A stretch of DNA of 64,000 bases from Candidatus Yanofskybacteria bacterium CG10_big_fil_rev_8_21_14_0_10_36_16 (lineage in GTDB: Bacteria > Patescibacteriota > Minisyncoccia > 2-02-FULL-40-12 > IGHO2-01-FULL-4-A): assembly GCA_002794035.1 (NCBI GenBank), contig PCXQ01000001.1, positions 3,256 through 67,255 on the forward strand, in the 5' to 3' direction. Below the pieces are notes generated by a model, which was given only the letters and a program-made list of their open reading frames with translations, did no database searches and had not been told where the DNA came from. The position numbers and the translations under genes are program-made. Of the stretch, positions 1 to 64,000 are shown piece by piece. The number at the start of each line of letters is the position of its first letter. Positions within the stretch are counted from its first letter, which is position 1.

Positions 1-756
1 GTTTGAAATATTGGAATGAGCAACAATATTAGCATTTTGATCTACTATAAAAGTAATGCCTTCTTTACCTATTTTTATTTCTTCAATCCATTTTTGGAAT
101 TTACTCAGCTTTATTTGAAAGAGAAGTATGCCGGCAGGACTACCAAAAGAATTTTTTATAGGAAAAACAAAGGAGGCAACATTATAAGCTGGACTGGTTG
201 ATCTAGTATATATCTCAGAAAGATGGGGCTCCCAATCAGTTATGATATTACGATACCAATTTCTATGAATTAAGCTTGAGCCCAATATTCCGCTTTCAGG
301 GAAGGATGCTTTAGCTATTCCCTCAGTATCGGCAAGGCCTATCAATTCAATAGCTTCGTTGCTTTCTTGAATTGCGGGCGTTATTAATGAGGTTGCTTCT
401 TGCCATTTTCTTTCAATAACTAAATTTGTAATATCTCTGCGAGTAGAATAGTGGTTTCCTATAGTCTTAATTTTTTCTAATTGATTTCTTAGTACCTGAG
501 AAGCTAAAAGTGCTACTGTTTCATTTTTTGTAATAACAGCTGCACTTACGTTTATTCTGGAATGCTCATCTTCTGTGATTAATCCTCCTTCATCTTTTTC
601 TTTGTTAAGCAAAAAATAACTAATACCCACAGATGAAGCAGAAAGCAATATAAAAATTAAAACAGCAGACATTATTATCCCTGTTTTGCCTTTGGTTTTT
701 TCTGAATCGTTTGAGATTAGTGTAGAATTACTTTTTTGCTGACTCTGGTATTCCAT
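1..756 (-). CDS. Cache-like sensor domain protein, N-terminal part (gene runs off the left window edge)
   Basis: Not in ORF track. My reverse-strand translation from ATG at 756 stays open to base 1 (252 codons): MEYQSQQKSNST..., one TM helix (AVLIFILLSASSVGISYFLL), then Cache-like pattern (FVFPIKNSFGSPAGILLFQIKL, IGKEGITFIVDQNANIVAH). Confidence 0.6.
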   Translation of the reverse strand, partial: MEYQSQQKSNSTLISNDSEKTKGKTGIIMSAVLIFILLSASSVGISYFLLNKEKDEGGLITEDEHSRINVSAAVITKNETVALLASQVLRNQLEKIKTIGNHYSTRRDITNLVIERKWQEATSLITPAIQESNEAIELIGLADTEGIAKASFPESGILGSSLIHRNWYRNIITDWEPHLSEIYTRSTSPAYNVASFVFPIKNSFGSPAGILLFQIKLSKFQKWIEEIKIGKEGITFIVDQNANIVAHSNISN

Positions 757-892
757 TTAAATTTATTAATCTTTTACTAATCGACATTCCGACAATGCTT
801 TGTTTTTAAAGGGTTTGTCGGATGTTTTTACTTTAACATATTATTGCTTAAATACGTTATTAAATATTGTGGATATTAATAAAAAATGTTTA

Positions 893-2362
893 TTACAGTT
901 CATAACTATCTCCATCTTTTGGTACTACAGCATCAACTACTAGAATATCTTTTATTTTGCTTGCAAGAACTTCTGATACTTCTCTTTCCCCTTGAACCAC
1001 AAACACTTTTTTTAATCTATGTTCTCCTTCATCTTTATTTTGTTCATTTTGTCTTTGTGTTGTCTCATTAGAACAGCTTTCATCACTCTCAAGGTAGCTA
1101 TTTGCTGCTTTTACCCAGCGCAAAAGCCCTAGTTGGTCTGCATGTGCTGAATATCCTCCTATGGCCACAATGTTGCAGTTTACAGGGATTTCATTTCCAA
1201 AAATTCTTACAGAATTCGATTTTTTACCGACTTTTCTTTTGTCTTTTATTTCAAGAATTGCTCTGCCTAAGGTTCCTATTACCTGATATCCTACAAAAAG
1301 CATGGTTGATTTTGGATCGGGTAAGTATTTTCTTTCGTGGTGCAATATTCTTCCTCCAACACTCATTCCTGATCCTGCAATTATTATTTTGGGTGGAGGC
1401 ACTTCATTTATTGATTTTGATTCATTTACTGTTCTTGTCATCTTTAGTCCTGGGAAATGGAATATGTCATCTCCTGACTCAATAAGCTCTGATGCTTGTT
1501 TATTAAAGTTTTTCTGGTATTTTCTGTATACTTCTGTGATCTTTATTGCCAACGGGCTGTCAACAAATACAGGAATGCGGGGTATTCTTTTGTTTTCTAT
1601 TAATTCATTTAATTCAAAAAGAAGTTCTTGGGTTCTTTCAACTGCAAACGAGGGAATAATCAGTGCCCCGCCTTCCTTAACTGTATTTTCTACGGCGTCT
1701 TCTAGTTTCCCTTTCCTTAGCTCTCTGTCTTCGTGGACCCTATCACCATAAGCTGACTCTATAACCACATAATCAGCATTTCTGACTAATTCAGTAGGAT
1801 TTAAAAATGGTGTAGGCGGATTTCCTAGATCCCCTGAAAAATATATTCTTTTGTATTTCTCTCCTTCTTTCCACTTTATTTCAATTATAGATGACCCCAA
1901 AATATGTCCTGCGTCATGTAATTGTGCCTCGACATCTCCTTGTAAATCAACCTTTTCGTGGAAATCAAGACTTTGTACTAATTCAAGCATTCCTTTAATA
2001 TCTTTTCCTTCATAAAGAGGAGGATGTCCATCTTCTTTTGCTTCTCTTTCAATATGACTTAAGGAATCTGGCAAAGATGCAGTCATCAAGTCTTTTGCAG
2101 GGGTATTTGCATATATTTTACCTCTAAAGCCGTCTTTGTACAATTTGGGTAAGCGCCCCATATGATCTATGTGGCTGTGGGTTATGAAGACAAAATCTAC
2201 TTGGGAAGGATCATAAGAAAAATCTGCATAATTAAAATCTTCTGCGTATTTACTACCCTGGCTTAGACCGCAATCAATTACTATTTTTTGTCCGGAGTCA
2301 GTTTCAAGCAAATAATTAGCTCCAGTAACCTGACCAGCACCTCCGAAAAATGATAATTTCAT
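893..2362 (-). CDS. MBL-fold beta-CASP family hydrolase (RNA-processing nuclease-like)
   Basis: 489 aa. HSHIDH metallo-beta-lactamase motif near N-terminus; overall CPSF/RNase J-like layout. Confidence 0.8.
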   Translation of the reverse strand: MKLSFFGGAGQVTGANYLLETDSGQKIVIDCGLSQGSKYAEDFNYADFSYDPSQVDFVFITHSHIDHMGRLPKLYKDGFRGKIYANTPAKDLMTASLPDSLSHIEREAKEDGHPPLYEGKDIKGMLELVQSLDFHEKVDLQGDVEAQLHDAGHILGSSIIEIKWKEGEKYKRIYFSGDLGNPPTPFLNPTELVRNADYVVIESAYGDRVHEDRELRKGKLEDAVENTVKEGGALIIPSFAVERTQELLFELNELIENKRIPRIPVFVDSPLAIKITEVYRKYQKNFNKQASELIESGDDIFHFPGLKMTRTVNESKSINEVPPPKIIIAGSGMSVGGRILHHERKYLPDPKSTMLFVGYQVIGTLGRAILEIKDKRKVGKKSNSVRIFGNEIPVNCNIVAIGGYSAHADQLGLLRWVKAANSYLESDESCSNETTQRQNEQNKDEGEHRLKKVFVVQGEREVSEVLASKIKDILVVDAVVPKDGDSYEL

Positions 2363-2413
2363 TTACAAATCATATCGACATAACCAATAAAACAAGGGTT
2401 TGTCGGAATATTA

Positions 2414-3259
2414 TTAAATTATTATGTAAAAAATTAAGTAACCTATTATACTTAAAGCAGCAATTGGTGGCAGTGCTGCCATTGGCCGTTTTTTATTTTG
2501 GTTCGTGAATATTAGATGTGTTAAGAAAAGCCCCGCAAGTGAAAATATTAATACAATCACTGATCCTGCAAGTGATGTTTTGGCTACAGATGATGTGAGT
2601 ATCAAGGGCATTACTATATCCCCTGAACCTAATATCATAAAATTATCTCCTGGAGTAACGTTGTTTAATCTTTCTGTGACAAGATTTAATTTTGATGGAA
2701 TTACAAAACCAAATATTGCTTTTGATTCAATCATTGCTTTTGCCATGCTAATCATGTGTTTTGTTTTGTAAACAGCTATTATGTCATAAATTGAAAGAAC
2801 AGCTAGTAAAATAACGGCGAACAAAGGCGTCACAGTAAGGCCAAATAAGGCTCCTATTCCTGCAATAGCGATTACCATTACTATATTTTGAATTATAACA
2901 TTATTCCTATATAAAAATAATCCTATTAATACCAAAGAGACAATGAGAGAGATGTAAGGGTTTAGAAATGATCCTAGGGATAGCTGTAAACCGCTAAAGA
3001 CAGCTAGTGTTAAAAATACTTTAAAAAAAATAGTTCCTGCTTTGCCGCCCTTTTTACTAAAAAATATAAAAAGAACTAATATGACTGCCAATATGATTAT
3101 GTCTAAAAGATTAAAGCTTAGCCCTTCAGACATGGCAACTGTTTCTTCTGGGGGTAATGCCAGTAGTTTTAATGTTACGGCTAATCCGAGGATTTGAGTG
3201 GCCAAGAAAGGTATTAATTCTTTTATGTATGAGCCAAGGTTTAGGTTTATATCCTTCAT
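2414..3259 (-). CDS. Presenilin / signal-peptide-peptidase-like intramembrane aspartyl protease (A22-like)
   Basis: 281 aa polytopic membrane protein with YD (SIYDIIAVY), GxGD (LGSGDIVMPL, close to SPP GLGDIVMPG) and a PAL-like AALPP near the C-terminus. Confidence 0.65.
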   Translation of the reverse strand: MKDINLNLGSYIKELIPFLATQILGLAVTLKLLALPPEETVAMSEGLSFNLLDIIILAVILVLFIFFSKKGGKAGTIFFKVFLTLAVFSGLQLSLGSFLNPYISLIVSLVLIGLFLYRNNVIIQNIVMVIAIAGIGALFGLTVTPLFAVILLAVLSIYDIIAVYKTKHMISMAKAMIESKAIFGFVIPSKLNLVTERLNNVTPGDNFMILGSGDIVMPLILTSSVAKTSLAGSVIVLIFSLAGLFLTHLIFTNQNKKRPMAALPPIAALSIIGYLIFYIII

Positions 3260-3322
3260 AAAGGTTAATAATTATTATTATATTTTAACAAATTTAGACA
3301 AATAAATTTAGCATTATAAGTT

Positions 3323-3760
3323 TTATAAGTCTCTTACAATTACTGTACCCCTCTCTAATTCATTATAAAAATTGTGATAACTAAATATTCCTGATTTTGA
3401 AAATCTATAAATGTATGATTCTCCAACCTTGACATCATTTATGCTATCGAGGCCAGAGAGTACTTCCTCGCCGTTATCGCCAATGTCTGAAATAACTCGT
3501 AATGATGTTAGTCCATCGTTTTGAAATTTAACAGTATCGCCTACTCGTATTCTTAGGTTGGTTGGGCTAAAAACTCCTGCCTTATAAAAAACAGAATAAA
3601 TCCTCGGTTTCCTGTTGTTTATTAAAGAGCCATTCGCAGTAACGTTAGTTGTTTGAAGTTGTGAAGTGGTTTCTCCAAAGTGAATTAATGCCAAAATAAA
3701 AACTGCCAGCACTAGCATTATTTCAAACCACATTAATCCATTATTGGATCTTTGTTCCAT
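3323..3760 (-). CDS. Type IV pilin-like N-terminus fused to a small beta-sandwich (cupredoxin-like) domain
   Basis: 145 aa. MEQRSNNG|LMWFEIMLVLAVFILAL resembles a prepilin cleavage site with Glu at +5. C-terminal part resembles a cupredoxin fold (RIRVGDTVKFQNDG), but no clear Cu ligands. Confidence 0.45.
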   Translation of the reverse strand: MEQRSNNGLMWFEIMLVLAVFILALIHFGETTSQLQTTNVTANGSLINNRKPRIYSVFYKAGVFSPTNLRIRVGDTVKFQNDGLTSLRVISDIGDNGEEVLSGLDSINDVKVGESYIYRFSKSGIFSYHNFYNELERGTVIVRDL

Positions 3761-3810
3761 GTAATTATTTTAACACCTACTGCCTGAGTAAGCAAAAAAA
3801 AGCCCCGATA

Positions 3811-4287
3811 TTAATATCGAGGAAGAACATTGTTTATGGTTTTGATCAGATCTACAACTGAATCAGAATGGGTTGTTATGATTTTTATAATGAAGCTGTT
3901 GCACTGTACAACCCGCAGGTCTTGATTAAATGATAGTTTTGGTTGTGTTCTTTTTTTTCTTTTTGCATCCCATCCATTTTCTGCATCACGTAAGAAATTT
4001 TTATCTCTGGTGACTATAAAAAATTTAGTTTTCGGAGTTATTAGTTTAGGAGGAGTATGGGTTAGTTTCCATATAAAATCTAGAATTACTTGAAAGTCAG
4101 ATAAGTGGAGAAAGCTAAGCTCACCGGAATGTCGAAAGATTAGTGGATTAGGAGATCTCAAACGATGGCGGCACATGTATTCTTTGTTGTTTCGGCAACT
4201 GTTCGTACATGGTTTGAGTCTAGATGCACATGCATCAAAATATAATACTAAATCATAAGGTTGCTTTTTCTTTCCCCTGTTCCTCAA
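3811..4287 (-). CDS. Hypothetical protein, weak PIN-like signature
   Basis: 158 aa. TTG start preceded by AAGGAG at about 8 nt. YDLVLYFDAC and FFIVTRDKNFL resemble PIN N- and C-terminal acidic motifs. Confidence 0.35.
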   Translation of the reverse strand: MRNRGKKKQPYDLVLYFDACASRLKPCTNSCRNNKEYMCRHRLRSPNPLIFRHSGELSFLHLSDFQVILDFIWKLTHTPPKLITPKTKFFIVTRDKNFLRDAENGWDAKRKKRTQPKLSFNQDLRVVQCNSFIIKIITTHSDSVVDLIKTINNVLPRY

Positions 4288-4331
4288 GTATAATCTCCTT
4301 TTTAAAGATCTTTATTTCTGCTTTTATGTTA

Positions 4332-5570
4332 TCAATATTTAAGAAACTCTTCAACCACAGCCTTGTCAGACCACTGAATCTTCTTGTTATTTGATACTGC
4401 CATGGATGTTTCAGACCCTTTGCCTGTTATTATTACTGTATCGTCTTTTTTTGCTAGCGATAAAGCTTTTTTGATCGCATCTTGTCTGTTTATTATTAAA
4501 TTATAACCATTGTTCAAATTTGAAAAACCCGACACAATTTCTTGCAAAATTTCCTCAGGATTTTCATCGTAGGGATCCTCGTTTGTAAGTACGATTTCAT
4601 CACAATATTTTTCGGCAATGCGTCCAAAAGAGGATCTCTTCCATTTGTCTCTCCCTCCTCCTGCAGCTCCAAGTACACAAACAAGTTTAGAATTGTCCTT
4701 TTTGAGGGTCTGATAAACTTTTTCTAAACTGTCTGGTGTATGGGCGTAATCAACAACAACATCAAACGGTTGTCCCTTTTTTATGAATTCCATTCTACCG
4801 GGAACCTTTTCTATTTTTTCAAGTTCATTTTTCGCTTCTTTTGGGTTAATGCCATATGCTTTCGAGATGGCTAGTGCTGCCAGACCATTATAAATATTAA
4901 AATTGCCAACAAGTTTTAATTTGAGCTCAGTGTCTTTTTGATTGACATCTCCTTCTTGCATCCCGAAGGTTATTTTTTGGTCTGATTTAATTTCAATGAA
5001 GTCTTTAGATTGTTTGTCATCTATGTTTATTATATGTATAGCGTTTGTCTTAAAAAATAATTTTTGCTTTGCTTGCAAATAGTTTTCAAATGAGCCATGA
5101 CTCTCAATGTGTTCTTTGTGTATTCCTGTGAAAACAGCACAATTTACATTTATGCCTGCAAGACGATTTTGGGCCAGTCCCTCAGAAGTTGCTTCAAGTA
5201 TTACATATTTTGCTCCTGATTTTTTTGCATTATATAAAAATTTTTGCAACTTCATTCTGCCCGGCATCGTCATCTTTAGAGAGTTTGGCCATGTTTTATC
5301 CTTTATTTTAAAACCAAGTGATCCAATTGATGCGACGGGAATTCCAGCTTTTTCAAATATTCTTGTTGTCATATATACAACAGTTGACTTACCTTTTGTG
5401 CCGGTTACCGCTATTATTTTAAGGTTTTTTGAAGGAAATCCATAAAATATTCCTCCTAGTATAGATAAAAATCCATGGTAATATGGCTGAGTAAATTTAA
5501 ATATTGATCTAGGAATTAACTTACGTCCAATATCTAAAACCTTATTTAAGATATATAATTCTTTAAACAT
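4332..5570 (-). CDS. murE: Mur ligase, MurE-like (UDP-MurNAc-L-Ala-D-Glu:diamino acid ligase)
   Basis: 412 aa. P-loop VTGTKGKST, DYAHTPDSLEKV and NEDPYDENP motifs typical of MurE. Short N-terminal domain. Confidence 0.8.
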   Translation of the reverse strand: MFKELYILNKVLDIGRKLIPRSIFKFTQPYYHGFLSILGGIFYGFPSKNLKIIAVTGTKGKSTVVYMTTRIFEKAGIPVASIGSLGFKIKDKTWPNSLKMTMPGRMKLQKFLYNAKKSGAKYVILEATSEGLAQNRLAGINVNCAVFTGIHKEHIESHGSFENYLQAKQKLFFKTNAIHIINIDDKQSKDFIEIKSDQKITFGMQEGDVNQKDTELKLKLVGNFNIYNGLAALAISKAYGINPKEAKNELEKIEKVPGRMEFIKKGQPFDVVVDYAHTPDSLEKVYQTLKKDNSKLVCVLGAAGGGRDKWKRSSFGRIAEKYCDEIVLTNEDPYDENPEEILQEIVSGFSNLNNGYNLIINRQDAIKKALSLAKKDDTVIITGKGSETSMAVSNNKKIQWSDKAVVEEFLKY

Positions 5571-5593
5571 GTTATATTAATGATTATTAATGT

Positions 5594-6514
5594 TTATAAT
5601 ACCTTCTTGCCTATAATATAAAGCCAGTACCACAGCTTATTTATAGGTAAATCAAAAGAACCAAAATACTCAATTTCACTACCTCCCCAACCTTTTTTAA
5701 ATCTTGTAACTCCGGGCCACTTTTTTTCATCAATCCCCCAAAAATCATAATGTTTTAATCCTGCTGATTTTAAAAATTTTATAATTTCCCAATGAAGCAC
5801 GAAGGGTGCCATGGCGGCTCTCATATTATAGTCAGATGCTCCATGAAGATAATAGCCGGTTTCTTTAAAAATTAATATTAAAGCAGAAGCTACAGGTTTT
5901 GAATTAAATTCAGCCGTAAAGATTTTGATTTGTATATCATCACTATTTTTAAAGTAGTCTATAAGCTTATGGTAGTAATTTTCAGAATGAGTGCTGAATT
6001 TGTCTTTAATAGATGTTTTTTTGAGAAGTTGCCAAAAAGTTTCTACATTATTATGTTGCTCTACTATTATAGAATGTTTTTTAGCAACGCGAATGTTGTA
6101 ACGAGTTTTAGAGTGCATTTCTGATAAAAGCTCATCTTCAGTTTTTTCTAAATTTAAAATCTGGGTCTTGTTGGGTTGAATTTGTTTTTTTGATTTTCTA
6201 AAACCTGATTCAATAAGTTTATCCGAAATTTTTTTAGACAATGGTTCTGCTTTTATGTAAATATATTTTTTTTCTTTTGAAATTTTTTTTAAATAAGATA
6301 CAAAATTTTCCGGAGAGAATTTGTCCTCATTGACAGCTAATGGTCCATGGGGTATATATAAATAATTTTTATTGACATATGGCATGTCGTGTTCTATTAT
6401 TTCAGCCCTAATTTCTCCCTCATGGTATTCAAAAACATTCCTGCCAATGTGCCTTTGGAATTCTAACCACGATTTTGATTGTAAAAATGACTCCATGTTT
6501 GAATTGAACATCAA
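5594..6514 (-). CDS. FemAB-family peptidoglycan interpeptide-bridge peptidyltransferase
   Basis: 306 aa. N-terminal FLQSKSWLEFQ and overall FemX-like pattern. Directly upstream of murE on the same strand. Confidence 0.75.
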   Translation of the reverse strand: MMFNSNMESFLQSKSWLEFQRHIGRNVFEYHEGEIRAEIIEHDMPYVNKNYLYIPHGPLAVNEDKFSPENFVSYLKKISKEKKYIYIKAEPLSKKISDKLIESGFRKSKKQIQPNKTQILNLEKTEDELLSEMHSKTRYNIRVAKKHSIIVEQHNNVETFWQLLKKTSIKDKFSTHSENYYHKLIDYFKNSDDIQIKIFTAEFNSKPVASALILIFKETGYYLHGASDYNMRAAMAPFVLHWEIIKFLKSAGLKHYDFWGIDEKKWPGVTRFKKGWGGSEIEYFGSFDLPINKLWYWLYIIGKKVL

Positions 6515-6642
6515 TAAATATTTATTCCTAAGTTATTTTTAATAGTCTAGTTAAAATATGTTAAATATGCACGTATTTCCTTACTAGAATATCTTATTAA
6601 ATAGATAAATTGACCCTAGACAGGGTCAATTTTGGGAGGTTT

Positions 6643-7227
6643 CTACTTCCCTAATATTTTGAGTGCATTAGTTATTTTTTCTTCTATAGTAGTGGCTTCT
6701 TTTGATGATTTTAGGGCTTCTATCGCTTGGTGTTGAGAATATCCTAGAGTCATTAAGGCATCGGCTGCCTCTCCTTCAAGAGCTAGGTTTCTCCCCGACT
6801 CATTGCTTGATTCACCAATTGTGATGACTTTATTTTTAAGTTCTAGAATTAGTCTTTGGGCAGTTTTGAGTCCAATGCTTGCTGTCTTGCTTAAGTATTT
6901 ATGGTCTCCTTGTATTATGCCTAGTTGAAGCGTGGCAAGATCAACAGAAGATAATATTGATTGGGCAGACTTTGGACCTATGCCAGAAACCGTGGTCAGC
7001 AGTTCAAAGAAATTTAACTCTTCGGGCGTGTTAAAACCATAAAGCTCAACGCTCCCGTCTCTAGGATTTAGTGTAAAGTGGGTGTAAAACTTGACTTTGT
7101 CTCCTATATTTGATAGAATATTTCTGTTTTTTTCAGATATGGCCACTCTGTAGCCTACTCCATTTACGTCAATTATTGCATATTTTTCCCCTAAAGATAT
7201 TAATTTTCCTTCAACATAACCAATCAT
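6643..7227 (-). CDS. ruvA: Holliday junction branch migration protein RuvA
   Basis: 194 aa. MIGYVEGKL start, HhH region (VSGIGPKSAQSIL), C-terminal domain III. Confidence 0.9.
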   Translation of the reverse strand: MIGYVEGKLISLGEKYAIIDVNGVGYRVAISEKNRNILSNIGDKVKFYTHFTLNPRDGSVELYGFNTPEELNFFELLTTVSGIGPKSAQSILSSVDLATLQLGIIQGDHKYLSKTASIGLKTAQRLILELKNKVITIGESSNESGRNLALEGEAADALMTLGYSQHQAIEALKSSKEATTIEEKITNALKILGK

Positions 7228-7280
7228 GCTTTTATATTATCCCTTTTGGTTATATTTTTCAATCTATACAGAACTTACAC

Positions 7281-7350
7281 GCTTGAGCATAAGCCCCCAA
7301 AATAAAGGGCTTATCTTGCTCAAGCCACAAGGGTTTGGCCAAACGCGTAA
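7281..7350. repeat. Palindromic repeat unit (cttgagca-taagccc / gggcttatcttgctcaag) plus gtttggccaaac palindrome
   Basis: Imperfect hairpin in the ruvA-uvrB divergent intergenic region. The arm gggcttatcYtgctcaag recurs at 16529-16546. Confidence 0.5.
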
Positions 7351-7380
7351 GCCTTACTATAATAATTTAACCTTAAATAA

Positions 7381-9423
7381 TTGTTTAAATTAAGCTCAAA
7401 ATTTAAGCCTACAGGCGACCAGCCCCAAGCAATAGATAGGCTGATACGAGGAATTAAAACAGGCGAAAAACACCAGACGCTTTTAGGCGTGACGGGTTCC
7501 GGCAAGACCTTTACTATTGCAAACGTAATCGCGAATGTTAAAAAGCCAACTCTTGTAATATCTCATAATAAGACCCTTGCAGCCCAGTTATATCAGGAGT
7601 TTAAAGAGTTTTTTCCGGAAAATGCCGTTCATTATTTTGTTAGTTACTATGATTATTATCAGCCAGAGGCCTATATTCCCCATTCAGACACGTATATTGA
7701 AAAAGATGCCAAAATAAACGAAGAAATAGACCGTCTTAGACATGCTTCAACCCAAGCTCTTATAAGTCGAGACGATGTTATTGTTGTGGCCTCGGTTTCT
7801 TGTATTTATAACCTTGGTTCTCCTGAAGATTATGATAATTTGTGTTTGGATGTTGTTGAGGGTCAAAAAGTAAGGCCGGGAGAAATTGCTGGGCATCTTG
7901 CCAGATTGCAATACGGATATGAACTTGAGCTTAAAAGAGGTACTTTCAGGAAATCAACAAAAGAAATAGAAGTAGCATCAGCTACCGGCGATAGGATTAC
8001 AAAAATAAAATTTAAGGGCAATGTTGTAGAAAAAATATCAGTTGCTGACAACGTTGAATTAGATGACATATTTTATAAAGATCCTAAGTTTGAGAAGGTT
8101 GTTGAAACAAAAATATTCCCTGCAAAGTATTGGATTGCCACAAATGACAAAACTGATTTGGCTATACAAAACATAAGGGCAGAACTGCAAAAACACATTA
8201 AAAAACTAGACAAGGAGGGGCTTTATGTAGAAGCAGAGCGTCTTAAATCAAGAACCGAATATGATATGGATATGATCAAAACCGCCGGTTATTGTCATGG
8301 AATTGAAAACTACTCAAGCCATCTTGATTTTAGAAAACCCGGAGAACCTCCATATACACTATTGAACTTTTTTTCCGCCAAAGGTGGATCCGCCTCCGGA
8401 GGAAAGACTAAGGGAGATTTTTTAACAATAATAGATGAATCTCACATGACTATTCCTCAAATAAGAGGTATGTATGGCGGGGATCATTCAAGGAAGACAA
8501 CATTGGTTAAGCATGGATTCCGCTTGCCTTCTGCCATTGATAATAGGCCTTTAAAGTTTGATGAGTTTGAAAAAAAAATTGATCAGAGAATATATGTATC
8601 TGCGACCCCTGGTCCCTATGAGCTTAAAAAAACAAAGAAAAGCAACGTTGTGGAGCAGTTTGTTAGACCCACAGGACTTCTTGATCCAGTTGTAGAAATT
8701 AAGCCAACAAAAAACCAGATCCCCCATTTAATATCTGAGATAAAGAAAAGAAACGATAATAACCAAAGAACTCTTGTCACAACCATTACAAAAAGGATGG
8801 CGGAAGACTTGTCAGAACATTTGGCGGACGAAGGCATAAAAGTAAATTATATTCATTCGGAGATCAAAACTTTAGATAGGCTTGAAATCATAAGGGATTT
8901 GCGTCTTGGCAGATACGATGTTGTTGTAGGGGTTAATTTGTTGAGAGAGGGTTTGGATTTGCCCGAGGTATCTCTTATCGCTATTCTTGATGCAGACAAA
9001 GAGGGCTTTTTAAGAAATGCGACAACCCTGGTTCAGACAATGGGCAGAGCAGCAAGGCATATTGAGGGAAGAATCATAATGTATGCTGACAAGATAACAA
9101 AATCTATGCAATTTGCTATTGATGAGACAGAAAGACGTAGAAAAATTCAAGAGACCCATAATAAAAAACACGGAATAACGCCAAAAACTATCATAAAGGA
9201 GATAGGTCAAAATTATTTGCCGGCAGGAAAAGGAAAAAAAGAAAAGATAAGCCGTTGGACTAGTTATGATCCTAAAGACGAAGAAGAACCAGAGAAAATG
9301 CTTCCTGAACAGCGTCTTGAATATCTTGAAAAAGAGATGAAGAATGCGGCTAAAAGACTACAATTTGAAAAGGCTATGATTATGCGTGAAGAGGTTTTAA
9401 GGTTAAGAAAAGAAGTTGGCTAG
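7381..9423 (+). CDS. uvrB: Excinuclease ABC subunit B
   Basis: 680 aa. GVTGSGKTF Walker A, IIDESH, helicase motifs, C-terminal UVR domain (FEKAMIMREEV). TTG start. Confidence 0.95.
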   Translation: MFKLSSKFKPTGDQPQAIDRLIRGIKTGEKHQTLLGVTGSGKTFTIANVIANVKKPTLVISHNKTLAAQLYQEFKEFFPENAVHYFVSYYDYYQPEAYIPHSDTYIEKDAKINEEIDRLRHASTQALISRDDVIVVASVSCIYNLGSPEDYDNLCLDVVEGQKVRPGEIAGHLARLQYGYELELKRGTFRKSTKEIEVASATGDRITKIKFKGNVVEKISVADNVELDDIFYKDPKFEKVVETKIFPAKYWIATNDKTDLAIQNIRAELQKHIKKLDKEGLYVEAERLKSRTEYDMDMIKTAGYCHGIENYSSHLDFRKPGEPPYTLLNFFSAKGGSASGGKTKGDFLTIIDESHMTIPQIRGMYGGDHSRKTTLVKHGFRLPSAIDNRPLKFDEFEKKIDQRIYVSATPGPYELKKTKKSNVVEQFVRPTGLLDPVVEIKPTKNQIPHLISEIKKRNDNNQRTLVTTITKRMAEDLSEHLADEGIKVNYIHSEIKTLDRLEIIRDLRLGRYDVVVGVNLLREGLDLPEVSLIAILDADKEGFLRNATTLVQTMGRAARHIEGRIIMYADKITKSMQFAIDETERRRKIQETHNKKHGITPKTIIKEIGQNYLPAGKGKKEKISRWTSYDPKDEEEPEKMLPEQRLEYLEKEMKNAAKRLQFEKAMIMREEVLRLRKEVG

Positions 9424-9446
9424 ATATAAACAATAAACAAAACAAT

Positions 9447-9479
9447 CCCCCGCAATTGCGGGGGGTTTGTGTTTTTTTT
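9447..9479 (+). terminator. Rho-independent terminator after uvrB
   Basis: cccccgc-aatt-gcggggg stem-loop followed by a T-rich run. Confidence 0.7.
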
Positions 9480-9714
9480 ACTTTACTCTAATTAGAATAA
9501 TATCATCTGCTCTTTCAACTTCTCCAAGAATGGCGCTATTGCCTAGTTTTAATCTTAATCCTTCAACGGAATTTCCTCTGGATTCTTTGCAAGAAAAGCC
9601 ACAGCCTCTCTTTGTCTTTTTTTGGAGTACCCACATTTTAAGGTTTTCCTCGATTCCAACAGCAGCGTCTATTAAGTCGCCACAATGCCCTTGGTGTAAA
9701 ATTCCTGCATACAT
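9478..9714 (-). CDS. Small Cys-containing hypothetical protein
   Basis: AAGGAG 5 nt upstream of the ATG at 9714 (MYAGILHQGHCGD...GCG). CGD-x24-GCG spacing faintly recalls IscU/NifU scaffolds; not assignable. Confidence 0.45.
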   Translation of the reverse strand: MYAGILHQGHCGDLIDAAVGIEENLKMWVLQKKTKRGCGFSCKESRGNSVEGLRLKLGNSAILGEVERADDIILIRVK

Positions 9715-9797
9715 AAGCACTCCTTATAAAAAATATTCGCGAAAGGTGCTTGTTGTATAATAATACAAAATTATGTTTTGGTCAATACTATTGTTGT

Positions 9798-10946
9798 TTA
9801 ATCTAATTCTTCCGCTAGTTCTTCCACCAATTTCTTTGCTTTTTTATTTAATTTATTGGGCATTTTTATATTTACTTTGACTATCTGGTCACCGGCTCTA
9901 TACCCTCCAAATCCTGATTGGCCATAAATTCCCAAACCTTTTAGGCGTATTTCTTGACCATCGTGGGTCCCAGGTTCTATTTTAATTTTTGATTTGCCAT
10001 CAATTGTAGGAACGGTAGTTTCTGTGCCAAGAAGAGCGTCCGTTAGTTTGAGTGGCATTTCGTATAGGATATCATTGCCTACGCGTTTAAAGTTTTCATC
10101 GGTGGTTGCATTAATGTGTAAATATAGATCTCCTGCTGAAGCACCTCTCAATCCTGCTTGGCCGGCACCTTTAACTGCCAATACTTCGCCGTTTTTGATA
10201 CCTGCAGGAATATTTATTTCCAAGACTTGTTTTTCTTTGTTTTTACCTGTGCCTTTGCAATGAGGACATTTTTCTTTTGGTATTTTGCCGCTACCCTGAC
10301 ATGCCTCGCATGCGGTGACTCTTATAAAGTTGCCAAAAAATGAGCCGGTAGATTCCTTTACTTGCCCTCTTCCTTTACATGTTGGACACTCATCCAAGGG
10401 CGTGCCTTTTTTGGCGCCCAACCCGTCACATTCTTTGCATGCTATATCTTTTTTTATTTCTATTTTTTTAAGTCCACCTCTTGCTATATCGTAAAAACTA
10501 ACCGATAGATTTACGTGAATATCTTCTCCTCGGCCTGCTTGTTGCCTGCTTCCTCTTTGACGAAATCCAAAAGCATCTCCGAACATGTCAAAGATATCAT
10601 CAAAATCAACATTTTGATATTGCCTGTCCTGAGACCCTCCGAAGGGTTGACCTCCCTGAGCGCCTCTGAAGAAATCGCTAAAATCGCCTTGTCTGAAGTC
10701 GAAACCGCCAAAACCTCCTCCACCCCCAGGTTGGCCTCCTTCGTTGAATGTAGAGCCAAATTTATCGTATTGGGAGCGTTTTTGAGGGTTAGACAAGACT
10801 TGATAGGCCTCATTTACCTCTTTGAACTTTTTTTCGTCTCCGCCCTTCTTGTCAGGATGATATTTGTGGGCCATTTTTCTGTATGCCTTCTTTATTTCAT
10901 CCTGAGAAGCGGACCTGTCTATGTCTAGTATTTTGTAGTAATCCAT
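9798..10946 (-). CDS. dnaJ: Chaperone DnaJ
   Basis: 382 aa. J domain with HPD, G/F-rich region, four CxxCxGxG zinc-finger repeats. Confidence 0.95.
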
Positions 10947-11054
10947 GTTTTAAATTTCTAATTTCTCTCCCTACGGGAGATCTGCCGTAGGCATGATAAT
11001 TTTTAATTTCAAATACAATACGAAATTTTTAATTTTAAAATTTTGTTTTTTTAT

Positions 11055-11185
11055 TATCTAAAAATCCAAAGTCCAAAACCCAAAGCCCAAACCAGTATTG
11101 AAATCCAAAACGTTATTATGCCTTTTGGATTTTGTTTATTTTTAGATTTGGTTGGGATTTTGGATTTTAGATTTTGGATTTTCTA
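11055..11185. repeat. Long imperfect palindrome built of CCAAA / TTTGG units
   Basis: aaaatccaaagtccaaaacccaaagcccaaacc ... ggttgggattttggattttagattttggatttt, immediately upstream of dnaJ. Confidence 0.6.
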
Positions 11186-11971
11186 AAACTCTAACTGTTC
11201 TGCTTCAATTTGCACTATTTTGATTTTTGCTAGGCCGGTTCGTTTTGCCAGCCACACCCAAAACATGGTGATTGGTATTGTAAGCCACACGAATATAAAA
11301 CTCAATCCTTCAAGAACAAGAAATAAACCAAATGCTAAAATTGGAGGCATAAATTGGAAGTATGGCCCAACAAATTCTATGAACTGGTTTGTTACCTGCG
11401 TTATTAGTTGGTTTAGTGCCGATTCTCTTTCTTCTTCAGGCAACTCTCTTATTTCATCTCCCAAAAAAGTGCTTACAGTTCTTTCTATCACTTCATTTAC
11501 TGTGGGAGGAAGTTCTTTATTTGCTGCCTGGCTTTGTATTTTGGGGCTAAAGTAATATCCAAAAGATATCATAATAAAAAGAGGCATCATAACAATCGGC
11601 AACCCTCTTCTCATGATAAGGTGGGTATTTACTACATTTCTTTGTTCTTCCTCGTCTTTGATGATTTTGCCCGCATATAAATGGACCAAAAGGGATAACC
11701 CAACACCTATAAAGAAAAAGTAATTAAAGCCGAAAACTAAGAAAAATGGCAATACAACTGCAAGGGATATCCCTAGTCTTTCAAGGGACTTTCTCATTAA
11801 AAGAAAAGACATAGCTACTAGAGACGACAATACGAGGAGTCCCACTAGAGGTTGAATCCAAGCTTCAGCAACAGCAAAAAGAGATGAACCATAAAGCCAG
11901 GGTTTTGTAACAGCCCAAAACCAAGTAGATAGCGCAAGAATTATTATAAGTGTAATTGGTTTTTTATACAT
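11183..11971 (-). CDS. Polytopic membrane protein, unknown function
   Basis: 262 aa with several hydrophobic helices. No recognisable motif. Confidence 0.55.
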   Translation of the reverse strand: MYKKPITLIIILALSTWFWAVTKPWLYGSSLFAVAEAWIQPLVGLLVLSSLVAMSFLLMRKSLERLGISLAVVLPFFLVFGFNYFFFIGVGLSLLVHLYAGKIIKDEEEQRNVVNTHLIMRRGLPIVMMPLFIMISFGYYFSPKIQSQAANKELPPTVNEVIERTVSTFLGDEIRELPEEERESALNQLITQVTNQFIEFVGPYFQFMPPILAFGLFLVLEGLSFIFVWLTIPITMFWVWLAKRTGLAKIKIVQIEAEQLEF

Positions 11972-12111
11972 GCTTATATTTTAACACAATTTAATTTTTG
12001 CAGCTTCAACAATTACAACATTTTTATCAGCATCAGCGCCTTTATCGGTGAGTATGGTTTATAACATCCCAGCCCCGCCGAAGCAGAGCTGGGATGTTAG
12101 GGTTTTTTGTT

Positions 12112-14052
12112 TTATTCATTTTCTTGCCCTGGGTTTGTTTGTGGTGAGGAATCAGAATCTGTCGAAGGGTTTTCTTCTTTTGATGTTTTGGTTTCCTTAT
12201 TGCCTTCTGCCTCGCCATTTTTGGGCTCGGCATCTCCGGCACTTCCAGCACCTCCGGCATACATTGCTTGGCCTACTTTTTGAACTGATTGTGATAATTC
12301 TTCTGTAGTTTTTTTGATTTCATCTGTGTTATCGCTGTCCTTTGCTTTCTTTAGGGCCTCAATTTTTTCTTCAATTTCTTTTTTGTCTTCTTCTTTTAAT
12401 TTGTCGCCTGCGTCTTTAAGGGCTTTTTCAGACGAGTAAATCAAAGTTTCGGCCATATTTTTTGTTTCAACTGCTTCTTTTTTCTTTTTATCTTCCTCTG
12501 CGTGTTTTGCTGCTTCTTCTGTCATTCTTTTCTTTTCTTCATCAGTTAAACCTGATGAACCTTCAATCTTTATTGATTGTTCTTTGCCTGTGGCTTTGTC
12601 CTTTGCTTTTACGTTTAGTATTCCGTTGGCATCAATATCAAAGGATACTTCAATTTGAGGAACGCCACGAGGTGCTGGAGGAATACCGTCAAGAATAAAC
12701 CTACCTAAGGTTTTGTTATCAGCAGACATTGGTCGTTCACCTTGCAAGACGTGTATTTCAACAGACGGCTGATTGTCAGCGGCAGTTGAATAGGTTTGTG
12801 TTTTTGAAGTCGGCACAGTGGTGTTTTTCTCTATCATTCTTGTCATCACACCGCCCAATGTTTCAATACCAAGTGATAAAGGCGTAACATCAAGCAAAAG
12901 TACGTCTTTGACATCACCTTGCATAATTCCTCCTTGAATAGCTGCTCCCATTGCCACAACTTCATCAGGATTAATATCTTTGTGGGGCTCTTTGCCAAAA
13001 AGTTCTCTTACAGCACTAACTATTGCAGGCATTCTGGTTTGTCCCCCAACAAGTATCACTTCGTTAATATCTGATGGTTTAAATCCAGCGTCTTCAATTA
13101 CTTTATTGGTAATATCAATTGATTTTTTAATATGCCCCTCAACTAATGATTCAAGCTTTGCTCTTGTGAAATTAATGTTAAAATGCTTGGGTCCTGATGA
13201 ATCAGCAGTCAAGAAAGGTATATTGACGTCGCTTTGGTTTGTGGTTGATAGTTCGTGCTTGGCTTTTTCTGCAGCATCTTTTAAGCGCTGTAGAGCCATT
13301 TGGTCTTTTGAGACATCGATTCCTTGGTCTTTTTTAAATTCTTCAGCAAAATAATCAATTATGTGCTGATCAAAGTCATCTCCCCCAAGGTGAGTATCGC
13401 CTCCTGTTGATTTTACTTCTATTGTGTCTTCAGATACTTCAAGCACGGAAACGTCGAAAGTTCCTCCACCAAAGTCGTAAACAACTATTTTTTCATCTTT
13501 TTTCTTGTTAAAACCGTAAGCTAAAGCAGCGGCTGTTGGCTCGTTGATTACCCTTTTTACTTTAAGGCCTGCAATTTCGCCCGCATCTTTTGTGGCTTTT
13601 CTTTGAGAGTCGTCAAAGTATGCCGGTACAGTAATAATGGCTTCTTCTATTTTTTCACCTAGTTTGTCTTCGGCATCTGCTTTTAATTTTTGCAAAATCA
13701 TAGCTGATATTTCAGCAGGCTTGTAGTTTTTGTCAGCCATTTTTATTTCTACTGCACCATGAGAACCCTCATGGATGTCATAAGGTAATGTTTTCTTGTC
13801 ATGTTGGACTTCGGGGTCTGAAAATCTGCGTCCAATAAGGCGCTTGGCAGAAAATATAGTGTTAGTAGGATTTGTTACCGCCTGTCTTTTTGCTGTAATT
13901 CCTGCATAACGATCTCCGTTCTTACCTATGGCTACTATTGAAGGCGTTGTTCTCATGCCTTCCTTGTTTTCTAAAATTCTTGGCTGGCCTGCGTCTACTA
14001 TAGCCATGGCGCTGTTTGTTGTTCCTAGGTCTATTCCTAATATCTTGGGCAT
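12112..14052 (-). CDS. dnaK: Chaperone DnaK (Hsp70)
   Basis: 646 aa. [24 protein letters not shown]-type motifs. Long acidic/Lys-rich C-terminal tail. Confidence 0.97.
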
Positions 14053-14256
14053 ATGTTTTAAAAACTTCTTTATGTGGCGGACTAAATCCTTGTCCGCGAC
14101 GCAATTTCAGAAAGTTTTTTTGTTTAGTTTTTTGTTTAAGAAAGAGTCCCCTGCGGACGATGCTATACCATCCGCAGAAACTCTTTCCTTTGTTGACAAA
14201 TAATAGTTTTGGGGGTATTCTATAGTTAGTTATCCAAACAGAAGGAGTGTGCACCT

Positions 14257-14436
14257 ATGGGTTTAATGATCAATTCAGTGCTGGGTTCTTTTATTGCCGG
14301 CTATGCTTTTCATGGCTTGTTGGAAGCTATTTCTAGCACTGCCACTGCTTGGTATTCTATTGGTTTAATAATTGGTTTGTTTTATATGGTCATTAACATT
14401 TACTTATTTCATTGTCAGCAATTAAGTTTGGATTAA
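14257..14436 (+). CDS. Small hydrophobic protein (59 aa), below the ORF-track cutoff
   Basis: TTGACA-like -35 at 14194, AAGGAG RBS about 9 nt before ATG 14257. MGLMINSVLGSFIAGYAF...; two predicted TM helices. Confidence 0.45.
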   Translation: MGLMINSVLGSFIAGYAFHGLLEAISSTATAWYSIGLIIGLFYMVINIYLFHCQQLSLD

Positions 14437-14534
14437 CTATTTAATGGCTCGGTCCGGCAATATAGCTGGCCCGGGTTTTTTTATTTACAGATTTTTTCCT
14501 TGTTATTGGTTACTAATTTTTAAAACCAAAGATT

Positions 14535-14963
14535 TTATTTAACTTCTACGTCTATTTTTTTAGGTTCCTTAACCTCTGCCTTTGGAACCACAATTTTTAA
14601 TACTCCATCTTCGTGAGTTGCCTTAACCTCGGTTTCCTTTATTCCTGCAGGTAGAGAAATTGCTCTTGAGAAGTGGCCTCTCCTAATCTCTTTTCGGTAA
14701 TAATTTTTGCCCTCTTTTTCCTCTTCTTGTTCTGATCCGCCTTCAATTCTCAATACCCCATCTTCTACAGAAATGTTTACTTTGTCTGCTTCTGATTTTG
14801 GGATTTGTAGTTCTACAACAATATTGTTGTCTTTTTCATAGACATCTATTGCCGGCGCCCAATGTCTTTTTACTGCCGGCCAGAAGTTGAGGGGCGTAAC
14901 ATCATCCCAGTCGTCAAACAATCTTTCCATTTCTTTGAAGGGATCATATTTTATGATGGACAT
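14535..14963 (-). CDS. Small heat shock protein (Hsp20/alpha-crystallin)
   Basis: 142 aa. Alpha-crystallin domain (PAIDVYEKDN..., GVLKIVVPK). Confidence 0.9.
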   Translation of the reverse strand: MSIIKYDPFKEMERLFDDWDDVTPLNFWPAVKRHWAPAIDVYEKDNNIVVELQIPKSEADKVNISVEDGVLRIEGGSEQEEEKEGKNYYRKEIRRGHFSRAISLPAGIKETEVKATHEDGVLKIVVPKAEVKEPKKIDVEVK

Positions 14964-15049
14964 AAATTATATACTCATCACATGTCTTCGATACCAACCA
15001 CGCTCAAGGTGTTTGATAGAAGCCAGATGATAAGTGTTATGTTTTAAGG

Positions 15050-15175
15050 TCAAAACTCAAAATTCAAAATCTCAACTAAACCCAAATATTTAAAATTCAA
15101 ATACAGGAAAGCTTAACTTTAGTTTTGGATTTAAATATTGGTTTGGATTTTGGGCTTTGGATTTAGGATTTTTTA
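15050..15175. repeat. Second CCAAA / TTTGG palindromic array
   Basis: caaaactcaaaattcaaaatctcaactaaacccaaa ... tttggatttaaatattggtttggattttgggctttggattt, upstream of hsp20 and downstream of grpE. Confidence 0.55.
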
Positions 15176-15209
15176 AAGATAATTTAATTAAGATAACTTT
15201 TTTTCTAAT

Positions 15210-15686
15210 CTACTTGCTTATTCTTACTTTTGCTGCCCTTATTATTTTTCCTCCTATTTCATATCCCGGCTGAACTTCTTCAACGACTGTGCCAGATTTT
15301 CCTCCTTCAGATTCGCCTATCGACTCATGTCTTAAGGGATCAAAATCTTCACCAATTGTTTCAATCTTTGTGACGCCATTTTTACTTAGAAAACTTATAA
15401 ATTTGCTTTTTATGTTTTCAAGACCTGTTACCCATTCACTGTTTTCATCCCGCACTTTCTCAGGCAAATGACTAAGGGCAATATCAAATTCATCTATAAA
15501 TGATACAAGCTGGATGACCAAGTCTTCGTTTGCAAACTTTATAGCTGATTCAATTCTGCTGGACTCTTCTTTTTTGTAATTTAAAAGGTCAGCTTGGGCT
15601 CTTTTCCAACCGCCAAGATATTCCCCAGCTTGTTTTTCGCATTCCTCAAGTTTTTTTTGGTTTTTTTGAATTTCCTTTTCAGACAT
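15210..15686 (-). CDS. grpE: Nucleotide exchange factor GrpE
   Basis: 158 aa. RAQADLLNYKKE coiled coil and C-terminal beta domain (FDPLRHESI). Confidence 0.9.
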   Translation of the reverse strand: MSEKEIQKNQKKLEECEKQAGEYLGGWKRAQADLLNYKKEESSRIESAIKFANEDLVIQLVSFIDEFDIALSHLPEKVRDENSEWVTGLENIKSKFISFLSKNGVTKIETIGEDFDPLRHESIGESEGGKSGTVVEEVQPGYEIGGKIIRAAKVRISK

Positions 15687-15692
15687 AATTTT

Positions 15693-16487
15693 TTATTCCA
15701 ACAGTAATGGTCTATTAGCTGTTAGGTTTAAATATTTTGTTGCAAATTTTACAAGGCCTAAGTTTCTTTCATAATCCATTCTCATAGGTCCTACTAGAGT
15801 TAGTGATCCTATATAGTTTTGTGGCAAGAGATATCTGCTAATAATCACTGTTTCCCCGGACATTTCCTCTAGAGGGTTTTCTTTTCCTATTAGAATTTTT
15901 ATATCTTTTCCAATATCCCCTGTCCCTACGCGTATGGTCGGTATTATGTTTTCTGAACCAAATATTTCTCCGGCCATTTTTTCAAAAATTTCGTCAAATT
16001 CATCAAAAAAACTTGTAATATTAAATATCCTGTCTATTTCTCTAAATTCGGGTAATGACATTAGTGCTGAAATTCCCGTTTTGTGAAATTCATTTTTTCC
16101 GATAATGCCAGTCATTATCATGTTGCCCGAAAGTCCCGAGAGAACTTTAGCTAACGCCTTATTTATATCGGATGGGTTGTTGAAATTTTTTTCTAGCTCT
16201 TCCTGAATTAATTCAGCTTCATTAATATCTATGCGTGGTGTGTTCTGTATTATATTATCTACAAAATATCTGAAGGCTTTGTGAGTGGGCACTCTGCCTG
16301 AAGATGTGTGGGGGTGTGTTAGATACCCAAGATCTTCAAGGTCATGCATATCTGCCCTAATAGTTGCGGAACTTACGCCAAGATTACCTCTGTTTTCAAG
16401 AAGCTTAGAACCTACAGGTTCAGCTGTTTGGGTGTATTCACGTATAATTGTTGACAATATTGCCTCTTGGCGTCCTGTTAAATCCAT
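15693..16487 (-). CDS. hrcA: Heat-inducible transcription repressor HrcA (short form)
   Basis: 264 aa. N-terminal winged helix (RQEAILSTIIREYTQTAEPVGSKLL). 6 nt upstream of grpE. Confidence 0.9.
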   Translation of the reverse strand: MDLTGRQEAILSTIIREYTQTAEPVGSKLLENRGNLGVSSATIRADMHDLEDLGYLTHPHTSSGRVPTHKAFRYFVDNIIQNTPRIDINEAELIQEELEKNFNNPSDINKALAKVLSGLSGNMIMTGIIGKNEFHKTGISALMSLPEFREIDRIFNITSFFDEFDEIFEKMAGEIFGSENIIPTIRVGTGDIGKDIKILIGKENPLEEMSGETVIISRYLLPQNYIGSLTLVGPMRMDYERNLGLVKFATKYLNLTANRPLLLE

Positions 16488-16493
16488 AAAAAC

Positions 16494-16668
16494 AAATCAT
16501 CGCTTTCGCAGGAAGTCCCCTACACAAATGGGCTTATCCTGCTCAAGTCTAAGAAGGTTAGCTCAATTTCTTTGTTAGTCACTCCGGTACTCCCTCAACG
16601 TATTATATATATGCTTCGGTTCGTTCCTCGTGCCCGCCTCGAACTTGAGCAAACGATGATTTTTTTGT
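16494..16668. repeat. MITE-like palindromic element in the hrcA upstream region
   Basis: Ends aaatcatcg...tgctcaag (left) and cttgagcaaacgatgattt (right) are inverted copies. Interior carries gggcttatcctgctcaag, shared with the 7.3 kb locus. Confidence 0.5.
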
Positions 16669-16689
16669 TATATTCCTATTATATTACTG

Positions 16690-16716
16690 TTAGCACTCTC
16701 AAGTCAAGAGTGCTAA
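16690..16716. promoter_or_regulatory. CIRCE operator (HrcA binding site)
   Basis: Perfect TTAGCACTC-N9-GAGTGCTAA, about 200 nt upstream of hrcA-grpE. Confidence 0.9.
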
Positions 16717-16794
16717 TTTCATTATATACAGACGTTAAAATAATGCAAGGGGTTTCATATAAATAAAAACCCCGCTGTTGCGAGGTTGCGTTGT

Positions 16795-17139
16795 TTAATA
16801 ACGGCCTATTGAGAATTCTTCTATATATTTCATTAAATAATCCGATGCTGTAATTTGTTTTGATCGAAGTTCTGGGCAAAATTCTTTTACTCTCCTATCT
16901 ATGTGTTCACATGTTGGTATTAATTTTTTAAGTTCTTCCTGAACTGAATAATTTTCATCGTCAGTACAAACATCGTCTATTCTTTCTTTCAAGTCAAAAT
17001 ATTCGAATACAACTTGCAGTTTTCTTTCCAAAACCCGAACTTCATTATACAAAAAGAATATTGCTAATATTCCGATTGCTATGATGATTCCGAGGCTCAT
17101 GATCACCTCCTTGTAGGTGTGCTTGTTTAAAATTAACAA
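16795..17139 (-). CDS. Hypothetical membrane-anchored protein
   Basis: 114 aa with one N-terminal TM helix. No motif recognised. Confidence 0.45.
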   Translation of the reverse strand: MLILNKHTYKEVIMSLGIIIAIGILAIFFLYNEVRVLERKLQVVFEYFDLKERIDDVCTDDENYSVQEELKKLIPTCEHIDRRVKEFCPELRSKQITASDYLMKYIEEFSIGRY

Positions 17140-17169
17140 AACGTTAATTAACTTGCAATAAAAAAGGGC

Positions 17170-17454
17170 TTATTGCCCTTTTGGATATACTTCTACAGGG
17201 TACCAATTCTTCCCTATAACAGGATGACATACCTTACAATCACAGCATTGATATAGATCCCTGGATAACTGATAGAATTGAATTGAACCACAGATACAGC
17301 CAAGCTTGTGTTCTTTAGGATGTCCTAATTCAGATTTCCATACCACATATACTTTTAAGGGCGAGGATACTTCGGTGTGGAAGCCTTTTACCATTTCTGG
17401 ATCGTCTAGTATGCGTTGCCATCCTTCATCTGGTTGTATTAGTGCAAAATTCAT
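17170..17454 (-). CDS. Hypothetical Cys-rich small protein
   Basis: 94 aa. CICG...CCDCKVCH cluster. Confidence 0.45.
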   Translation of the reverse strand: MNFALIQPDEGWQRILDDPEMVKGFHTEVSSPLKVYVVWKSELGHPKEHKLGCICGSIQFYQLSRDLYQCCDCKVCHPVIGKNWYPVEVYPKGQ

Positions 17455-17518
17455 TTTGTTATCCTTCTTGTTTTTATATGTACTGACTAAAAAGTATCAA
17501 AATGGTAAAATAATATCA

Positions 17519-18796
17519 ATGCATGACAAGTTTAAAAAATTCTGGAAGTCATTAGGTCCCGGATTAATTACGGGAGCATCAGATGATGATCCTTCGGGAA
17601 TCGCTACATATTCTATTGCAGGAGCAAAGTTCGGGCTGTCTGTTTTGTGGATGGCCATTTTTACGCTTCCGTTCATGATAACGATTCAGAGAATGGCGGG
17701 CCGAATTGGTCTTATTTCCGGCAAGGGCATAGCGGGTAATATGAAAAAACATTATCCACGTTTTGTCTTGGTGTCTGTGGCTTTGATGGCCGTTGCTCAA
17801 AATATAATAAATATAGGCGCAGATATTTCGGGCATGGCAGCCACCTTTGTGCTAACTGTTCCAATATCACCCCTGCTTTATTCTGTCATATTGGTTGCCG
17901 GTATCGTGCTTGCTTTGGTTTTTATCCCCTATTATAAATTAGCTTCATATTTAAAATGGGTTGCAATCGTTATGTTTTCATACGTTATGGCGGCATTTTT
18001 TGTTCAGCATGACTGGTCAGAGGTGTTTAAGAGAACTGTTATTCCAGAAATTCATTTTTCTAAAGATTACTTTCTTATGATTATAGCTATTTTGGGCACA
18101 ACTATTTCTCCCTATCTTTTCTTTTGGCAGGCATCTGAACAGGTAGAGGAAGAAAGAGTCCATGTAGATAAAAAGCTGTCTCCTAAGCATCAGCATCACA
18201 AGAGACACCCTTCAAACATAGTGGTTGGAAGAGAGATTAATGTTATGTATAAGGATATAAAGTCAGGAATGTTTTTCTCTAATTTAATAATGTTTTTTGT
18301 AATTGTTATGGCCGCGTCTACTTTATTTAATACAGGCCATTTTGAAGTTGAGACCATGGAACAGGTGGCATCAGTCTTAAAGCCTCTTGCTGGTCAATAT
18401 GCTAATATATTATTTTTGATAGGCATAACAGCGGCAGGTGTCTTAGCGATACCTGTTTTGGCAGGGTCAGCTGCATATGTAATGGCAGAAACATTTGGCT
18501 GGAAAGATGGCCTGAATCATAGGTTTGACAAGGCAAAAGCTTTTTATACGGTTATAGCTGGGTCAACTGTTTTGGGTTTATTGATTCCTGTTTTTGGTTT
18601 TGACCCCGTTAAAGCATTGTTCTATACTGCTATTTTGCATGGTATAACAGCGCCTTTTTTGATTTTTGCCATAATTCATATGGCAAATAACCCCAAAATT
18701 ATGGGTAAATATATAAATAGGCACAGATCTAATGTTGTGGGATATATTTTATTTTTAATTATGTCTGCTTCAACTATTTTGTTATTTTTCCTGTAG
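17519..18796 (+). CDS. NRAMP-related divalent metal cation transporter
   Basis: Start moved to MHDKFKKFW (the track ORF has a 71-codon upstream extension overlapping the minus-strand gene). GLITGASDDDPSGIATYS motif; about 11 TM helices. Confidence 0.8.
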   Translation: MHDKFKKFWKSLGPGLITGASDDDPSGIATYSIAGAKFGLSVLWMAIFTLPFMITIQRMAGRIGLISGKGIAGNMKKHYPRFVLVSVALMAVAQNIINIGADISGMAATFVLTVPISPLLYSVILVAGIVLALVFIPYYKLASYLKWVAIVMFSYVMAAFFVQHDWSEVFKRTVIPEIHFSKDYFLMIIAILGTTISPYLFFWQASEQVEEERVHVDKKLSPKHQHHKRHPSNIVVGREINVMYKDIKSGMFFSNLIMFFVIVMAASTLFNTGHFEVETMEQVASVLKPLAGQYANILFLIGITAAGVLAIPVLAGSAAYVMAETFGWKDGLNHRFDKAKAFYTVIAGSTVLGLLIPVFGFDPVKALFYTAILHGITAPFLIFAIIHMANNPKIMGKYINRHRSNVVGYILFLIMSASTILLFFL

Positions 18797-18808
18797 TTAT
18801 TTATAAAT

Positions 18809-20239
18809 TTGAAAATATTTAACACTCTTACAAAGAAAAAGGAATCATTTAATTTACCCGATAAAAAAGTTCGGATGTTTGTTTGTGGTCCTACAGTTTA
18901 TGACTACCCTCATATAGGACACGCCCGTACTTATATAATGTTTGACGTTGTTGCTAAGTATCTTCGCCACGAAGGGTACGATGTTTTTTATTTACAAAAT
19001 ATCACAGATATTGATGATAAAATAATTGCCAGAGCTAAGGAGCAAGGCAGAGAGATAAAAGAACTTACAGAAGAATTTGAAAAAATATATATGGAGGATA
19101 TGGTAGCCCTTGGTATTAATTCAGTTGATAAATACGCCAGAGCCACAGAGCACATATCAGAGATTGTTGCGCAAGTTAAAAAGTTAATAGACAAAGGTCA
19201 TGCGTATAAAATAGATCCTTCGGCAGAGCTCAGGACAAGCGGCCTCGCTTCTTCAGACGGGGCAGGCGGTTATTATTTTGATTTATCTACTTTTGAAGAT
19301 TATGGTAAATTATCAGGCAGAACGGCGGCACAAGCCGAGGATTCAGTGTCTAGAATAGATGAAAGCGTGGGTAAACGAAACAAGGGTGACTTCGTGTTAT
19401 GGAAACTGTCTAAGGAGGGCGAATCTGGTTGGGAATCAGAATTGGGTTACGGTAGACCCGGTTGGCATATTGAAGATACTGCAATAAGCGAGAAGTATCT
19501 AGGAGATCAATATGAAATTCATTGTGGCGCACAGGATTTGATGTTTCCTCATCATGAATCAGAAATAGCCCAACAGGAAGCGGCTTCAGGCAAAAAGCCC
19601 TTTGTTAAGTATTGGTTGCATTCAGGACTGCTAACTGTAGAAGGAAAGAAGATGTCAAAGTCTCTTGGTAATTTTGTGACCATAAGAGATATATTAGAAA
19701 AATATCCTGCCGAAGCAGTTAGGATGATGTTCTTGATGAGTAATTATCGATCCCCTGTTGATTATAGTGAACAAAATTTAAAACAGGCAGAGGCAGCAGT
19801 TCAAAGAATTTCCGAATTTGTAAATAGGCTTAATTTATCTAGCAGCCCAGGTGATAGTGGTTTAGATCGCATCATCTTAAATGATTCAAAAGAGCAGTTT
19901 GAAAAAGAAATGGACGATGATTTTAATACGCCGAAAGCTGTAGCTGTAATTTTTGATTTGATTAAGAAAATTAATCCAATGATTGACGAAGGCAAAATTA
20001 GCAAAGATGATGCAGAAATAACCTTAGGTATATTAAATGAATTTAACGATGTTTTAGGGGTGGTTCCTGCAGAATATTCTAGTGTTCCTGATGAAATTAA
20101 AAAGCTTGCAAAAGAGCGCGAAGAATTAAGAAAAGACAAAAAATTTGAGGAAGCAGACAAAGCTCGGGATGAATTAAAAGAAAAAGGATTTAAAGTAGAA
20201 GATACAGAATGGGGCCCTTTGATTAAAAAGATTAAATAA
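18809..20239 (+). CDS. cysS: Cysteine--tRNA ligase
   Basis: 476 aa. HIGH (PHIGHARTY) and KMSKS motifs. TTG start. Confidence 0.95.
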   Translation: MKIFNTLTKKKESFNLPDKKVRMFVCGPTVYDYPHIGHARTYIMFDVVAKYLRHEGYDVFYLQNITDIDDKIIARAKEQGREIKELTEEFEKIYMEDMVALGINSVDKYARATEHISEIVAQVKKLIDKGHAYKIDPSAELRTSGLASSDGAGGYYFDLSTFEDYGKLSGRTAAQAEDSVSRIDESVGKRNKGDFVLWKLSKEGESGWESELGYGRPGWHIEDTAISEKYLGDQYEIHCGAQDLMFPHHESEIAQQEAASGKKPFVKYWLHSGLLTVEGKKMSKSLGNFVTIRDILEKYPAEAVRMMFLMSNYRSPVDYSEQNLKQAEAAVQRISEFVNRLNLSSSPGDSGLDRIILNDSKEQFEKEMDDDFNTPKAVAVIFDLIKKINPMIDEGKISKDDAEITLGILNEFNDVLGVVPAEYSSVPDEIKKLAKEREELRKDKKFEEADKARDELKEKGFKVEDTEWGPLIKKIK

Positions 20240-20289
20240 AAACCCCGTGCTTTTTATACAAAAAGTTCGGGGTGGGTGGATTCCGTAGT

Positions 20290-20526
20290 TTAAGGTTGTT
20301 TTTGTCTTTTAAGTAGTTTTTTTTCTAATTCCTGCAGATCATCTAAGGCCAATTCTAATTGTGGGAGTTCAAATTTTCTACCGCATTTGTTGCATTTATA
20401 ACCGTCACTGATGCCCGGTCCCATAACAAAGTCAAGCGGATTACTTGGCGGGGGTTGCACAACAAACACTTCCCAGATGTCACCGCCGCATTTACACTTT
20501 CCCCCATATTCTGGTTTCCTTGCCAT
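20290..20526 (-). CDS. Small zinc-ribbon protein
   Basis: Start at the second Met (MARKPEYGG), with AGGAGGAGG 3 nt upstream. CKCG...CNKCG pairs. Confidence 0.55.
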   Translation of the reverse strand: MARKPEYGGKCKCGGDIWEVFVVQPPPSNPLDFVMGPGISDGYKCNKCGRKFELPQLELALDDLQELEKKLLKRQKQP

Positions 20527-20544
20527 AATCCTCCTCCTTTTCAA

Positions 20545-22317
20545 ATGTTAAACATCAAAGTACAACTAATAGCTATAATTATAATAACAGCTTCTGTTGC
20601 TTTGTCAATGGCGTCTGTTTGGAATGATTCGGTGATTGTTGATGAAGTGCCTCACATTGGCGCTGGTTACTCATATCTTAAAAAGCAGGATATGAGAATT
20701 AATCCCGAACATCCCCCCCTAGTTAAAGACTTAGCTGCAATTCCGCTTTTATTTCAAGACATAAACCAAGATGCTTTTAAAGATCCTTCTTGGGCGGAGG
20801 CTTTAAACGGTCAGTGGGTGTTTGGCCGTAATGTTATATTTGGCCAGGGCAATGATTCTCAAAAAATAACTCGTAGTGCAAAAATGCCGATGCTTGTGTT
20901 CTTTGTGCTGTCAGCTATTTTAGTGTTTCAATGGAGTCGTAAGCTTTATGGAGACAAAGCTGGTCTAATGGCTTTGTTTTTATTTTCTTTTTCAACAACT
21001 ATAATGGCTCATTCTCGCTTTGTTACGACAGATGTGGCAGCTATGTTCGGTATCGTTTCAGCTACTTACTTCTATGTTAAATGGCTTGAAGAACACTCTA
21101 ATAAAAATTTATGGATTGCAGGTCTTGTTTTGGGTGTTGCTTTAATTACAAAATTTTCAACTTTTCTACTCCTTCCCTTCTTTTTTATCTTAGCTTTTAT
21201 TTACGGAATTTTATCAACAAATAGGTTTCATACTACCTGCTACTTACTGCTTGTTACCATGGTGATAATTATTATTGCTTTTGTCTTTATCGTTTGGCCT
21301 GTATATTATTTCCACACAATAGGCTATCCAACTGAACGCCAATTGTCTGATACCGTAGAAAACCTAAGCACATATGGTAATCGTAATTTTGCCGATATCG
21401 TGATTTGGATGGCGGATAAACCAGTTTTGCGAGCTTTGGGCCAGTATGGGCTCGGTCTTTTAATGGTTGTCCAGCGTTCTGTTGGAGGCAATACTACGTT
21501 TTTCCTTGGCGAAACATCAAAATATGGCTGGTGGTATTACTTCCCTGTTGTTTATTTCATAAAGGAAACTTTGGCATGGTGGGGACTCGTAATTATGGCT
21601 GTAATTACATTTGTAATAACTAAAACTCTAAGGCCTAGAATCGGACTTAAGGATTTTTTAAAGTCCAACTTCACTCAATTTGCGATGTTTCTTTGGCTCG
21701 TTGTTTATTGGTATACAAGTATGGACAGTACTTTAAATATTGGGGTCAGGCACTTATTACCAGTTTATCCATTTACGATTATTTTGGTGTCAGGACAAAT
21801 AAGCCAAATTGCAGGCAGAATTAAGAGAGAGACACAAACTTTGATTTTTACTTCTAACTTATTGATTATGATTTTGTTTACTTGGTATTTTGTTGAGAAT
21901 ATTCGTGTTTATCCTTATTATCTCACATACTTCAATCAAGCAGTTGGTGGTCCCTTAAATGGATATAAATATGTCGTTGATTCTAATCTTGATTGGGGTC
22001 AGGATTTGAAGCGACTTTCAGATTGGATTGAAAAAAATAATATTAAAAAAATTGAGGTTGATTACTTTGGTTGGGCTGATCAATCATATTATCTTGGTGA
22101 TAAAGTTGTGTGGCTTTCGTCTGAAAAATATGGAGGATATGATGATTTTATCGCTAGAAATAAAACCGACGGCTGGATAGCTGTATCTGCCTCGTTTCTC
22201 CAAGGATCAGAGGGTCCAAAAGAAGAAGGTTTTAAACAGCCAAATTATTTGTGGCTTCATGAGCTTAAGCCAGTAACTGTTATAGGAAATTCAATTTTGA
22301 TATACAATATTAAATAA
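20545..22317 (+). CDS. GT39/ArnT-like lipid-carrier-dependent glycosyltransferase
   Basis: Start moved to MLNIKVQL. N-terminal DEVPHIGAGYSY loop, many TM helices, large C-terminal periplasmic domain. Confidence 0.7.
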   Translation: MLNIKVQLIAIIIITASVALSMASVWNDSVIVDEVPHIGAGYSYLKKQDMRINPEHPPLVKDLAAIPLLFQDINQDAFKDPSWAEALNGQWVFGRNVIFGQGNDSQKITRSAKMPMLVFFVLSAILVFQWSRKLYGDKAGLMALFLFSFSTTIMAHSRFVTTDVAAMFGIVSATYFYVKWLEEHSNKNLWIAGLVLGVALITKFSTFLLLPFFFILAFIYGILSTNRFHTTCYLLLVTMVIIIIAFVFIVWPVYYFHTIGYPTERQLSDTVENLSTYGNRNFADIVIWMADKPVLRALGQYGLGLLMVVQRSVGGNTTFFLGETSKYGWWYYFPVVYFIKETLAWWGLVIMAVITFVITKTLRPRIGLKDFLKSNFTQFAMFLWLVVYWYTSMDSTLNIGVRHLLPVYPFTIILVSGQISQIAGRIKRETQTLIFTSNLLIMILFTWYFVENIRVYPYYLTYFNQAVGGPLNGYKYVVDSNLDWGQDLKRLSDWIEKNNIKKIEVDYFGWADQSYYLGDKVVWLSSEKYGGYDDFIARNKTDGWIAVSASFLQGSEGPKEEGFKQPNYLWLHELKPVTVIGNSILIYNIK

Positions 22318-22404
22318 ATCTATTTAATATTAGGCATATAAAAAACAACACTATGTGTTGTTTTTTGATAAATTCTGTAAAGATATTGTTACAATGGTCT
22401 GAAA

Positions 22405-22962
22405 CTAGGTTTTCATTAATTCATCTTCTTTCTTTTTTTCCATTTCTTCAATTTTTTTATTGTAGCTGTCTACCAATTCTTGCAAATCTTCTTTTGATTT
22501 GAACTTTTCATCTTCACCTATTTCCTTGTTTTTTTCTAACTTTTGTATTTCATTCCAAGCATCTTCCCTGATTCGTCTTATTTTGATTCGTGTTTCTTCA
22601 GTTTTATTTTTTAATACCTTAACAAATTCTTTGCGCCGTTCTTCTGTTAGGGGCGGAATGTTTAGGCGGATTGTTTGGCCGTCTACCGCAGGATTAAGGC
22701 CTAAATCGCTTTTAGATATGGCACCTCTTATGGCTTCAATTGCATTTGCATCCCATGGTTGAATCATTAATGTCCTAGGCTCAGGCGTTGTTATTGAAGC
22801 AAGCTCTTTTATGTGCATTTTTTGGCCATAAAAATCAACTTGTATATCTTCAACTAAAGACGGGGTTGCCCTTCCAGTCCTAACGGTGCCAACTTCTTTA
22901 TGATAGAAATCTACAGCAGATTCTAAGTTTTGTTTTGTTTTGGATAAAACTTCTTTTAACAT
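22405..22962 (-). CDS. frr: Ribosome recycling factor
   Basis: 185 aa with typical Frr pattern (TGRATPSLVEDIQVDFYG, PPLTEERRKE). Confidence 0.95.
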   Translation of the reverse strand: MLKEVLSKTKQNLESAVDFYHKEVGTVRTGRATPSLVEDIQVDFYGQKMHIKELASITTPEPRTLMIQPWDANAIEAIRGAISKSDLGLNPAVDGQTIRLNIPPLTEERRKEFVKVLKNKTEETRIKIRRIREDAWNEIQKLEKNKEIGEDEKFKSKEDLQELVDSYNKKIEEMEKKKEDELMKT

Positions 22963-22971
22963 GTTTGTAAA

Positions 22972-23850
22972 TTATAGTGTTAATACAAAATTTTCCATTG
23001 CTAGTCTCTTATTATAATGTGGGTTTGAAATCGTGTAGTGTAATTTTAACAAATTCTTTGCCATTCTGACAACATCGGCTTTGCTTTTGCCGTCATTGTC
23101 TTGTGTTAACTTTGGTCTTAAATAAAGCATCCAGTATAGTATTGTTTTTTCAAGCTCGCCAGCTTTTGATTTATCGACGATATTGGCTACAAACAAAAAT
23201 CTTTCATGGATGTCAGATGATATTAGATCTGATAATTTTTGAACAGCTTTTTTGATATCCTTAAATGAATTTTCTTTTAAAATATTAAAAACCATGCCCG
23301 TTCGGCCATTTGAGAAATCAGATACAAATTTTATCTGTTCTTCAGATAATCCAGTATTGTTATCGTTTAATATCTTGCTGATTACTTGTGGTGAGTGAGC
23401 CGGGAAATAAAATTTTTGGCATCGTGAGAGAATCGTCGGCAATATGGTGTCTGTTTTGTGGCTTATTAATATCATAATTGCGTATGATGGCGGCTCTTCT
23501 ATTATTTTGAGGATTGAGTTTTGGGCCTCCTCTTGCATTTCATGTGCATTGTCTATAATTACGAATTTTAGTTTACCTCCAAATGGGCTTAATGAAAGGA
23601 ATTTCTTTGCCTCCCTTATTTTATCAATGGAAATAGTTTGTCCGCTGTCGGAATGAGAGCTGTCAATAAAAAGAAGATCGTGGGTTGCTGATCCCCCGCT
23701 TCGGGTTATGTGTTTGTTTGCCAACTCCAAGGCTAGTGTTTTTTTGCCTATCATTTCTTGGCCATGAAACAAAAAACTCCCTGAAGGATATTCGGATTTA
23801 AAATAATTATCCAGTATCTTTTTTTGGTTGTTGAATCCAAATATGGTCAC
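22972..23850 (-). CDS. holB: DNA polymerase III delta-prime subunit-like clamp loader protein
   Basis: 292 aa. FHGQEMIGKKTLA P-loop variant, IIDNAHEM, AQNSILKIIEEPP, SRCQ sensor motif. Confidence 0.7.
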   Translation of the reverse strand: MTIFGFNNQKKILDNYFKSEYPSGSFLFHGQEMIGKKTLALELANKHITRSGGSATHDLLFIDSSHSDSGQTISIDKIREAKKFLSLSPFGGKLKFVIIDNAHEMQEEAQNSILKIIEEPPSYAIMILISHKTDTILPTILSRCQKFYFPAHSPQVISKILNDNNTGLSEEQIKFVSDFSNGRTGMVFNILKENSFKDIKKAVQKLSDLISSDIHERFLFVANIVDKSKAGELEKTILYWMLYLRPKLTQDNDGKSKADVVRMAKNLLKLHYTISNPHYNKRLAMENFVLTL

Positions 23851-24026
23851 TACTTTAATACTTTAGCACTTAAATATTCCGATATAAACCCCACCCTTGG
23901 AAATCCACCATAGATCTAGATTAGCAAGTGAAACTGAATTTTCAAGTACAGGTTGAGTACTTTTCTGTTTTTTAATATTGTGGTATATTCACGAAGGTTA
24001 TTTTAAAATTTTTGTGAAGGCTAACA

Positions 24027-24362
24027 ATGTTCACAATGACTGAAAAAGCTGTGGGGGTAGCTTTAAAAGTAATGGCAGAACATTATGTAAATCAGAAATA
24101 TTTACGGATCGGTGTTGTTGGCGGAGGATGTTCAGGATTTCAGTATAGTATGAAATTTGAAGATAAAAAAATTCCTCTTGATAAGGAATATAAATTTAAA
24201 AGCGGACAAAAGGTATTAAAGGTGTTGATTGATTCAGCAAGCATGGTTTTTTTAGAAAATTGTGAAGTTGATTATGTTGAGACACTTGAAAGTTCAGGTT
24301 TTAAGTTTAATAACATAAACGTTAAATCTACTTGCGGATGCGGAAGCTCATTCAGTATATAA
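24027..24362 (+). CDS. Iron-sulfur cluster insertion protein (IscA/HesB/ErpA family)
   Basis: 111 aa. GGGCSGFQY and C-terminal CGCGSSF motifs. Confidence 0.85.
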   Translation: MFTMTEKAVGVALKVMAEHYVNQKYLRIGVVGGGCSGFQYSMKFEDKKIPLDKEYKFKSGQKVLKVLIDSASMVFLENCEVDYVETLESSGFKFNNINVKSTCGCGSSFSI

Positions 24363-24417
24363 TATGCGCGACGTCCTGACACTGCTGTGGAATGGGCGGA
24401 AGCTCATTCAGTATATA
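24340..24417. repeat. 22-nt perfect direct repeat of the iscA-like 3' end flanking a 34-nt GC-rich insert
   Basis: gcggaagctcattcagtatata at 24340-24361 and 24396-24417. Insert is atatgcgcgacgtcctgacactgctgtggaatgg. Confidence 0.8.
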
Positions 24418-24481
24418 TTTTTTTTTTAATTTAAAACCCCTTGGGTAGTATCCAAGGGGTTTTGTGCTTTTGAGACAATAT

Positions 24482-24739
24482 TTAACTCATTGAAGGTGGT
24501 GTAGGACCTTGAGGAGAAGAATTGTTGTCATTCATTGATCCTTCGTCTGAAGAAGGTGTAGAGTCTTGAGGGGCTCCTCCCCCCATTGATTCCCCGCTTG
24601 ATGGAGGTTGCGTCATTGAAGACATGTCTGAAGATCCTGAGTCAGAATCTGAACTGCCGCCTCCTTTTTTGCTCTTTTTAAGCCAGAAATAAACTACTAT
24701 TAAAACGACCAACAGAACTAAACCAATTACAAGTTGCAT
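24482..24739 (-). CDS. Small membrane-anchored Ser/Gly/Pro-rich protein
   Basis: 85 aa. N-terminal TM helix, then a low-complexity tail. Confidence 0.4.
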   Translation of the reverse strand: MQLVIGLVLLVVLIVVYFWLKKSKKGGGSSDSDSGSSDMSSMTQPPSSGESMGGGAPQDSTPSSDEGSMNDNNSSPQGPTPPSMS

Positions 24740-24932
24740 AATTAAAAACTATAATCACACATAAGACCGGTATTTAAATAAATACACGGTTTATTAGTAA
24801 TTATAAGCCAAAAATCTAGTTATTAATTTAAAATTATAATTTAATATATGGCACTAAACCAAATATTAAATCCTTTTTAAGTATATCACTTTTTGTGGAT
24901 AATTTATCCACTTTTAACCTCATTTTTTATGG

Positions 24933-26060
24933 CTAAGCCATCGCAAGCAGTTTTTGGGCTATTATTTTTGCAGCTTCAGGCTTGGCGAAAGCTTTAATTC
25001 TAGATGCTAACTCTTCTTTCTTGCTTAAAACATTATCCACTGCGTTTATTAGCAGGTTTGTTGTTAGATTGTGTTCTTCTATTATAGTAGCTCCAAATTT
25101 AGATATTTCCATGGCATTTTTTAACTGGTGATTTGAGGGAGAATTCTTTATTGGTACAATTATTGCCGGTTTGCCTAAAAGAGCAATTTCAAAAAGGCTT
25201 CCTGCTCCTGCTCTGGAAACAACAATGTCTGATGCAGCATAAGCTAGTTTCATTTGGTCTGCATTAAAATACGGATAAAGGCGGTAATTACTTCTTACGC
25301 TTGGTGCATAAGTGTTTTCGCCTTCTTTAAGCATAAAATCAACCTGTTCCTGTACTTCTTTTGCCTTGTCTTGACCGCACTGGTGAATTATTTGATACTT
25401 GTAACTCATTTTTACTAGGGACAGCAATACTATCTTGTTTATTGCGCTTGCTCCCTGACTGCCACCCATAAAAAGTATTATGGGTTTTGAATTGTTTAAA
25501 CCAAATGATTTCATTGATCTTTCTTTATCCCCTTCTAGAAGATCTTTTCTAACAGGATTTCCAACAAGCTCTGTTCTTTTAGCCGGGAAATATCCATATG
25601 CTTCTTCAAATGACACAAATATTTTTTTAGCAAATTTAGCCGACCAAGTATTTACTTGTCCCGGTATCGAATCAGATTCGTGGATAACGACAGGAATAAA
25701 AAACAGCCGAGCAGCTAAAAGCGGGGGTACGGCATCATAAGCTCCTTTACTGAACACTATATCAGGCATGTATAGCCACATATAAAAAACAGATTGCAAA
25801 AATCCAAGAGGAAGTTTGATAAGGTCTAGAATGATTTTAATACCACGGTAACTTCTCAATTTACCGCTTAAAACTCTAAGAAAAGGAATTTTGTATTGTC
25901 TTGAAACTTCAGTAAGGTATCCTTTGTTATCGCCCATTAATATTAGTTCAATGTTTTGATTTTGGGACTCGCTTTCTTTTTGGAGTTCCTTAGCTACGGC
26001 AGCCAGAGGAAAAGCGTGTCCTCCGCTTGAGCCGCCAATTAAAAATATTCTTGTACTCAT
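24933..26060 (-). CDS. murG: Lipid II synthase MurG (UDP-GlcNAc transferase)
   Basis: 375 aa. GGSSGGHAFP N-terminal motif and C-terminal GT28 pattern. Confidence 0.9.
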   Translation of the reverse strand: MSTRIFLIGGSSGGHAFPLAAVAKELQKESESQNQNIELILMGDNKGYLTEVSRQYKIPFLRVLSGKLRSYRGIKIILDLIKLPLGFLQSVFYMWLYMPDIVFSKGAYDAVPPLLAARLFFIPVVIHESDSIPGQVNTWSAKFAKKIFVSFEEAYGYFPAKRTELVGNPVRKDLLEGDKERSMKSFGLNNSKPIILFMGGSQGASAINKIVLLSLVKMSYKYQIIHQCGQDKAKEVQEQVDFMLKEGENTYAPSVRSNYRLYPYFNADQMKLAYAASDIVVSRAGAGSLFEIALLGKPAIIVPIKNSPSNHQLKNAMEISKFGATIIEEHNLTTNLLINAVDNVLSKKEELASRIKAFAKPEAAKIIAQKLLAMA

Positions 26061-26150
26061 GTTTTAAATTATACTATAAAAAGTAATTATAATTAAGCGC
26101 ATAATTGAAAATAACCAATAAAAGTGATAGAATACATCTAATATTTTAAG

Positions 26151-26232
26151 GGGCGAGTGATGAAATTGGCAAACATGCACGACTCAAAATCGTGTGCCGC
26201 AAGGCTTGAGGGTTCGAGTCCCTCCTCGCCCA
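26151..26232 (+). tRNA. tRNA-Leu (anticodon CAA)
   Basis: Acceptor gggcgag/ctcgccc, anticodon stem cacga/tcgtg with loop ctCAAaa, 13-nt variable arm, T arm gaggg-ttcgagt-ccctc. No encoded CCA. Confidence 0.9.
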
Positions 26233-26283
26233 CTTTTTATAGCTTATCATAGGGTGCTTAAAATAAATTCAGACAGAAATTAG

Positions 26284-26388
26284 AGAGCATATGTAGCGGG
26301 GTTAGCCATCGGTGATGGTAATTTGTTTAACCCAAATGGTAGAGCGACAAGATTGAGAATAATTTTAGTAATTTTTCGTATTTTTTAA
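26284..26388 (+). pseudogene. Possible remnant of a LAGLIDADG homing endonuclease
   Basis: 34-codon start-less frame RAYVAGLAIGDGNLFNPNGRATRLRI... bounded by stop codons. VAGLAIGDG resembles the LAGLIDADG motif. Confidence 0.3.
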
Positions 26389-26428
26389 CAATAAAACAGC
26401 CCCGCCACGGCGGGGCTGTTTTATTGTT
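26387..26428. terminator. Bidirectional terminator, 19-bp perfect stem
   Basis: aacaataaaacagccccgc-cacg-gcggggctgttttattgtt. Confidence 0.8.
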
Positions 26429-26438
26429 AAAAAAGTTT

Positions 26439-28874
26439 TTATTGAATAGAGTAAATATATTTTAGTACAGCATTAGCTACTCTTTCTAGACTTTGGGCAC
26501 TACATTTATCAAGCGTATCGCCTGTGGTATGAAATGGCGGATAGTTAAAATCAATTACTAAAAAGCTTGGTATGCCAGCATTGTTAAGCGGTGTGTGGTC
26601 GTCTCTTATTGTTTGTTCCACTTTATCACCAAAAGATTCATTACTTATGTTTTTCGCTATATTCCAAAAGAATTCTACTTGTTTTGGAGCGTTTTTAACT
26701 GATGATTCTTCTTTATATATTTTTAAGTTTTTATCGCATACCATATCAAGAACAAGTGCAGATGTTGGTTTGTTGTTTTTGTATGTACCATTTAAGTGTT
26801 CCGAAAAATATGTAGAGCCAAGGGGTACCCAGTTTCTGTAATTGCCGTTTTGTTTTATGTCCCCTTCCTCCCCATCAAAGAAAACTATATCAATACCAAT
26901 ACTCGGTATTTTGTTGTTATTGTTTAATATCCTTGCAATCTCTACAAGAACGGATACTCCTGAGGCTGAATCATTAGCTCCCGGTACCGGCTTGTCTTTA
27001 TGCATTAAGTCTAAATCGGCAAACTCTTTGCTGTCATAATGTGTTGCCAAGATAAGGCGTTTTTCTTTGTTTGGATAAAAACGGCCGATAATATTCATTA
27101 ATCCATAATTGTTTTTATCCTTATCTTCGTGGTTCCACGATTGTATTATTGTTTCGTGGGCCAGTTCTTTTATTTCAGCATTTAAAAAATCCTGGGTTTT
27201 TTTGTGGCCGGTAGATCCTATATAACGTGGCGCATAGCTTAGTTGTTGTTCTATTGTGGCCAGCATTTCGTCGCCATCGACTAGTTCGGGTTCATTAAAT
27301 GTTCGCTGTATGATGTCTGCTGTCATATAATCAACCGGGGCATAATTATCTGTAAGTATTGGATATAAATCTAAATTATATCTATCAAGGTTAATTAATT
27401 TATCCCCCATCGAACTGATTATGGGGTTTTTGTTTTGTAAAATTTGATTGGCACTTAGATCAATTTGCTTATCGCTGTTATGTCCTACAAAAATAATATT
27501 TTGTGAACCTGTTTTATTTGGGTTTTCGGTTGCAAAAAAGTAGCTGTTAGGAAAAACGCTTCTGAATGTTCTTATTTCCGAAAAAATAAGAGAAGGTTTT
27601 TGTCTTGATAAATTGCCAATCAAATTAGCTATAAATACGCCATTATCAGATAGTTTTTCTTTTGCTGTAATAAAAAATTCCTGCGTGGTGAAGTGAGCAG
27701 GAATGGAAAAAAGTGAATAATACACGTCGCTGAATATCAAGTCATATTTTTTATTAGAATCTCGCAGTAATCGCCGGCCATCCTCGGTGTAGTTATGAAA
27801 ATTGAGATTGTCTTTAAGATCGAAATATTGTTTAGCAAGATTGAAAAGCGATGGTTCTATTTCAGAAATATCAATTGTTGCATTTGGTAATTCTGCAGAA
27901 AGTGCTTTTGGTATAGAATATGCACCGCCTCCTATGACTAAGGCATTTTTGACTTCAGGATTGAATATTTTGTACAGAGAGTAGTATCTGGTGTAGTTAT
28001 ATACCAAATCAGTGGGGTCATTTGAATCAAGAAACATTGCCCCCGATAAACTTTTGTCCTGCTTGAAAACTCTTATTGGTCTTCCTCCGCTTAAGGTGTC
28101 AAAAATGGTTATATTTTCATATATGCCATCTTTGCTGTATAAAACATCTGCTTTAGTTTGGTTAATGATAAAAATGGTGGCCCCGGTTAAAGATATAACT
28201 GCAACAATAGATTTTATTATCCACTTTTTATTAATTCCTAAAAAAACAAGTGGTATAAAACCTAATAAAAATAGAGCTATTCCTGTGCCAATGAAAATAT
28301 AATCAATACCAAAATTTGGTATAAGAACAAATCCTGCAAGCAAGCTTCCCAGAATACTACCAAGTGTAGACCAAAAAAACACTTTGCCTGATATGCTGCC
28401 GATACCCTGTTCGGGCACTTGGACGCTTTGTAATTTTATTGCGTAAGGCGATAGCGTGCCCAACAGAAGAGCTGGTATAAGAAAAAGCAACAAAGAGGAA
28501 ATCAGAGGCCCAGTTATAAGAGAAAAATTGACGCTTAAAATCGGTAAAATTATAGCACCTATAAAATGTATAGTAATAACTAGCAAGCCACTGACAAGAA
28601 TTATTCCAAAAAACCACCTTAATACAGGATATTTGTCGGCAAATTTACCGCCTATGTAATATCCAATGCTTAAAGCTGCCAATATAACGCTTATAACACT
28701 TGATACGGTAAAAATAGTATTGCCATAATGAGGAGACAAAACACGTACAGCAACAACCTCAATGATTAATACGCAAGCTCCTGTAATAAAAACAGAAAGT
28801 GGGAGTAAATTTTGTTTTAGGAATTTATTCATGTATCTTGTTGTAATTGTAACAGGTTGCAAATATTTGCTCAA
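26439..28874 (-). CDS. Fusion protein: polytopic membrane domain + spermidine-synthase-like domain + M28 peptidase / glutaminyl-cyclase-like domain
   Basis: 811 aa. N-terminal multi-TM region, Rossmann-like ALVIGGGAYSIP and DLIFSDVY, C-terminal HYDS...GANDSASG...FFDGEE zinc-peptidase motifs. Confidence 0.75.
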   Translation of the reverse strand: MSKYLQPVTITTRYMNKFLKQNLLPLSVFITGACVLIIEVVAVRVLSPHYGNTIFTVSSVISVILAALSIGYYIGGKFADKYPVLRWFFGIILVSGLLVITIHFIGAIILPILSVNFSLITGPLISSLLLFLIPALLLGTLSPYAIKLQSVQVPEQGIGSISGKVFFWSTLGSILGSLLAGFVLIPNFGIDYIFIGTGIALFLLGFIPLVFLGINKKWIIKSIVAVISLTGATIFIINQTKADVLYSKDGIYENITIFDTLSGGRPIRVFKQDKSLSGAMFLDSNDPTDLVYNYTRYYSLYKIFNPEVKNALVIGGGAYSIPKALSAELPNATIDISEIEPSLFNLAKQYFDLKDNLNFHNYTEDGRRLLRDSNKKYDLIFSDVYYSLFSIPAHFTTQEFFITAKEKLSDNGVFIANLIGNLSRQKPSLIFSEIRTFRSVFPNSYFFATENPNKTGSQNIIFVGHNSDKQIDLSANQILQNKNPIISSMGDKLINLDRYNLDLYPILTDNYAPVDYMTADIIQRTFNEPELVDGDEMLATIEQQLSYAPRYIGSTGHKKTQDFLNAEIKELAHETIIQSWNHEDKDKNNYGLMNIIGRFYPNKEKRLILATHYDSKEFADLDLMHKDKPVPGANDSASGVSVLVEIARILNNNNKIPSIGIDIVFFDGEEGDIKQNGNYRNWVPLGSTYFSEHLNGTYKNNKPTSALVLDMVCDKNLKIYKEESSVKNAPKQVEFFWNIAKNISNESFGDKVEQTIRDDHTPLNNAGIPSFLVIDFNYPPFHTTGDTLDKCSAQSLERVANAVLKYIYSIQ

Positions 28875-28925
28875 TTTATTGAATAAAAAACGGCCTGTTG
28901 GCCGTTTTTTGACAGTGGGTATATT

Positions 28926-29711
28926 TTAAGACAATAAGAATTTGATTAGTTTTTTAGTATCCTTTGTATCCTTAACTTTATAAGCAGGAACGGTGGTTTT
29001 AAGTACTGCGCTATCATTTCCTCCTTCAAACAATGCATCACCGACAAACAGCATGCTGTCATAAGGAATTTTTAGGGTTTTCTTTATTTGTTCAATGCCA
29101 TATTTTTTATCAATTCCCTCTCTTGTTACATCTATGGAGGTTAACCCACCTGCCTTAACTTCCATCTTGGGAAGTTCTTTTTGCAGCATTTTGATCATTT
29201 TCATCCTGGTTTTATTATTTTTTTTCTTCCAATCTTCTTTTGCTTTTACAGGAGCTTTTTGACCAACAGCGGAGAATGTAATTTGAGTTCCTCTGTCTTC
29301 TATTACTTTTCCGTATGCTTTTTTAGGATTTGAGTATCCCAGATCCTCAAATACTTTTTTAAATGCACTAAAAATCTTTTCTTTTTGATCCGGTGTAAAA
29401 TCATAAGAATAAATTTGCTTCCATTTGTTGCCTAAATAACGATAAAAAGTAGTTGAGGTTGTTGGGAATAAAAATAACTTTTCGAGTAATTTTTCGGGGG
29501 CTTTTAGCCTTGATACTAACTGATCACTGAACTGTTTATAGGTTCCTCCTCCAATAACCGCAACATGTTTAGATTCTAAAAGCTTTTTTAGTAATTCCGC
29601 CATTTCTTTATCTAGATTAGATTTGCTCACAGTCAGTGTGCCGTCTAAATCAAAAACAATCAAACTTTTATCTTTTGGTACCTCGCTTAGCTTTATAATT
29701 GGTTTTTTCAT
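28926..29711 (-). CDS. HAD-IIB hydrolase, phosphomannomutase-like
   Basis: 261 aa. DLDGTLT motif I, VIGGGTY, C-terminal GDALFEGGND. Confidence 0.7.
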   Translation of the reverse strand: MKKPIIKLSEVPKDKSLIVFDLDGTLTVSKSNLDKEMAELLKKLLESKHVAVIGGGTYKQFSDQLVSRLKAPEKLLEKLFLFPTTSTTFYRYLGNKWKQIYSYDFTPDQKEKIFSAFKKVFEDLGYSNPKKAYGKVIEDRGTQITFSAVGQKAPVKAKEDWKKKNNKTRMKMIKMLQKELPKMEVKAGGLTSIDVTREGIDKKYGIEQIKKTLKIPYDSMLFVGDALFEGGNDSAVLKTTVPAYKVKDTKDTKKLIKFLLS

Positions 29712-29773
29712 TTTATTTTTGCTATCTTTTTCTTAATGATATTAATTAATAATCTTTAAGAAAAAATAAGTTT

Positions 29774-31255
29774 ATGGATAAAAAAATAATAGATTTAAGC
29801 AAAATTAGAAATATTTACATGATAGGTATTAAGGGTACTGGAATGGCGCCTTTGGCGGTTAATCTTAAAAATATGGGCAAAATAATTACTGGCTCAGATA
29901 GCAGTCAGGTATTTTTTACAGATGAATTGCTTAAAAAACAAAAGATAAACATACTTTCCCCTTTTAAGGCCGGCAATATTCCTAGTGATGTAGATTTGGT
30001 AATTACCTCTACCGCATATGATAGCAAAAACCCGGAAATAAAAGAAGCTGAAACAAGAGGCCTTTCTGTTTTGGGATATCCCGAAGTTATTGGACTTCTA
30101 AGTAATTCAATGAAATCTGTGGCAGTGTGCGGAAGTCACGGAAAAACCACAACAACTGCTGTCCTTTCATATATATTATCAAGGTCAAACATCGGTGTTC
30201 TGCCAAATGTCGGTTCAATAGTTCCCCAACTTATCAATTACAAACCGGATTTCCCTTCAGGGCTTATTAATTTGGAAAAGTCCGAGGCAAAATCAAGCAT
30301 TGATACGAGGCGTACAGATGGTACGTCGAGTGTTAATGCGAAGATTTTAACGAAGGAATTCGTCAAACCCGAAGGGATTGGCTCAAAAGATCTTGCTTTA
30401 GCAGGTCATAATTTGAGCCAAGTTAATATGCCGTGGTTTGTGTTTGAGGCTGATGAATATCAAAACAAACTAAGGCATTATAGTGCCGACATTGTAATAC
30501 TCACTAATATTGATTATGACCACCCTGATTTTTTTAAGACGCTAAATGAGTATAAAAAGGTTTTTGTTGATTTTGTAAAAAGAATTCCCAAGGACGGACT
30601 TTTGATATATTGTTCGGATGATAAAGAGGCATCAAAGATTTCCATATACGCAAAATGTCCCAAAATTGCTTATAATTTAGAATTATTAGATTTAAGTAAG
30701 TGGGAAATAAAACTTGCGGGCCAGCATAATATTCTTAATACAATGGCAGCTATTTTGGCTGCCAAACATCTCGGTGTAGATGAGGATACAATTAAAAAAG
30801 CTGTGGCAAATTTTCAGGGTGTTAAACGCCGTCTTGAGTTTATAAAAAATACCCGCATAAACGGGCAGGACTGTGTTTTAATAGATGATTATGGCCACCA
30901 CCCTACTGAGATCAAGGCTTCAATAAAAGCCATTAAAGAAAAATATCCCAACAAAGTTTTGTGGACTGTTTTTCAACCGCATACTTTTAGCAGGACAAGC
31001 GCATTGTTTGATGATTTTGCAAAATCATTTAAAGAATCTGATAAGACAGTTGTTTTGGATATTTATACTTCTGCAAGAGAAAAAAGTGGTTCTATACATT
31101 CTCGAGACTTGGTTAAACAAATGAATAGTTCAAATGTTTTTTATAAAAAAGACATTCAGCAAACAGCTAAATTTTTAAAACAAAAAATAAATTCTCCCAG
31201 TGTCATAATGACAATAGGAGCAAGCAATGTCTGGGAATTGCATGAGTTGGTTTAG
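29774..31255 (+). CDS. murC: UDP-N-acetylmuramate--L-alanine ligase
   Basis: 493 aa. GIKGTGMAPLA, GSHGKTTTT P-loop, EADEY, DDYGHHP. Carries an internal insertion of about 65 aa. Confidence 0.9.
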   Translation: MDKKIIDLSKIRNIYMIGIKGTGMAPLAVNLKNMGKIITGSDSSQVFFTDELLKKQKINILSPFKAGNIPSDVDLVITSTAYDSKNPEIKEAETRGLSVLGYPEVIGLLSNSMKSVAVCGSHGKTTTTAVLSYILSRSNIGVLPNVGSIVPQLINYKPDFPSGLINLEKSEAKSSIDTRRTDGTSSVNAKILTKEFVKPEGIGSKDLALAGHNLSQVNMPWFVFEADEYQNKLRHYSADIVILTNIDYDHPDFFKTLNEYKKVFVDFVKRIPKDGLLIYCSDDKEASKISIYAKCPKIAYNLELLDLSKWEIKLAGQHNILNTMAAILAAKHLGVDEDTIKKAVANFQGVKRRLEFIKNTRINGQDCVLIDDYGHHPTEIKASIKAIKEKYPNKVLWTVFQPHTFSRTSALFDDFAKSFKESDKTVVLDIYTSAREKSGSIHSRDLVKQMNSSNVFYKKDIQQTAKFLKQKINSPSVIMTIGASNVWELHELV

Positions 31256-31547
31256 TTAAAAATTAATAAGACTTTGTTTGTATTCTCATAGATTTCTGCT
31301 ACTATATTTCCATGCTTAGTATAGGTATGGTATGAACGCAATAGAACACAAGGAGGCCAAGTTTATTCCCTTCTCTTTTGTTATAAACCTGCCAAAACCG
31401 CGTTATGAGCGTATTATTGTAAACAGAGACCGGCAAGGTAGAATATTGAGATCAATGGCTCCCAAATAAAAGTTTGTAGCTCAAGAATTAAACTAACTGG
31501 GCTAAATTGAAAAATATGGTTCAGAAAATTTAATTCTTGTTTATATT

Positions 31548-31745
31548 ATGGAGACCTGTAACAGGTGTGACAAAGAATACCCCAAAGATTCAGAAAAGTG
31601 GCATCAAAGCACCGGTGGCATACAAACCGGTGGTGGCGATACGGATGAAAAAGGAGACTACACAGTGAAACCGGCAAAAATGTGCCACGAATGTTTTGAG
31701 AAACTACCAGAAGACCAAAAACATAGCTGGCCAGAAATAAACTAA
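31548..31745 (+). CDS. Small zinc-ribbon protein
   Basis: 65 aa. CNRC...CHEC pairs. Confidence 0.4.
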   Translation: METCNRCDKEYPKDSEKWHQSTGGIQTGGGDTDEKGDYTVKPAKMCHECFEKLPEDQKHSWPEIN

Positions 31746-31809
31746 CATGATTTAGGCAATATAAAATACTCCGGCAAGAGTATTTTATATTTTTATTATT
31801 TGAACTAGC

Positions 31810-32115
31810 TTACGCTATTCTGATTTCAAACTTCCTTCTGGTTGGAGCTAATGCCGCCCATCTCATGAAGGCAGTTTTTTGGAGCAAGGCATGGCTAGAA
31901 TTTAATGAATCAGATGTTTCTATCTCTACTACATATTCATAACCATTATGGGTTGCATAAACATCCGGTAGATGGCCATTAATTAGCGGCGGTTTGACAT
32001 TGCCCGGTAAATCTGACCAGACATTACTCCATCCGGCCGCAGTTATTTGTCTTGCCCAAGAAGCTACACCAGCATCGTGTTTTTGCTGATTAGCTTTCAA
32101 TCTTATATATGGCAA
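31810..32115 (-). CDS. Hypothetical protein, possible restriction-endonuclease-like fold
   Basis: 101 aa. LPDVYA...YVVEIET resembles a degenerate PD-(D/E)xK core. Confidence 0.35.
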   Translation of the reverse strand: MPYIRLKANQQKHDAGVASWARQITAAGWSNVWSDLPGNVKPPLINGHLPDVYATHNGYEYVVEIETSDSLNSSHALLQKTAFMRWAALAPTRRKFEIRIA

Positions 32116-32252
32116 TTTAAATTAAAAAGGGGTCTCTTGACTATAAATTTAATGGATGATAAGTTTCTGGGAACTGTTTATAACTTATTTTCATAATAAC
32201 TTATAAGTAGTTATAATTATTATTACTTACGTAAAAAGCTAAAAACTTTTGT

Positions 32253-32286
32253 AAAACATGCCTTTTGCCGAAGGCGTGTTTTATTT
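32253..32286 (-). terminator. Strong stem-loop terminator closing the defence operon and its tail
   Basis: aaaacatgcctt-ttgccg-aaggcgtgtttt, a 12-bp stem with A/T runs on both sides. Confidence 0.7.
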
Positions 32287-32671
32287 TCACATGGCTTCCA
32301 GACATTCTACTTATCGTCTTGAGCCCCCTCCCTTTCTTGGCCCTAATTTTAACAATTACTGCTTTGCAATTCTGCTTGCGATTTGGCCATTTTCACAAAC
32401 TGAAAAACAAAAAATCCTTTGGCCGAGACTTAAACGAGAACTGCAATAAGTTTCCTTATTGGTGTTCCCATCCAGATGGACATCTAGCTGGAACAACTAG
32501 TGCTCCCGCTAAAGTCCCTGCCAAAGGATTTCAAGGCTTTATTGTCTCGGCCGCTCTTTTAATGTCCGGCTGTCCAAACCGAACGAGCATTTTACTAATT
32601 ATTAAGTCTTAAACTAATTTCATTATAGGTTACCGTAAGATAGATTCAAGTAGCCCTTTTGTGGATAACGC

Positions 32672-33718
32672 TTATTTCTTTAACATTTTTTCAGCAAGCG
32701 CTTTTAGGGCTTCTTCGCCTTCTACGCCGCGGAGGCGGCCGGCAAGAAAGCCGAGTTTGTAATTTATATCATCGGCTATTAAACGCCAATTTGTGTCAGC
32801 TAAGGTTTTTTTGAGTAACCTGCGAAGATCATATACACTACTCCGATCTTGCCGACCGGGTTTATTATCCTGCAATGAAAAACCCACGGTTAAATCCCGC
32901 CCTGCTTCCGGCTTATCAAAATCAAGTTTAGAATACCCAGCTTTTTTAATAGCGGGGTTGAGGTGATTCTGTAGTTCTACAATGGTAAGTTTTTTAATTT
33001 TAGCAACAGCATCATAAATCTCCTTGTTCTCCTCGTGGTCTTTCATCCATTCCGCTATTTCTTTAAGGTTGGCAGTCCATGAAATGTAATCCGTACCCTC
33101 TTTGTCAGATATACAATATTTTCTTCTATTTGCCTCAAAGTTTGGATCAACCTCTTCTCTCTTGTCTAAATCCCAGGTATCAGTTTCTTTCTGGCCACAC
33201 CCCGGACAATTATAAGCTGTCGTTATGATATTACCCTTCCGGTTATGGACGGATGTTCTATTCGCATGGCACTTAGGACAAGGGTTTTTATATTCCCACT
33301 CTTGACCGTTTTCCCAGTAAGCACGTCGGCTATTACAGTTACTGCAGTCAAAGAAAAAGAGAACCCTGTCGTTTTTATCATTAATATCGGTATGTAAGTC
33401 TTTAGATTCTACTTGCATTAAATGGCTACAACTAAGGCAGCGGATTCCTTTCGGCTCAATGGCGTTATTAATCCTATCGTCTTTGTCCTGATCGCGTTCC
33501 ATCCATTTATGTATGGTTTCTGATTTATTTCTATATCGCTCTCCTTTTTTGAAATATAGGCCAATTTCTGTAAAAGCACCGGTTATTGAGCCGGCTTTTT
33601 TATACTTATCTCTTGAAGAGATATGATTCACAGAGTTAACCCATTCTTCGCATTCTTTAATGGTTAGGCGGTCATAAAGTTCGTGATAATAACTTTCGTC
33701 TTTTAGATACTTATACAT
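32672..33718 (-). CDS. Hypothetical protein with four CxxC pairs (two zinc ribbons)
   Basis: 348 aa. CLSC, CSNC, CPKC, CPGC in the central region. 3 nt downstream of the NERD gene. Confidence 0.6.
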   Translation of the reverse strand: MYKYLKDESYYHELYDRLTIKECEEWVNSVNHISSRDKYKKAGSITGAFTEIGLYFKKGERYRNKSETIHKWMERDQDKDDRINNAIEPKGIRCLSCSHLMQVESKDLHTDINDKNDRVLFFFDCSNCNSRRAYWENGQEWEYKNPCPKCHANRTSVHNRKGNIITTAYNCPGCGQKETDTWDLDKREEVDPNFEANRRKYCISDKEGTDYISWTANLKEIAEWMKDHEENKEIYDAVAKIKKLTIVELQNHLNPAIKKAGYSKLDFDKPEAGRDLTVGFSLQDNKPGRQDRSSVYDLRRLLKKTLADTNWRLIADDINYKLGFLAGRLRGVEGEEALKALAEKMLKK

Positions 33719-33721
33719 TTA

Positions 33722-34366
33722 TTAAGAATCGTTTAATCTTTTGAGGCCCTTGGCGCTTTCAATATGTGACCTCCGGCTCTTTTTGTCCTTTATATCGGCG
33801 TTTTTGATAATGCTACAAATCTCGTCCCTTTCACTGTCAGACAATACCAAATCAGTATATTGTCTGATTTTTTCTACAGTATCCCTGCCATTACCGACTG
33901 TATCCGTACCAGTAATTTTAAGCTTATCCGCAGACGGGAAAATTATAAATGAATAAATGGGAGTATTTTGAAATCGCGGCTTTATTAGTGCCTCTATTGC
34001 TTTGGTGTGGGCGTAATTTTGCCTTAATGGATTATAGAATCTGCTCTTTCGTCTATAAATAACTTGGGTCCAGTATTGATCGCTGGCTTTACCGAAAATC
34101 CATCCAGAATAATCTTTCGTTTCAATGCAAAAAATTCCAAATCTTGAAACTATGATGTGATCAATTTGAGTTGTGCTTGTATTGCCGGTTGAAGGCAACA
34201 AAACGTCGCTTAGATTTATATACTGTTTAGGATCCAGCCCTGTCAGTTTTTTGTTTACAAATCTTTCGCCTAGCCAACCTTTCCATTGCGGAAACTTATA
34301 TTTAACCCACTGAACAATGAGATAAAGAAATCCAAACCAAATTAGTAAATATATAATGTTTTTCAA
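33722..34366 (-). CDS. Membrane-anchored NERD (nuclease-related domain) protein
   Basis: 214 aa. N-terminal TM helix, then GERFVNKKL...QIDHIIVSRFGIFCIETKDYSGWIFG...WTQ pattern typical of NERD. Confidence 0.8.
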   Translation of the reverse strand: MKNIIYLLIWFGFLYLIVQWVKYKFPQWKGWLGERFVNKKLTGLDPKQYINLSDVLLPSTGNTSTTQIDHIIVSRFGIFCIETKDYSGWIFGKASDQYWTQVIYRRKSRFYNPLRQNYAHTKAIEALIKPRFQNTPIYSFIIFPSADKLKITGTDTVGNGRDTVEKIRQYTDLVLSDSERDEICSIIKNADIKDKKSRRSHIESAKGLKRLNDS

Positions 34367-34389
34367 TTTATAGTTATTGATGTATTTAG

Positions 34390-35724
34390 TTAGAAGGCAT
34401 GTCGCTCATTTTTTGTGATTTTTTGTAAAAACATTTTTTGTTGTTTTTTCTTTTGTAACCAACCCAACTTACACAAATCAGTTACTACTGACTGGGATAT
34501 TTTATATAGTTGTTTATCTAAATCAATCACCGTATTATCAACTTGTAATGCCAAATCATTCAAGCCCATTAATTTGATACCATTTAGTGTTCTAACGCGG
34601 GATAGAGCCACATAACCCATCCCGTAAGTAAATGACTTGCTAAGGTCAATTTCTGCAGCGTCTAAGCTCATCCCTTGGCTCTTGTGGACCGTAATAGCCC
34701 AAGCAAGCCGCAGGGGTACTTGGCTTATCTCCGCTTTTATAAGGTCATTTTCTTCAACGGTCCAACTTGTTGGCCGAGCTGCCACTTCTTTGCCTTTAAT
34801 TGTTTTGATAATAGGATAACTATCACCATCAAAATCAATTACTTTGCCCAATGTTCCATTAACATATCCTTTATCAAAATTGTTCTTTACAAACATTACT
34901 ACGGCATCCTTTTTTAAGGTAAGCTCTTCCGGAGCCAAGCAGCCTTTTTTCAATGATTCTACAAGATATTTTTCACCCCTGCATTGCATTTTATAAGTTT
35001 TTGGTTCGCTTTCAATTTTATTAAGTTCAAAGTTATTAATTGCATCCACATCAACATTATGAGTATAAAGTTTGGTAGGAGTTATATTAGTAACGGCCGG
35101 TTTGTTAAACCGGCTTGTTAAAAGACCAAGTGATGTGTCAGATGTTTTGCCAGCTCTTATATCATTTAACACATTAAGAAAATTAAGATCTTGTTGCCGG
35201 TATTGTTCTGTCAGATAGCAAATCTTTATATTCATGTTCTCCCAAGCTTTAGATGTGTGTATAAAACTATCATCTTCACCATTTTTTGATACTGGCGGTA
35301 ATTGAAAAAAGTCTCCGGATAAAATTACCTGCAAACCGCCAAATGGCAAATCATTTTTCTTAAACGCTTTGCAAACCTTATCTACCATGTCTAATCGGAA
35401 TGAGTGAAGCATTGAAACCTCGTCTATTATTAAAACTTTTGTTTTTAGGAATCTTGCTCGGAAGTTAATATTTTTAAGTAACTTTGATAAATGATCATCG
35501 GTAATCTCGTTTTGTATTCCTAATCCCGCCCAAGAGTGTATTGTCCGGCCATTCATATGAGTTGCGGCAATGCCGGTTGAGGCGGTTATACCAACGCCAA
35601 TATTTTTCCCTTTCAGAAAGTTGATATACTTGTTTAATAAAAAAGTTTTCCCGCTTCCAGCGGGACCAGTTAGATACACATTATGTCCAAGTTTTAATAT
35701 ATCTAAAGCTTCCTGTTGGGTCAT
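34390..35724 (-). CDS. SF1 helicase, PIF1/RecD-like
   Basis: 444 aa. GPAGSGKTF, TIHSWAGLG, LIIDEVSM, GDFFQLPPV, ITVHKSQGMSLD. Confidence 0.85.
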   Translation of the reverse strand: MTQQEALDILKLGHNVYLTGPAGSGKTFLLNKYINFLKGKNIGVGITASTGIAATHMNGRTIHSWAGLGIQNEITDDHLSKLLKNINFRARFLKTKVLIIDEVSMLHSFRLDMVDKVCKAFKKNDLPFGGLQVILSGDFFQLPPVSKNGEDDSFIHTSKAWENMNIKICYLTEQYRQQDLNFLNVLNDIRAGKTSDTSLGLLTSRFNKPAVTNITPTKLYTHNVDVDAINNFELNKIESEPKTYKMQCRGEKYLVESLKKGCLAPEELTLKKDAVVMFVKNNFDKGYVNGTLGKVIDFDGDSYPIIKTIKGKEVAARPTSWTVEENDLIKAEISQVPLRLAWAITVHKSQGMSLDAAEIDLSKSFTYGMGYVALSRVRTLNGIKLMGLNDLALQVDNTVIDLDKQLYKISQSVVTDLCKLGWLQKKKQQKMFLQKITKNERHAF

Positions 35725-35743
35725 AAATTAAAAACTTAAAAAC

Positions 35744-37531
35744 TTAAAAACTTTGATAATACTCCCTTATCATATTAGCCATTAATTTTTGTCTTTCTTC
35801 CAGAAATTTTTGATAATCAGTAACTTCCATATCTAACACACTTACTGGTATGGCATTTTCTTTCAAGTTGTTTTCAAGCTCATTCTTGTCTTTAATGCCA
35901 CTGTATTTGAAAACCCCATTTTCAAGATGTTCCAATATTTCAGTAAAGTATTGTTTGGGTGATTTTGCTCCGATTTTGATATTAATTTCACTTTGTGTGT
36001 AGGCAAAATTGGCTATTTGGTTGTAATCTCTCTGTTTTAGCTTGTTGCTTTCAAGATATTTTTTGGGAAATATATGGTGTATATCTCCACGATGTATAAT
36101 CATATCTCGTACTTTTATATCAGTGGAAAGAAAACCTCTTTTTCCTAATTTTACTTGTGCTGCCCAAAAAAGTTTTAAGTACGGACTGGATATACTAGAT
36201 TTAACTAAATCGCGCACCAGACCTTCTGACCAGAATGTATCTGATAATTCAGCCCTCTCTATTCCTTCAAGATATTTTTCAGCACGCTGCTCAACGATGT
36301 TTCTTATATCTGTATCAAATTGGCTTTCGGGAGACCCAGAGTATCTTCCTATTAGCAGCGACATTATGAGCCACTTGCTAACTATACGCTCTATTTCAGA
36401 ATCATTGTATTCTTGTGATCTCAATTTGAGATATAAAATATAAGCAAAGTTTAAAGCATTTTTTGAACGAATTAACCCGCTTACTTCAAACCCCGCTGCC
36501 TTAACTATCATAGAAAAGCGTTCATAATGAGTTTTGTTTACAAAATCTAATACGCCGTTTTTTAATTTATTATAAGAATCCTCAACGATGGCTTCTTCGT
36601 AAGCCCTTGTTTCAAAGTTTCTACCAGATAGTAAACTTACCAAATCCCTCAACCTTCCGCGATTAAACTCTTTAGTAAAGCCAACCCTAATAATATCGGT
36701 ATAATCTGGTTGATAAATGTCATCCTGCAAGTTTTTGGCCCAAAGTATTTTTTGATAATATTCTGTATTAGTAAAGTCATCACTGGCGGATTTAATATTT
36801 TCAATAAACTCCGGATGTCGCAGAGTATGCGCAAAGTAATCTATTGCTTTTCTTAGATTTATCCCAAAATCTCCAAATGCTGCGATTCGTGACATTGCAA
36901 AGTCGGCCTGACTTAACACAACCCCCTCGGAGTTAATCCTGATAAATATTTCAGTAACCGTTTCTATATCAAGATTTTCTTTTAACTCTATAAATCCGAG
37001 CTGCTTATCTTTGATAGAATAAAGCTTGTCAATGTTGTTTTGAATGGTTTGTAAGTCTGCTTTTGGATTTCTTTTTTTGTATTCGTCTACAAGCGCAAAA
37101 ATACCTCCCTCATTTTTCAAAAACTCCGAAATATCACCAATCCAATTAACATCTTTTTCAATCGCGGGTGTTAATGTTTCAAACTTTTCCTCAATGGGAT
37201 TGAAGGCAATCCTGATTCTCATTTTTCTATATTCCTTGTCTAAAACTTCTTCTCCGAGAATGGCTGCTCTTAGTGCCGTAATTCGCTGCTGTCCGTCTAT
37301 AACAATTTTTTTACCGGATGATAAACTGCCATCTTTTAGACGAATAGATGGGTTACGCCATACAATTATGTAGCCAACAGGAAAGCCTTTATAGATAGAA
37401 TCCATCAAATCCCTCACTTTAATTGAACTCCACACAAAGGGTCGTTGAATCTCTGGTATAGCAATTTCATTGGACTGAACCCAGCTTAAAATGTCTTTAA
37501 TAAAATATTGATTTATAATGTATTGTTGCAT
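35744..37531 (-). CDS. DUF262/DUF1524 protein (GmrSD-like Type IV restriction family)
   Basis: Start moved to MQQYIINQ, 4 nt after the res stop. EIQRPFVW and IDGQQR (ParB-like NTPase) N-terminal; HRGDIHHIFPKKYL His-Me finger C-terminal. Confidence 0.85.
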   Translation of the reverse strand: MQQYIINQYFIKDILSWVQSNEIAIPEIQRPFVWSSIKVRDLMDSIYKGFPVGYIIVWRNPSIRLKDGSLSSGKKIVIDGQQRITALRAAILGEEVLDKEYRKMRIRIAFNPIEEKFETLTPAIEKDVNWIGDISEFLKNEGGIFALVDEYKKRNPKADLQTIQNNIDKLYSIKDKQLGFIELKENLDIETVTEIFIRINSEGVVLSQADFAMSRIAAFGDFGINLRKAIDYFAHTLRHPEFIENIKSASDDFTNTEYYQKILWAKNLQDDIYQPDYTDIIRVGFTKEFNRGRLRDLVSLLSGRNFETRAYEEAIVEDSYNKLKNGVLDFVNKTHYERFSMIVKAAGFEVSGLIRSKNALNFAYILYLKLRSQEYNDSEIERIVSKWLIMSLLIGRYSGSPESQFDTDIRNIVEQRAEKYLEGIERAELSDTFWSEGLVRDLVKSSISSPYLKLFWAAQVKLGKRGFLSTDIKVRDMIIHRGDIHHIFPKKYLESNKLKQRDYNQIANFAYTQSEINIKIGAKSPKQYFTEILEHLENGVFKYSGIKDKNELENNLKENAIPVSVLDMEVTDYQKFLEERQKLMANMIREYYQSF

Positions 37532-37535
37532 AAAT

Positions 37536-40217
37536 CTATTTTTCCCAAAGTCGGGCCGCTTCATCAAAGCTTTTCGGCTTCTGTGATAGCTTATCCCAAT
37601 CTTCTTGTTTAATATAAAGCATTTTGTATTTAACGTCGTTCTGAATACTATTAACATCTTTTATCCATTGTTCCAAGCGTTTTATTTTCTCAACATCGTC
37701 TAAGTCTTCGCGGCCTTTGGTTTCTATGATGTACACTTCTTTTTCTGAAACCTTTACGAAAAAGTCCGGGTAGTAATTTGAAATATCACCACTGGCATTT
37801 CGGTAATCAATCCTAAAATTAACTGCGAAGTAGTTTTTAGCATAAGAAATTATATCTTCCACTCCATCAAGAAAACCGGCAAACTCAAGTTCAAAATGCC
37901 CATCTCCAACTATTTTATTAAATGCGCTTTTCTTCGGTACAAGATATGCTTGATCCTTCACGACAAATGGTCGGCTCTTACTAATCTTAATATAATTTTG
38001 GATCTCGGCCTCGCCCTTATCTACCACGGTCAATTCGTTTATCTTCTTCTTAAATGTTTCTGTTACTGTTTTGCTGGCTTCAAGCTCTGACAAATTACGC
38101 AAAGCATTAAGATCGTCCAACTGTATTTTTTTATCAAAAAGGTTGTTTTCAATAAACTCTTTTACTTGGCCGTATAGAATATCATAACCGCTAAATAACC
38201 GAAGCTCTTTCATAATAACATTGGTAAAATACCCTATAACACTTTGGTAATCTGGTATGAAATTACTATCTAACTCTGTCTTGTGAGTTATATCACCGCT
38301 GGTAATATCCCTGAATATAATTTCGCGCTTTTCTTCTTCTGAAAACTCCTTTAATTTAACTTTCTTGTGACCAAATGTTGAAACATCAAGGTCTGAAAGG
38401 TTTTTATATTCCCGATAAATACGCGGTGTAAGAATGGGTATTTGAATATCTAACCTCGGTATATCTTTTTTGGTGTTTTCATTATCAACCTCAACAACCA
38501 AAGGAGCTTTAGGTTCTGTGCCTTCTCCCATTTTTCTGTGCTCAAGCTCAACACCTTCACTTTTAATAGATTCCACAAAATCCATAAAAGCATCTGTGCC
38601 CACTACACTAACTAATTCCGGCACTTCTTCGTTGCGATACATTCGTCTTAACCCTCTTCCAAGTGTTTGTTCTGGCAATATGTTGCTCTTTGAAGAATAA
38701 GGCCGCAATCCAACAATGGTTGTAACATTACGGACATCCCAACCTTCTTTAAGCATTAACACGGAAACTATGGCCTTATAAGGATTATCAAAATTATCAA
38801 TCTTGTTTGCTGCTTCCCGCAGCTTTTTTAATTCCTCCTCATTTTTCCCAGTTGCGCTTTCGGATATTTCACCGTTATTTTTTGTATGAATTACTAATAC
38901 AGAGTTTTTAAACTCCGGATAAGTATTTTCAAGATATTCAGCAACTTCATCACCGTTCTTAGTATCGTCGGTCATTAAAAACAAAACTGCTTTTTTGCCC
39001 AGTTTTATATGTTCATCATAAACCTTTTTCCACTCCAAATAACCGAGATGGACATAGTCCTTGTATTTCTCACTGAACTTTGAACTTTTATGCTCTTGTA
39101 GCTTGGCTCGGCTTGCAGAATCGGGCAGGACCGGACGCTTTACTACGTTTTGGTGAATGGCTTCAACCAATGGGTAATCGCTTATTGTTTGAACAAATAT
39201 AGCTCCGTTATTATGTCTTGGGGTAGCTGTTACATCAATTTGTAAAGATAATTCTTTGCCTTTCATCTTGAGACGATTGTGTATATCTTCTATGGACTTA
39301 AACCACGCTAAACGGCCATCGTGGATATGGTGCGCTTCATCATTTAGTACAACCAGCTCATCTATATCTCTAACTATTACCCCAAGATCAACTTTTGATT
39401 CATTTGTTGCGCCAACTGGTTTTTCGCCAAGAAAATATCGGGCCGTGTTTTCATCTTCAAAACTCGCAGCACTGCTATTACTCTCATAAACCCGATGAAT
39501 GTTAGTTAGAAAAATGTTTCCAGTTTTTTTAACTACACCTATTTCGTCTTGAATATGCAAAGTTAATTGAAAATCATCCCGCCAATTTTGGCCTGCAAAA
39601 CCATTATCCGGAAGTACCGGGTCTTCAAAAAATATCTTTAAGCCGTCAAAATCAGACCTGATACGGTCTAAAACAATAATGTTGGGGGTGATAACCAAAA
39701 AGTTTCGGGCTAATTTTGAATCCTCTTCATAAAGTTTATGAAAGAAGCTCCAAGCAAGAAGTAAACTTAACACCTTTGTCTTGCCGCTTCCGGTTGCCAT
39801 TTTTATTACGAAACGTAACCAGGATTCTTCAAACATTCCTGCTGAAACTGCTCCGGAACTATCAAATCTTATAAGGTCGTATTTATCTTTTACTTTTGCT
39901 ACTTCGTGGAGATAAATGGTTGTTTCTACTGCTTCTCTCTGTCCAAAATAGTATTGAAAAAGAAAGGTCTCTCCATCTGTATTTTCTCTTGGGTGGTCTA
40001 TTTTAAACCACCATTTAAGTAACGCTTTACTTGTTTCACTTGCCCCTTCATAATCAGCATCTCGCCATTCTTTGACCTTCCTACGAAGTTGATCCACTAA
40101 AGGCGGTAAAAGCCGAGCATAGCCCTGTTCTCTTAATGTCTCGTCTGCCGGAAACCACCGGAGGTCCGGGTTTAAAATCTCGTGAGGTGATTGTGGAAAC
40201 TTAGGGTGTAGTGCCAT
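37536..40217 (-). CDS. res: Type III restriction enzyme Res subunit
   Basis: 893 aa. MATGSGKTKV, LNDEAHH (DEAH), helicase C motifs, C-terminal YYPDFFV...YIIETKG PD-ExK nuclease. Confidence 0.9.
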   Translation of the reverse strand: MALHPKFPQSPHEILNPDLRWFPADETLREQGYARLLPPLVDQLRRKVKEWRDADYEGASETSKALLKWWFKIDHPRENTDGETFLFQYYFGQREAVETTIYLHEVAKVKDKYDLIRFDSSGAVSAGMFEESWLRFVIKMATGSGKTKVLSLLLAWSFFHKLYEEDSKLARNFLVITPNIIVLDRIRSDFDGLKIFFEDPVLPDNGFAGQNWRDDFQLTLHIQDEIGVVKKTGNIFLTNIHRVYESNSSAASFEDENTARYFLGEKPVGATNESKVDLGVIVRDIDELVVLNDEAHHIHDGRLAWFKSIEDIHNRLKMKGKELSLQIDVTATPRHNNGAIFVQTISDYPLVEAIHQNVVKRPVLPDSASRAKLQEHKSSKFSEKYKDYVHLGYLEWKKVYDEHIKLGKKAVLFLMTDDTKNGDEVAEYLENTYPEFKNSVLVIHTKNNGEISESATGKNEEELKKLREAANKIDNFDNPYKAIVSVLMLKEGWDVRNVTTIVGLRPYSSKSNILPEQTLGRGLRRMYRNEEVPELVSVVGTDAFMDFVESIKSEGVELEHRKMGEGTEPKAPLVVEVDNENTKKDIPRLDIQIPILTPRIYREYKNLSDLDVSTFGHKKVKLKEFSEEEKREIIFRDITSGDITHKTELDSNFIPDYQSVIGYFTNVIMKELRLFSGYDILYGQVKEFIENNLFDKKIQLDDLNALRNLSELEASKTVTETFKKKINELTVVDKGEAEIQNYIKISKSRPFVVKDQAYLVPKKSAFNKIVGDGHFELEFAGFLDGVEDIISYAKNYFAVNFRIDYRNASGDISNYYPDFFVKVSEKEVYIIETKGREDLDDVEKIKRLEQWIKDVNSIQNDVKYKMLYIKQEDWDKLSQKPKSFDEAARLWEK

Positions 40218-40218
40218 A

Positions 40219-40614
40219 TTAGGTCAATCTGTAGATATATGCGTCTTTAATAAAAATACCGTTAATGATGTTTGATTTAAATCTAATACCTGCTTTTGAC
40301 TGTTTTGATGTTTTTATCATTGTTCTCAAAAGTTTCAGAAAGTCATTATCGTGATGAAGTATTGTTATATTTGAAAGTCCGATGTCTTTTACTGTTTTTT
40401 CTTCCCCGAATTGATTGATGAAATCATTATAATTTTGCCGCGTATTTTTAATACGGTCATATTTTTTTGATGAAATTAATAATCTCCAAGCATCTGACTC
40501 GGGAACAAGTATCCAAAGAAAAACCGTTGGATTTATTTTTTGTTTATCCATCAAATCTAATAAGGTTTTTCCACTTTCAATTTTTGGTTCTTCTACCATA
40601 ATTTTTTTATCCAA
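40219..40614 (-). CDS. 131-aa orphan protein paired with HEPN (no nucleotidyltransferase motif)
   Basis: Overlaps the HEPN gene by 22 nt and ends 1 nt before the res start. No GSx10DxD MNT signature. Confidence 0.55.
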   Translation of the reverse strand: MDKKIMVEEPKIESGKTLLDLMDKQKINPTVFLWILVPESDAWRLLISSKKYDRIKNTRQNYNDFINQFGEEKTVKDIGLSNITILHHDNDFLKLLRTMIKTSKQSKAGIRFKSNIINGIFIKDAYIYRLT

Positions 40615-41030
40615 ACTAAAATACCCTTACGCCTATCTTTTATTGAGTTGATTAAAGCTTCTGCGTCAGTTTTCTTGCATATTCCATATCTGCTTTCTTC
40701 GGTCCAATCTTTAACCGTGCTCCAATTTGACTCAAAGCCCTTATCTTTGCCTGCTCTCTTATCAAAGGCCCACTTGATACCACTTACACTCAATAAGTCG
40801 TTTAAATCGTGACTATAGAGTTTCTGATAAACACTCTTTTTTGGAGGGAAGCTCTTTTCTTTGACATTTTTGCAATAGCAAGCCTTGAGGGCAAGTTCAA
40901 CGGCATAACCTGCTAAATAGTAAGCACCACTATACTCCTTATTATTAAAAAGGGTTATCGCTTCTCTGATGCGCCTCAATGCTAACTTTTTAAAATCACC
41001 GTATTCTGGATTGTCCCAAAATAAAGCCAT
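40593..41030 (-). CDS. HEPN domain protein
   Basis: 145 aa. AYYLAGYAVELALKAC...SHDLNDLL...EESRYG pattern of HEPN (PF05168-like). Confidence 0.7.
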   Translation of the reverse strand: MALFWDNPEYGDFKKLALRRIREAITLFNNKEYSGAYYLAGYAVELALKACYCKNVKEKSFPPKKSVYQKLYSHDLNDLLSVSGIKWAFDKRAGKDKGFESNWSTVKDWTEESRYGICKKTDAEALINSIKDRRKGILVWIKKLW

Positions 41031-41033
41031 ACT

Positions 41034-43283
41034 TTATATACTAATCTCAATTATTTTCATTGTATCGTTACCGAAAATATCTACGACCTTTATGGCAATT
41101 TTACGTCTGCCTTTTGGTAATTCTTTATAAGCGGTTATAAACTCAAGGTTTCTGTCCTTTTTGGTTCTAAATGATTGCCATTCGTTTTCAAAAATGTAAT
41201 CGCCGGTCCATTGTTCTTCAATTTCTTCCTTTTCGTTTTTTATAGCCACAACTTCTTTTTTGCTTTCAAAGTTAAAGTCAACGGACCAGTAATCAATCCA
41301 ATCACTCCATTTTTCAGTCAAAACATCCCTTGTAACTACACCCTCTTTGTCTTTTGAGATTTTAATAATTTTACCATTTTCTACTACAAGCTTTTTGCTG
41401 CCGTTTTTGAGGCTTTCTTCTACCTCTTTAATTGAATCTTGATTATAAAAAACTGAAAAATCAGTTAACTCAATGGCCAATGAGTTCTTTTTTATATGAG
41501 GCTTAACTTCAATGTAAGATACGTCGTGAAAAACAACTTGGTTTTTTTCTACAGCCCGTTTGTCAAATACATCTCGTGGAATATATTTAAGGGCCAAATC
41601 AACACCTTGATTTTTGGCATCTTCTTGTATTCTCGGAAATAATCCCATTTCAAACTCAAAAGCCAATATGTCTACTTTAGTTATTTTCTTTTCAACTGCT
41701 TCTTTAATTACTTCTTCAACAAATAACCGAGTAACTGGCAAGTTAATTGGGCCAACAGATACTAATCTTGCAGATTTTTTACCGAAAAAGGTTTTGAAAT
41801 TATTAATTGGTTCTGCTTTGTATGCTGACAGGATTAAAGAAACAAAATCTTTTTCTTTCTGTGCGATTTGTTTTTGCTTTTGCTCGTCCCGAAGATTGGG
41901 GTTTATACCAACGTAATGCTGCCTTTCATATTTACCAAGATTTAATACTTCAAATGCCCGATAATCTTTCCCAGTCTTTTTAAGTTCTCGTTGCACTCCA
42001 ATCATTCTCTTGCGTGTTGTGTGAATTGAGAACTTACCCAAGTCAGAACCAATCCATTTGCGGCTTAGTTTTTCAGCTGCAGCAAGGGTGGTACCAGAAC
42101 CGACAAAGAAGTCGGCAACAAGATCGTCCTCGTTTGAAGAGGCCTTTATTATGCGCTCAAGTAAGGACTCTGGTTTTTGGGTTGGATAATTATTACGTTC
42201 TTTAGCCATTGGATTAACTGGATTTATATCTAGCCAAATATCTTCAGAAACATTTCCTTTAGTATCTTCGTAAAACCTTTTTACATATGGTAACCCACTT
42301 TCAGAAAAAACAATAAGTCCCCGTTTCATTCCTTCATCTATTCTTTCTTGAGACCATATCCAGTGTTTGCCTGCCGGTGGATACAGCAACTTTTCACCGA
42401 ATTTTTTTGCTTCACCTTGTCCCTTTTGAGTAAAATCAGCCAAAGAATATCTTTTTCCCGTTTGCTCATCGGTGTACCTGTAATGAGTTTTTAATAATTT
42501 TTCCGATTTCGGTAAAAATTGAGTATTAAAAATAGTCTTCTCTTTATCTTTTGAATAAAAGAAGACTGTATCATGTACGTTTGGATAAGTTTTTGACTGT
42601 GGCTTAGCCGATGTCAGTTTTTGCCAAATAATTTCATTTTTAAAATTATTAGTTCCAAATATCTCATCTAATACCAACCTCATGTAGCTGTTAACCCTCC
42701 AATCACAATGTACATAAATACTCCCGTTTGCGGCCAACAAATCTCGCATCAGTGAAAGTCGCTCGTAAATCATAGAGATAAAACTATCTGCTCCCTTGCC
42801 CCAAGTATCCCGATATGCTAATTCCTCTAATACTGTTGGTTGTTTCTTAAACTCTTCGCCCCCAACCTCAATATCCATAGAAAAATCTGCCCCAACATCA
42901 AAAGGCGGATCAATGTAGATAAGTTTAATGCCCCCATTAGCTTCAATTTCTTCTCGTAGGGGTCCATTTTTTAAGCTTGATAGGATTAGTTTGTTGTCAC
43001 CCCAAATAAGTTTATTAGTCCAGCCCTTGATTTGGCGGCCGCGCTGGTCAAAATCAAACAACACCTGCTGGCGCTTTACTTCCTTCTCACTTCTCGGCTC
43101 ATCAACCTGTTCAATAACCTGAAATGGCAAGATAACATTGGTGACTTCATTTGTCTTGCCGTTCCAGACAAGCTCAACCTCTCGTTTGTCCTCAAACAAA
43201 AGAAACCGGTACTTATCGGGAAGAGGTTTACCGGCTTCAATAAACTTTATAGCATCGCGTTTTTCATTGTCAGTTAGATCCAT
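41034..43283 (-). CDS. mod: Type III R-M Mod subunit (beta-class N6-adenine/N4-cytosine DNA methyltransferase)
   Basis: 749 aa. IYIDPPFDVGADF (motif IV) precedes DFFVGSGTTLAAA (motif I). C-terminal extension of about 330 aa. Confidence 0.9.
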   Translation of the reverse strand: MDLTDNEKRDAIKFIEAGKPLPDKYRFLLFEDKREVELVWNGKTNEVTNVILPFQVIEQVDEPRSEKEVKRQQVLFDFDQRGRQIKGWTNKLIWGDNKLILSSLKNGPLREEIEANGGIKLIYIDPPFDVGADFSMDIEVGGEEFKKQPTVLEELAYRDTWGKGADSFISMIYERLSLMRDLLAANGSIYVHCDWRVNSYMRLVLDEIFGTNNFKNEIIWQKLTSAKPQSKTYPNVHDTVFFYSKDKEKTIFNTQFLPKSEKLLKTHYRYTDEQTGKRYSLADFTQKGQGEAKKFGEKLLYPPAGKHWIWSQERIDEGMKRGLIVFSESGLPYVKRFYEDTKGNVSEDIWLDINPVNPMAKERNNYPTQKPESLLERIIKASSNEDDLVADFFVGSGTTLAAAEKLSRKWIGSDLGKFSIHTTRKRMIGVQRELKKTGKDYRAFEVLNLGKYERQHYVGINPNLRDEQKQKQIAQKEKDFVSLILSAYKAEPINNFKTFFGKKSARLVSVGPINLPVTRLFVEEVIKEAVEKKITKVDILAFEFEMGLFPRIQEDAKNQGVDLALKYIPRDVFDKRAVEKNQVVFHDVSYIEVKPHIKKNSLAIELTDFSVFYNQDSIKEVEESLKNGSKKLVVENGKIIKISKDKEGVVTRDVLTEKWSDWIDYWSVDFNFESKKEVVAIKNEKEEIEEQWTGDYIFENEWQSFRTKKDRNLEFITAYKELPKGRRKIAIKVVDIFGNDTMKIIEISI

Positions 43284-43371
43284 GGGCCATAGTAAGATAA
43301 CTTTTACTTAAAGGGTATCACTTTTGTGCTGTTTTTTAAAGGTCTGAAAAAGAGCGTTGAGGGCGTTGACA

Positions 43372-43785
43372 CTAAACGAGAAATTGAGCGACAAACCAGA
43401 TGCCGGCAGTAATTAAAAACCATATCAACTGATTGGCTTCCCTAAAATCTCCGGAGCGGTAGTAGCGGCCAACTTGGGTTACGGTAAATATCGCGGCAGT
43501 CATCGGGATAAAGTTAAATGGAATATCAAATCTAAAGGACACGAGATAATATACGATTATTAAAGCTACCGCTTCGGAAAAACCCGAAAAGCGTGATTTT
43601 AAAATATCGCTATGTTTATCTAACAACCCTTTGAATGGGGCATAAATGAACATAGCAATAATTGGACTAATGGCTGCGATATAAAACAATGAGAATAAGG
43701 CCCATAAGAATGGCAAAAATATAAAAGAAGAAATAATAACTATACCCCATAGCAGTAAACTAATTTTTGATTTTATTACATCCAT
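43372..43785 (-). CDS. Small four-helix membrane protein, unknown function
   Basis: Start moved to MDVIKSKISLLLWG (137 aa). 88 nt upstream of mod on the same strand. Confidence 0.55.
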   Translation of the reverse strand: MDVIKSKISLLLWGIVIISSFIFLPFLWALFSLFYIAAISPIIAMFIYAPFKGLLDKHSDILKSRFSGFSEAVALIIVYYLVSFRFDIPFNFIPMTAAIFTVTQVGRYYRSGDFREANQLIWFLITAGIWFVAQFLV

Positions 43786-43810
43786 AAAATTACAAAACCC
43801 GCCGCTAGGC

Positions 43811-43897
43811 GATGGATTTCTCCACCTGTTACCCTTTCGGGTAACAACCACTGCTGGTGCTCCTAAACGACGGGTTTAGTACCCAGCAGTGGTTTTT
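43811..43897. promoter_or_regulatory. Cluster of GC-rich hairpins (candidate structured leader or small RNA)
   Basis: gatgga-tttc-tccacc, gttaccc-tttc-gggtaac (GAAA loops on the minus strand), and a 10-bp stem ccactgctgg/ccagcagtgg enclosing ctaaac-gacgg-gtttag, then TTTTT. Confidence 0.4.
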
Positions 43898-44012
43898 ACG
43901 TCATACCTCAAATGTTGACATTTTGAGGGTTAGGCAATTTTTAGTTGTTAGACCAATATTATCACAAAACCTTGAAAATCTCCATAATTTTCGTTTTACT
44001 TAAATTAATACT

Positions 44013-44768
44013 ATGGCCTTAATTAACGACAAACAATTTAAACAATTTTTAGAACTCCTAATAAATAAGGTTGAATTAAGAAACGATATTCATTTGGGAA
44101 TACAATACCGTGAATTAATCCAAATATTTTTAGATGATAACGCTATCAAAGATTATTTGCGCTATTCTGAAAATAAGAAGTTGTTAAAATTAATAGGCAT
44201 ATCTAAATATAAAGAAAAGGAAGATCCTTACCCTGATGATTATTATATAAACGAGATAACGCCTAACAATGATTTTATAGGCCCGAAAAGATATTATGCC
44301 GTAAAGAGGTATATACGGTATAATTTCTACCCAAAGGACAACTTTATACTTGATGTGTCTGATAAAAAAATTAAAGGTTTTTATAAGCAGTATCAAAAAG
44401 AAGGTCCGGGGCAAGACCCAAAACGGCTAATTTCCAAAAATAAAAGTGCTTATTTTTATAAATCAAAACAAATAGTTTTTGACAGTGAAGAAACTGACTA
44501 CTTCAGAGTATTTGATGTCCTTTACGAAAATAGTGGGCAAGACAACTTTTTGTCATATGAAAATATAGATAAAGAAATGGTCCGAAGGGGCTCGCCAAAA
44601 CTTATAGATGATCAACAAAAAATTAAACGTATTCATAATGCAGTTAAGAACTTATTTTTATATTCTCGTTGCGGAAGTGAAAAGCTAAAAAATACTACGC
44701 CCAATAAAACTGAACTAATAAAAAAGGTTAGAGGGAGAGGGTGTGTTTTCAATAACCCTCTAATTTAA
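44013..44768 (+). CDS. Hypothetical protein, possible C-terminal winged-helix
   Basis: 251 aa. C-terminal KKVRGRGCVFNNP resembles OmpR/PhoB-type wing endings. Confidence 0.45.
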   Translation: MALINDKQFKQFLELLINKVELRNDIHLGIQYRELIQIFLDDNAIKDYLRYSENKKLLKLIGISKYKEKEDPYPDDYYINEITPNNDFIGPKRYYAVKRYIRYNFYPKDNFILDVSDKKIKGFYKQYQKEGPGQDPKRLISKNKSAYFYKSKQIVFDSEETDYFRVFDVLYENSGQDNFLSYENIDKEMVRRGSPKLIDDQQKIKRIHNAVKNLFLYSRCGSEKLKNTTPNKTELIKKVRGRGCVFNNPLI

Positions 44769-44899
44769 TAAGTTATCTCTCAATTTCTTGTGGACAGCCA
44801 AATATCGGCTGTCTTTTTTTCTTTTTTTACTTGGTTTTAGCGGCCAAAGAGATAAACGGAGAAATTAAAAGATATTAAATATTGATTCAAAATTAAATT

Positions 44900-45526
44900 A
44901 TGCAACCAATAATTAAAACTTTTACTGAACCGGATTGGGATTATCTGTTTTGGACTTGGGATTTAGAAAAACAATGGCAGGAGTCATTGCCAAGGCCAAC
45001 TGAACGAGAGTTGTTAGGTATTTTCCCGGAAGCAAAAAAGATATTGCCGGCATTATTAAGGGACTGGCAACAAAGAAAAAGTGAATTAACCAAAGAACTG
45101 GCTCGGAAATTAAAAATAGTAAAACTTGGCGCGGATAGCGACAGCGAAAGATTTTTCTGGACTGAATGGCTGAAAACAAAATATTTAGGAGAAATTACTG
45201 AAATCGTTAATGACATTAAAAAGTTCAAGAGAATGATGGCTATATCAAACAACCGGGGCCGAGCCTTACGAAGCGAAGAGTCATTGCAAAAGGCTTTAGC
45301 TGTGCCAATAGCATCGGCTATCCGAATTAAACTAAGAAAATTGGGTAATAAACTTGTTGGGCTGTGTCCCCTACATAACGAGAGTAACCCATCATTTTAT
45401 ATCTATACCGATACTAATTCCTTTTATTGCTACGGATGTGGCAAGGGTGGAAATGTAATCAACTTGGTTAGATTTCTACACGATTACACATTCCCAGAAG
45501 CAATAAAGTATTTAACTAATTTATAA
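44900..45526 (+). CDS. CHC2 zinc-finger protein (DnaG-primase-type finger)
   Basis: 208 aa. CPLHNESNPSFYIYTDTNSFYCYGCGKGGNVINLVRFL. Confidence 0.65.
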   Translation: MQPIIKTFTEPDWDYLFWTWDLEKQWQESLPRPTERELLGIFPEAKKILPALLRDWQQRKSELTKELARKLKIVKLGADSDSERFFWTEWLKTKYLGEITEIVNDIKKFKRMMAISNNRGRALRSEESLQKALAVPIASAIRIKLRKLGNKLVGLCPLHNESNPSFYIYTDTNSFYCYGCGKGGNVINLVRFLHDYTFPEAIKYLTNL

Positions 45527-45609
45527 CTTTTGTTTCTTGTTCGGGCTCTTGGCAAAGGCCATAGTAAGCTCCGGCCAGGAGCTCAAACAAGAAACGCGGA
45601 GCTTACTTT

Positions 45610-47154
45610 ATGTCAAACAACCAAAACAATGAAAAACAAAATAAGGAAGGGCGGAAACCACAAGCAACCAAAATCGTAGAATTGGTCAGTGAAAGCAACA
45701 TAACCCTATTCCATAACGAGTTAAAACAGCCCTATGCCTATATTGAAATAAATAACCATAGCGAAATATGGCCCTGTGAAAGCAGGCAATTTAAGGACTG
45801 GCTGGGACACATATTTTGGAATAACGAAGGAAAATCTGCCTATCCTAATGCGATAAACGGTGCGCTATCAACATTAAGAGCCAAGGCGCTTTACGAAGGA
45901 CAGAAGTATAAACTAAACAACCGAGTAGCAATCAAAGACGGTGCAATTTGGTATGACCTTTCTAACAATAACTGGGAAGCGGTCCGTATAAGCAAAAATG
46001 GATGGCGAATCATAGGCAACCCTCCTATCATATTTCAGCGCTTTTCTCATCAGCAAGAACAATTAACCCCGGTACCAGAAGGAAATATAAAGGATGTCTT
46101 ATCGCTAATCAATGTAAAAAAAGAACACCAACTGCTTTTATTGGTTTACTTAGTATCCTGTTTTATTCCGGACTTTCCCCATCCGATATTGGTGGTTCAC
46201 GGGCCTCAAGGCTCATCAAAATCAATGCTATCCAAAGTTCTTAAAAGCTTAGTTGATCCATCTGTATTAGAAACTTGCGACTTCCCTGCAAGTAAAGCGG
46301 AACTGGCTCAAATACTATCCCACCATCACTATGTTGTCTTTGATAATCTCTCGTACCTATCAGATTCAAATTCCGACATTCTATGCCGTGCTGTTACCGG
46401 AGGAGGATTTTCAAAACGGGAACTCTACACGAACGACGAAGACGTAATACACCTATTTAAGCGTTGCATAAACCTCAACGGCATAAATCCGGTGGCAACA
46501 AAACCAGACCTGCTAGAACGAAGCATATTACTGGAATTAGAAAGGATACCCAATGAAAAAAGGAAAAAAGAGACAGATATTTTGCAGCAATTTGAAACCA
46601 AGAGACCAGAAATATTAGGGGCAATCCTAAACACAGTTGCCAAAGCAATGGAGATTAAAGAATCAATAAAAGTAACTGGATTGCCGCGGATGGCGGATTT
46701 TACAGAGTGGGGTTGCGCTATCGCTGAAGCAATAGGACATCCAAAAGAAGAGTTTTTATCTTCTTATTTTGAAAACATAAAGTCGCAAAATGACCAGGTT
46801 ATTTATGATAGCCCTGTTTGCAGTACTCTTTTGAGCTTAATGAAGGAGCGAGAGCAATGGAATGGAACAGCAACGCAACTTTTATCTGAGTTAATTGAAG
46901 AGGCGGAAAGGTTAAATATCAACACAAAAGAAAAAGGCTGGCCCAAATCAGCAGCGTCATTAAGCGGTAAATTAAATAACTATAAAACCAATCTTGAAGA
47001 AGCCGGTATAAAAATAAATCGTTTTGATGAAAACAGGCAAAGACAATTATCTATCAGCAATGATTCTGCTATTGAGAGCCAGGCCGGCAACGGATTAGCC
47101 GAAGAAGACGATAGAGACGCTGCAACGCTCTCAACGCTCTTTCCCGAGCATTAA
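45610..47154 (+). CDS. P-loop NTPase, putative element replication helicase (phage/plasmid primase-associated type)
   Basis: 514 aa. VVHGPQGSSKSMLSKVL Walker A and VVFDNLS Walker B-like. Follows the CHC2 gene. Confidence 0.55.
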   Translation: MSNNQNNEKQNKEGRKPQATKIVELVSESNITLFHNELKQPYAYIEINNHSEIWPCESRQFKDWLGHIFWNNEGKSAYPNAINGALSTLRAKALYEGQKYKLNNRVAIKDGAIWYDLSNNNWEAVRISKNGWRIIGNPPIIFQRFSHQQEQLTPVPEGNIKDVLSLINVKKEHQLLLLVYLVSCFIPDFPHPILVVHGPQGSSKSMLSKVLKSLVDPSVLETCDFPASKAELAQILSHHHYVVFDNLSYLSDSNSDILCRAVTGGGFSKRELYTNDEDVIHLFKRCINLNGINPVATKPDLLERSILLELERIPNEKRKKETDILQQFETKRPEILGAILNTVAKAMEIKESIKVTGLPRMADFTEWGCAIAEAIGHPKEEFLSSYFENIKSQNDQVIYDSPVCSTLLSLMKEREQWNGTATQLLSELIEEAERLNINTKEKGWPKSAASLSGKLNNYKTNLEEAGIKINRFDENRQRQLSISNDSAIESQAGNGLAEEDDRDAATLSTLFPEH

Positions 47155-47186
47155 TAAAACAAGGGGTACTACCCATAACTTAAGTT

Positions 47187-47558
47187 ATGCAGTGTAAATA
47201 CATAAAAAATAATAAAAAACAGTGCGGAGCAAACGCAATGCTCAAAAACAGTTATTGCTTTTATCATAATCCGGATGTCAAAAAAGCAGATAAAAAAGAG
47301 GCTCAATCAAGAGGTGGTAAGGGCAATAAAAGTAGAGTTAGTGAAACTCTTCCGCCAATAACTTTCAAGAAGTCCCGAAACGTCGTCGGATTGCTTGAGG
47401 AAACTATTAATTTGGTTAGGGCAGGAAAAATGGAAATACGAGTTGCTAACTGCATAGGATACTTGTCGGGCCACATCATCAAGGCAATTGAGGTTTCAGA
47501 GCTTACGCAACGCCTACAGGAAGTTGAGAAAAAAATAGAAATAAAATGGCAGGAATAA
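47187..47558 (+). CDS. Hypothetical protein (mobile-element small ORF)
   Basis: 123 aa, basic N-terminus with Cys pairs. Overlaps the next ORF by 13 nt. Confidence 0.5.
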   Translation: MQCKYIKNNKKQCGANAMLKNSYCFYHNPDVKKADKKEAQSRGGKGNKSRVSETLPPITFKKSRNVVGLLEETINLVRAGKMEIRVANCIGYLSGHIIKAIEVSELTQRLQEVEKKIEIKWQE

Positions 47559-47836
47559 CTTTATCTACAATAAAAAGATTAGAGAAAAAAGCCGAAGAAT
47601 TAAGGGCGGCAAATCCAATAGTGGACCGGGTCATAACTGTTCCTTGGCCTTTAGAGATTTATAGCGAAGAGGGAGAAAGATTTATCCAAGAGGAAATTGA
47701 GCGGCGAAATCAAATTAGGAAAGAATCCGGTATTTATTCCGAAGGTCCTTTCTACGTGATTATGCCGGGTAGAATGCCTCAATGGGTGGCCGAAGAAGAA
47801 TGGAGGAAACAAGAAGAGGCAGAGAAACTTAAATAA
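47546..47836 (+). CDS. Hypothetical protein (mobile-element small ORF)
   Basis: 96 aa, charged. Translationally coupled to the upstream ORF. Confidence 0.5.
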   Translation: MAGITLSTIKRLEKKAEELRAANPIVDRVITVPWPLEIYSEEGERFIQEEIERRNQIRKESGIYSEGPFYVIMPGRMPQWVAEEEWRKQEEAEKLK

Positions 47837-47866
47837 TTTCCAATTTTAAGTTATAATGAGTAAACT

Positions 47867-47959
47867 ACACAAAAACCCAAATAGTAGTCAAGACCTTGAA
47901 CATAACGAGGGGCAACGAGGGTTTTTGTGTAGTAACAAAACTTCTTGTCGTTGCCCCTC
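47867..47959. promoter_or_regulatory. Two interlocked perfect 12-bp inverted repeats upstream of the recombinase gene
   Basis: A: acacaaaaaccc (47867-47878) pairs with gggtttttgtgt (47919-47930). B: gaggggcaacga (47907-47918) pairs with tcgttgcccctc (47948-47959). Confidence 0.6.
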
Positions 47960-48058
47960 TTTGTGCTATAAGGCGTCCTCTGTTTTAGATCCCAAGTCAT
48001 TAGAACAAGCATATTTTAGAATTTTTGACTGGGTTTTAGAAAACAAGGACAGTAAATT

Positions 48059-49702
48059 ATGGAAAAAACAAAAAGATTAGCTGCTCTATATGGTAGAGTA
48101 AGCACATCAAACCAAGAGGACCAGAAAACAATTGAGAACCAAGTTGATGCTCTTAATGAGTTAGCGAACAAAAATGATTTTACCATTGTTCAAGAATATA
48201 AAGATGATGGTTGGTCCGGAGATATTTTAGCCAGACCGGCCCTTGATCAGCTAAGGCAAGATGCAAAAAGTAAAATATGGGATACTTTGTTAATTTACGA
48301 TCCGGATAGGTTGGCCCGAAGATACTCATACCAGGAGTTGATTATGGACGAGTTAAAAGAGGCCGGGGTTGAAGTGATATTTATTACTGTATCTGCACCA
48401 AAAAATCCTGAAGATAAGATTTTGCATGGAGTTCGGGGGTTATTTGCAGAATATGAGAGGGTACGGATTACAGAACGTTTTCGTTTAGGAAAGCTCCGCA
48501 AGGTAAAAAACGGCCATGTATTAACAACGGAAGCCCCTTATGGCTATAACTACATAAGAGGAGACAGAGAAAGGCAAATACACGGTTATTATAAAATTAA
48601 CCCCGAGGAAGCAGAGGTTGTAAAAAAGATTTTTCAGTGGATTGGGGATGAAAAACTAAATATCAGAGCTGTTGTAAGAAAATTAAAAGAAGTAGGAATT
48701 AAACCAAGAAAAGCCAAAAGAGGTGTTTGGGCTACGAGCACAATATCAACAATGCTAAAAAACGGGGCTTATATTGGAGAGGCACATTGGGGTAGTTCGT
48801 ATGCAGTAGTACCCGAAAATCCAATCAAAAAAGAGAAGTATAAAAAAATGAAAAAAAGTAGCCGGAGAATAAAACCGAAAGAAGATTGGATAGCATCTAA
48901 AATACCTGTACCTGCCATAATAACCAAGGAGCTGTTTGCAAAGGTACAAAAACAACTAAAAACAAATTCCTCTCTATGTCCAAGAAATAAAAAATATACA
49001 TATCTACTAGGCGGCAAAATACATTGTGTATGCGGTAAAACCAGAAGTGGAGTAGGCCCACAGCGCGGTAAGCATCTATACTATCGCTGTAATGACAGGA
49101 TTTATAGCTTTCCTATACCTCCTACCTGTAAAGAACAAGCCATCAATGCAAGGATAGCTGATGAATTAGTTTGGAATAAAATAGCAAATCTTATGAGTTC
49201 ACCGGAATTGTTAAAAAACCAAGCAGAAAAATGGTCTGATTCTCGCAAGGTGGGGGCAAGATCTCATATTGGCGATATAGAAACAACAGAAAAGGAAATA
49301 TTAAAGTTAAAAGCACAGGAGGATCGCTATAATAAAGCATATGGTGCCGGGGTGTTTGATATAAACCAATTAAAAGAGTATGTTGCTCCGGTAAGAGAAC
49401 GAATAGAATTGTTAAAATCCCAAATAGTCAAAATCAAACAGGAAGAAAACCAGTCGCAAGACAATGCCCTCCCCTCGCTAGATGAAATCCGGTCATTTAC
49501 GAAAGTAACAAGAAATGCTTTATTTAACTTGAATTTTGAAATGAAAAGAGCCACAATTTTAAATGTTATAGATAAAATTATCGGTACACAAAAACAATTG
49601 AAGGTGTATGGTCAAGTGCCGATAACACAAAATTATGTCACATACAAAACTAGCTATCGGTATAGTCGGGTTGCCCAATGTTGGAAAATCAACATTATTT
49701 AA
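48059..49702 (+). CDS. Large serine recombinase (integrase)
   Basis: 547 aa. N-terminal resolvase domain (AALYGRVSTSNQ), recombinase domain, Cys-rich zinc ribbon (CVCG...YYRC), coiled coil. The last 68 nt overlap ychF. Confidence 0.9.
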   Translation: MEKTKRLAALYGRVSTSNQEDQKTIENQVDALNELANKNDFTIVQEYKDDGWSGDILARPALDQLRQDAKSKIWDTLLIYDPDRLARRYSYQELIMDELKEAGVEVIFITVSAPKNPEDKILHGVRGLFAEYERVRITERFRLGKLRKVKNGHVLTTEAPYGYNYIRGDRERQIHGYYKINPEEAEVVKKIFQWIGDEKLNIRAVVRKLKEVGIKPRKAKRGVWATSTISTMLKNGAYIGEAHWGSSYAVVPENPIKKEKYKKMKKSSRRIKPKEDWIASKIPVPAIITKELFAKVQKQLKTNSSLCPRNKKYTYLLGGKIHCVCGKTRSGVGPQRGKHLYYRCNDRIYSFPIPPTCKEQAINARIADELVWNKIANLMSSPELLKNQAEKWSDSRKVGARSHIGDIETTEKEILKLKAQEDRYNKAYGAGVFDINQLKEYVAPVRERIELLKSQIVKIKQEENQSQDNALPSLDEIRSFTKVTRNALFNLNFEMKRATILNVIDKIIGTQKQLKVYGQVPITQNYVTYKTSYRYSRVAQCWKINII

Positions 49703-50783
49703 TGCCCTGACTAAAAAACAAGTAGATATTTCTAATTATGCTTTTACAACGATCGACCCAAATGTCGGGGTTGTTGGGGTACCTGATGAAAGATTAGATA
49801 AATTGGCCAAGATGTCTAATTCCGAGAAAATTACCCCTACGGCCATTGAATTTATTGATATCGCAGGTCTTATTAAGGGCGCAGCAGAAGGAGAAGGGTT
49901 GGGTAATAAGTTTTTAGCTAATATTCGTGAAGTAGATGCCATTGCTCACGTAGTAAGGGTTTTTCCCGCCGGAGGCGGGTCCGCTCATGGCGGAGAAATA
50001 CAGCATGTGCACAAAAATATTGATCCGGTAAATGATATTGAAATAATCAATCTGGAATTAATAATGGCTGATTTGCAGACTATTGAAAGAAGATTAAGGG
50101 AGACAAAAGGCAATGACCCTGCCAAGACTTTTGAAAAAGAGGTGTTAAACAAACTTAAAGAAAATTTAGAAAAAGAAATTCTTGCAATAAACATTTTATT
50201 TACTGAAAAAGAACAAGAAATTGTTCGTGGGTTACATCTTTTAACCAACAAAAAAGTTATATATGCCTTTAATGTGGCAGAACAACAGTTGAAAGACAAT
50301 TGGCAGCCTAACAAAGAATTGCTTGATGTTATAAAAAACAATGAATTTGTTGTTGTCTCAAATACGTTTGAACAATTGCTATCTGAATCAGACCCTGAAG
50401 AAAAAAAGGTTTATCTTGAAGAACTAGGTTTAAAATATAGCGGTTTAGATCAGCTTATAAAAAAAGGATACAAGGCTCTTGGTTTAATTACATTTTTGAC
50501 AACTGGTCCTAAAGAAACACGTGCTTGGACAGCTCATGAGGGTGATTCTATCCCCCGTGCGTCATCTGCTATCCATACTGATTTTGAAGAAAAATTTATT
50601 AAAGCCGATGTGATAAATTGGCAAACACTTTTAGATGTAGCGGTCCATTCGGCGGATTCGGGTTCCTCATCACAAGCAGGCTCAGGCCAAGCTTGGTCTA
50701 AAGCAAAAGAGCTTGGCAAGATGAGAACAGTTGGTAAAGATTACATAATTCAAGAAGGTGATGTAGTCGAGATTAAAATTTGA
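49635..50783 (+). CDS. ychF: Ribosome-binding ATPase YchF
   Basis: 382 aa. GIVGLPNVGKSTLFNALT, DIAGLIKGA, C-terminal TGS-like domain. Two GC-rich in-frame insertions. Confidence 0.95.
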   Translation: MSHTKLAIGIVGLPNVGKSTLFNALTKKQVDISNYAFTTIDPNVGVVGVPDERLDKLAKMSNSEKITPTAIEFIDIAGLIKGAAEGEGLGNKFLANIREVDAIAHVVRVFPAGGGSAHGGEIQHVHKNIDPVNDIEIINLELIMADLQTIERRLRETKGNDPAKTFEKEVLNKLKENLEKEILAINILFTEKEQEIVRGLHLLTNKKVIYAFNVAEQQLKDNWQPNKELLDVIKNNEFVVVSNTFEQLLSESDPEEKKVYLEELGLKYSGLDQLIKKGYKALGLITFLTTGPKETRAWTAHEGDSIPRASSAIHTDFEEKFIKADVINWQTLLDVAVHSADSGSSSQAGSGQAWSKAKELGKMRTVGKDYIIQEGDVVEIKI

Positions 50784-50841
50784 TCTTGACTACATCACTG
50801 TAAGAAGGCCGAACATTTTCTTGGTTTTTTGTAGAAAATGT

Positions 50842-50897
50842 GAAGGTGTCGAAATAATTCAATTATTTCGACAGATGTTGTTGAAATTAAAATATAG
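50842..50897 (+). pseudogene. Displaced remnant of a second ychF 3' end, split by a 26-nt palindromic insert
   Basis: Removing tcgaaataattcaattatttcgacag leaves gaaggtgatgttgttgaaattaaaatatag (EGDVVEIKI*). This differs from the functional end (50754-50783) only at synonymous/stop positions. Confidence 0.6.
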
Positions 50898-50914
50898 AAT
50901 AAACAGTAGTTTTT

Positions 50915-50945
50915 AAAAACCCCGCCAAGGCGGGGTTTTTGATTT
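50915..50945. terminator. Bidirectional terminator
   Basis: aaaaaccccgcc-aa-ggcggggttttt. Confidence 0.8.
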
Positions 50946-50970
50946 TATTTAAGATTTGAACTCTTTATAA

Positions 50971-51513
50971 TTATAATTCATTACAGTAATTTTTTGTATT
51001 GCAGGAACCGGTTAAGTCCTGGAATTGCTTACATTTATCACCGTCTTTAGAAAACAGTTGGCAAAAACCTAAATAGTTTCCTTGATTATCAAAATGATAT
51101 ACTCCACCTTCAGATATGGGGCTTTCTACAACTTTCCAAATTGGGCTGCCATCTACTTCAACACAAAAAAATGCACTTTGCGATCCTCCTTGAAACAAAT
51201 GTGTTATGTTGTTTTGGTCCTTGAATTCATGTTCTCCCGATCGAGTGCACAATGTTTTAACAATTAAAGGCATTTTGTCGCCGACAATTTGTTGGCTGGT
51301 GCTTGCAGAAGTTTTATCTAGATGCCATCCAAAAGGTGTGTTTAGTGGCCAGATATTTTCGAGAAAAGCAAAAGCAAGCCAAGCAATAACAAAACCAGAA
51401 AGCAACAATAAAAATGATTCTAGTTTTGCACGTTGAACCTGCTCAAAACTATATCCGTCTTGAGGGAGGTTAGCAGAGGAAGAGCTTTCTTTTTGAGGAT
51501 TTTGATTATCCAC
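50971..51513 (-). CDS. Membrane-anchored Cys-rich hypothetical protein
   Basis: 180 aa with one TM helix. Extracytoplasmic domain has 6 Cys. Confidence 0.5.
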   Translation of the reverse strand: MDNQNPQKESSSSANLPQDGYSFEQVQRAKLESFLLLLSGFVIAWLAFAFLENIWPLNTPFGWHLDKTSASTSQQIVGDKMPLIVKTLCTRSGEHEFKDQNNITHLFQGGSQSAFFCVEVDGSPIWKVVESPISEGGVYHFDNQGNYLGFCQLFSKDGDKCKQFQDLTGSCNTKNYCNEL

Positions 51514-51893
51514 TTTATAAATGGCTAAAACACTTTAACAAAAGTGTGCATTAAATTAAAATAACCACTTGTGTTAAAGCGTTAGATTACTAATTAAAGT
51601 GTCAAAGTATCTTTTATACGAAAGGTGAGGCAAATGGCCACAGGTTGTTTATGTATGCGAATGCTACGTATGCGATCGCAAAACTGGTCAACATGAGCAT
51701 AAAAAACTCTGTTTTTATTCTCTTCGTGTTGTTTTGGGATTGGACCATGTAATTATTACTCAATATATTTGCATGATGCAAAATAAATAAAGAGCAGATT
51801 AGGAACTTTTTATTACTACTAATATTATATCACTAATATTTCAAAATATTATAAACAGTTATTAAAAAACCCGCTAAGGCGGGGTTTTTAATT

Positions 51894-52496
51894 TTATATT
51901 TTTAATTCTTGTGCTTTCCTAAATAATTCATTTGCTGCTTCCCAATTTAAATTCTTAAAGAAGTTGTCTATATAAGTTTTTCTATCAGAACCAGTATCCA
52001 TGAAGTATGAGTGTTCGTATACATCGCAGGTTATTATTGGTATTGCCCCCCATATTCCCCCATGGTTGTGGGCGTCACAGTTGAATACTCTAAGCTCGCC
52101 AACATTAGCGTCCCAAGCAAGAATTGTCCAACCTCGGGCTGCCATAGCACAGGCAGTAAAGTACTTTTGAAACTGTTCAACTGACCCATATTTAGCAGAA
52201 ATTGCTTCAGCTAGCTCCCCCGTTGACTTGCCATCGCCTCCCAAAATATCAAAATATTTTTCATGAAGGTAAACTCCGTTATTTGCAAAACTCTCGCCAT
52301 TTTTTAGAGAGCGCAGTTCGCTATAAGTTTGATTTCCTTCAGGGTTATCACTTTTGGCAATATCTGTCAGACGTTCTTTTATAGAATTGCTTTTATCAAC
52401 ATAGCCTTTGTATAGTTTGCCGTGGTGAGTTTCTATTGTTTTTGAGGAGATACCTTCTAGCTCTTTATCAAAAGGCAGTGGTTTGTGATTGTACAT
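51894..52496 (-). CDS. Fe/Mn superoxide dismutase
   Basis: 200 aa. HHGKLYKGY and DVYEHSYF motifs. Confidence 0.9.
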   Translation of the reverse strand: MYNHKPLPFDKELEGISSKTIETHHGKLYKGYVDKSNSIKERLTDIAKSDNPEGNQTYSELRSLKNGESFANNGVYLHEKYFDILGGDGKSTGELAEAISAKYGSVEQFQKYFTACAMAARGWTILAWDANVGELRVFNCDAHNHGGIWGAIPIITCDVYEHSYFMDTGSDRKTYIDNFFKNLNWEAANELFRKAQELKI

Positions 52497-52565
52497 GCTA
52501 ATTTGTCCAAGGGTATATCGATTGGGTAACTGTCTGTTCCCGTTCGTTTTATTGCGCTCGGACAG

Positions 52566-52805
52566 TTAGTTGGTTATGCCGAGGGCTTTATTTACTCTTT
52601 CTTTATCAAATCCTACTATAACTTTGTCATCTATAACTATTACGGGTACGGCCATTGAACCGCTTTTTTCTACCATTTCTTGCCTTTTTTGTGCATCTGA
52701 AACAACATCATATGCTTCATATGCAATATTTTTTTCATTGAAATATTCTTTTGCCATTTTGCAAAAATGACATGTAGGGGTGGTGTAAATTTGAACCTTA
52801 GCCAT
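52566..52805 (-). CDS. Glutaredoxin-like protein (NrdH/YruB type)
   Basis: 79 aa. TPTCHFCKMAKEYF active site and VPVIVIDDKVIVGF. Confidence 0.8.
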   Translation of the reverse strand: MAKVQIYTTPTCHFCKMAKEYFNEKNIAYEAYDVVSDAQKRQEMVEKSGSMAVPVIVIDDKVIVGFDKERVNKALGITN

Positions 52806-52979
52806 AATAAAATATTAGCCAACGAATTTTGTGTATATACTACAAGCTTAGTATAAACTTGCAATTCGTGGACATTAATTAAGTTTATTAATTATATCAC
52901 AGCTATCCTATTGTTGCCAAAAAGCAGTAAATGGGCAATAATACATCAATGTTCCTTAACACATATAGGTGGTATACAA

Positions 52980-53891
52980 ATGAAGACAAAGCTTGGTTTA
53001 TTGATTATATTAATTTGTTTTTTTAAAAATACTGTTTGGGCTATGACTGAAAGCGAAAGAGATAATAAAATAGATGAATTTGTGGTTCATTTTGGTAACA
53101 GTGAAGCTGAACTTGCCCTTGAGATAGCTGAAGATCTTTCCGCATCTTTTCCTGAAGATCCTTATTTTAATATTTTAAAATCAAGGGCTATAGGCCAACT
53201 GATTAAAAATAAGATTTTAGAGGGATACAAACTTAAGAACATAAGAAATGGTCCATATTTCCAAGAATTAAGTACAAGATTTTATGCGGAAATAGATAGT
53301 GGATTAAAAAAGTTAGAAGGAGACAATAGCGTAAAAGGCAAATATCTGAGAGGGGTTTTGTTGGGATCCAAAGGAACTTTTGTTCAAATATTTATTGCTG
53401 AATTTAATATATTATCTCCTATTAAATCGCGTAATAATTATCAGGCAGCAGATAAGCTTGGCGCTAATGGCTTGGAGTTAATAATGGAAGCCCTTGAGGA
53501 AGATCCTTCGCTTTGTCCTGCTAAGTTTGTGATAGCAAAGACAAAATATGAGATGTCCAAACTAGGTTTTGTTGAGAGAACAATAATAAGCAATTCTAAC
53601 TCCTTGACCTTTAAACTTCTAGGAAGAAATTTTGATGTAGGAGAGGCTTGGGATTGGATAAACCAAACTTATTGGTGTGCCTCCCCGTATTATTACCAGA
53701 AAGAAATTAATTGGGATAAAATATTTGTTTATAAAGAAATGACGATGGATTACTGTATTAATGGCAATTTAGACAAAGATGGCCATAAAAGGCTGTTAGA
53801 GATACTAGATGTGCTTTGCAATAAGTTTCCCAAGAATAACCAAATAAGGAAAGAGAAAAATATTGTTGAATTTCATCTTGATAGATTTTAA
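52980..53891 (+). CDS. Secreted hypothetical protein
   Basis: Start moved to MKTKLGLLIILICFFKNTVWA (signal peptide). Confidence 0.5.
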   Translation: MKTKLGLLIILICFFKNTVWAMTESERDNKIDEFVVHFGNSEAELALEIAEDLSASFPEDPYFNILKSRAIGQLIKNKILEGYKLKNIRNGPYFQELSTRFYAEIDSGLKKLEGDNSVKGKYLRGVLLGSKGTFVQIFIAEFNILSPIKSRNNYQAADKLGANGLELIMEALEEDPSLCPAKFVIAKTKYEMSKLGFVERTIISNSNSLTFKLLGRNFDVGEAWDWINQTYWCASPYYYQKEINWDKIFVYKEMTMDYCINGNLDKDGHKRLLEILDVLCNKFPKNNQIRKEKNIVEFHLDRF

Positions 53892-53974
53892 AATGTTAAA
53901 CCCGTCAAGGACACATTGGCGGGTTTTTGTTATAATTATATTTATTTTAGTGGTTTTTTATTAATGTAAAAATT

Positions 53975-54382
53975 ATGGGTTGGATAATTAAAATCGTTGC
54001 TTTTGTTGCCGTGGTTTCTTTAACTAGTGGTTTTGTTATAACTAAAGTTCCTGATCTAAAGCAAAAAGTGGTTGAATATATAAACCCAGCAGAAAAAGAA
54101 AGACGTATATTGGGAGAACTGGACCAGGTGCTTGAAGATTTGGAAGATACAGCAATGCAAGTAAGCGATTTTGACAGCCCTGAAGAGGTTCGGGAAAAAA
54201 TTTCTAAGGCGGCAGAACTTATAAACAAGGCTCAAGATTTAAGATTGCAGGCTCAGGAAGCAAATGATAAGGATCAAGGTCTTGTAAGATCCGGAATGAC
54301 TCGAATTATTGATTCCTTTACTAGCAAGACAATTCCTGAAATTACAGATGAGTTGAAAGCCGAGATATGCAAAGAGCAGTAG
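53975..54382 (+). CDS. Membrane-anchored coiled-coil hypothetical protein
   Basis: 135 aa. N-terminal TM helix, then a charged helical region. Confidence 0.5.
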   Translation: MGWIIKIVAFVAVVSLTSGFVITKVPDLKQKVVEYINPAEKERRILGELDQVLEDLEDTAMQVSDFDSPEEVREKISKAAELINKAQDLRLQAQEANDKDQGLVRSGMTRIIDSFTSKTIPEITDELKAEICKEQ

Positions 54383-54464
54383 TAAGTAGCATGTAGCAAG
54401 TATTATGCAAAAAAATCTAGATTTTAATCTAGATTTTTTATTCTTGCTACTGACTACTGGCTAC

Positions 54465-54763
54465 TAAAACAATAGTGGTGGGATTTTTGAGTCTACTAAA
54501 AATATTATAAGTCCGATTATCGCGCCAACGGCCGATATCAACACAAAAGTCGCGGGCCCCTCCCTCGCTGGCTAGGGATCCACTCCCGCTCCTTGAAACC
54601 TTGCGGTTTCAATACTTCCACTATGGGGAAACACCCAGTTTCCCCAGCCCCCCTTCTGATTTCGGATGATATCAGTTTTTTGTTGATTAAAACAATAGTG
54701 GTGGGATTTTTGAGTCTACTAAAAATATTATAAGTCCGATTATCGCGCCAACGGCCGATATCA
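54465..54763. repeat. 76-bp perfect direct repeat of the mraY 3' end flanking a 147-bp GC-rich insert
   Basis: Copies at 54465-54540 and 54688-54763. The insert (54541-54687) contains hairpins gaaacc-ttgc-ggtttc and ggggaaac-accca-gtttcccc. Confidence 0.85.
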
Positions 54764-55760
54764 TCCAAAATCTCATGGTGATTTGGGTTTCATGCCAGCC
54801 CTTGGCCTCGAAATGGTGGTGTATGGGAGTAGATAGGAAAATCTTTTTGCCTCGTAATTTTTTTGAGGTTATTTGAACTATCACAGATAAAGATTCACCA
54901 ACAAACACTAGGGCTATAATTGGTAAAAGCAAAGCGGTATTGGTTAGCATGGCAATAATACCCAGAACAACCCCCAAAGACATTGACCCCGTGTCGCCCA
55001 TAAAAAATTTGGCAGGATAAATATTGAACCACAAAAATGCTACAAGAGCTCCCATGATGGATGCTATAAACACAACGAGATCCATCCTTTCTTGAACAAA
55101 AGCTATTGCGCCATAAGCGGCAAACATGGTTAAGAAGGTTCCACCAGCAAGTCCATCAAGGCCATCAGTTTCATTTGCTGAAAATGCAGTCGCTACGATA
55201 ATAAATATAAAGAATGGAATGTACCACCACCCTATTGCCATGTCTCCTGCAAAAGGTATGTTTATTGAATTAAAGTCCAATTTAAAGAAGAACCACCATG
55301 CACCTCCTGTAGCAACAAGGAGGTAAAGACCTATTCTGTGGCGCATTTTAAGGCCTCCTCCGTTAGGTCCTATTCGAAATACTCCAAAAAGATCATCTGC
55401 CAACCCAAACATTGCAGCAACAAAAAGAGCGCCTAATGGCAACAGTGTCTGTGCACGAGATAGAAAATTCCAATCAGACCAAGTTCCGTTGTAAAGGCTG
55501 GCAAAAAAAGAAAAACCAAGAGTTACGATTATTACAGTTGCCCAAACTACTACCCCGCCCATAGTGGGTGTTCCTTCTTTTTTTTTGTGCAGTTTATTAA
55601 AAATGGGTGCCGAATCGCTTCCTTTTAATTGCTTGCCAAGATTGTTTTTTTGGATAACTTTATTCCATGCGGGTGTTAATATTATTGCAATAAAAAAAGA
55701 TAGTGTCGCCACCACGAAAACTCTGACAACGTTAAAAACAGTAAATGTTTCGCCTATCAA
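54687..55760 (-). CDS. mraY: Phospho-N-acetylmuramoyl-pentapeptide transferase
   Basis: 357 aa. Typical MraY motifs (NETDGLDGLA, GDTGSMSLG, PIHHHFE). Confidence 0.95.
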   Translation of the reverse strand: MIGETFTVFNVVRVFVVATLSFFIAIILTPAWNKVIQKNNLGKQLKGSDSAPIFNKLHKKKEGTPTMGGVVVWATVIIVTLGFSFFASLYNGTWSDWNFLSRAQTLLPLGALFVAAMFGLADDLFGVFRIGPNGGGLKMRHRIGLYLLVATGGAWWFFFKLDFNSINIPFAGDMAIGWWYIPFFIFIIVATAFSANETDGLDGLAGGTFLTMFAAYGAIAFVQERMDLVVFIASIMGALVAFLWFNIYPAKFFMGDTGSMSLGVVLGIIAMLTNTALLLPIIALVFVGESLSVIVQITSKKLRGKKIFLSTPIHHHFEAKGWHETQITMRFWMISAVGAIIGLIIFLVDSKIPPLLF

Positions 55761-55847
55761 TTAAGAAATATCTATACAAAAATAAAAATTTATACAAATA
55801 TACCGGTTTCAGTCTATATATTTGTAACAGATTTGTAATTTCGTAGA

Positions 55848-56831
55848 TTAATTATCCCACTTGTGAGCTGCTTTGCCCCATTCAATTAACTTCTCTGTTT
55901 CTCCGAATCTGTCATTGCTTCCAAGAACTATACTTAATAAAGTGTTTCCAGAGTGCCTTACCAACAAAAGCATTGATTCCCCCGCTCCATCAGTAAACCC
56001 AGTTTTGCCTCCGATTATGTTTTCTATTTTGGCAAGCAATTTATTCGTGTTGGTTAAGGGATGAATTATCAAACCATCAGTTGATTTAACTTCTGCAGAC
56101 TCAGTAAGTGTTGTTTTCCATATAGTATCATACCTTTCTGAATATTTCACTAGTTTTATTAGATCTGAAACCGTTGAGAACCCTTCGTCGTTTAAACCTG
56201 CTGGGTCTAAAAATCGAGTATCTATCATTCCAAGATCAAGGGCTTTCTTGTTCATTTCTAGCACAAAATCAATACTTTTTTTGTTAAGCATATCAGCAAG
56301 CGCCAGAGCCGAGTCATTTGAAGATTTAATCAATAACATTTTGAATAAATTTTCGGCACTTATTTCCTCGCCTTTATAAAGGTCAGCACCATTACCATCA
56401 ACATTTGTGTCTTCTGCTTTTATGGTTGTTGTTTCATCCAAGTTTAGGTGTTCCAACACTATAATCGCAGTCATTATTTTTGTTATGGAGGCTATCGGTA
56501 AGTGTTGTCCGATGTTTTTTTGAAATAAAAATTTGCCTGTATTAATATCATAAAGAGCTGCTGCTTTGGCGTTAATTTCGGGCAAAGGTATGTTAAAATC
56601 TCTTATTGGATAATAATTGGGTTCAGATGATGAAGTCAAATAAGTCGATGTTTCAGAAGGTGTGTTAGGGGCTATGCTTGTTTTGTTAGTATCTGCCGTT
56701 GTGTCAATTTCTTCTGCTATCGATGCTTTTAATCCTGTTTCCAATTGACTATTGTCATCCCAAATTAAAAAAACGGCCAGTCCCGTTAGTAATACCACAA
56801 GAGTTGTAAGAAATATTATGCGTTCAGGCAT
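55848..56831 (-). CDS. D-alanyl-D-alanine carboxypeptidase (S11, PBP5/6-like)
   Basis: 327 aa. SITK (SxxK), SSND (SxN), KTGFT (KTG). Confidence 0.85.
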   Translation of the reverse strand: MPERIIFLTTLVVLLTGLAVFLIWDDNSQLETGLKASIAEEIDTTADTNKTSIAPNTPSETSTYLTSSSEPNYYPIRDFNIPLPEINAKAAALYDINTGKFLFQKNIGQHLPIASITKIMTAIIVLEHLNLDETTTIKAEDTNVDGNGADLYKGEEISAENLFKMLLIKSSNDSALALADMLNKKSIDFVLEMNKKALDLGMIDTRFLDPAGLNDEGFSTVSDLIKLVKYSERYDTIWKTTLTESAEVKSTDGLIIHPLTNTNKLLAKIENIIGGKTGFTDGAGESMLLLVRHSGNTLLSIVLGSNDRFGETEKLIEWGKAAHKWDN

Positions 56832-56891
56832 TAATAAAATATCAAAATTTTAGATTTGTTGAGATTCTTATAAACAATTATTGTTTTATGT

Positions 56892-58307
56892 CTATTTTTT
56901 TTTAGACACTTGCAGATGCAATTCTTTTAATTGTTCTGATGTTAAGTCGCTTGGTGCGTCCATCATAAGGTCTCGGCCATCTCCGGTTTTGGTAAAAGCT
57001 ATGACTTCTCTAATGTTTGGTTCATTGGTAAAAATTGATATTAACCTATCAAAACCCCAAGCTATACCACCGTGGGGTGGAGCACCATATTCAAATGCTT
57101 CAAGCATGTGTCCGAAATTTTTAGATGCGGTATCAGCATCAAGGCCTATTATTTCAAAAACTTTTCTTAATATTTCAGGTTTGTGGCTTCTAATGCTTCC
57201 TCCCCCAATCTCAAGTCCGTTTAGAACAATGTCGTATTGGCTTGTGAGTATTTCGCCTATTTTTTCTTTTTTAAGTAGCCAATTCGTATGTGCTTTATTT
57301 GGCATTGAAAACGGATTATGAGTAAAAGTCCATTTCTTTTCCCCGCCAGAGTCGGGTCCGCCTTCGGCGGAAAAAAATGGGAAATCAATTACCCAACAAA
57401 AAGCCAAAAGATTTGGGTCTTCTTTGTCTTTGCGCAAATCAGGTCTGTCTGAATTATACTTTTCCATAGCTTCTTTATATGATATGCGCGGGAAAGGAAT
57501 CTCTTGAATTTTTTTGTCTGGTAGAAGATTTTTTACTATTTCAATTAACAGTTCCTCATTGACTTGCATAACATCTTCGCGTTCGACAAAAGACATTTCC
57601 ATGTCCATTTGGGTGAATTCGGGTTGTCTGTCCCCTCTGGTATCTTCGTCCCTGAAACATCTTGCCATTTGAAAATATTTTTCAATACCGGCGACCATTA
57701 AAAGTTGTTTATATTGCTGGGGTGCTTGGGGCAGAGCGTAAAATTTTCCTTCATGAACACGAGAAGGCACAACATAGTCTCGTGCTCCCTCCGGTGTAGA
57801 TTTTGATATTATCGGTGTTTCTACTTCTATAAAACCTTTCTCCGTTAGCCAATTTCTTATAAATTGACTGGTCTTGTGTCTTAATTGTAAATTTTTTCTC
57901 ATTCTTTCACGGCGTAAATCAAGATAGCGGTATTTCATTCTGTTTTCTTCTCCGATTTCTTTGCCATCAGAATCAATTTCAAAAGGCGGGGTTTTTGATT
58001 CGGAAAGTACTTCAAGCTCAATTGGTTTAAGTTCAACTTTGCCTGTTTCAATTTCTGGATTTACCATTTTTTCAGGCCTTTCAGTCATTTTGCCTTTTAT
58101 TTTGATAACCCATTCTGGTCTTAATTTCTCTGCTTTTTTATGGAGTTCCTCATCCTTGGGCGTAAAAACAACCTGAAGCAAACCGCTTCGGTCTCTAAGA
58201 TCAATAAAAATTAGTTTGCCGTGATCCCTTCTGGTGTGGACCCAGCCAGCAACCTCAACTTCTTTGTCTATGTTTTGGATTGTGTCCAATATAGAAATAC
58301 GTGTCAT
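56892..58307 (-). CDS. aspS: Aspartate--tRNA ligase, bacterial-type core without the GAD insertion domain
   Basis: 471 aa. OB anticodon-binding domain and class II motifs (FRDED, GGGSIR). SDRPDLR is followed almost directly by VIDFPFF. Confidence 0.9.
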   Translation of the reverse strand: MTRISILDTIQNIDKEVEVAGWVHTRRDHGKLIFIDLRDRSGLLQVVFTPKDEELHKKAEKLRPEWVIKIKGKMTERPEKMVNPEIETGKVELKPIELEVLSESKTPPFEIDSDGKEIGEENRMKYRYLDLRRERMRKNLQLRHKTSQFIRNWLTEKGFIEVETPIISKSTPEGARDYVVPSRVHEGKFYALPQAPQQYKQLLMVAGIEKYFQMARCFRDEDTRGDRQPEFTQMDMEMSFVEREDVMQVNEELLIEIVKNLLPDKKIQEIPFPRISYKEAMEKYNSDRPDLRKDKEDPNLLAFCWVIDFPFFSAEGGPDSGGEKKWTFTHNPFSMPNKAHTNWLLKKEKIGEILTSQYDIVLNGLEIGGGSIRSHKPEILRKVFEIIGLDADTASKNFGHMLEAFEYGAPPHGGIAWGFDRLISIFTNEPNIREVIAFTKTGDGRDLMMDAPSDLTSEQLKELHLQVSKKK

Positions 58308-58418
58308 AAACTTAATTTTAATACAATATTACACACAAATCAAAATCCCGCACTTCTTGACTTAATTAGACAATACATGCAGGATTTTTTAAATATTACA
58401 CTAAGTTTTAAAAAATTT

Positions 58419-58859
58419 TTAAATGAGGTTTAATAATTGTGTCGGGCTATCTTTTAAATACATGCCCCTTATCTCCTTCTTTATTTTGTCTCTTAATTGT
58501 TTGGGCAACTCATTTTTAAACTGGTTGATAATCTCGGGTGCACAAAATAGATATATTTCGTTTATGGCTCCTTTTTTGTCTACTTCTAATATATAGCTAG
58601 CTGCTTTTTTTATAAACTCTTTATGTATCTTTTCTTTTGGTATTTCGCGGGAAGAACCGCTTGAAATAATCCCAGCAGTTTTTGATCTAATTTCTGAAAA
58701 CCCTTCGTTATCTGAATATTTGGGAGTTATTACTTCTATCTTATTTACTTCCTCTATTAAACCATTCTCTGCTAAATAAAAAATGCCGCTTTGATTGCCG
58801 AAAACAGCTAATAGTGTTGGGTTATTTTTAAATTGTTGAAATTGTTTTGGAATTTGCAT
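58419..58859 (-). CDS. Hypothetical protein
   Basis: 146 aa. No confident motif. Confidence 0.45.
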   Translation of the reverse strand: MQIPKQFQQFKNNPTLLAVFGNQSGIFYLAENGLIEEVNKIEVITPKYSDNEGFSEIRSKTAGIISSGSSREIPKEKIHKEFIKKAASYILEVDKKGAINEIYLFCAPEIINQFKNELPKQLRDKIKKEIRGMYLKDSPTQLLNLI

Positions 58860-58880
58860 TATATAAATTTTAAATTAATT

Positions 58881-59246
58881 TTAAAAACTATAGTCTGGTG
58901 CTACTATTGGTGCGGGTGTAATTATGGGTTTTGGTGTGACGCTTTCATCTTTGAGGGGGTCTGTCCCTGCTTTTATTTCTTCCCCATCAAGAAATCCATC
59001 ACCATCGCTGTCAGGATTAAATGGGTCTGTATTATAATTAGATTCTTCAAAATCAGCAATGCCGTCAAAATCAGAATCTTTTGCTAGGGGGTTGTTGATA
59101 TTAGTCGTAGGGGTTTTGTTTAAGTTTAAATTGGTATTTGTGGCTTTATTGATTGTGTTATTGCTGGGTTTTTGTACTGCATCTGATACAAACAAAATAG
59201 CTACAAAAATGATCCCAGCCGATATTGTTATTAATATCCCCTTCAT
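58881..59246 (-). CDS. Secreted protein with thrombospondin type-3-like calcium-binding repeats
   Basis: 121 aa. Signal/TM helix, then DSDFDGIADFEE...DPFNPDSDGDGFLDGEE. Confidence 0.6.
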   Translation of the reverse strand: MKGILITISAGIIFVAILFVSDAVQKPSNNTINKATNTNLNLNKTPTTNINNPLAKDSDFDGIADFEESNYNTDPFNPDSDGDGFLDGEEIKAGTDPLKDESVTPKPIITPAPIVAPDYSF

Positions 59247-59330
59247 GTAATAAATATGCCAAAAATTAAGCTAAATTTCAAGTCACTCTAAATATTTATT
59301 ATGTTCTTATAACATTAAATTATGGTTAAG

Positions 59331-59364
59331 AAAAAGTAATGGCCCCGCACTTCTTGGTGCGGGG
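59331..59364 (-). terminator. Terminator of the GC-rich cassette
   Basis: ccccgcac-ttcttg-gtgcgggg, with a T-run on the minus strand. Confidence 0.65.
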
Positions 59365-59388
59365 CACGGGGTTGGAGGTTGGGGTCGC

Positions 59389-59619
59389 CTAGTGAAGGCG
59401 GCCGGCGTGAATGGGTTCAAACCGGATCGGATGAGCCCACAGAGATTCGATCGCGACGCTCCCAAGAGCTCGCGCCTCCTCGGACGAGATTGCCAGAAGC
59501 CCCAAGGGAACCTCCGGAAAAGACTGTTCCTCCTCCTCTGGAGTTCTTCGGCCTCGCCGTTTCTCGTTTCCCCTGACCTTGCGAGGCCAGGAGACATCAT
59601 CTCTCTGCATCTTCTGCAT
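59389..59619 (-). CDS. 76-aa ORF inside a ~60% GC island (unknown function; coding status uncertain)
   Basis: AGGAGG 7 nt upstream of the ATG. MQKMQRDDVSWPRKVRGNEKRRGRRTPEEEEQ...LAISSEEARALG... Three other ORFs overlap it because of the high GC. Confidence 0.4.
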   Translation of the reverse strand: MQKMQRDDVSWPRKVRGNEKRRGRRTPEEEEQSFPEVPLGLLAISSEEARALGSVAIESLWAHPIRFEPIHAGRLH

Positions 59620-59640
59620 GGGAAATCCTCCTACTATTTA

Positions 59641-59669
59641 AGTGTAGCATAATTAAAATGGCTTGTCAA
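59641..59669 (-). promoter_or_regulatory. Sigma-70-like promoter for the GC-rich cassette
   Basis: Minus strand reads TTGACA-17 nt-TACACT, about 20 nt upstream of the RBS. Confidence 0.5.
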
Positions 59670-59739
59670 ATATTAAAAAATGTGGTATTTTAAAATAATT
59701 AAAAAACCAGCCTCTTTTTAAAAAGCTGGTTTTTATCGA

Positions 59740-60108
59740 TTATTCCCATATATTTTCTAATTCTGCCAATATCTCATCAGGAATAGGTATTGCTTTGCCC
59801 ACAGGACTTATGCCGGGGTATCTCCATGCAGATATTATTGTTTTTTTATTTGTTAATGGTATTTCATTTTGTATTTTTCGTTTTAAATTTTTATTTTCCT
59901 GATACATTACCCAAATTTCCTGAGGAGTTTTGCTTGTAGCTTTTTGCATAACCGCCGTGGTCCCAGTCGCTACCCCCTCTTCAGTGCGATGAGGATGTCT
60001 TACCACTCTTTTTATTAAGCTTTCTGATATACCATAATAAACCATCTTGTCTTTAACATGGTTGGTCCACTTATATTTTTCGTTGTCTTTAGGTAATTTA
60101 AATTGCAT
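59740..60108 (-). CDS. Hypothetical protein, DUF4258-like (toxin-like) signature
   Basis: 122 aa. NHVKDKMVYYGISESLIKRVVRHP resembles the H-x3-RM-x2-RGI pattern of DUF4258. Confidence 0.4.
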   Translation of the reverse strand: MQFKLPKDNEKYKWTNHVKDKMVYYGISESLIKRVVRHPHRTEEGVATGTTAVMQKATSKTPQEIWVMYQENKNLKRKIQNEIPLTNKKTIISAWRYPGISPVGKAIPIPDEILAELENIWE

Positions 60109-60210
60109 GTTGTTGGGGTCTTTAATAGTAAATAGATAAATATAGATTAAATGATTTTGTTGTTTTCGTAAACTTAATAATTAAAAACCCCGCCTAGGCG
60201 GGGTTTTTGT

Positions 60211-60699
60211 TCAATCACAATACTCATATGAAAGATTATTATATTCTTCAGTGGTGTAAAGATAAATACCGTCTTTATGCCACAAAACAAAATTCGATAT
60301 GCCCGAATCAAGAGCCAGCTTACTGCAAATTGTGCAATATGGTTTGCCTGATCTTAATATGTTGCCGTTATTATCAATCCTGACAAAAAAGATGGTAGAG
60401 TTTCTAAGCGCTTTCTGTGAATGGCTGTTTATAGCTTCAAATATTGCTCTTTGTTCGGCATGCATACAGCACGTTTTGTCGGTTACCTTTTTATGCAACT
60501 TTGTTTTATCGCAAGAACATCTGCGTTGCGAATCAATATTCCCCGGAGGAGAATTATATCCTTGTCCTATAACTATGCCGCATTTTACAATTACGCTCCC
60601 GCATTTTGATCGCGAGCACGTTGATTTAGTAGCCACACTAGCGGCAGCTTCAAACCATTTTTTTAATGGCATTTCTTCTTCTTTGCTTAGTTTTTTCAT
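60211..60699 (-). CDS. Deoxycytidylate (dCMP) deaminase family protein
   Basis: 162 aa. CMHAEQRAI (HAE) and PYCTICSKL (PCxxC) zinc motifs. Confidence 0.85.
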   Translation of the reverse strand: MKKLSKEEEMPLKKWFEAAASVATKSTCSRSKCGSVIVKCGIVIGQGYNSPPGNIDSQRRCSCDKTKLHKKVTDKTCCMHAEQRAIFEAINSHSQKALRNSTIFFVRIDNNGNILRSGKPYCTICSKLALDSGISNFVLWHKDGIYLYTTEEYNNLSYEYCD

Positions 60700-60779
60700 T
60701 TCACACCTCTTGTTGATTTTAAAAAAGCTGGAATTATATTGCCATAAATAATAATAAATTTAAAGTAATTCAAATTAAT

Positions 60780-60836
60780 CCCCACACTCATGCATGAGTG
60801 TGGGGATTAAAAACCCCGCCTAGGCGGGGTTTTTAA
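60780..60836. terminator. Tandem hairpins: a 26-nt perfect palindrome plus a ccccgcc/ggcgggg terminator
   Basis: ccccacactcatgcatgagtgtgggg followed by aaaaaccccgcctaggcggggttttt. Confidence 0.7.
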
Positions 60837-60853
60837 TGATTTTATTTTAAGGA

Positions 60854-61885
60854 TTAAGGAGTGAAATATATAATCTTTCCATTTTCATAAACATGAAGGT
60901 CATTGGTTTCCTCTGAAACGGTAAAGACCGTTGTGCCTTTAAAGACATAAGATGCGCTTATTGCAGATAGGTGTCGTGTGTGGACTTTGTGCTGGAAGCC
61001 GAATTGGTCAGATAAATCTTTGAATTTGCCCGGGCTTACTTTATTGGCGACTGTTCTGGGGCGCATACCTTCCACCATAACCCCGGAATGTAAAATGTCT
61101 CCGCGCTCATCTATCAATATAGCGCCATCAAAATTTATGGTGGTTTCAATGTCGTGCCCTTTTGTTTTTTTATGTCCGAGATCTAATATACTAATTTTAT
61201 TTTTATCAAAAATATCTTGTTCGCTATCGGATATGTCTGTGTAATTGTTCCATTTATTTTTCCACCCTAAAATAATAAACAGGCCGAAATTTTTCTTACG
61301 ATTCGTGAGATCTATTATAAAATCAATCAATTTCATTTTAAAGTCATAAGGAAGTTTGGTTTTTGACTCTTTTAATGTTTTTGAACTTTCTGATAATTTT
61401 TTTACGGTTTGTGTTTTGATTGGGTTTTTTTTGCTACTGCCCATTATTTTGCCGTATCTATCAAGGAGCCATGAGCTTGATTGTATTTTACCGCCTGCTC
61501 CGGCATTGAATACCATTTTGCATCCTATCTCATTGCATACTTGGACTTCTGGGATGTTGTTTTTAAATCGGTCTCCCCCATTTACAAATATATCAGGCTT
61601 AATTGTTGCAAGCTCACTACACACACTCATGTCTTTAGGATTTTTTTTGTGCTTTGATAGGACAACCTCATCTACGCAGTTTATCGCTTCTATCATTTCG
61701 CGTCTTTCATTTTGGGGCATAAAAACAAAGCCCTTCTTTTTTTTGAGCCAGTTATCGTTATTTAAAATAACAACAAGCTTGTCGCCGAGTTTTTTTGCTG
61801 ATCGGAATAACCTTACGTGACCTATGTGTAGAGGGTCAAAACCCCCGCTGACTGTTACTACTTTTTTATTGCTTGATTTTTTCAT
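60854..61885 (-). CDS. Fusion: cytidylyl/adenylyltransferase (HIGH-type) domain + diadenylate-cyclase-like (DAC/DisA_N) domain
   Basis: 343 aa. N-terminal SGGFDPLHIGHVRLF. C-terminal FDGAILIDERGDILHSG and HTRHLSAISAS...FTVSEETNDLHVYENGK match DAC motifs (DGA; RHR changed to RHL). Confidence 0.7.
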   Translation of the reverse strand: MKKSSNKKVVTVSGGFDPLHIGHVRLFRSAKKLGDKLVVILNNDNWLKKKKGFVFMPQNERREMIEAINCVDEVVLSKHKKNPKDMSVCSELATIKPDIFVNGGDRFKNNIPEVQVCNEIGCKMVFNAGAGGKIQSSSWLLDRYGKIMGSSKKNPIKTQTVKKLSESSKTLKESKTKLPYDFKMKLIDFIIDLTNRKKNFGLFIILGWKNKWNNYTDISDSEQDIFDKNKISILDLGHKKTKGHDIETTINFDGAILIDERGDILHSGVMVEGMRPRTVANKVSPGKFKDLSDQFGFQHKVHTRHLSAISASYVFKGTTVFTVSEETNDLHVYENGKIIYFTP

Positions 61886-62358
61886 TGATTATTCTTAATA
61901 ATTTTTTGTCTTAGTGGTTCCAATCTTGAACCTATACTAATTGCCAGTGCTATCATAACTAGGTTTTTAATTATGTATTGTCCTTCAAGAGTTGGTGTCA
62001 TAAATTGTTGCCATGTAAATTTCGGTAGAAATATCAGTGGCATAAATGTGGTACCCATGTGCAATACTAATATGAATATTGCTATTCTTGTAAGTTTAGG
62101 AATTAAAAACATTACGCCTATTACCATTTCTAGGTATCCAAAAAACGCTATAAATGAAGACGGTTCAAGGAACGGTAGGGTTTTCATTTGAAGTTCTTGA
62201 ACCAAGGGATTTGCCGGGCTTGTGCTTATAACTTTTAGCAATCCGAACCAGAAAAAAATTATGCCAATAGATATCCGTGAAAGCCAAGGATTTATCTTTC
62301 TGATAAATTTCAAAATTTTTAGATCCGCATTGATTATGAAGTTGTTATACATATGCAT
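61882..62358 (-). CDS. DoxX-like small membrane protein
   Basis: 158 aa with four TM helices. ISIGIIFFWFGLLKV resembles the DoxX N-terminal motif. Overlaps the upstream gene end by 4 nt. Confidence 0.5.
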   Translation of the reverse strand: MHMYNNFIINADLKILKFIRKINPWLSRISIGIIFFWFGLLKVISTSPANPLVQELQMKTLPFLEPSSFIAFFGYLEMVIGVMFLIPKLTRIAIFILVLHMGTTFMPLIFLPKFTWQQFMTPTLEGQYIIKNLVMIALAISIGSRLEPLRQKIIKNNQ

Positions 62359-62469
62359 TTAATATATCATAAATAGTAAGAAATATTTAAGTAAAATGTA
62401 TATTGACTTAAACCAAAGTACTTATTATTCTGTTTAGTATAGTTATTTAAAAAATAATAAGGAGAATAT

Positions 62470-62685
62470 ATGACATTGAAACTTGCAGAAAATGGATGTA
62501 TTCAAAAATTCCTACTTTCACAGCCAGAAAGTGGAATGGGTTATCAAGAGATAAAACTTAAGTTAAGGGATGGGCGTGAAATTCCAAATCTTGTTGTAGT
62601 GAACGCAGAGTTAATTGAAATTCCAGATGAATATGGAAATGTAATGGAAGACGACATTCAAGCTGTTTATTTTAAAATTGTTTAA
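62470..62685 (+). CDS. Hypothetical small protein
   Basis: 71 aa. AAGGAG RBS upstream. Confidence 0.45.
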   Translation: MTLKLAENGCIQKFLLSQPESGMGYQEIKLKLRDGREIPNLVVVNAELIEIPDEYGNVMEDDIQAVYFKIV

Positions 62686-62708
62686 TCGGGAAATTCAAGG
62701 AACAGGCA

Positions 62709-62960
62709 ATGTCTAGAACAACTTCACAAGATCGAATGAATCAACTTCTTATAAAGCATTACCAAGGTCTTATGACAACAAGTGAACGTTTTGAGCTTCA
62801 TCGGTTATTGAAAGAAAAGTATGCATACGGGGTGCAAATGCTCGAGTATCGTTGTCCTAAATGTAACACACCATTAACCTTTTCTTGGGCTGATGGCCCA
62901 GCTTGTATGTGGTTTACCGGTGGTTGTGGGTGGACTCCTCACCGTGAAGATTTAGTTTAA
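62709..62960 (+). CDS. Hypothetical zinc-ribbon protein
   Basis: 83 aa. CPKC...GGCGW. Followed by the terminator ccccgc-tttc-gcgggg. Confidence 0.45.
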   Translation: MSRTTSQDRMNQLLIKHYQGLMTTSERFELHRLLKEKYAYGVQMLEYRCPKCNTPLTFSWADGPACMWFTGGCGWTPHREDLV

Positions 62961-63052
62961 ACCCCGCTTTCGCGGGGTTTTAATTTGCCATAATAATTAT
63001 TGCTCTCATGCTCCATGACACTTTGGGTTTTTATTCACTGTCACACATGATA

Positions 63053-63337
63053 TTAAGATTCTAATCGTGAAAGGATATCTAACATTTCCTGCGAAATTGG
63101 CCTTTGTCGTTCCCGCGTTTCAATTGTTTCCGCTGGAGTTTTTGCGTCCGTCTCCTTAGACGATTCTGATAATAGATATTCAGCGGTTCCTTGAAGTTGT
63201 TCTGTGATTTCTGGATTGTCTTGAACCAACTTTTTTAATTCAACTATTCTTTCTGCGACTTCTCTTAACAATTGATTTCCTTTTTGATATTCAGGCGACG
63301 GCTCTCTTGTATAATCTTTTTCAAATTCTTCTGACAT
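63053..63337 (-). CDS. Hypothetical acidic helical protein
   Basis: 94 aa. No motif recognised. Confidence 0.45.
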   Translation of the reverse strand: MSEEFEKDYTREPSPEYQKGNQLLREVAERIVELKKLVQDNPEITEQLQGTAEYLLSESSKETDAKTPAETIETRERQRPISQEMLDILSRLES

Positions 63338-63399
63338 AAATTTGTATTTTAATTTATTGTTTATTTAATTTCGACCTTCTCTCAAGGTATCACTTTTCC

Positions 63400-63590
63400 G
63401 CAAGAATTTCTATTCCTGCGTCATGTGGCACTTTTTATCCATTCGACTCCTCCTCGACAAGCTCGGAGCCGCTCAGGATAAACGTTGTCTCGGTCTAACG
63501 CTCGTGACAACGTTTATATCCCAGTACCAGAACCTGCGGTTCGGTACGGGACTGCACTCGCTAAATGTAGCTATATAAAATTTCAGCTCG
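63400..63590. repeat. Cluster of GC-rich palindromic repeat units downstream of secA
   Basis: ggataaacgttgtc...gacaacgtttatatcc and cccagtaccagaacc-tgc-ggttcggtacggg hairpins. The segment tccattcgactcctcctcgacaagctcggagccgctcagg resembles the in-frame inserts in ychF and cysS. Confidence 0.6.
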
Positions 63591-63598
63591 CTTGTTTT

Positions 63599-64000
63599 TT
63601 ATCCTTTATGATGAGGAGCATTTATCATTCCGCACTTTTTCCATTTATATAGTTGTCCTGTATTAGGATTGGTTGCTCCGCATGGACAGGGATCGTTTCG
63701 GCCTACCTTTTGAGTATTTTTGATCGGTTTAGAATTGTTTTGGTTTTGGTTGTTTGGATTTTGAGTTTGGGGTTTTGGATTTTCAAAAATGTTTGCTCTC
63801 CCTTCCTTTGTCTCTTGTCTCTGGGGTTTTTTTAATATTGTTACCTTAAATATTGTATTTGCGACTTGAGTACTTATTGTTTGTTGTAATTCTTTAAACA
63901 ATCTTTGCCCTTCAACTTTATACTCAACCAGAGGATCTTTTTGGCCATAAGCACGAAGGCGAACAGAATCACGAAGCTGTTCCATTGTTTCAATGTGATC
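63599..64000 (-). CDS. secA: Preprotein translocase SecA, C-terminal part (gene runs off the right window edge)
   Basis: DHIETMEQLRDSVRLRAYGQKDPLVEYK matches the SecA helical scaffold. C-terminal KVGRNDPCPCG zinc-finger motif. Frame is open to base 64000. Confidence 0.9.
   Translation of the reverse strand, partial: DHIETMEQLRDSVRLRAYGQKDPLVEYKVEGQRLFKELQQTISTQVANTIFKVTILKKPQRQETKEGRANIFENPKPQTQNPNNQNQNNSKPIKNTQKVGRNDPCPCGATNPNTGQLYKWKKCGMINAPHHKG

Follow-up and report, generated by a model that had tools for sequence, protein, structure and literature searches.

How does the reading frame of a large serine recombinase (LSR) come to end inside a host gene, and what has this position done to either gene? 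In the window analyzed here (the whole stretch of 64,000 nt from contig PCXQ01000001.1 of a Candidatus Yanofskybacteria bacterium), the LSR gene (48059..49702, + strand) encodes 547 aa and ends with TAA at 49700-49702, giving a 68-nt, out-of-frame overlap with ychF (49635..50783, + strand), itself an intact ORF of 382 aa with MMR_HSR1 and YchF-GTPase_C domains. ychF is an essential-type, near-universal GTPase gene. The plus-strand module, the 547-aa LSR and the 68-nt overlap described in the first-pass annotation are all present in four independent assemblies, i.e., the window and three further contigs (ENA, JGI, Logan) with the same arrangement and the same junctions. The identical arrangement on three further independent contigs rules out misassembly, which had been named as a possible source of the junctions. 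Nor is the overlap a chance event, since an LSR ORF entering ychF in the same relative frame is seen at 59 of about 88 related loci; at the genome loci, ychF lies directly after the LSR gene and overlaps it in five out of six.

We propose that positions 31326-49658 very probably represent an integrative, plasmid-like element of about 18.3 kb whose own LSR inserted it into the 5' part of the ychF coding sequence. Its right neighbor is ychF and its left neighbor is murC (29774..31255, + strand; Mur ligase N, M and C domains). The attachment junction, predicted earlier at the ychF 5' end, is indeed found there, but within coding sequence rather than upstream of it. The attR site (49635..49684, + strand), delineated with the help of nine attL/attR pairs, consists of a P arm at 49635-49658 (ATGTCACATACAAAACTAGCTATC), a GG crossover at 49659-49660 and a B' arm. 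The corresponding attL (31300..31349, + strand) is composed of a B arm, the GG at 31324-31325 and a P' arm; at this site the native start of ychF, ATGCTTAGTATAGG (M L S I G), runs on into TATGGTATGAACGCAATAGAACAC of the P' arm. Across the nine complete elements of the family, this GG is all that attL and attR always have in common. Strand exchange presumably takes place at this dinucleotide, which supplies the first two bases of the glycine codon in the I-G-I-V-G stretch of YchF and ends LSR codon R534. The GG-to-GG distance amounts to 18,335 bp, in agreement with the earlier estimate of about 18 kb between murC and ychF. With attL only 57 nt past the murC stop and murC followed directly by ychF in a related Yanofskybacteria genome (L011; murC 55-58% identical), the defense block at the left proves to be cargo of the same element, as had been surmised.

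Both genes at the right junction are chimeric. In ychF, eight codons and the GG of codon 9 come from the element (MSHTKLAIG) and the remainder from the host. The start is the ATG at 49635 (MSHTKLAIGIVGLPNVGKS); the TTG at 49671, which gene callers elsewhere select to avoid the overlap, was rejected, as the protein would then lack strand beta-1 and some of the G1 motif. Among the YchF homologues compared, this N-terminus (MS..L.IG), which is four residues longer, was found only adjoining LSRs. The displaced native 5' end of ychF is still recognizable at attL as a mini-ORF of seven codons, MLSIGMV* (31312..31335, + strand), the single match of a pattern search for which 0.07 were expected. In the LSR, residues 1-534 are encoded by the element and residues 535-547 by out-of-frame ychF, which bears out the suggestion of a partly host-encoded C-terminus for the last 12-13 residues (YSRVAQCWKINII). 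The normal tail of 47 residues has been left at attL (31326..31469, + strand), where codons 535-581 and the stop codon of a 581-aa enzyme lie in frame with the LSR, beside the orphaned ychF start, and form one ORF when joined to 48059-49660. The stop codon of the tail ORF is followed by a hairpin with 27-nt arms (31482..31539, + strand; -23.8 kcal/mol, z = -4.1, none of 200 shuffles as stable), the probable terminator of the int gene in the attP state.

Rejoining the halves at the GG gives a perfect native ychF and the 581-aa LSR. At the reconstructed attB the encoded sequence is MLSIGIVGLPNVGKST. About 90 of the 120 nearest YchF proteins have this N-terminus, beginning MLSIGIVG or similar, and the site is nearly the same in sequence as the murC-ychF site of L011. 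Comparison with relatives lacking the island had been proposed in the first-pass annotation, along with the counter-scenario that no such variants would exist; L011 provides the empty site. The reconstructed attP is an imperfect palindrome of about 50 bp, ATGTC-N19-GG-N19-GACAT, and as judged from the reconstruction it is located inside the 3' part of the LSR ORF, because the rejoined halves yield an LSR whose tail matches that of uninterrupted homologues. The P arm can consequently be read in three ways: it is a putative binding site of the LSR, it codes for LSR residues 526-534 and, in another frame, it provides a surrogate ychF start.

An account without any insertion would hold that the long ychF N-terminus is natural and that the LSR and its neighbors were inherited vertically or misassembled. 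The GC content of the island (0.31-0.40), which does not differ from that of the flanks, would fit, as would the result that neither flanking direct nor terminal repeats were found around the element. Serine recombinases do not leave repeats behind, however, so that their absence is expected. The attL remnant, the empty site in L011, the nine attB/attP pairs, the four assemblies and the breakpoint between two relatives described below refute this account, which we regard as extremely improbable.

The integrated arrangement recurs throughout the family, and hundreds of related elements apparently follow this design. Nine complete elements of 7.0-18.3 kb have matching attL/attR pairs with tail fragments at attL, and each of them, when reconstructed, yields a ychF of native type. 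The architecture ATGTC...ATC-GG-NATNGTNGG is common to about 60 attR sites, and the mimic of the ychF start in the second frame is kept in all copies with an intact tail. In two relatives the LSRs are identical over 534 of 534 aa, one being intact at an attP (L078) and the other split at an attR and adjoining ychF (L123). Their DNA is 100% identical up to ...CATCGGAAT and diverges completely thereafter. The same allele in both the attP and the attR state is an indirect sign of recombinase activity. An intact tail does not simply denote a free circle, since some intact-tail copies are found on long, apparently chromosomal contigs (Bradyrhizobium AP014685.1, a 330-kb Chitinophagaceae contig, and L078, where ABC-transporter genes and an IS lie next to it). 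In other phyla, genes resembling TraG/TrwB lie close to some of the relatives with an intact tail.

The LSR itself, for which we collected 1088 homologues, has the expected organization. A Resolvase domain (PF00239, residues 8-153, E=4e-32) carries the catalytic RVST motif, with Y11, R13, V14, S15 and T16 invariant across 22 and 17 homologues, and is followed by a Recombinase domain (PF07508, residues 182-303, E=4e-22) and a zinc ribbon (PF13408, residues 316-375; at 24.5 bits slightly below the cut-off of 25.3), in which C323, C325, C344 and C357 are invariant among homologues. Long helices span residues 382-468 in an AlphaFold model of low overall confidence (mean pLDDT 64). The best NCBIfam matches are CcrB and CcrC, far under their cut-offs, and IMG/VR yielded only LSRs of about 25% identity. 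The catalytic, recombinase, zinc ribbon and coiled-coil domains thus all appear to be retained in the 547-aa form.

Integration thus has two simultaneous effects. The native ychF start (MLSIG) and its upstream region are swapped for the surrogate start MSHTKLAIG, leaving ychF whole, and the last 47 LSR codons with the conserved tail are parted from the rest of the gene, so that the LSR ORF takes its final 13 codons from another frame of ychF. On excision, both genes would regain their exact original form, and the full-length 581-aa LSR would come only from the excised circle. We infer that ychF is now transcribed from inside the element, by read-through from the LSR gene; promoter scans of the LSR 3' region gave no more matches than shuffled sequences. 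The targeting of a near-universal gene at its G1/P-loop region without inactivation may account for the wide host range of the family.

The tail, YGMNAIEHKEAKFIPFSFVINLPKP... (RH...LIPFxFxIxLPxP), aligns with the contiguous tails of intact homologues, and the proline and phenylalanine of its motif are invariant in 23 distinct sequences, while all four proline and both phenylalanine codons are used. On this comparison the tail is under protein-level selection, as the residues are invariant with free synonymous codon use. In the AlphaFold model it contributes a single, moderately confident beta-strand at IPFSFVIN, plus a disordered linker. The same anatomy might nevertheless be without regulatory meaning: the placement of attP would serve only to keep ychF expressed, by providing transcript and surrogate start, and the tail would be dispensable, with the prophage-form enzyme and some directionality factor excising the element normally. 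This is possible, though we do not favor it. No canonical LSR domain extends past the crossover, the host-encoded extension ranges between hosts from about 8 to more than 60 residues and is free in sequence, as in accidental read-through, and the tail up to RH, its first half, is encoded by the P' arm and is perhaps conserved for DNA reasons. The motif LIPFxFxIxLPxP, however, lies beyond the attP of about 50 bp and is conserved at the protein level, with free synonymous variation, between hosts as far apart as CPR bacteria and Bradyrhizobium; it is open and intact in all nine attL fragments. Conservation beyond attP together with these nine intact fragments argues that the tail does something.

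Most likely, the tail swap modulates the activity or directionality of the LSR rather than destroying the enzyme, since the 547-aa form keeps all canonical domains; an analogy is offered by IntP/IntX of phage Mx8, as summarized in the source cited below. On a rival reading the integrase is 'suicidal': loss of the tail would inactivate the LSR and the island would be locked unless a second, episomal copy supplied the full-length enzyme, leaving it effectively fixed in this lineage. The island is indeed carried by all four assemblies of the species. The protein collection searched contained neither an empty-site YchF or excised allele of this strain's site nor a full-length LSR of this particular element, no circular contigs were present among the whole contigs tested, and SSV-type archaeal integrases offer a precedent (PMC7253208). 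Yet only a C-terminal extension is removed here, and no catalytic or DNA-binding domain; none of the nine complete elements has a damaged split ORF or attL tail fragment, and one LSR allele occurs in both states (L078 and L123). The family is moreover spread over very diverse hosts, and such a spread requires that excision or transfer has happened repeatedly. We therefore consider inactivation unlikely. Still less probable is a split protein, in which the native ychF signals drive separate expression of the tail from attL and the tail product complements the shortened LSR in trans. The TGA stop of the mini-ORF overlaps the in-frame ATG of the tail ORF (ATGA), and an overlap with an in-frame ATG or GTG ([AG]TGA), typical of translational coupling, is seen in the window and in four of the eight other complete elements. 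Against this, four of the nine elements have no start codon at that position (CAG, CAG, GCG and AAG), and [AG]TGAAC belongs to the conserved P' arm, so the stop/start overlap may be a side effect of the binding site.

Beyond modulation, we tentatively raise a proposal that may well prove wrong, namely that integration rewrites the enzyme as a built-in switch, the tail-less form differing in activity or directionality, and that a conserved RNA is a functional part of the element. If so, the switch would supplement or replace a separate directionality factor, a single stretch of about 50 bp would serve as coding sequence of the enzyme, as the enzyme's own binding site and as a substitute start for a host gene that is near-universal, and harmless integration across phyla would become possible. 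The RNA in question is the orphan, conserved non-coding LOOT RNA (Rfam RF03000; 43811..43936, - strand), matched at full length with 86.2 bits against a gathering threshold of 46.4 (E=2e-15). Of 25 other family loci tested, 16 also have it (50-94 bits), always 2.7-5.2 kb upstream of the LSR, and it might act, e.g., in replication or cargo control.

Compared with known LSR elements (phiC31, Bxb1, A118, TP901-1, SPbeta, SCCmec Ccr), the domain order Resolvase, Recombinase, zinc ribbon, coiled coil is the same, and so are the imperfectly palindromic att sites of about 50 bp, the non-palindromic 2-bp crossover, the absence of flanking repeats and the protein-coding target. In contrast to these elements, attP here lies within the recombinase's own ORF, whose C-terminus is changed by integration, and the target is undisrupted and obtains a surrogate 5' end from the second frame of the recombinase gene. 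SXT (SXT/R391) likewise gives its target, prfC, a new 5' end and promoter; its recombinase is of the tyrosine type and the recombinase gene is unaltered by integration. The literature searched contained no description of an attP in the integrase's own ORF or of a surrogate host-gene start for any serine integrase, and within that literature the self-splitting design with an embedded ychF start seems to be new for these enzymes. Similar gene topologies are known from tyrosine recombinases. In SSV-type integrases of archaeal viruses and plasmids the att site lies in their own ORF and the gene is parted at attL and attR and restored on excision (PMC7253208), but these archaeal enzymes target tRNA genes and are split into two inactive pseudogenes, whereas the LSR of the window loses only a C-terminal extension. 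In Myxococcus phage Mx8 the attP is part of int, and integration gives the gene a new 3' end; the integrase is modified, not inactivated (PMC6070905, which cites Tojo 1996 and Magrini 1999). As far as that summary goes, Mx8 shares the attP in integrase coding sequence and the altered C-terminus (IntP/IntX), and differs in its tyrosine recombinase, its attB in a tRNA region and the lack of an overlapping surrogate host-gene start; the effect on activity was shown experimentally for Mx8 and is deduced here. Membership of the SSV or Mx8 families was rejected, as the enzyme is a serine recombinase and only the gene topology is alike. With regard to the target, ychF was noted from gene context as the integration site of LSR-bearing pipolins of Actinomycetota in a report that gives no att sites or junction anatomy (10.1101/2024.05.22.595293), and in the pneumococcus a defective prophage whose int immediately precedes ychF serves as a switch for the expression of that gene (PMC8637289).

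The gene content of the element was compared with several mobile element types. A pipolin was rejected in the absence of a piPolB/PolB match among the ORFs of at least 50 aa scanned (Pfam, PHROGs, NCBIfam), a prophage because structural PHROG matches and capsid, tail, terminase and lysis genes were not found in the element, and an ICE or IME because Pfam and PHROGs revealed no relaxase, coupling protein or T4SS genes in it. The plasmid-like backbone suspected earlier is plausible: the putative replication module (44013..47154, + strand) encodes an uncharacterized 251-aa protein (44013-44768), a 208-aa protein (44900-45526) with a CHC2 zinc finger (PF01807, E=5e-20) and matches to phage primase PHROGs, in which the domain search recognized no Toprim or Prim-Pol catalytic domain, and a 514-aa P-loop NTPase (45610-47154; Walker A GPQGSSKS), whose homologues commonly occur as fusions with Prim-Pol, PriCT_1, Toprim or CHC2 domains. 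A primase-helicase module of this kind is, like the LOOT RNA, a feature of the family's elements. Three small ORFs of 123, 96 and 74 aa follow (47187..48080, + strand), for which Pfam, PHROGs and NCBIfam gave no family matches. The ORF of 74 aa shares 22 nt with the start of the LSR gene and has homologues directly upstream of the LSR in five other loci, making it a candidate regulator or directionality factor; family searches of the element ORFs identified no recombination directionality factor. At the left end, two small ORFs (31548..32115), of 65 aa with CxxC...CxxC (+ strand) and 101 aa (- strand), had no family matches in Pfam or PHROGs.

The cargo is encoded on the - strand. It comprises, in 32672..35724, a 348-aa protein without assigned family, a NERD nuclease (33722-34366; Pfam E=4e-33) and a PIF1/RecD-like helicase (34390-35724; Pfam PIF1 E=2e-40, RecD-like matches in PADLOC), followed by a GmrSD-type (type IV) restriction endonuclease (35744..37657; GmrSD_N E=6e-33, PADLOC HEC-05 E=6e-32). 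A type III restriction-modification system (37536..43283; ResIII and N6_N4_Mtase domains) combines Res (37536-40217) and Mod (41034-43283), separated by a 131-aa ORF and a HEPN protein, and was also recognized by PADLOC (MTase_III E=2e-117, REase_III E=1e-16). A hydrophobic, membrane-like ORF of 159 aa (43372..43851, - strand), whose true start is likely the ATG near 43786, has a 51% identical homologue at the same position in the sister element L020. Restriction or other defense genes are present in many elements of the family.

The 18.3-kb island between murC and ychF (31326-49658) consists of a left two-thirds of cargo, transcribed leftward, and a right third of backbone. The ORF map and domain scans bear out the plus-strand module described in the first-pass annotation: a 251-aa protein that matches no family, a 208-aa protein whose zinc finger is of the CHC2 primase type (PF01807, E=5e-20), a 514-aa protein in which GPQGSSKS forms a Walker A motif, three small ORFs (123, 96 and 74 aa) and a 547-aa large serine recombinase (LSR, 48059-49702) with Resolvase, Recombinase and zinc-ribbon domains. 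Searches of PDB, NCBIfam and PHROG returned no match for the 251-, 123-, 96- and 74-aa proteins. Among homologues of the 514-aa protein, fusions to Prim-Pol, PriCT_1, Toprim or CHC2 domains are common, so that this protein probably represents the NTPase/helicase part of a primase-helicase. The element yielded no phage, relaxase or piPolB genes. A 39-nt inverted repeat (43330-43368 / 47123-47161, 77% complementary) flanks a 159-aa ORF, a LOOT RNA and the replication genes, and could reflect chance or a module boundary.

The LSR reads 68 nt into ychF, out of frame, from the ychF ATG at 49635 (MSHTKLAIGIVGLPNVGKS...) to the LSR stop codon at 49700-49702, in agreement with the earlier reading. Misassembly, raised there as an alternative, is contradicted by ENA, JGI and Logan contigs, which carry the identical LSR-ychF arrangement. 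The 382-aa YchF has no exact match in the protein collection because gene callers place its start later. The overlap is a family trait. At E <= 1e-3 the LSR has 1088 homologues, the majority with 58-67% identity, and the named ones belong mainly to Parcubacteria/Patescibacteria and a few groups outside them, namely Bacteroidota and Bradyrhizobium. Their lengths vary, the last conserved strand being ...LEVSGYIPIT; past it, most continue with N-[YH]-V-E-F-K-T-S-Y-R-N-R-R-P-A-K-C-G, which is a ychF 5' end read out of frame. The ychF ATG falls within the N-Y/H-V codons of the LSR frame, in which GIVGLPNVGKS becomes R.RR.AKCG. A genome scan with a single protein yielded 7 loci and an alignment-based metagenome scan far more; ychF lies directly 3' of the LSR, overlapping it in equal relative frame, in five of six related genome loci, and the same overlap recurs in 59 of ~88 loci overall. 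The LSR alone is conserved family-wide; ~10 loci also have the zinc-finger protein, and 8 carry methyltransferase cargo. An IMG/VR scan returned no close relatives, only distant LSRs (~25% identity); the elements are thus not catalogued viruses. Nearly identical LSR-ychF junctions are shared by a 'Gammaproteobacteria' MAG (L004), a Komeilibacteria MAG (L005) and a further locus (L067), probably reflecting a contaminated bin or a wrong taxonomy label for L004/L005.

The closest YchF proteins (~90 of 120) start with MLSIGIVGLPNVGKS or a close variant, versus MS[HSG][TSA]KL[AT]IGIVG, four residues longer, for YchF adjoining an LSR. A native ychF start, ATGCTTAGTATAGGTATGG, is found at 31312, 57 nt past the murC stop (one match in a pattern search against a chance expectation of 0.07), and joining the sequence left of this site to that right of the ychF junction yields native ychF (MLSIGIVGLPNVGKST...). 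The attachment junction, previously suspected at the ychF 5' end, is accordingly placed inside ychF, with attL at 31324-31325, attR at 49659-49660, a GG core and a chimeric but intact ychF; the reconstructed pre-integration sites read ...CTATATTTCCATGCTTAGTATAGGTATAGTCGGGTTGCCCAATGTTGG... (attB) and ...ATGTCACATACAAAACTAGCTATCGGTATGGTATGAACGCAATAGAACAC... (attP). A search across 28.8-51 kb found neither direct nor inverted boundary repeats, which are not expected with a serine recombinase. A ychF-like repeat inside the GmrSD gene was judged to be chance.

When the LSR gene is joined to the DNA right of 31325, a single 581-aa ORF results, ending in ...YRYGMNAIEHKEAKFIPFSFVINLPKPRYERIIVNRDRQGRILRSMAPK, with a strong hairpin (z = -4.1) 3' of its stop codon. 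Its tail aligns with uninterrupted tails in 16 of the best 120 homologues (R..N...RH....LIPFxFxIxLPxP), which places attP inside the LSR ORF. Integration has thereby moved the last 47 LSR codons 18 kb away. The proposal that the LSR C-terminus is partly host-encoded holds insofar as the present end is read from ychF, to which we add that the enzyme's own conserved tail lies displaced at attL. The Pro and Phe of the IPF motif are invariant among 23 distinct sequences while all four Pro and both Phe codons are in use, indicating that this part of the tail is selected as protein. The P arm of the element is put to triple use, being recombination site, LSR coding sequence and, through its ATGTC, start codon of the surrogate ychF; GACAT in the P' arm supplies the codons for the tail's conserved R-H, and the IPF motif falls outside attP. 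An AlphaFold model of the 581-aa LSR from 17 sequences (pLDDT 64, pTM 0.38) was too weak to locate the tail.

The same organization is found in eight further loci for which both ends are present, with element sizes of 7.0-11.4 kb. At each attL a native-type ychF start (MANISIG, MSLSIG, MLSIG, MSLSVG, MLKIG, MSLKVG, MPLSIG or MSFQIG) is followed by a same-strand open tail fragment bearing the IPF motif, and each reconstructed attB encodes a canonical YchF N-terminus. GG are the sole bases shared between attL and attR across all nine elements, fitting the 2-bp crossover expected for a serine recombinase. In the attP consensus, AttATGTCgaGttcaaaaCTa.C.aTC-GG-cATgGt.tGAACaCAAcc.gACAt, ATGTC and GACAT form the two ends of an imperfect palindrome. 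In the window, the native ychF start left behind at attL makes up a 7-codon ORF (31312-31335) whose TGA overlaps the in-frame ATG of the tail ORF (31333-31469) as ATGA. Such an [AG]TGA overlap occurs in five of the nine complete elements. It might let the tail be translated on its own at attL, a reading that we weighed but that finds support only in those five, or may merely reflect the conserved P' arm.

Expression of ychF would proceed from within the element; promoter scans were uninformative. The tail swap, in turn, would alter LSR behaviour. We favour modulation over inactivation because all canonical LSR domains are retained. The proposed likeness is to IntP/IntX of Mx8, with a swapped tail that modulates the enzyme (PMC6070905), whereas SSV-type integrases are inactivated on integration (PMC7253208). 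That the swap is a neutral by-product is a serious rival to modulation. The gene itself has been met before: ychF was inferred from context as the target of LSR-bearing pipolins (10.1101/2024.05.22.595293), and a pneumococcal prophage remnant controls ychF (PMC8637289). A literature search, mostly outside subscription journals, yielded no description of a serine integrase whose gene contains its attP, nor of LSR elements of this kind in CPR bacteria.

Because they are simple and one-directional, serine integrases are prized as tools, and their directional control is an active structural question. A large natural LSR family with a C-terminus swapped by integration offers a direct test, with two protein forms (581 and 547 aa) on four short DNA sites, of whether regions past the coiled coil affect activity or direction. 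The family also places the attB of a broad-host-range integrase in the P-loop region of a gene that is nearly universal. The design shows how a conserved, probably important gene can be occupied without damage in a very small genome, via a substitute gene start overprinted on the element's integrase gene, and helps to account for the spread of defence islands among CPR/Patescibacteria, whose mobile elements are, to our knowledge, barely described.

The defence block indeed belongs to the same element as its cargo, lying within the attL-attR limits. Its leftward genes encode a NERD nuclease, a helicase resembling PIF1/RecD, a type IV endonuclease (GmrSD) and a type III restriction-modification system whose two genes enclose one for a HEPN protein. 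The minus-strand ORFs of GmrSD (35744-37657) and Res (37536-40217) have 122 nt in common (37536-37657), the true GmrSD start probably being a later codon. The HEPN-domain protein and a 131-aa partner (40219-41030), between Res and Mod, look like a toxin-antitoxin-type pair nested in the restriction operon. L020, a sister element recovered from the same JGI sample, has the entire backbone in common with the window element (47-66% identity); in the portion of its sequence covered, no cargo gene of the window was found.

Between cargo and backbone lies a full-length minus-strand match to LOOT RNA (Rfam RF03000, 43811-43936; 86 bits, gathering score 46). It is present in 8/8 other complete or sister elements tested, in seven of nine additional ychF-integrated loci and in one of eight intact-tail loci (those whose LSR gene has an uninterrupted 3' end), the CPR-type L078. 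In total this amounts to 16 of 25 other family loci tested (L005, L006, L009, L020, L021, L022, L025, L026, L029, L034, L036, L037, L039, L064, L066 and L078), or 15/17 of the ychF-integrated ones. The RNA invariably lies 2.7-5.2 kb upstream of the LSR, on the opposite strand in 14 of 17 cases, and its downstream genes are variable. LOOT, an sRNA for which we know of no assigned function, seems to be characteristic of these elements and gains a genomic home; an origin, a leader or a regulator are candidate roles.

The empty-site comparison proposed in the first-pass annotation is provided by a related Yanofskybacteria genome (L011, GCA_016185545.1), in which ychF lies one base past murC and starts with ATGCTAAGTATCGGCATCGTCGGGTTGCC, a sequence similar to the reconstructed attB. 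Neither an empty site nor an excised form is recorded for the window element, and exact look-up of the reconstructed 378-aa YchF and 581-aa LSR in the protein collection gave no match. Two metagenomes carry LSRs identical over 534 residues, one with intact tail (L078) and one split beside ychF (L123). Since their DNA is also identical up to ...CATCGGAAT and unrelated beyond, they show one element in both its attP and its attR state. Every copy with an intact tail still contains, in its second frame, the mimic of the ychF start. We rejected as an oversimplification the view that such copies are just free circles, given that some are located on long contigs amid host-like or other mobile-element genes; a terminal-overlap test of whole contigs found none of 23 circular.

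Some further observations concern individual loci. The LSR homologue P0079 ends in ...EYKLIHRHGEDTIDNFYDKYKPIHRHSRTPKRW, in which a tail start of attP type seems to be succeeded by a second junction, of attR type; the site may be rearranged or tandem. In L011, genes for a reverse transcriptase (RVT_1) and bAvd (7695-9054), ~0.6 kb downstream of ychF, suggest a diversity-generating retroelement. The intact-tail LSRs of L016 (Bradyrhizobium diazoefficiens AP014685.1, 4.43-4.46 Mb), L007 (a 330-kb Chitinophagaceae contig) and L078 are apparently chromosomal and retain the start mimic with no ychF nearby, surrounded by IS elements, T4SS fragments and defence genes, among them Gabija-like OLD + UvrD and ubiquitin-like ThiF/E2/BubE sets. 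In L060, 8 kb upstream of an LSR with intact tail, Rfam D1-D4 and domain V/VI models match a group II intron (277-2123, minus strand).

Follow-up and report, generated by a model that had tools for sequence, protein, structure and literature searches.

In a genome from the Patescibacteria (candidate phyla radiation) with a G+C content of 36%, the last nine codons of ychF, which encodes an essential GTPase, are best read as a second-hand copy of the gene's own end, with an earlier copy still lying downstream, untranslated; this reading is favoured by the evidence collected here, but it is not proven. The gene was studied within a stretch of 64,000 nucleotides (hereafter 'the window', to which all coordinates refer), and the relevant features are collected in Table 1. 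The functional end ('F') reads, codon by codon, GAA GGT GAT GTA GTC GAG ATT AAA ATT TGA, and the displaced copy ('P'), once the 26-nt insert that interrupts it is removed, encodes the same nine residues followed by a stop. The two copies are identical at 24 of 30 positions and share an identical 11-nt stretch at their 5' side (GAAGGTGATGT), after which they diverge; all six differences, which fall in the codon pairs GTA/GTT, GTC/GTT, GAG/GAA, ATT/ATA and TGA/TAG, are synonymous or exchange one stop codon for another. The location of the two copies and the codon-respecting nature of their differences thus agree with what an earlier note on this DNA had claimed, as does the palindrome within P, which grows from the claimed 23 nt to 27 nt once its TG and CA flanks are counted. 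An alternative reading of the seven nucleotides to the left of that palindrome, GAAGGTG, is that they represent microhomology and do not belong to P.

Table 1. Features of the window that bear on the ychF 3' end and on similar gene ends
Feature	Position	Strand	Description
IscA-like gene	24027-24362		followed by a 33-nt GC-rich filler and then an exact repeat of its last 22 nt
Large serine recombinase ORF	48059-49702		Resolvase, Recombinase and zinc-ribbon domains (Pfam); at the upstream end of ychF
ychF coding sequence	49635-50783	+	382 aa; Pfam MMR_HSR1 and YchF-GTPase_C; 100% identical to P0001
F, functional last nine codons and TGA	50754-50783	+	EGDVVEIKI*; GAAGGTGATGTAGTCGAGATTAAAATTTGA
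41-nt near-palindrome	50758-50798	+	left arm is F, right arm an inverted copy of F; 18/20 complementary
Filler between F and P	50784-50841	+	58 nt; unique in the window and all loci compared
Small foldback	50813-50841	+	perfect 9-nt arms ACATTTTCT / AGAAAATGT; its end coincides with the start of P
P, first piece	50842-50848	+	GAAGGTG; codons for E and G and the first base of D
Perfect palindrome	50847-50873	+	27 nt including flanking TG and CA; formed by the 26-nt insert
Insert within P	50849-50874	+	26 nt, TCGAAATAATTCAATTATTTCGACAG; a perfect palindrome with flanking bases
P, second piece	50875-50897	+	ATGTTGTTGAAATTAAAATATAG; rest of D, VVEIKI and stop; untranslated, outside any ORF
Native bidirectional intrinsic terminator	50913-50942	+	strong match; common to ychF and the convergent gene
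Next gene after P	50971-51513		convergent
MraY gene	54687-55760	-	last ~80 nt repeated after a 138-nt GC-rich filler
34-nt hairpin	63519-63552		47 nt downstream of secA

The interval between F and P is devoid of coding content: the list of open reading frames holds none there, and no recombinase, nuclease, integrase or transposase gene lies between the two copies. The neighbours of ychF, as judged by Pfam, include one protein that matches no family and one superoxide dismutase, and neither a displaced 5' fragment of the gene nor a second ychF occurs anywhere in the window. The relatives of this ychF all come from Parcubacteria-type metagenome-assembled genomes.

That the pair might reflect an accidental match in AT-rich sequence, or a fault of assembly, is scarcely credible. 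A plain local alignment without a split places the ychF score no higher than roughly the 99th percentile of the non-cognate null, and the coding end itself (ATTAAAATTTAA) is of low complexity and partly palindromic, so that an accident has something in its favour. However, when one free gap of up to 40 nt was allowed in the alignment, a score of at least 24/30 was reached by only 2 of 3003 non-cognate pairs of gene end and downstream sequence, which makes this treatment, the one used in the earlier note, far more informative than the plain alignment; at the protein level, none of 2340 shuffles rose above 4/6. A match of six residues and the stop was found 3' of ychF only in the window and in one other genome (L005) among 117 loci, the stop codons of F and P coincide, and the same pattern recurs in other genomes and other genes. 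The sequence is also not an assembly artefact, because an independent Logan contig (L123, from SRR6240789) is 100% identical to the window over positions 47817-54494 (~6.7 kb).

When neutral drift of P was simulated with P receiving its expected share of the changes, the peptide and stop of the window copy were kept with p = 1.5e-4 (or p = 0.005 if only half of the changes were placed on P), and neutral decay of a local duplicate is accordingly rejected (p <= 0.005), which upholds the view that the two ends are diverged alleles and not a random match. Three comparable pairs from related genomes behave in the same way, with differences that are synonymous in 5 of 5 cases for ychF in L005, 7 of 7 for the ribonuclease RNase J in L026, and 7 of 8 for RNase J in L095; over the four diverged pairs jointly, neutral drift yields p < 1e-8, and no population of half-decayed duplicates was seen at the nucleotide level. 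The divergence of F from P, moreover, is as great as or greater than the divergence from relatives that carry no duplication; the numbers are small, but they agree in direction: the counts of differences between F and P, F and relative, and P and relative are 7, 7 and 4 for L026 against L028; 8, 7-8 and 6 for L095 against L139 and L140; 5, 3 and 3 for L005 against L059; and 6, 8 and 6 for the window against L142, which itself carries a duplicate of the ychF end. Because all differences in the window are synonymous or stop-for-stop and P still spells the peptide, F and P would have diverged as working ends in different genomes. Had P lain untranslated for long, its peptide should be gone, and a recent joining of diverged alleles is the better fit; the earlier description of the event as old is accordingly not favoured, and an origin both foreign and recent suits the data better.

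The direction of replacement is weakly favoured to be F as the newcomer and P as the resident, as had been proposed, by three observations. The native terminator downstream is contiguous with P, not with F. The codon choices of P are those that the genome prefers, whereas F uses rarer ones (GTC, 11% of valine codons; GAG, 26% of glutamate codons) and ends in the rarest stop of the genome, TGA (2 of 24 stops). Finally, P is nearer than F to the ychF end of the closest relative, L142 (6 differences as opposed to 8), whose protein is 69-72% identical to that of the window, and it is this proximity, together with the rejection of neutral decay, that makes a replacement the favoured reading. The F branch is the longer one in four of five such three-way comparisons, and the asymmetry appears in three of the four from other genomes. 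This polarity depends on few synonymous sites, and exact-protein look-up, scans of genomes and metagenomes and protein searches returned nothing closer than 69% amino-acid identity for the window, 75% for L005 and 87% for L095. The check, proposed earlier, of whether part of ychF has a separate origin gave no signal in codon usage, GC3, the GC profile or segment-by-segment similarity to 59 homologues: taken over its full length, the gene has a native composition and is not mosaic.

Several foldback structures are packed into this short interval. The near-palindrome that begins within F, and whose right arm contains the ychF stop codon, folds at -35.8 kcal/mol (z = -6.7). Downstream, the palindrome formed by the insert gives, together with the T-rich GATGTTGTTG, a weak terminator-like match, and the strong terminator beyond P belongs to a family (AAAAACCCCGCC..GGCGGGGTTTTT) with four copies in the window. 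Terminal inverted repeats, as expected of a miniature inverted-repeat transposable element ('MITE'), are present both in the 27-nt palindrome and in the foldback with 9-nt arms that directly precedes P; at most 1 nt is duplicated at the insertion, however, and neither the palindrome nor the filler occurs a second time in the window or in any of the loci compared. Rfam 15, searched at its gathering threshold, returned no match in 50700-51000.

A large serine recombinase gene does adjoin the other end of ychF, as the earlier note pointed out, and the last 68 nt of its reading frame overlap the ychF start. The same arrangement is found in two related loci (L066 and L067), which have a 64%-identical recombinase, the same overlap and the same DnaG-zinc-finger gene before it, and only in these loci and the window does the YchF protein begin with MSH(T/S)xLxIGIVG. 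In L142, which lacks the recombinase, YchF starts with MLSIGIVG and the DNA equals that of the window over ATCGGTATAGTCGGGTTGCC. It follows that the recombinase is part of an integrative element whose target is the P-loop-coding start of ychF and which brings replacement first codons with it. The connection to the 3' end that its position invited does not hold: L066 and L067 have the same overlap and no downstream copy of the 3' end, L005 and L142 have the downstream copy and no recombinase. The 5' event is a classical one, separate from that at the 3' end, and the recombinase is rejected as the agent of the latter. If this reading is right, two unrelated agents have each rebuilt one end of ychF: a serine-recombinase element acted on the 5' end, and a hairpin-linked patch changed the 3' end.

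The ychF pair belongs to a recurrent class, with members in this genome and in distant relatives. A search of the 300 nt downstream of ~1000 genes, taken from the window and from 121 related loci, for the last five residues and stop of the gene in question produced exact matches only for MraY and ychF in the window, ychF in L005 and RNase J in L026, and matches of 5/6 for RNase J in L095 and the IscA-like gene of the window; the corresponding null never reached 6/6. The two further cases in the window are real, and ychF is indeed the third. In both of them the repeat ends at the stop codon, a terminator follows the second copy, the copies are fresh and identical, and the fillers are compositionally foreign; the MraY filler matches nothing in Rfam and folds only marginally better than its shuffles. 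The fillers are all unique in the window and the loci compared. In L142, the last four ychF codons (ATAAAGATATAA) are repeated 138 nt downstream, where the copy has a 1-nt deletion, and the locus carries two tandem units, each a 12-nt gene end with a 96-nt foldback, spaced at a period of 137-138 nt. Two further loci, L041 and L113, have the appearance of ychF cases in decay. In L026 and L095, two lineages that are not sisters, RNase J has been affected at one identical codon (after ...RRP), and 26 other RNase J orthologues have no duplication. The common architecture consists of a new end, its stop, a short filler ending in a foldback hairpin, the old end, and then the native downstream signals. 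All of these cases could reflect one junction process, in which the incoming DNA would mostly be a sister or conspecific copy, giving identical repeats, and would occasionally derive from a diverged relative, giving differences that are synonymous only.

A number of other candidates were set aside along the way. A search for larger elements (up to 4 kb) between the copies added only L015 and L046, which are tandem paralogues; weak protein-level matches in L076, in L011 and at position 60211 of the window fall within neighbouring genes in another reading frame and were put down to chance; and the IscA-like case, with its 22-nt repeat and 33-nt insert, resembles an ectopic CRISPR-like spacer in appearance only.

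In the three diverged cases from other genomes (L005, L026 and L095), the displaced copy begins immediately after a conserved 34-nt hairpin, which consists in order of GCCCCGUAGC, a covarying inner stem of 5-6 bp, a GAA loop, a bulged U and GCUNC(U)GGGG. This hairpin corresponds to no Rfam family, and its likeness to domain V of group II introns is a resemblance only. A covariance model built on it found one more member in ~0.9 Mb, the hairpin downstream of secA in the window (26 bits, E = 0.016); in viral contigs the motif gave only random matches, in GC-rich phages. The 34-nt hairpins resemble the termini of a bona fide MITE family (YCCCGTTAGAAA), which has 12 copies with 4-bp target duplications across ~1 Mb of loci from Patescibacteria, most of them where two genes meet, so that this family is both multicopy and flanked by target duplications. 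The same RNase J/trpS junction in L139, a close relative of L095, carries a 133-nt foldback of this family with terminal repeats CCCCGTTAGAAGTCT and the target duplication TATG. The junction hairpins themselves have no target-site duplication, as would be expected if their two flanks came from different molecules. The hairpins at the ychF junction of the window are AT-rich and single-copy, and for that reason are not assigned to the same family.

Comparison with known systems indicates which parts of this arrangement have precedents. Restoring a target gene by means of a gene fragment carried in the attP of the incoming DNA is already standard for integrative elements (PMC7192596), and such elements likewise leave the gene intact with a new terminal segment and the old segment as a partly diverged direct repeat on the far side; here, too, direct repeats of the gene end flank the inserted DNA, and ychF is restored with both of its Pfam domains. 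Unlike integrative elements, the ychF case has neither an integrase nor cargo between the repeats (only the 58 nt, free of open reading frames), its junction carries a foldback hairpin rather than the arm sites of an integrase, and the diverged cases of other genomes lack an identical crossover core. The yeast WHO elements of Torulaspora and Lachancea provide a second precedent, as they replace the 3' end of FBA1 and push the old end downstream, which is already their hallmark, and the new end that they bring differs mainly by nucleotide changes that preserve the protein (PMC7282813). The ychF end conforms to this in that its replacement would come from another allele with synonymous or stop-for-stop differences throughout (6/6). 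WHO units, however, encode their own endonuclease and act in diploid meiosis, whereas the ychF case is bacterial and no open reading frame for a site-specific nuclease exists between F and P; the units here also measure only ~60-220 nt and replace only 7-27 codons. The absence of a recombinase or nuclease gene, the size of 60-220 nt and the foldback at the junction set the ychF case apart from both families.

MITEs, foldback elements and aberrant transposition offer another likeness, in that a short foldback sits exactly at the junction of two direct copies of host sequence and in that the YCCCGTTAGAAA family populates gene boundaries in related genomes; set against this are the lack of a target-site duplication, the single-copy hairpins of the window, and four cases that involve diverged alleles, not identical copies. 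Aberrant transposition is known to create duplications, for example the tandem direct duplications produced by maize Ac/Ds. In the homology-facilitated illegitimate recombination that accompanies natural transformation in Acinetobacter and pneumococcus, one homologous and one illegitimate junction insert foreign DNA beside an anchor gene, and the recipient's own sequence can be left duplicated beside the import. The ychF arrangement would be similar in combining one homologous with one illegitimate junction. We know of no instance, though, in which that process recurred at the same codon in unrelated lineages, as the rebuilding of RNase J after ...RRP in both L026 and L095 would require, nor of any in which it ended at a specific conserved hairpin. 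A diversity-generating retroelement was also considered and rejected: the differences (A/T, C/T, G/A and T/A, plus the stop swap) are not restricted to adenines whichever copy is taken as the template, and a scan of 20 neighbouring proteins revealed no reverse transcriptase.

The explanation that we think probable, if only by a little, is that the 3' end of ychF was rebuilt by joining the end of an incoming allele in front of the resident one. A segment of approximately 50761-50841, comprising the last codons, the stop and a hairpin-forming filler, would have been placed before the resident end, so that ychF would now terminate in the incoming F, with P pushed 58 nt downstream, untranslated and still attached to the native terminator. 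The 26-nt palindromic insert could have been gained by P later or at the junction itself. F and P would by then have diverged as working ends in different genomes and would have been brought together recently, the most likely route being non-reciprocal recombination with another ychF allele in which the gene side was homologous, while the downstream junction, at a foldback hairpin, was either illegitimate or made by a transposase. All members of the class share this architecture. Some observations sit less easily with such rebuilding. The identical IscA-like and MraY copies, with their GC-rich fillers, look like local duplication with captured filler, and the tandem units of L142 would fit duplication as well; the whole of ychF is without foreign codon usage or mosaic similarity; no nuclease, integrase or transposase is tied to the event; and the site has not been seen empty, there being no relative above 69% amino-acid identity.

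An explanation by duplication in situ, which we consider unlikely, would account for several of these features. Here the last codons of the genome's own ychF would have been copied through insertion of a foldback or MITE, through a template switch during replication, or through aberrant, one-ended or sister-copy transposition, after which F would have drifted at synonymous sites and P would have been nearly frozen by a non-coding role (in the U-tract of a terminator, or elsewhere as a promoter or ribosome-binding region). The identical copies of MraY (~80 nt) and of the IscA-like gene (22 nt), the TTTTG microhomology at the MraY junction, the L142 tandem, the terminator-like character of the palindrome with P, and the fact that in L095 and L041 P holds the Shine-Dalgarno sequence or the start context of the gene that follows all speak for it. 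The 41-nt palindrome at F is likewise the expected product of quasipalindrome mutagenesis, in which template switching on a natural quasi-palindrome yields a palindrome. Yet if P is not decoded, it is highly improbable that only synonymous sites would have diverged; the gene that follows P in the window is convergent and leaves it nothing downstream to serve, and the interruption of P by the 26-nt insert implies that it is not tightly constrained. Nor is the divergence between F and P lower than that from sister species without the duplication, and an excess of partly decayed nucleotide-level duplicates is lacking.

Two other proposals were also considered. One, to which we attach only a small probability, would make F and P the attL and attR of a classical integrative element whose island has been almost entirely deleted, comparable to a CIME (a cis-mobilizable element flanked by att sites). 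The architecture is indeed that of gene-restoring attL/attR pairs (PMC7192596), the shared GAAGGTGATGT followed by divergence resembles a crossover core and arm, and a large serine recombinase adjoins ychF. But with only 58 nt between the copies here, and 8-138 nt in every case, near-total deletions sparing both ends would have had to occur repeatedly; the recombinase lies at the other end of the gene, and has the same overlap in L066 and L067 where no downstream copy exists; and the diverged cases (L005, L026 and L095) share no core. The other proposal, which we hold to be very improbable, is that both ends are in use, the stretch between equivalent points of F and P being removed in some molecules, whether a mobile cassette is precisely excised from the DNA, a mini-intron is spliced from the RNA or the ribosome bypasses the stretch, such that selection would keep both copies coding. 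This would explain why P is conserved in a codon-respecting manner in four independent pairs and why a conserved, structured hairpin stands directly before it. The spacings of 56, 60, 83, 110, 114 and 223 nt, however, share no frame or length class, the 26-nt insert breaks the P of the window unless P starts after it, the P of L142 has its 1-nt deletion, and there are neither conserved splice-like boundaries nor an Rfam family. Rebuilding with an incoming allele end, which is also the essence of the replacement and two-allele interpretation first put forward for this DNA, is the reading that we favour, even if that interpretation is only partly supported. The data show the two copies with their non-random match and purely synonymous or stop-for-stop divergence, the recurring architecture and the hairpin at the junction; that F is foreign, which copy replaced which, and how the recombination took place are inferred.

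A wider reading, which must be regarded as doubtful, is that Patescibacteria harbour tiny foldback cassettes (~35-140 nt) without protein genes that settle in the last codons of essential genes and bring or generate a recoded copy of them, as a nuclease-free bacterial counterpart of homing cassettes. The ychF case would then be an old member and the conserved 34-nt hairpin downstream of secA the signature of such an element; the YCCCGTTAGAAA MITEs might provide the transposase that moves the cassettes in trans or, alternatively, the cassettes may be taken out of the DNA or out of the RNA, with both gene ends under selection. If the favoured reading of ychF, that of a rebuilt end, is right, the ends of highly conserved housekeeping genes in the streamlined Patescibacteria are repeatedly rebuilt by tiny hairpin-linked insertions that carry no protein gene. 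Alleles could then be exchanged at little cost, and terminators or promoters could be set down between genes, in genomes where intergenic space amounts to only a few bases. It would also be a caution for gene callers and phylogeneticists, as the terminal codons of a gene may differ in history from its body, and the displaced copies would serve as a datable marker of the rebuilding events.

The first codons of ychF in the window appear, on sequence comparison, to have been replaced by an integrative element that carries a large serine recombinase. The recombinase reading frame overlaps the start of ychF by 68 nt, and in the related loci L066/L067 (2425-4056) a recombinase 64% identical to that of the window overlaps ychF in the same manner, accompanied there too by the primase-like gene. 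A replacement is suggested because L142, the locus whose ychF is closest to that of the window, is free of the element (2213-2260) and encodes a different N-terminus (MLSIGIVG, versus MSHTKLAIGIVG in the window), while the DNA of the two genes is identical from ATCGGTAT on. Searches for the left end of the element and for a displaced ychF 5' fragment returned neither. A LOOT RNA lies directly to the left of the presumed left border.

Coordinates of the features in the window and in related loci (handles beginning with L)
Feature	Locus	Position	Strand	Remark
Integrative element with large serine recombinase	window	43950-49702		on ychF 5' end
Large serine recombinase ORF	window	48059-49702		part of integrative element
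DnaG-zinc-finger ORF (primase-like)	window	44900-45526		part of integrative-element region
LOOT RNA (Rfam RF03000)	window	43811-43936	-	86 bits, full length
IscA-like repeat region	window	24340-24417	+	
MraY repeat region	window	54465-54770	-	
secA-downstream region	window	63411-63552	-	secA stop at 63599
34-nt hairpin family member GTCCCGTACCGAACCGCAGGTTCTGGTACTGGGAT	window	63519-63552	-	
Palindromes with common core AAAAACCCCGCC..GGCGGGGTTTTT	window	26381-26434, 50915-50940, 60183-60208, 60806-60837		all intergenic
Tandem unit (ATAAAGATATAA + spacer + 96-nt foldback), twice	L142	3293-3568		
MITE copy	L005	1772-1818		
MITE copies	L042	5892-5995, 7391-7493		
MITE copies	L078	402-522, 3145-3247		
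MITE copy	L085	6655-6734		
MITE copy	L095	5595-5657		
MITE copy	L096	2132-2194		
MITE copy	L117	985-1043		
MITE copy	L139	1080-1212		
MITE copy	L052	4670-4770		
MITE copy	L013	1686-1720		

Two further genes of the window have duplicated 3' ends. In the IscA-like gene, the 3'-terminal 22 nt (24340-24361) recur exactly at 24396-24417, beyond a filler of 33 nt (59% G+C), with a final TAT in the second copy where the gene has TAA, and a terminator follows (24433-24463); this arrangement of 22-nt repeats and a 33-nt insert resembles ectopic CRISPR spacer insertion in geometry alone. The last ~80 nt of MraY (54688-54770) are present again at 54465-54548, with a TTTTG microhomology at the junction and, between the copies, a filler of 138 nt (54% G+C) that contains three or four hairpins, matches no Rfam family and has no further copies. 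By eye only, this filler is loosely like the 880-930 region of 16S rRNA (CCGCAAGGTT ... GGGGCCCGC). The tandem units of L142 have a period of 137-138 nt; their foldbacks are only ~72% alike, the 12-nt gene-end copies are identical, and a 1-nt deletion immediately precedes the second of these copies.

Downstream of secA, the member of the conserved 34-nt hairpin family shares an identical pair of bulged T residues with the hairpin of the related locus L095. Beyond it, positions 63478-63517 form a perfect palindrome whose arms are 12 nt long, and at ~63411-63443 there is an in-frame stretch, MDKKCHMTQE*, whose loose likeness to the secA tail KKCGM... is statistically non-significant. Nearly all of the window's perfect palindromes with arms of at least 10 nt are intergenic. 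The four palindromes with the common core are a repeated bidirectional-terminator sequence.

A family of Patescibacteria MITEs is also present in the related loci; its members are 35-133 nt long, have YCCCGTTAGAAA...TTTCTAACGGGR as their termini and show target duplications of 4 bp. In L005 a copy lies in frame within the ychF coding sequence and is translated as PVRTDGHLEWPTSNG. Copies whose flanks read tatgaa|...|tgaa in L042, L096 and L117, with a cctgaa variant in L095, look from these sequences like insertions at one common site. That site is the start codon of ssb in L117, the sole copy checked, where the ATG is re-created from the last A of the MITE and the duplicated TGAA.

Follow-up and report, generated by a model that had tools for sequence, protein, structure and literature searches.

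The two inserts in the YchF protein of an AT-rich (36% GC) Candidatus Yanofskybacteria genome on balance probably belong to two different families of ultra-short GC-rich modules that have spread by insertion through its coding DNA. In family A the module is a 30-nt double hairpin, [TCCGCC-NNN-GGCGGA]x2, made of two 15-nt hairpins with 6-bp stems and 3-nt loops; in family B it is a non-palindromic unit of 24 nt, CCTTCGACAGGCTCAGGGCAGGCT, read here as Pro/His-Ser-Thr-Gly-Ser-Gly-Gln-Ala. Family membership, copy numbers, filled and empty alleles, a bias of reading frame, a patchy distribution among orthologues, nesting and spread across phyla are observed for these modules, and from them a mechanism of insertion may be sketched. 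Coordinates refer to the window, the whole 64-kb stretch of DNA that was analysed.

Two Inserts in YchF

Both inserts are hosted by ychF (redox-regulated ATPase YchF; 49635..50783, plus strand), an ORF of 382 aa that was identified by matches to YchF proteins in the PDB (E down to 3e-86) and by its MMR_HSR1 and YchF-GTPase_C domains in Pfam. Its product is identical to NCBI PJE51580.1 (Candidatus Yanofskybacteria bacterium CG10_big_fil_rev_8_21_14_0_10). Gene callers choose a later start codon than that of the 382-aa ORF.

Compared with solved YchF structures, the protein has surplus residues after VRVF (AGGGSAH...) and, in the C-terminal domain, before W-S-K-A-K. Among 119 relatives of 57-72% identity, the first site (site A) is empty in 108, holds the same type of insert in eight and another type in three; the second (site B) is empty in 106 and is extended by 8 aa in eight proteins, by 16 aa in two (that of the window and P0059) and by 22 aa in one. 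Both inserts are real, being missing from the solved structures and from about 90% of these close relatives. The alignment of orthologues thus bore out the GC-rich, in-frame C-terminal insert of the original prediction, whose boundaries are corrected to 50646-50693 (16 codons, H338-A353) and of which the closest relatives share an 8-aa version; the core of insert A covers 49965-49994. Both sites are variable loops in the protein family. In the AlphaFold model (mean pLDDT 80.7), the two stretches with pLDDT below 50, residues 112-126 and 344-348, are modelled as coil and coincide with the two inserts.

Element A in the Window

The copy of A in ychF (49965..49994; 49962-49997 with its TTT and GAA flanks) has the form CCCGCC-GGA-GGCGGG TCCGCT-CAT-GGCGGA and is read as PAGGGSAHGG. 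It differs from the cross-phylum consensus at 4/30 positions, a match for which 0 occurrences are expected by chance. The earlier description of this small insert as two GC hairpins (cccgcc-gga-ggcggg and tccgc-tcatg-gcgga) is confirmed by the folding of the DNA (dG -12.6 kcal/mol, z = -3.0). Compared with the copy in the ychF gene of P0005, 32/36 nt (89%) are identical, while the proteins are only 64% identical.

A second copy (8374..8403) lies in uvrB (7381..9423, plus strand), where TCCGCC-AAA-GGTGGA TCCGCC-TCC-GGAGGA is read as SAKGGSASGG, with 3/30 mismatches to the consensus and a 12-aa gap in the alignment with UvrB of PDB entry 1d9x. Of 119 relatives, 111 lack an insert at this site and the other eight have one, each time with exactly 10 additional residues. 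At the DNA level, empty alleles read TTT TTC|AGG ACC AAA and filled ones TTC TTC[30 nt]AAA ACC AAG, so that the difference is exactly 30 nt, nothing is lost and no target-site duplication is formed. The element itself is 87% conserved versus about 66% for its flanks; it folds weakly (z = -1.0).

The third copy (57342..57371) is found in aspS (56892..58307, minus strand); its coding strand, TCCGCC-GAA-GGCGGA CCCGAC-TCT-GGCGGG, encodes SAEGGPDSGG and has 4/30 mismatches to the consensus. Of 120 AspRS relatives, about 18 have A at the same loop and about 75 are empty, and the carriers require at least 12 changes of state on the tree of these 120 sequences. An aspS gene of Saccharibacteria (L020) has element A at the same site as that of the window.

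The window holds exactly these three copies of A, at 3-4/30 mismatches, and none at 5-9, with 0 expected by chance; all-against-all Smith-Waterman scores among the three are 32-40 compared with a background of 12 +/- 2.5. They form GC islands within DNA of 36% GC and use codons that are rare in this genome, such as TCC (9% of Ser codons) and GCC (21% of Ala codons), with a GC3 of 0.5-0.6 versus 0.31 in genes. Changes that break a stem are present in every copy: GGT and GGAGGA in uvrB, CCCGAC in aspS and TCCGCT in ychF.

Element A in Other Genomes

In contigs from one genome per species, the strict pattern of A was found at at least 120 loci, for which we estimate by hand fewer than 0.2 chance matches. 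In total, at least 126 copies were collected from Patescibacteria, Omnitrophota, the Planctomycetota/Verrucomicrobiota group, Ignavibacteriota and others, and those listed are located in very diverse housekeeping genes, for example purA, pheT, uvrB, uvrC, aspS, leuS, rpoC, gyrA, secA and recJ. Among the matches listed, 92/126 are inside ORFs of at least 150 aa, and 81 of these 92 (88%) are read as Ser-Ala-x-Gly-Gly-Ser-Ala-x-Gly-Gly, where one third would be expected. Because the collection was scanned with fixed stem sequences and copies were counted as minima, conservation and taxonomic range are biased estimates.

The consensus of these copies, TTT-TCCGCC...GGCGGA-RA, has flanks without further information. 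Loops vary while stems are identical across phyla, an invariance largely imposed by the search pattern. The upstream flank is mostly TTT or TTC, the TTT being likewise imposed by the pattern; eight unbiased secondary copies have T-rich DNA on the 5' side or A-rich DNA on the 3' side, not always both. The T-run and A-run were rejected as parts of the element: the filled uvrB allele of L252 has TTC TTC upstream, and empty uvrB alleles already carry the flanks, so that element A is the 30-nt core. An origin of A from inverted duplication of an 18-nt half was also rejected, since the loops are exactly complementary in only 20/126 copies listed, where about 14% would be expected by our hand estimate.

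There are more complex arrangements. A second palindromic insert is nested within loop 2 of an A copy in L253, and one Omnitrophota genome has A at the apex of long intergenic palindromes. Paired matches 1-3 kb apart are separate copies, among which no parent element was found. As read from the sequence, no T-run follows the hairpins on either strand, and A should therefore not terminate transcription.

Selection on the hairpins could be at work, because A shares the aspS loop in Saccharibacteria and Yanofskybacteria and exceeds its flanks in conservation in uvrB. The double hairpin might then be a functional cis-element, selected at the DNA or RNA level as a protein-binding palindrome, for mRNA stability or processing, or as a translational pause, and spread by recombination because it is useful. 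The constancy of stems beside variable loops, the presence of A at the same loops of aspS and ychF in distantly related lineages, the position at palindrome apices in Omnitrophota and the lack of a terminator-like T-run would all suit such a role. We nevertheless regard it as quite improbable: the invariance of the stems is largely a product of the search pattern, all three window copies carry stem-breaking changes and that of uvrB folds weakly, host genes and positions are very heterogeneous, and about 90% of orthologues do without A.

Element B and its Relatives

The insert in the C-terminal domain of YchF (50646..50693, plus strand) is an array of about two tandem 24-nt units directly 5' of the conserved TGG codon of W354, CAT TCG GCG GAT TCG GGT TCC TCA TCA CAA GCA GGC TCA GGC CAA GCT, which encodes HSADSGSSSQAGSGQA. 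The 8-aa version common to the closest YchF relatives, conserved there as a peptide, is exemplified by CGT TCG ACT GAC TCA GGG CAG GCC in L003 and L004. The unit is also present in aspS of relatives, and in both genes of these relatives it is a clean insertion of 24 nt directly before a Trp codon. In the ychF gene of P0059, the long form is 73% identical to the window array versus 51% for the flanking codons.

The best match to the ychF insert in the whole window is the 3' tail of dnaK (12112..14052, minus strand), where a long copy of B (12123..12169, minus strand) encodes a 16-residue peptide and shares 36/47 nt with the ychF array, ungapped and in the same frame. The score of 39 compares with a best-of-window score of 23.7 +/- 2.4 (maximum 30) for shuffles and with a maximum of 27 for triplet shuffles. 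A diverged dimer of B is located in cysS (18809..20239, plus strand) at 19217..19267 on the plus strand, in the form CCTTCGGCAG-A-GCTCAGGACAAGC..., and owing to a frameshift by one additional base inside the B unit it is translated as PSAELRTSGLASSDGAG. It corresponds to an insert of about 16 aa relative to CysRS in the PDB, and it is the best match of the window to the consensus of the B dimer (29 versus a shuffle maximum of 26). B is present in frame in ychF, dnaK and cysS, as well as in aspS of relatives.

At least 120 loci or contigs with B, some of them with 24-nt tandem arrays, were found in metagenomes and belong to several bacterial phyla. The unit is sharply bounded, and its flanks contain 0 bits of information. 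Folding analysis found no palindrome in B and no structure that would suggest a mode of recognition, and no inverted partner was found within 300 nt. A weak B-like match is also seen in the G/F region of DnaJ, a natural low-complexity segment.

These observations bear on a simpler reading, namely that the inserts are ordinary lineage-specific Gly/Ser-rich loop extensions at the protein level, with the likeness in DNA a by-product of similar composition. Both YchF sites are indeed variable in the family, the 8-aa form is kept as a peptide, and the DnaJ segment illustrates how a low-complexity region can resemble B. This reading is very improbable and already contradicted: the codons used are rare for the genome, triplet-preserving shuffles reach at most 27 where the ychF-dnaK pair scores 39, cysS reads the same DNA in a different frame, and identical strings of 30 and 24 nt are found in unrelated genes, in different phyla and in non-coding DNA.

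Likeness to Known Short Repeats

Rickettsia palindromic elements (RPEs) are dispersed non-autonomous repeats that are inserted in frame in unrelated housekeeping genes, where the added peptide is compatible with the fold; they measure about 100-150 bp and form ten families confined to Rickettsia, and the conserved peptide that they encode has about 30-50 aa (PMC10969869). An RPE-like colonisation of genes had been proposed for this DNA. As proposed, ychF and other genes contain GC-rich units in frame, the strongest case being the small insert, with three copies in the window, at least 126 elsewhere and the clean 30-nt difference in uvrB; like RPEs, A keeps the reading frame of ychF, uvrB, aspS and dozens of further genes. 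Unlike RPEs, A has 30 nt and B 24 nt, both are distributed over several phyla, and B is not palindromic. Membership in the RPEs is excluded because of the mismatch in size, and neither A nor B is an RPE, set apart by size and by the restriction of RPEs to Rickettsia as described (PMC10969869).

Another precedent is provided by the GC clusters of mitochondria, such as yeast GC42, the 48-nt var1 cluster and double-hairpin elements of fungi and algae (PMC4478555). These are 30-50-nt GC-rich hairpin cassettes of AT-rich genomes that are sporadic in close relatives and change faster in the loops than in the stems; they merge or nest, cross species by recombination at conserved flanks and in at least one case are found inside a protein gene (PMC4478555). 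Element A resembles them in size, architecture, variable loops (with a constancy of stems that is biased by the search pattern), nesting and AT-rich host, and it is likewise sporadic, with carriers amounting to 8/119 for ychF, 18/120 for aspS and 8/119 for uvrB. GC42 lies mostly between genes and has a putative AG target-site duplication (PMC4478555), whereas A is without duplication, mostly intragenic and in frame, and the hosts are not organelles but free-living or episymbiotic bacteria of many phyla. By analogy, the best reading appears to be that A and B behave like RPEs and mitochondrial GC clusters and belong to neither.

REPs are found outside genes and end on one side in a conserved GTAG or CGTC tetranucleotide (PMC3733652). 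Like REPs and REPINs, which RAYT (Y1 HUH) transposases mobilise, A is a GC-rich imperfect palindrome within 20-40 nt that is present in many copies, a definition that B does not fit. Unlike REPs, A has neither tag and is mainly intragenic (92/126 listed copies in ORFs of at least 150 aa, and 3/3 in the window). MITEs (about 50-500 bp, with the terminal inverted repeats of a parent IS) also differ from A, which has 30 nt, no target-site duplication, only two identical hairpins and no parent found; B insertions are likewise clean. Insertion of IS200/IS605 elements takes place 3' of a fixed tetra- or pentanucleotide, requires hairpins in single-stranded DNA and leaves the target unduplicated, and A is similar to elements of this type in having hairpins at both ends and no target duplication. 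DNA uptake sequences of Neisseria and Haemophilus and the cyanobacterial HIP1 palindrome are short words found in genes in frames that give acceptable peptides. They have 8-12 nt, belong to one lineage each and arise by point mutation and drive, in contrast to A and B, which are discrete insertions of 24-30 nt.

Neither family is present in Rfam, which had no match at the inserts, the intergenic region discussed below or related loci. The Rfam matches that were met belong to LOOT RNA, tRNAs and one unrelated Acido-Lenti-1, and sub-threshold "miRNA" matches in L027 were rejected as reflections of long hairpins. A full-text literature search found no published description of A or B, the sequence strings matching only cloning primers and linkers. 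An assembly artefact was rejected, since copies are present in long-read contigs of 0.7-1.6 Mb as well as in Illumina assemblies of many projects and show a strong frame bias.

Possible Mechanism of Insertion

A and B may be non-autonomous selfish DNA that is propagated in trans and tolerated in surface loops, and the inserts would have no required function in YchF. At the tip of a surface loop, element A would insert cleanly and leave no target-site duplication, typically beside a T-rich codon and ahead of an A-rich one, and it would survive where its ten codons give Ser-Ala-x-Gly-Gly-Ser-Ala-x-Gly-Gly, a flexible and harmless loop. B would insert cleanly and build tandem arrays. As a best guess, the enzyme acting on A would recognise hairpins in single-stranded DNA, like those of the HUH/IS200-IS605/RAYT type, and filled alleles would subsequently spread among relatives by homologous recombination at conserved flanks. 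More broadly, but only tentatively, A and B can be viewed as products of an insertion process common to several phyla, which would deal in fixed ultra-short GC-rich cassettes, prefer hairpin tips and loop-coding sites, and be a major source of the sporadic loop insertions in core proteins of Patescibacteria; this would imply a trans-acting enzyme (HUH-type, a reverse transcriptase or other).

Several results stand against this proposal. The 64-kb window yielded neither a transposase nor another partner enzyme; the only recombinase seen there is one large serine recombinase, from which mobilisation of such modules would not be expected. No polymorphism of presence and absence within a population was found, as there are no empty alleles inside protein clusters of 90% identity. 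Furthermore, filled alleles of ychF and aspS are only 21 and 18 nt longer than empty ones, respectively, with 3-5 loop codons replaced, a pattern closer to that of repair or indel events than to simple transposition. As for the route of spread, phage carriage was rejected as the main one, given two matches of A and none of B in 2.9 million viral contigs.

The replacement of loop codons is what would be expected if the modules were repair-templated filler: an abundant template, either other genomic copies or a small RNA or cDNA produced by reverse transcriptase, would be copied into double-strand breaks or stalled forks by template switching or microhomology. Such a process would insert DNA cleanly, replace adjacent codons, build tandem arrays and give rise to forms that are nested or merged. 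Consistent with it are the uvrB insertion without target-site duplication, the 24-nt tandem arrays of B, the existence of nested and hybrid inserts and the accumulation of many types of insert at the same loops, and the closest analogues, the GC clusters of yeast mitochondria, have been proposed to move partly through RNA, as well as to merge and shuffle (PMC4478555). On its own, it leaves the recurrence of the same 30-nt and 24-nt sequences in different phyla unaccounted for; neither a template RNA nor a reverse transcriptase has been connected with the copies, and the uvrB case is an exact 30-nt insertion in which nothing was lost. We regard filler as an unlikely origin.

If the selfish-module reading is true, core proteins of Patescibacteria and several other uncultivated phyla are being remodelled by DNA cassettes of 24-30 nt, far smaller than any in-frame mobile element described, and many puzzling sporadic loop insertions in these proteins would be explained. 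It would point to an insertion machinery common to several phyla, extend the phenomena of GC clusters and RPEs to free-living and episymbiotic bacteria, and open the movement of hairpin cassettes to comparative study, while the presence or absence of A and B would provide markers for population genomics. In alignment, phylogeny and structure prediction, the peptides SAxGGSAxGG and PSTGSGQA, and FDRLRAG and LRQAQGR from other frames, could then serve as a simple mask.

A Candidate B Array in an Intergenic Spacer

An intergenic repeat had originally been named as the relative of the ychF insert. Here the data point elsewhere: the clearly significant relative of insert B in the window, as judged by sequence comparison, is the 3' tail of dnaK, and the intergenic site at 63441-63480 is absent from the best matches to this insert. 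The pairwise kinship in DNA was rejected as not significant (p ~0.06): the Smith-Waterman score of ychF 50640-50698 against the intergenic sequence is 18, and dinucleotide shuffles score 14.1 +/- 2.1, with 6.4% of them reaching 18. Nor does the term "repeat" apply in the window, as its 64 kb contain this intergenic sequence only once.

At the level of the family, there is marginal support. An HMM of tandem B units was built solely from sequences outside the window, and in an nhmmer search of the window its three best matches were a candidate degenerate B array at 63440..63477 (plus strand), in the spacer between two minus-strand genes, with an E value of 0.14, followed by cysS (0.27) and ychF (0.35). 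Three matches at that level, where 0.35 are expected, correspond to P ~0.005. Aligned without gaps, the intergenic site has 6/25 mismatches, with 0.9 such matches expected. Probably, the spacer holds a B-like copy.

The inserts of YchF

The ychF gene (49635..50783, + strand; 382 aa, Pfam MMR_HSR1 and YchF-GTPase_C) lies in DNA of 36% GC, and its product is most similar among solved structures to Haemophilus YchF (1jal, E = 3e-86). The AspRS, UvrB, CysRS, DnaK and YchF encoded in the window show complete identity to proteins from the MAG 'Candidatus Yanofskybacteria bacterium CG10_big_fil_rev_8_21_14_0_10'. Compared with three solved YchF proteins, the window YchF is longer by ~7 residues after VRVFP and by 13-16 residues before W-S-K-A-K. 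At the first position (site A, VRVF to HVH), 108 of 119 relatives with 57-72% identity have 6 residues, three have a 9-residue variant and eight have 13 residues reading PAGGGSASGGE or PAEGGSASGGE, like PAGGGSAHGGE of the window YchF. At the second (site B, before W-S), 6 residues are found in 106 sequences, 14 in eight (HSTGSGQA-type), 22 in two (the window YchF and the relative P0059) and 28 in one. In an AlphaFold model (mean pLDDT 80.7), values fall below 50 at residues 112-126 and 344-348, and both stretches are coil and correspond to the two inserts. These segments are thus true inserts, as had been supposed, and lie in loops, with corrected coordinates of 49965-49994 for the core at site A and 50646-50693 (+) at site B. 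The observation behind the original prediction, in-frame GC-rich repeat units in ychF related to an intergenic repeat, is partly confirmed and its interpretation partly supported; the phenomenon proves broader, and of greater interest, than the prediction had it, and the small insert at site A is a stronger discovery than the headline insert at site B.

A gene for a large serine recombinase (547 aa, 48059-49702, +; Resolvase, Recombinase and zinc-ribbon domains) runs with its 3′ end into the first ychF codons (overlap 49635-49702), and may mark the boundary of an integrated element or prophage just upstream of ychF. In a related Yanofskybacteria locus (L003, 11695-13054), genes for an RVT_1 reverse transcriptase and bAvd, a pair characteristic of diversity-generating retroelements, are found directly 3′ of ychF.

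Element A, a double-hairpin cassette

A repeat search pairs 49963-49998 of ychF with 8368-8405 in uvrB and 57343-57377 in aspS, read as FF-SAKGGSASGG-KTKG and FF-SAEGGPDSGG-EKK, respectively. Among 69 GC islands compared, these three copies score 32-40 mutually, against a background of 12 ± 2.5 and 26 for the next best pair. The common 30-nt unit, element A, consists of two tandem hairpins, [TCCGCC-NNN-GGCGGA]x2, bearing out the proposal that the small insert is built from GC hairpins. The window holds exactly three copies of the consensus, with 3, 4 and 4 mismatches in 30, and none with 5-9 (Markov expectation 0).

A strict-pattern scan over one genome per species gave at least 126 copies at 120 or more loci, a set in which the stem sequences fixed in the pattern skew conservation, abundance and the range of taxa; we estimate chance matches at <0.2 (~50 bits, ~1.2e12 positions). 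Judging from submitters' labels in record titles, about two thirds of the listed loci are from Patescibacteria of many classes, and the others from Omnitrophota, Planctomycetia, Verrucomicrobiota, Kiritimatiellia, Lentisphaerae, MAGs labelled Gammaproteobacteria, and Ignavibacteriota, the last on long-read contigs of 1.0-1.6 Mb, with single loci labelled Melainabacteria, Margulisiibacteriota, WOR-1, Zixibacteria, Auribacterota and Bacteroidota. Among the matches listed, the genes that carry A are of very many kinds, most of them essential: purA, ahcY, pheT, uvrC, aspS, hsdR, pyrH, ctpA, rpoC, leuS, recJ, mfd/recG, secA, clpB, gyrA, mnmA, polX, and also uvrB, at a site different from that of the window copy. 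One Saccharibacteria aspS (L020) has the element in the same loop as the window aspS. Carriers are patchy: the 18 AspRS carriers require at least 12 changes on a crude neighbour-joining tree built with the loop left out (random labels, mean 17.2, minimum 13).

Empty and filled sites are seen in uvrB. DFF is directly followed by KTKGDFL in 111 of 119 UvrB relatives, and the other eight read FF-SAKGGSASGG-KTKGDFL, exactly 10 aa longer. At the DNA level, an empty allele (L251, GAT TTT TTC followed by AGG ACC AAA) and a filled one (L252, TTC TTC[TCC GCC AAA GGC GGA TCC GCC TCT GGC GGA]AAA ACC AAG) differ by a 30-nt insertion that leaves no target duplication and does not depend on the T-run. In ychF and aspS the gain in length is smaller, just 21 and 18 nt, respectively, so that adjoining loop codons were replaced there. 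Repair-templated filler DNA is an unlikely source of these inserts. Loop 1 is purine-rich (AAA, AGA, GGA, GAA) and loop 2 pyrimidine-rich (TTT, TCT, TTC), the two varying independently. In another locus (L253) a second palindromic insert of 39 nt is nested within loop 2, and similar composites occur in the relative protein P0276 and several AspRS.

The 92 listed copies that fall within stop-to-stop ORFs of 150 aa or more are read as F-SA-x-GG-SA-x-GG-K/E in 81 cases, in an Arg-rich frame in seven and in a Pro-rich frame in four; because the element is symmetric, either orientation gives the same peptide. Such a bias in the sequences points to translation of the inserts and to their filtering by selection. 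The codons of the copies set them apart as foreign: in the long ORFs of the window, TCC accounts for 9% of Ser and GCC for 21% of Ala codons, and GC3 is 0.31 there vs 0.5-0.6 in A copies. Decay towards local codon usage has begun in the window copies, where GGT and GGA changes break the stems.

In an Omnitrophota genome (BS750m-G21), long intergenic palindromes have element A at their tip and CAGGTTA/TAACCTG heptamers, repeated in tandem, as their arms, with at least six copies on four contigs (L027 at 6060-6160 and 7360-7460, also L017, L035 and L045); the whole resembles a bigger composite repeat with A at its centre.

The window also has terminator-like bidirectional hairpins, AAAAACCCCGCC-NNN-GGCGGGGTTTTT (repeat families D1/D2/D4; 50913-50943, 51861-51892, 60179-60208, 60806-60837, 62959-62979 and 26381-26434), whose stem CCCGCC/GGCGGG nearly equals those of A. 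In element A the T-run precedes the hairpins and an A-run follows, so it would terminate transcription on neither strand. That A is retained as a selected cis-element is a little less probable still than an origin as filler DNA.

Element B, a 24-nt unit

Across the window, the site B insert is matched best by the final 16 codons of dnaK (12169..12123, minus strand), which align with it without gaps and share its frame, with identity at 36 of 47 nt (ychF peptide HSADSGSSSQAGSGQA). The score of 39 exceeds the best-of-window scores of shuffled queries (23.7 ± 2.4, maximum 30) and of triplet shuffles (maximum 27). A short form is present in ychF of L003 and L004 (CGT TCG ACT GAC TCA GGG CAG GCC), and nearly the same 24 nt appear in aspS of L125 (CCT TCG ACC GGT TCA GGG CAA GCT) and L126 (CCT TCG GCG GGC TCA GGG CAA GCT). 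In both genes a conserved TGG follows directly on this unit, element B, which lengthens the empty site by exactly 8 codons; the 48-nt form of the window ychF amounts to about two such units in tandem. P0059 has a long form that is 73% identical to that of the window, against 51% for the flanking 24 codons.

A search of JGI metagenome contigs with CNTTCGRCNGGYTCAGGSCARGCY gave at least 120 loci (GC 0.36-0.73), again a number biased by the fixed pattern. Among the matches listed, the dominant form is CCTTCGACAGGCTCAGGGCAGGCT, the edges are sharp (1.8 bits for the C just before the unit, ~0 bits in the flanks) and some loci carry tandem arrays with a 24-nt period. Element B has no inverted partner nearby and no Rfam family.

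The top window match to a B-dimer consensus is an insert in cysS (29 vs a shuffle maximum of 26) that is missing from solved CysRS structures. One extra base shifts its frame, giving PSA-E-LRTS; the same DNA read in another frame argues for a DNA-level origin. The tests of codons, frame and shuffling contradict an evolution of the loops at the protein level, which is very improbable. The second-best match, in the dnaJ G/F region (10621-10664, -), scores 26, equal to the shuffle maximum; this naturally low-complexity Gly/Phe-rich linker may contain B-derived DNA or may match by chance.

The original prediction related the ychF insert to an intergenic repeat at 63441-63480. Smith-Waterman alignment of 50640-50698 with 63400-63600 scores 18, against 14.1 ± 2.1 for dinucleotide shuffles, 6.4% of which reach 18; the intergenic site is absent from the top Smith-Waterman window matches to the insert, and its sequence has no further copy in the 64-kb window and no Rfam match. 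The pairwise similarity is thus not significant. A B HMM trained solely on sequences from outside the window has its three best window matches at the intergenic site (63440-63477, E 0.14), cysS (E 0.27) and ychF (E 0.35), with 0.35 matches expected at that level (P ~0.005), so the kinship survives, weakly and at the family level only. The adjoining part of the same spacer (63478-63563, +) contains two further strong hairpins, ATAAACGTTGTC...GACAACGTTTAT with a 12-bp stem and CCCAGTACC...GGTACGGG, which match no Rfam family, have no second copy in the window, and may represent a small RNA or additional modules of the hairpin kind.

Relation to known elements and possible mobility

A and B lie outside every known family compared, at least one defining feature failing in each case. 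Closest in behaviour are Rickettsia palindromic elements (RPEs), inserted in frame in metabolic genes, about 150 bp long and found in Rickettsia only (PMC10969869); the suggested resemblance therefore holds for behaviour but not for membership, since RPEs, like MITEs, differ in size. Closest in architecture are mitochondrial GC clusters and double-hairpin elements. MITEs and GC42 have a target duplication, absent in A, and REPs are set apart by a GTAG/CGTC tag and extragenic location. In the openly accessible full-text literature, searched also with sequence and peptide strings, no description of these elements was found.

The elements are discrete DNA cassettes that insert cleanly and duplicate nothing, occur more than once in a genome, are patchily distributed, nest, are filtered for frame and have spread across phyla; they probably represent non-autonomous selfish DNA. 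In the case of A, two terminal hairpins and the lack of a target duplication fit an HUH enzyme that acts on single strands and recognises hairpins, as in the IS200/IS605 or RAYT type, and by analogy such a putative enzyme may move A. Recombination at conserved flanks, documented for yeast mitochondrial GC42 (PMC4478555), could fill the same site in different lineages.

Other modules and islands

The loops that receive A and B also harbour further GC-rich inserts that recur: PALRSSEGAKK, AAHSEALAxE (as many as four in tandem in one AspRS), VHPEAAAEGLPQ and PGEGSGEAGIASG in AspRS, and KPRRQSVGAPTETSEE, TPVPSAKGGATGQAS, QPAGEAGS and FDKAQGKS in YchF; LSAAPGT is another short one in the AspRS, YchF and UvrB alignments. 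These are probably additional module families, some of which look like A/B hybrids, and A and B thus belong, with others, to a wider set of short modules inserted in these genomes.

An Rfam search of the window finds one tRNA and one full-length LOOT RNA (43811-43936, -; 86 bits vs a gathering score of 46.4). Two large GC-rich islands (59330-59609 and 54465-54770; peak GC 72-75%), the latter bracketed by an 83-nt direct repeat (D5, 96% identical, spacing 223 nt), match no Rfam family even at E = 0.1 and could represent structured RNAs that lack annotation, or else inserted elements. A low-complexity repeat, D3 (GATTTTGGATTTT-type), occurs at 11151-11188, 15141-15178, 63752-63789 and elsewhere, the third copy lying inside the Asn/Gln/Lys/Pro-rich tail of a SecA C-terminal ORF (63599-63985). 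Among the matches listed, D3-like repeats flank many A copies in other genomes.

Follow-up and report, generated by a model that had tools for sequence, protein, structure and literature searches.

The mraY locus of Candidatus Yanofskybacteria bacterium CG10_big_fil_rev_8_21_14_0_10_36_16 raises the question of how the 3' end of a gene came to be present twice, with a short insert of different composition between the two copies, and what kind of unit this insert might be. The sequence-only reading of the window (the whole analysed DNA stretch of 64,000 nucleotides) had described a perfect 76-bp duplication of the mraY tail around a GC-rich structured insert, and had recognized in it the layout left behind by a 3'-end-targeting integrative element with a tiny payload, provided that an assembly loop could be excluded. 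The features of the locus, in window coordinates, are the following.

54687-55760, minus strand: mraY, 357 aa, the target gene (ORF; PF00953), with its last 27 codons inside the right-hand repeat
54757-54772, minus strand: site A, the partner of the arm; sense strand GATTTTGGATGATATC, codons R-F-W-M-I
54688-54770, minus strand: gene-attached tail copy (R and site A), perfect up to 54763
54674-54687, minus strand: spacer, not conserved across the family; here a second, degenerate arm-like segment, 12/13 complementary to the A* of the orphan
54658-54673, minus strand: arm A', complementary to the target; plus strand GATTTCGGATGATATC; begins directly after the conserved ..CCCCYTTCTG end of the core
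54549-54657, minus strand: conserved core, with P1 at about 54552-54589 (GC-rich), P2 at 54593-54612 and P3 at 54624-54646; left end GTCGC
54465-54548, minus strand: orphan mraY tail copy (R and mutated A*), with its own stop TAG at 54464-54466
54410-54439, no strand: AT-rich perfect palindrome with A/T runs on either side, between mraY and the convergent 135-aa gene (53975-54382)

The duplicated mraY tail and its insert

The exact 76-bp repeat (54465-54540 = 54688-54763) cannot be of chance origin. If one gap is allowed, the duplication covers 54465-54548 versus 54688-54770 (83/84 bp in the local alignment; 83 nt and 96% in the repeat search), and the 2-3 differences between the two copies are all located in the last 8 nt beside the insert. 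The stop codon of mraY, TAA, is composed of 54688-54689 from the repeat and 54687 from the insert. The 147 bp between the repeats contain no credible ORF, have a GC content of 0.54-0.60 against 0.29-0.45 in the flanks, and fold into four hairpins (z = -3.2 on the plus and -2.2 on the minus strand); on the plus strand they end in a terminal hairpin followed by T6. Coordinates, GC content and fold agree with the earlier description, as does the hairpin with its T-run. The hairpins had been seen in that reading, but the most telling part of the insert had been missed, namely a 16-nt arm (54658-54673) complementary to the mraY codons at 54757-54772.

The complementarity between arm and site A is 15/16, the sole mismatch being a G·U on the sense strand, and the distal end of site A coincides with the end of the duplication within 2 nt. 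The spacer forms the outer helix of the predicted fold, and a by-eye comparison revealed a similar situation in locus L006. Since the A:A' helix is absent from the minimum free energy (MFE) fold of the sense transcript, this fold carries no structural claim. The linkers of the core are pyrimidine-rich on the plus strand and purine-rich on the sense strand (AGAAGGGG, GGAAG, AAGGAG). The palindrome at 54410-54439 is likely the native bidirectional terminator of mraY and of the 135-aa gene; it was not called by a simple terminator scan because it has too few G-C pairs. Homologues of MraY with 71-77% identity come from Cand. Yanofskybacteria/Paceibacterota.

Exact repeats on both sides of an insert with foreign composition classically warn of an assembly artefact (de Bruijn loop, chimera) or of mis-joined foreign DNA, and 76 equals k-1 at k = 77. 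However, the window contig corresponds to ena:ERZ27293400:k141_1232592, a MEGAHIT product with a final k of 141, which exceeds and spans the 76-bp repeat, therefore the concern about k-1 is void. Four further contigs were reached through the neighbouring 135-aa protein: the identical 518 nt, including both R copies and the insert, are present on ena:ERZ27293414:k141_1027575 and on jgi Ga0210050_1069517, while two other JGI contigs reach 60 nt far into the left repeat and break off there, and this is the assembler behaviour expected at a true repeat. The final k, the same structure in three samples and the two contigs breaking at the repeat refute the assembly loop. As roughly 40 loci with differing local repeats, from various assemblers, have the same architecture, we consider an artefact hardly credible.

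A family of hairpin-rich elements with a target-complementary arm

The search of the insert beyond the window, which had been suggested by the sequence-only reading, proved to be rewarding: the 21-nt hairpin P3 was found in 50 other loci, as a 22-mer match on 13 JGI metagenome contigs and as a 21-mer match in 37 GTDB genome stretches. All records that carry a group name belong to the Patescibacteria (a few GTDB records say only 'bacterium'), and the hosts include Parcubacteria groups, Saccharibacteria, Doudna-, Uhr-, Kaiser-, Portnoy-, Nealson-, Azam-, Zambryski- and Wildermuthbacteria. The copies originate from SPAdes, MEGAHIT and IDBA-type assemblies, and several genomes possess 2-3 of them. 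L032 has three copies in 8 kb of the str/S10 region, following rpsJ, fusA and rpsG (1459-1550, 3563-3652 and 6074-6166), all in the sense of the genes; their P3 variants (GGGGAGAC.., GGGAAAAC..) indicate that the exact 21-mer does not cover the whole family. The window core is a member with nhmmer E = 3e-18 and stands alone there, since no further family copy was detected in the 64 kb by a pattern search or by nhmmer --max. These tiny, non-coding, hairpin-rich elements of the CPR/Patescibacteria have apparently not been described before.

Alignment of 46 distinct copies revealed a common core of about 100 nt with the consensus, in order, ..CTCCTTrrAACC-loop-GGTTyyAA (P2), an optional hairpin, CTTCCnCnn, GGGGAAACACCCAGTTTCCCC (P3) and gaCCCCyTTCTG. 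The left end of the element, (G)TCGC.., abuts the left tail copy. Compensatory changes, the mark of a structured RNA or of a folded single strand, were found in P2, in the closing pair of P3 and in the arm-target helices: three pairs of P2 covary with 3-4 Watson-Crick pair types each, and P3 is invariant except for its covarying closing pair (C-G in 34 sequences, U-A in 11). Given these covarying helices, the peptide frame that runs through the core (..KPxGFxxSxLGKHPVSPSPLL) was regarded as a trivial by-product of nucleotide conservation. Two loci have a more complicated build. In L038 (2655-2878, minus strand) two family members stand in tandem, the second one representing a divergent subfamily (CGGGAAACTACCGTTTCCCG) with its own arm. 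The duplication in L034 (minus orientation, about 2290-2630) takes in the last 11 nt of the core (GACCCCCTTCT) and the arm region, which suggests a rearrangement, in tandem or secondary; in addition, a separate 50-nt hairpin insertion is present in the left copy.

On the strand that carries GGGGAAACACCCAGTTTCCCC, the order is nearly always orphan tail, core of about 100 nt, arm of 11-23 nt, variable spacer and intact gene tail. Read in the sense of the gene, this means the gene, site A, the rest up to the stop, the spacer, arm A', the core (AGAAGGGG, P3, GGAAG, P2, optional P2b/P1, ..GCGAC), a second tail starting from A, and the native downstream DNA. The succession of gene with tail copy, payload, second tail copy and native terminator, as it was first read from the window, recurs in about 40 independent loci. 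The right-hand tail copy is always part of an intact gene. The spacers are variable and often or sometimes contain a terminator upstream of the arm. The flanking direct repeats consist of local sequence, are 9 to 84 bp long, and vary in identity from perfect or almost perfect pairs (72/72 in L006, 37/37 in L007/L008, 21/21 in L041, 40/41 in L018) to diverged pairs elsewhere.

The arm begins 0-2 nt past the core, and its reverse complement occurs as a site within the right-hand copy. This target has its far end 0-3 nt from the end of the duplication in protein genes and 4-8 nt from it in tRNAs. In 41 of the 46 distinct loci the arm-target complement exceeded the maximum of 20 shuffles. The targets among protein genes are mraY (twice), rpsI (about 10 loci), rpsJ, rplR, rpmG, rpsG, fusA, secG and pgk, together with genes for a Ctp peptidase, PolX and a peptide-binding protein; among tRNA genes they are those for Tyr, Phe, Glu, Gly, Thr, Ala, Ile, Leu and Trp. 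In L013 the element occupies the same mraY codons as in the window, and there the sequence is different and the arm matches it, i.e. the arm co-varies with the target. One MAG contains three near-identical cores at tRNA-Phe, -Gly and -Thr, and each arm matches its own T-arm. The pairing is also intact at loci with a diverged orphan tail (16/16 in L046, 10/11 in L039). Among the 27 mismatches between arm and target, 13 form G·U pairs on the gene-sense strand and one forms such a pair on the other strand: the 13 A·C against 1 G·T seen on the alignment strand place the wobbles on the opposite, gene-sense strand. This bias argues that selection has acted on the pairing within a folded sense strand, be it RNA or single-stranded DNA.

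The sense orientation dominates at the 3' ends of genes and tRNAs. The exceptions are L015, L027 and L049, which are antisense at 5' gene starts, and about 8 copies whose arm pairs in a local hairpin and in which a duplication was undetected. Repeated tRNA 3' ends start from the T-loop (L021, L029, L030, L033, L036, L044, L047, L051). The orphan tRNA fragments of L021, L029, L030, L033, L036, L047 and L051 share the same T-loop change, whatever the tRNA (GTTCGA to GTGAGA in the sense strand, TCGAAC to TCTCAC in the plus strand), which may mark the end of the element or the crossover region. Hairpins spanning the stop codon occur in L032 and L042, and also at ychF in the window, where the core is missing. 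This last one, at 50761-50802, is a 15-bp hairpin with one G·U on the sense strand, in which the last six codons pair with the sequence after the stop; it is followed by TGTAAGAAGG, resembling the start of the family core (AGAAGGGG). It may represent a core-less relative or a footprint.

The two tails and the empty sites

At the diverged loci the differences between the two tail copies are distributed over codon positions 1/2/3 as 19/14/61, and 52 of the codon changes are synonymous versus 25 non-synonymous (9/0 in L039, 7/0 in L046 and 18/3 in the fusA tail of L032). The two terminators of L021 differ by compensatory changes. The stop codon is always kept at the same place in both copies, while its identity varies, and in 11 of 14 protein-gene loci the homology ends at most 2 nt from the stop. 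Judged from these patterns, neutral decay of an orphan would not yield such synonymous-biased differences, and the tails look like two once-functional alleles. This would fit if the element brought along the tail of an earlier host, or if one allele had been replaced through homologous recombination with anchors in both gene and core.

Other loci carry a different signature. The homology continues past the gene end by 9 nt in L011, by 26 nt in L022 (with identical 12 nt beyond the stop) and by 11 nt of the tRNA trailer in L036; these loci and the perfect pairs, including that of the window, fit duplication in situ, spread within a population or gene conversion. In the window and in L018, L027 and L049 the differences cluster at the core-proximal junction, and the three inner-edge differences of the window repeat could be expected both where a conversion tract ends and at a junction prone to errors. 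In the window and in L006 the perfect repeat ends inside the stop codon and unrelated DNA follows; to account for this, one needs gene conversion or else a mechanism able to measure as far as the stop.

Relatives of the mraY locus show the site in its empty state. L059, with 73% amino acid identity in MraY, has the same synteny, an identical 16-nt site A and TAG as native stop codon; in L059 as in L060 the intergenic region is short, and core, arm and orphan are all missing from it. Relatives with the same target site being empty, the element reads as an insertion and not as an ancestral feature. The TAG of the window orphan is identical with the stop of L059, and the terminator-like palindrome comes after it. 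Together with the synonymous-biased differences and the insert-free relatives, this supports the distinction of an attached tail and a displaced old one. No filled/empty polymorphism was seen inside one population. An identical MraY is also encoded on a 92.8-kb JGI contig that is outside the P3 22-mer matches.

The loci L052-L054 gave no significant match to the core. The closest relative of MraY is in L052 (77% amino acid identity), and this locus lacks the core. It nevertheless contains, 20 nt past the mraY stop (2040-2080), the segment ATCATCCAAAATC, which is complementary to its own codons GATTTTGGATGAT and sits in the loop of a small GCCGGGG/CCCCAGC hairpin, with no core and no orphan tail. 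Arms may therefore persist, or arise, without a core; the arm-only state of L052 either was left by an element since lost or indicates that an arm can occur with no core beside it. L053 and L054 possess a weaker arm-like version (GATTACCCAAAG) that fits the 'WVI'-type mraY better than their own.

Readings of the element and their significance

Neither an accompanying enzyme nor a known family was found. Rfam gave no match in the insert (E <= 10), in the window (gathering thresholds) or in seven other loci (E <= 1), and group I/II introns, small ribozymes and HEARO/omega-RNA were rejected, their covariance models remaining without match. Blastn of the insert against phage and plasmid collections yielded nothing but one 30-nt chance match, and IMG/VR scans with the P2 27-mer, the P3 21-mer and a degenerate P3 pattern gave no match. 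Reverse transcriptase, tyrosine integrase, transposase and TnpB, as well as the tnpA, tnpB, iscB and IS110 Pfam domains, were absent from the 30 window ORFs (of 54) that were scanned. The neighbours in other loci are housekeeping genes; those beside 'standalone' copies are unrelated ones, so that a conserved neighbour as autonomous partner was dismissed, and an autonomous copy was seen neither in any family locus nor in IMG/VR. Literature searches with the core sequence (as DNA or RNA, either strand) returned one unrelated match only, and nothing pertinent came from searches by topic (CPR, mobile elements, duplications, RNA motifs). A paper on group I introns in Patescibacteria tRNAs does not mention duplications or such elements (PMC13011429).

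Some other regions of the window were noted in the course of these searches. A putative integrated element (44013-49702) adjoins ychF about 5 kb from the mraY insert, and no link between the two was found. It contains two ORFs that match no Pfam family, a DnaG-type Zn-ribbon protein (44900-45526) and an unrelated-looking large serine recombinase (48059-49702; Resolvase, Recombinase and Zn ribbon); the end of the recombinase and the called start of ychF (49635) overlap. At the edge of a putative island a LOOT RNA was detected (RF03000; 43811-43936, minus strand; 86 bits, E = 7e-15), overlapping the ORF 43372-43851; LOOT RNA is a structured RNA of which the function is not known. The minus strand of 33722-43283 holds a defence-island-like cluster with a NERD nuclease, a PIF1-like helicase, GmrSD, a ResIII helicase with a TnsA-like endonuclease domain and an N6/N4 DNA methylase. 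A 146-aa protein (58419-58859, minus strand) has weak Host_attach / baeRF_family12 matches (release-factor-like fold).

The family shares traits with several known systems and differs from each of them. 3'-end-targeting tyrosine-integrase islands and prophages, as well as CIMEs, likewise leave a gene with its tail, the element and the displaced tail as a direct repeat, with T-loop crossovers in tRNAs and tail pairs which look like two once-functional alleles; however, our family has no integrase or ORF, its payload is 110-170 nt with a covarying hairpin core, it bears a target-complementary inverted arm, and one core serves dozens of unrelated targets. The attP(+) of CTX-phi (IMEX) and the integron attC resemble it in their A' ... 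A segments about 100 nt apart, with a stem that could mimic a duplex target, and in strand-specific pairing; those systems use fixed sites (dif, attI) with XerCD and IntI, whereas the stem of the family changes with every target, which argues against a fixed site of the dif/attI type. Group II introns (EBS/IBS), the omega-RNA of IS200/IS605 elements with TnpB/IscB and the bridge RNA of IS110 also combine a structured scaffold with an adjacent short target-complementary segment and tolerate wobble on one strand, but the family has no Rfam match, intron domains, tnpB, iscB or IS110 gene, its core is far smaller, and a duplication of 20-85 bp of target sequence is foreign to those elements.

Long, variable target duplications are known in the IS1634/IS1549 group, and with this group and MITEs the family has in common the long variable direct repeats, the small non-coding nature and the multiple copies in some genomes. 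In contrast to MITEs and DDE insertion sequences it has neither shared terminal inverted repeats nor a fixed short target duplication (the repeats are 9-84 bp), its right end is the core ..TTCTG with a locus-specific arm, and the limits of the repeat are tied to site A and the stop codon. REP/BIME/REPIN sequences are similarly GC-rich hairpins just past stop codons, intergenic in operons; the core of our family is much longer and phylum-wide, and REPs have no tail duplication or target-complementary arm. For non-LTR/SINE-like elements using target-primed reverse transcription, the perfect repeats and the sense-strand G·U bias would fit, while the synonymous-biased tails and the lack of a reverse transcriptase among the scanned ORFs do not. 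SRP RNA, tmRNA, RNase P, 16S 3'-end mimicry, EGS/RNase P substrates, group I-like IGS/splicing and translational bypass were weighed as well and are, as we take it, without support. The combination of a conserved structured core, a locus-specific arm and a duplicated tail was not found for any mobile element, RNA family or att site. The element works in the manner of a known kind, which restores the gene end upon integration, and it differs in being a structured, guide-like, protein-less unit of about 150 nt that is phylum-wide. Of the integrative element proposed at the outset, the layout with an attached and a displaced tail has stood, the accompanying integrase has not appeared, and the tiny payload turned out to be no remnant of a larger island: what the phylum-wide family conserves as its unit is this payload, 110-170 nt long and without ORF.

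We propose, with a probability of about 0.5, that these are non-autonomous tail-replacing (or tail-duplicating) insertion elements, the site of which is set by arm pairing on the sense strand. Integration would take place at the edge of site A, inside the terminal 20-90 nt of a tRNA gene or of a gene that is conserved and strongly expressed; the target gene would stay intact because a complete tail remains attached, and the other tail copy would be orphaned in front of the native terminator. A:A' pairing in the folded sense strand, RNA or single-stranded DNA, would specify the site or maintain the structure. As the element has no ORF, the enzyme must come in trans. Ordinary homologous recombination might spread it between lineages since conserved gene sequence is present on both sides, and gene conversion between the tails would keep some pairs identical and would explain the perfect 76 bp of the window. 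The data establish the family and its architecture, the complementarity of arm and target with its strand bias, the sporadic presence and the duplication. We infer that the element is mobile, and likewise which of the two tails would have arrived with it. The arm could plausibly be a structural helix of a co-transcribed RNA; it is also possible, on a tentative view, that it acts as a guide. The attached copy keeps a perfect site A, therefore a simple model in which a guide cuts empty sites would target its own locus. A stronger version, which we find doubtful, is a protein-less, programmable, tail-replacing mobile RNA/DNA with a co-transcribed scaffold of about 100 nt and an 11-23 nt arm, driven by an enzyme in trans (it would be a reverse transcriptase, nickase or recombinase) or by its own catalysis. 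The complete tail would keep the essential gene alive, in natural analogy to a guide-plus-recoded-rescue cassette, and the unit would be re-targetable to tRNAs, r-protein genes, fusA and mraY.

Several other explanations were weighed against this tail-replacing element. A host-beneficial, cis-acting RNA module is unlikely: here a structure in the 3'-UTR or between genes, transcribed together with highly expressed genes, would clamp the end of the ORF with its arm and bind a conserved factor (ribosome, RNase or other protein) with its purine-rich, SD/GGA-like core, serving the stability, processing or translational control of an mRNA or tRNA precursor, and the duplication would be a by-product of its arrival. 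It would account for the wobble bias of the sense strand, for pairing long maintained beside the diverged orphans of L046 and L039, for the position after r-protein genes inside operons (L032), for the stop-spanning hairpins of L032, L042 and core-less ychF, and for the fact that P3 and the sequence flanking it are extremely conserved among CPR lineages. It is opposed by the sporadic presence among close relatives, by the terminator that is often situated in the spacer upstream of the arm, by the antisense copies at 5' starts, and by the duplicated tails, which a regulatory role leaves unaccounted for. Duplication of the target in situ, by an arm-directed nick at the edge of site A and another near the stop followed by fill-in or SINE-like target-primed reverse transcription, would make both tails host-derived and identical at birth, since the host's own tail is duplicated. 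The perfect or nearly perfect recent copies, the homology past the gene end in L011, L022 and L036, the differences gathered at the core-proximal junction as if it were error-prone (window, L018, L027, L049), a G·U bias suiting RNA:DNA pairing and the re-programmed arms within one genome speak for this, but orphan decay cannot give 65% third-position differences, the 52:25 ratio and the compensatory terminators of L021. As its guide must already match each new target, and no reverse transcriptase was among the 30 scanned window ORFs, we regard it as quite improbable.

It is very improbable that the structure is the scar of an integrase-borne island at a gene 3' end, that is, a CIME-like attL-attR remnant or an attP-only mini-circle. 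Direct repeats made of a gene's 3' end, be it a tRNA gene or a protein gene, belong to this picture, and insert plus repeat, about 220-250 bp, have the size of a complex attP; the tRNA crossovers lie in the T-loop, which many tyrosine integrases reportedly use. However, 0 of about 50 loci have an island or integrase between the repeats and the same short core is the whole payload; moreover, the covarying core hairpins indicate a folded single strand rather than duplex protein-binding arms, and we know of no attP that includes a target-specific inverted arm. Finally, a direct repeat of a gene 3' end with a structured spacer recalls the TR/VR pair of diversity-generating retroelements (DGRs), in which CPR genomes are said to be rich. 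The 76 bp are identical including all adenines, the few differing bases are not adenine-specific, the 30 scanned window ORFs include no reverse transcriptase, and the targets are essential enzymes, r-proteins and tRNAs. Simple slippage, in turn, cannot import a conserved 100-nt core, and we give practically no credit to either origin.

With about 50 loci, empty-site relatives and defined junctions, the family is a concrete, testable object. If the proposed reading is true, it explains recurrent contig breaks, mis-annotated small ORFs and pseudo-tRNA ends in CPR MAGs, and a possible new route to programmable insertion would be at hand. The genomes of CPR/Patescibacteria are reduced and are thought to be poor in classical insertion sequences; they would nevertheless hold widespread miniature elements which insert inside the ends of essential genes without killing them.
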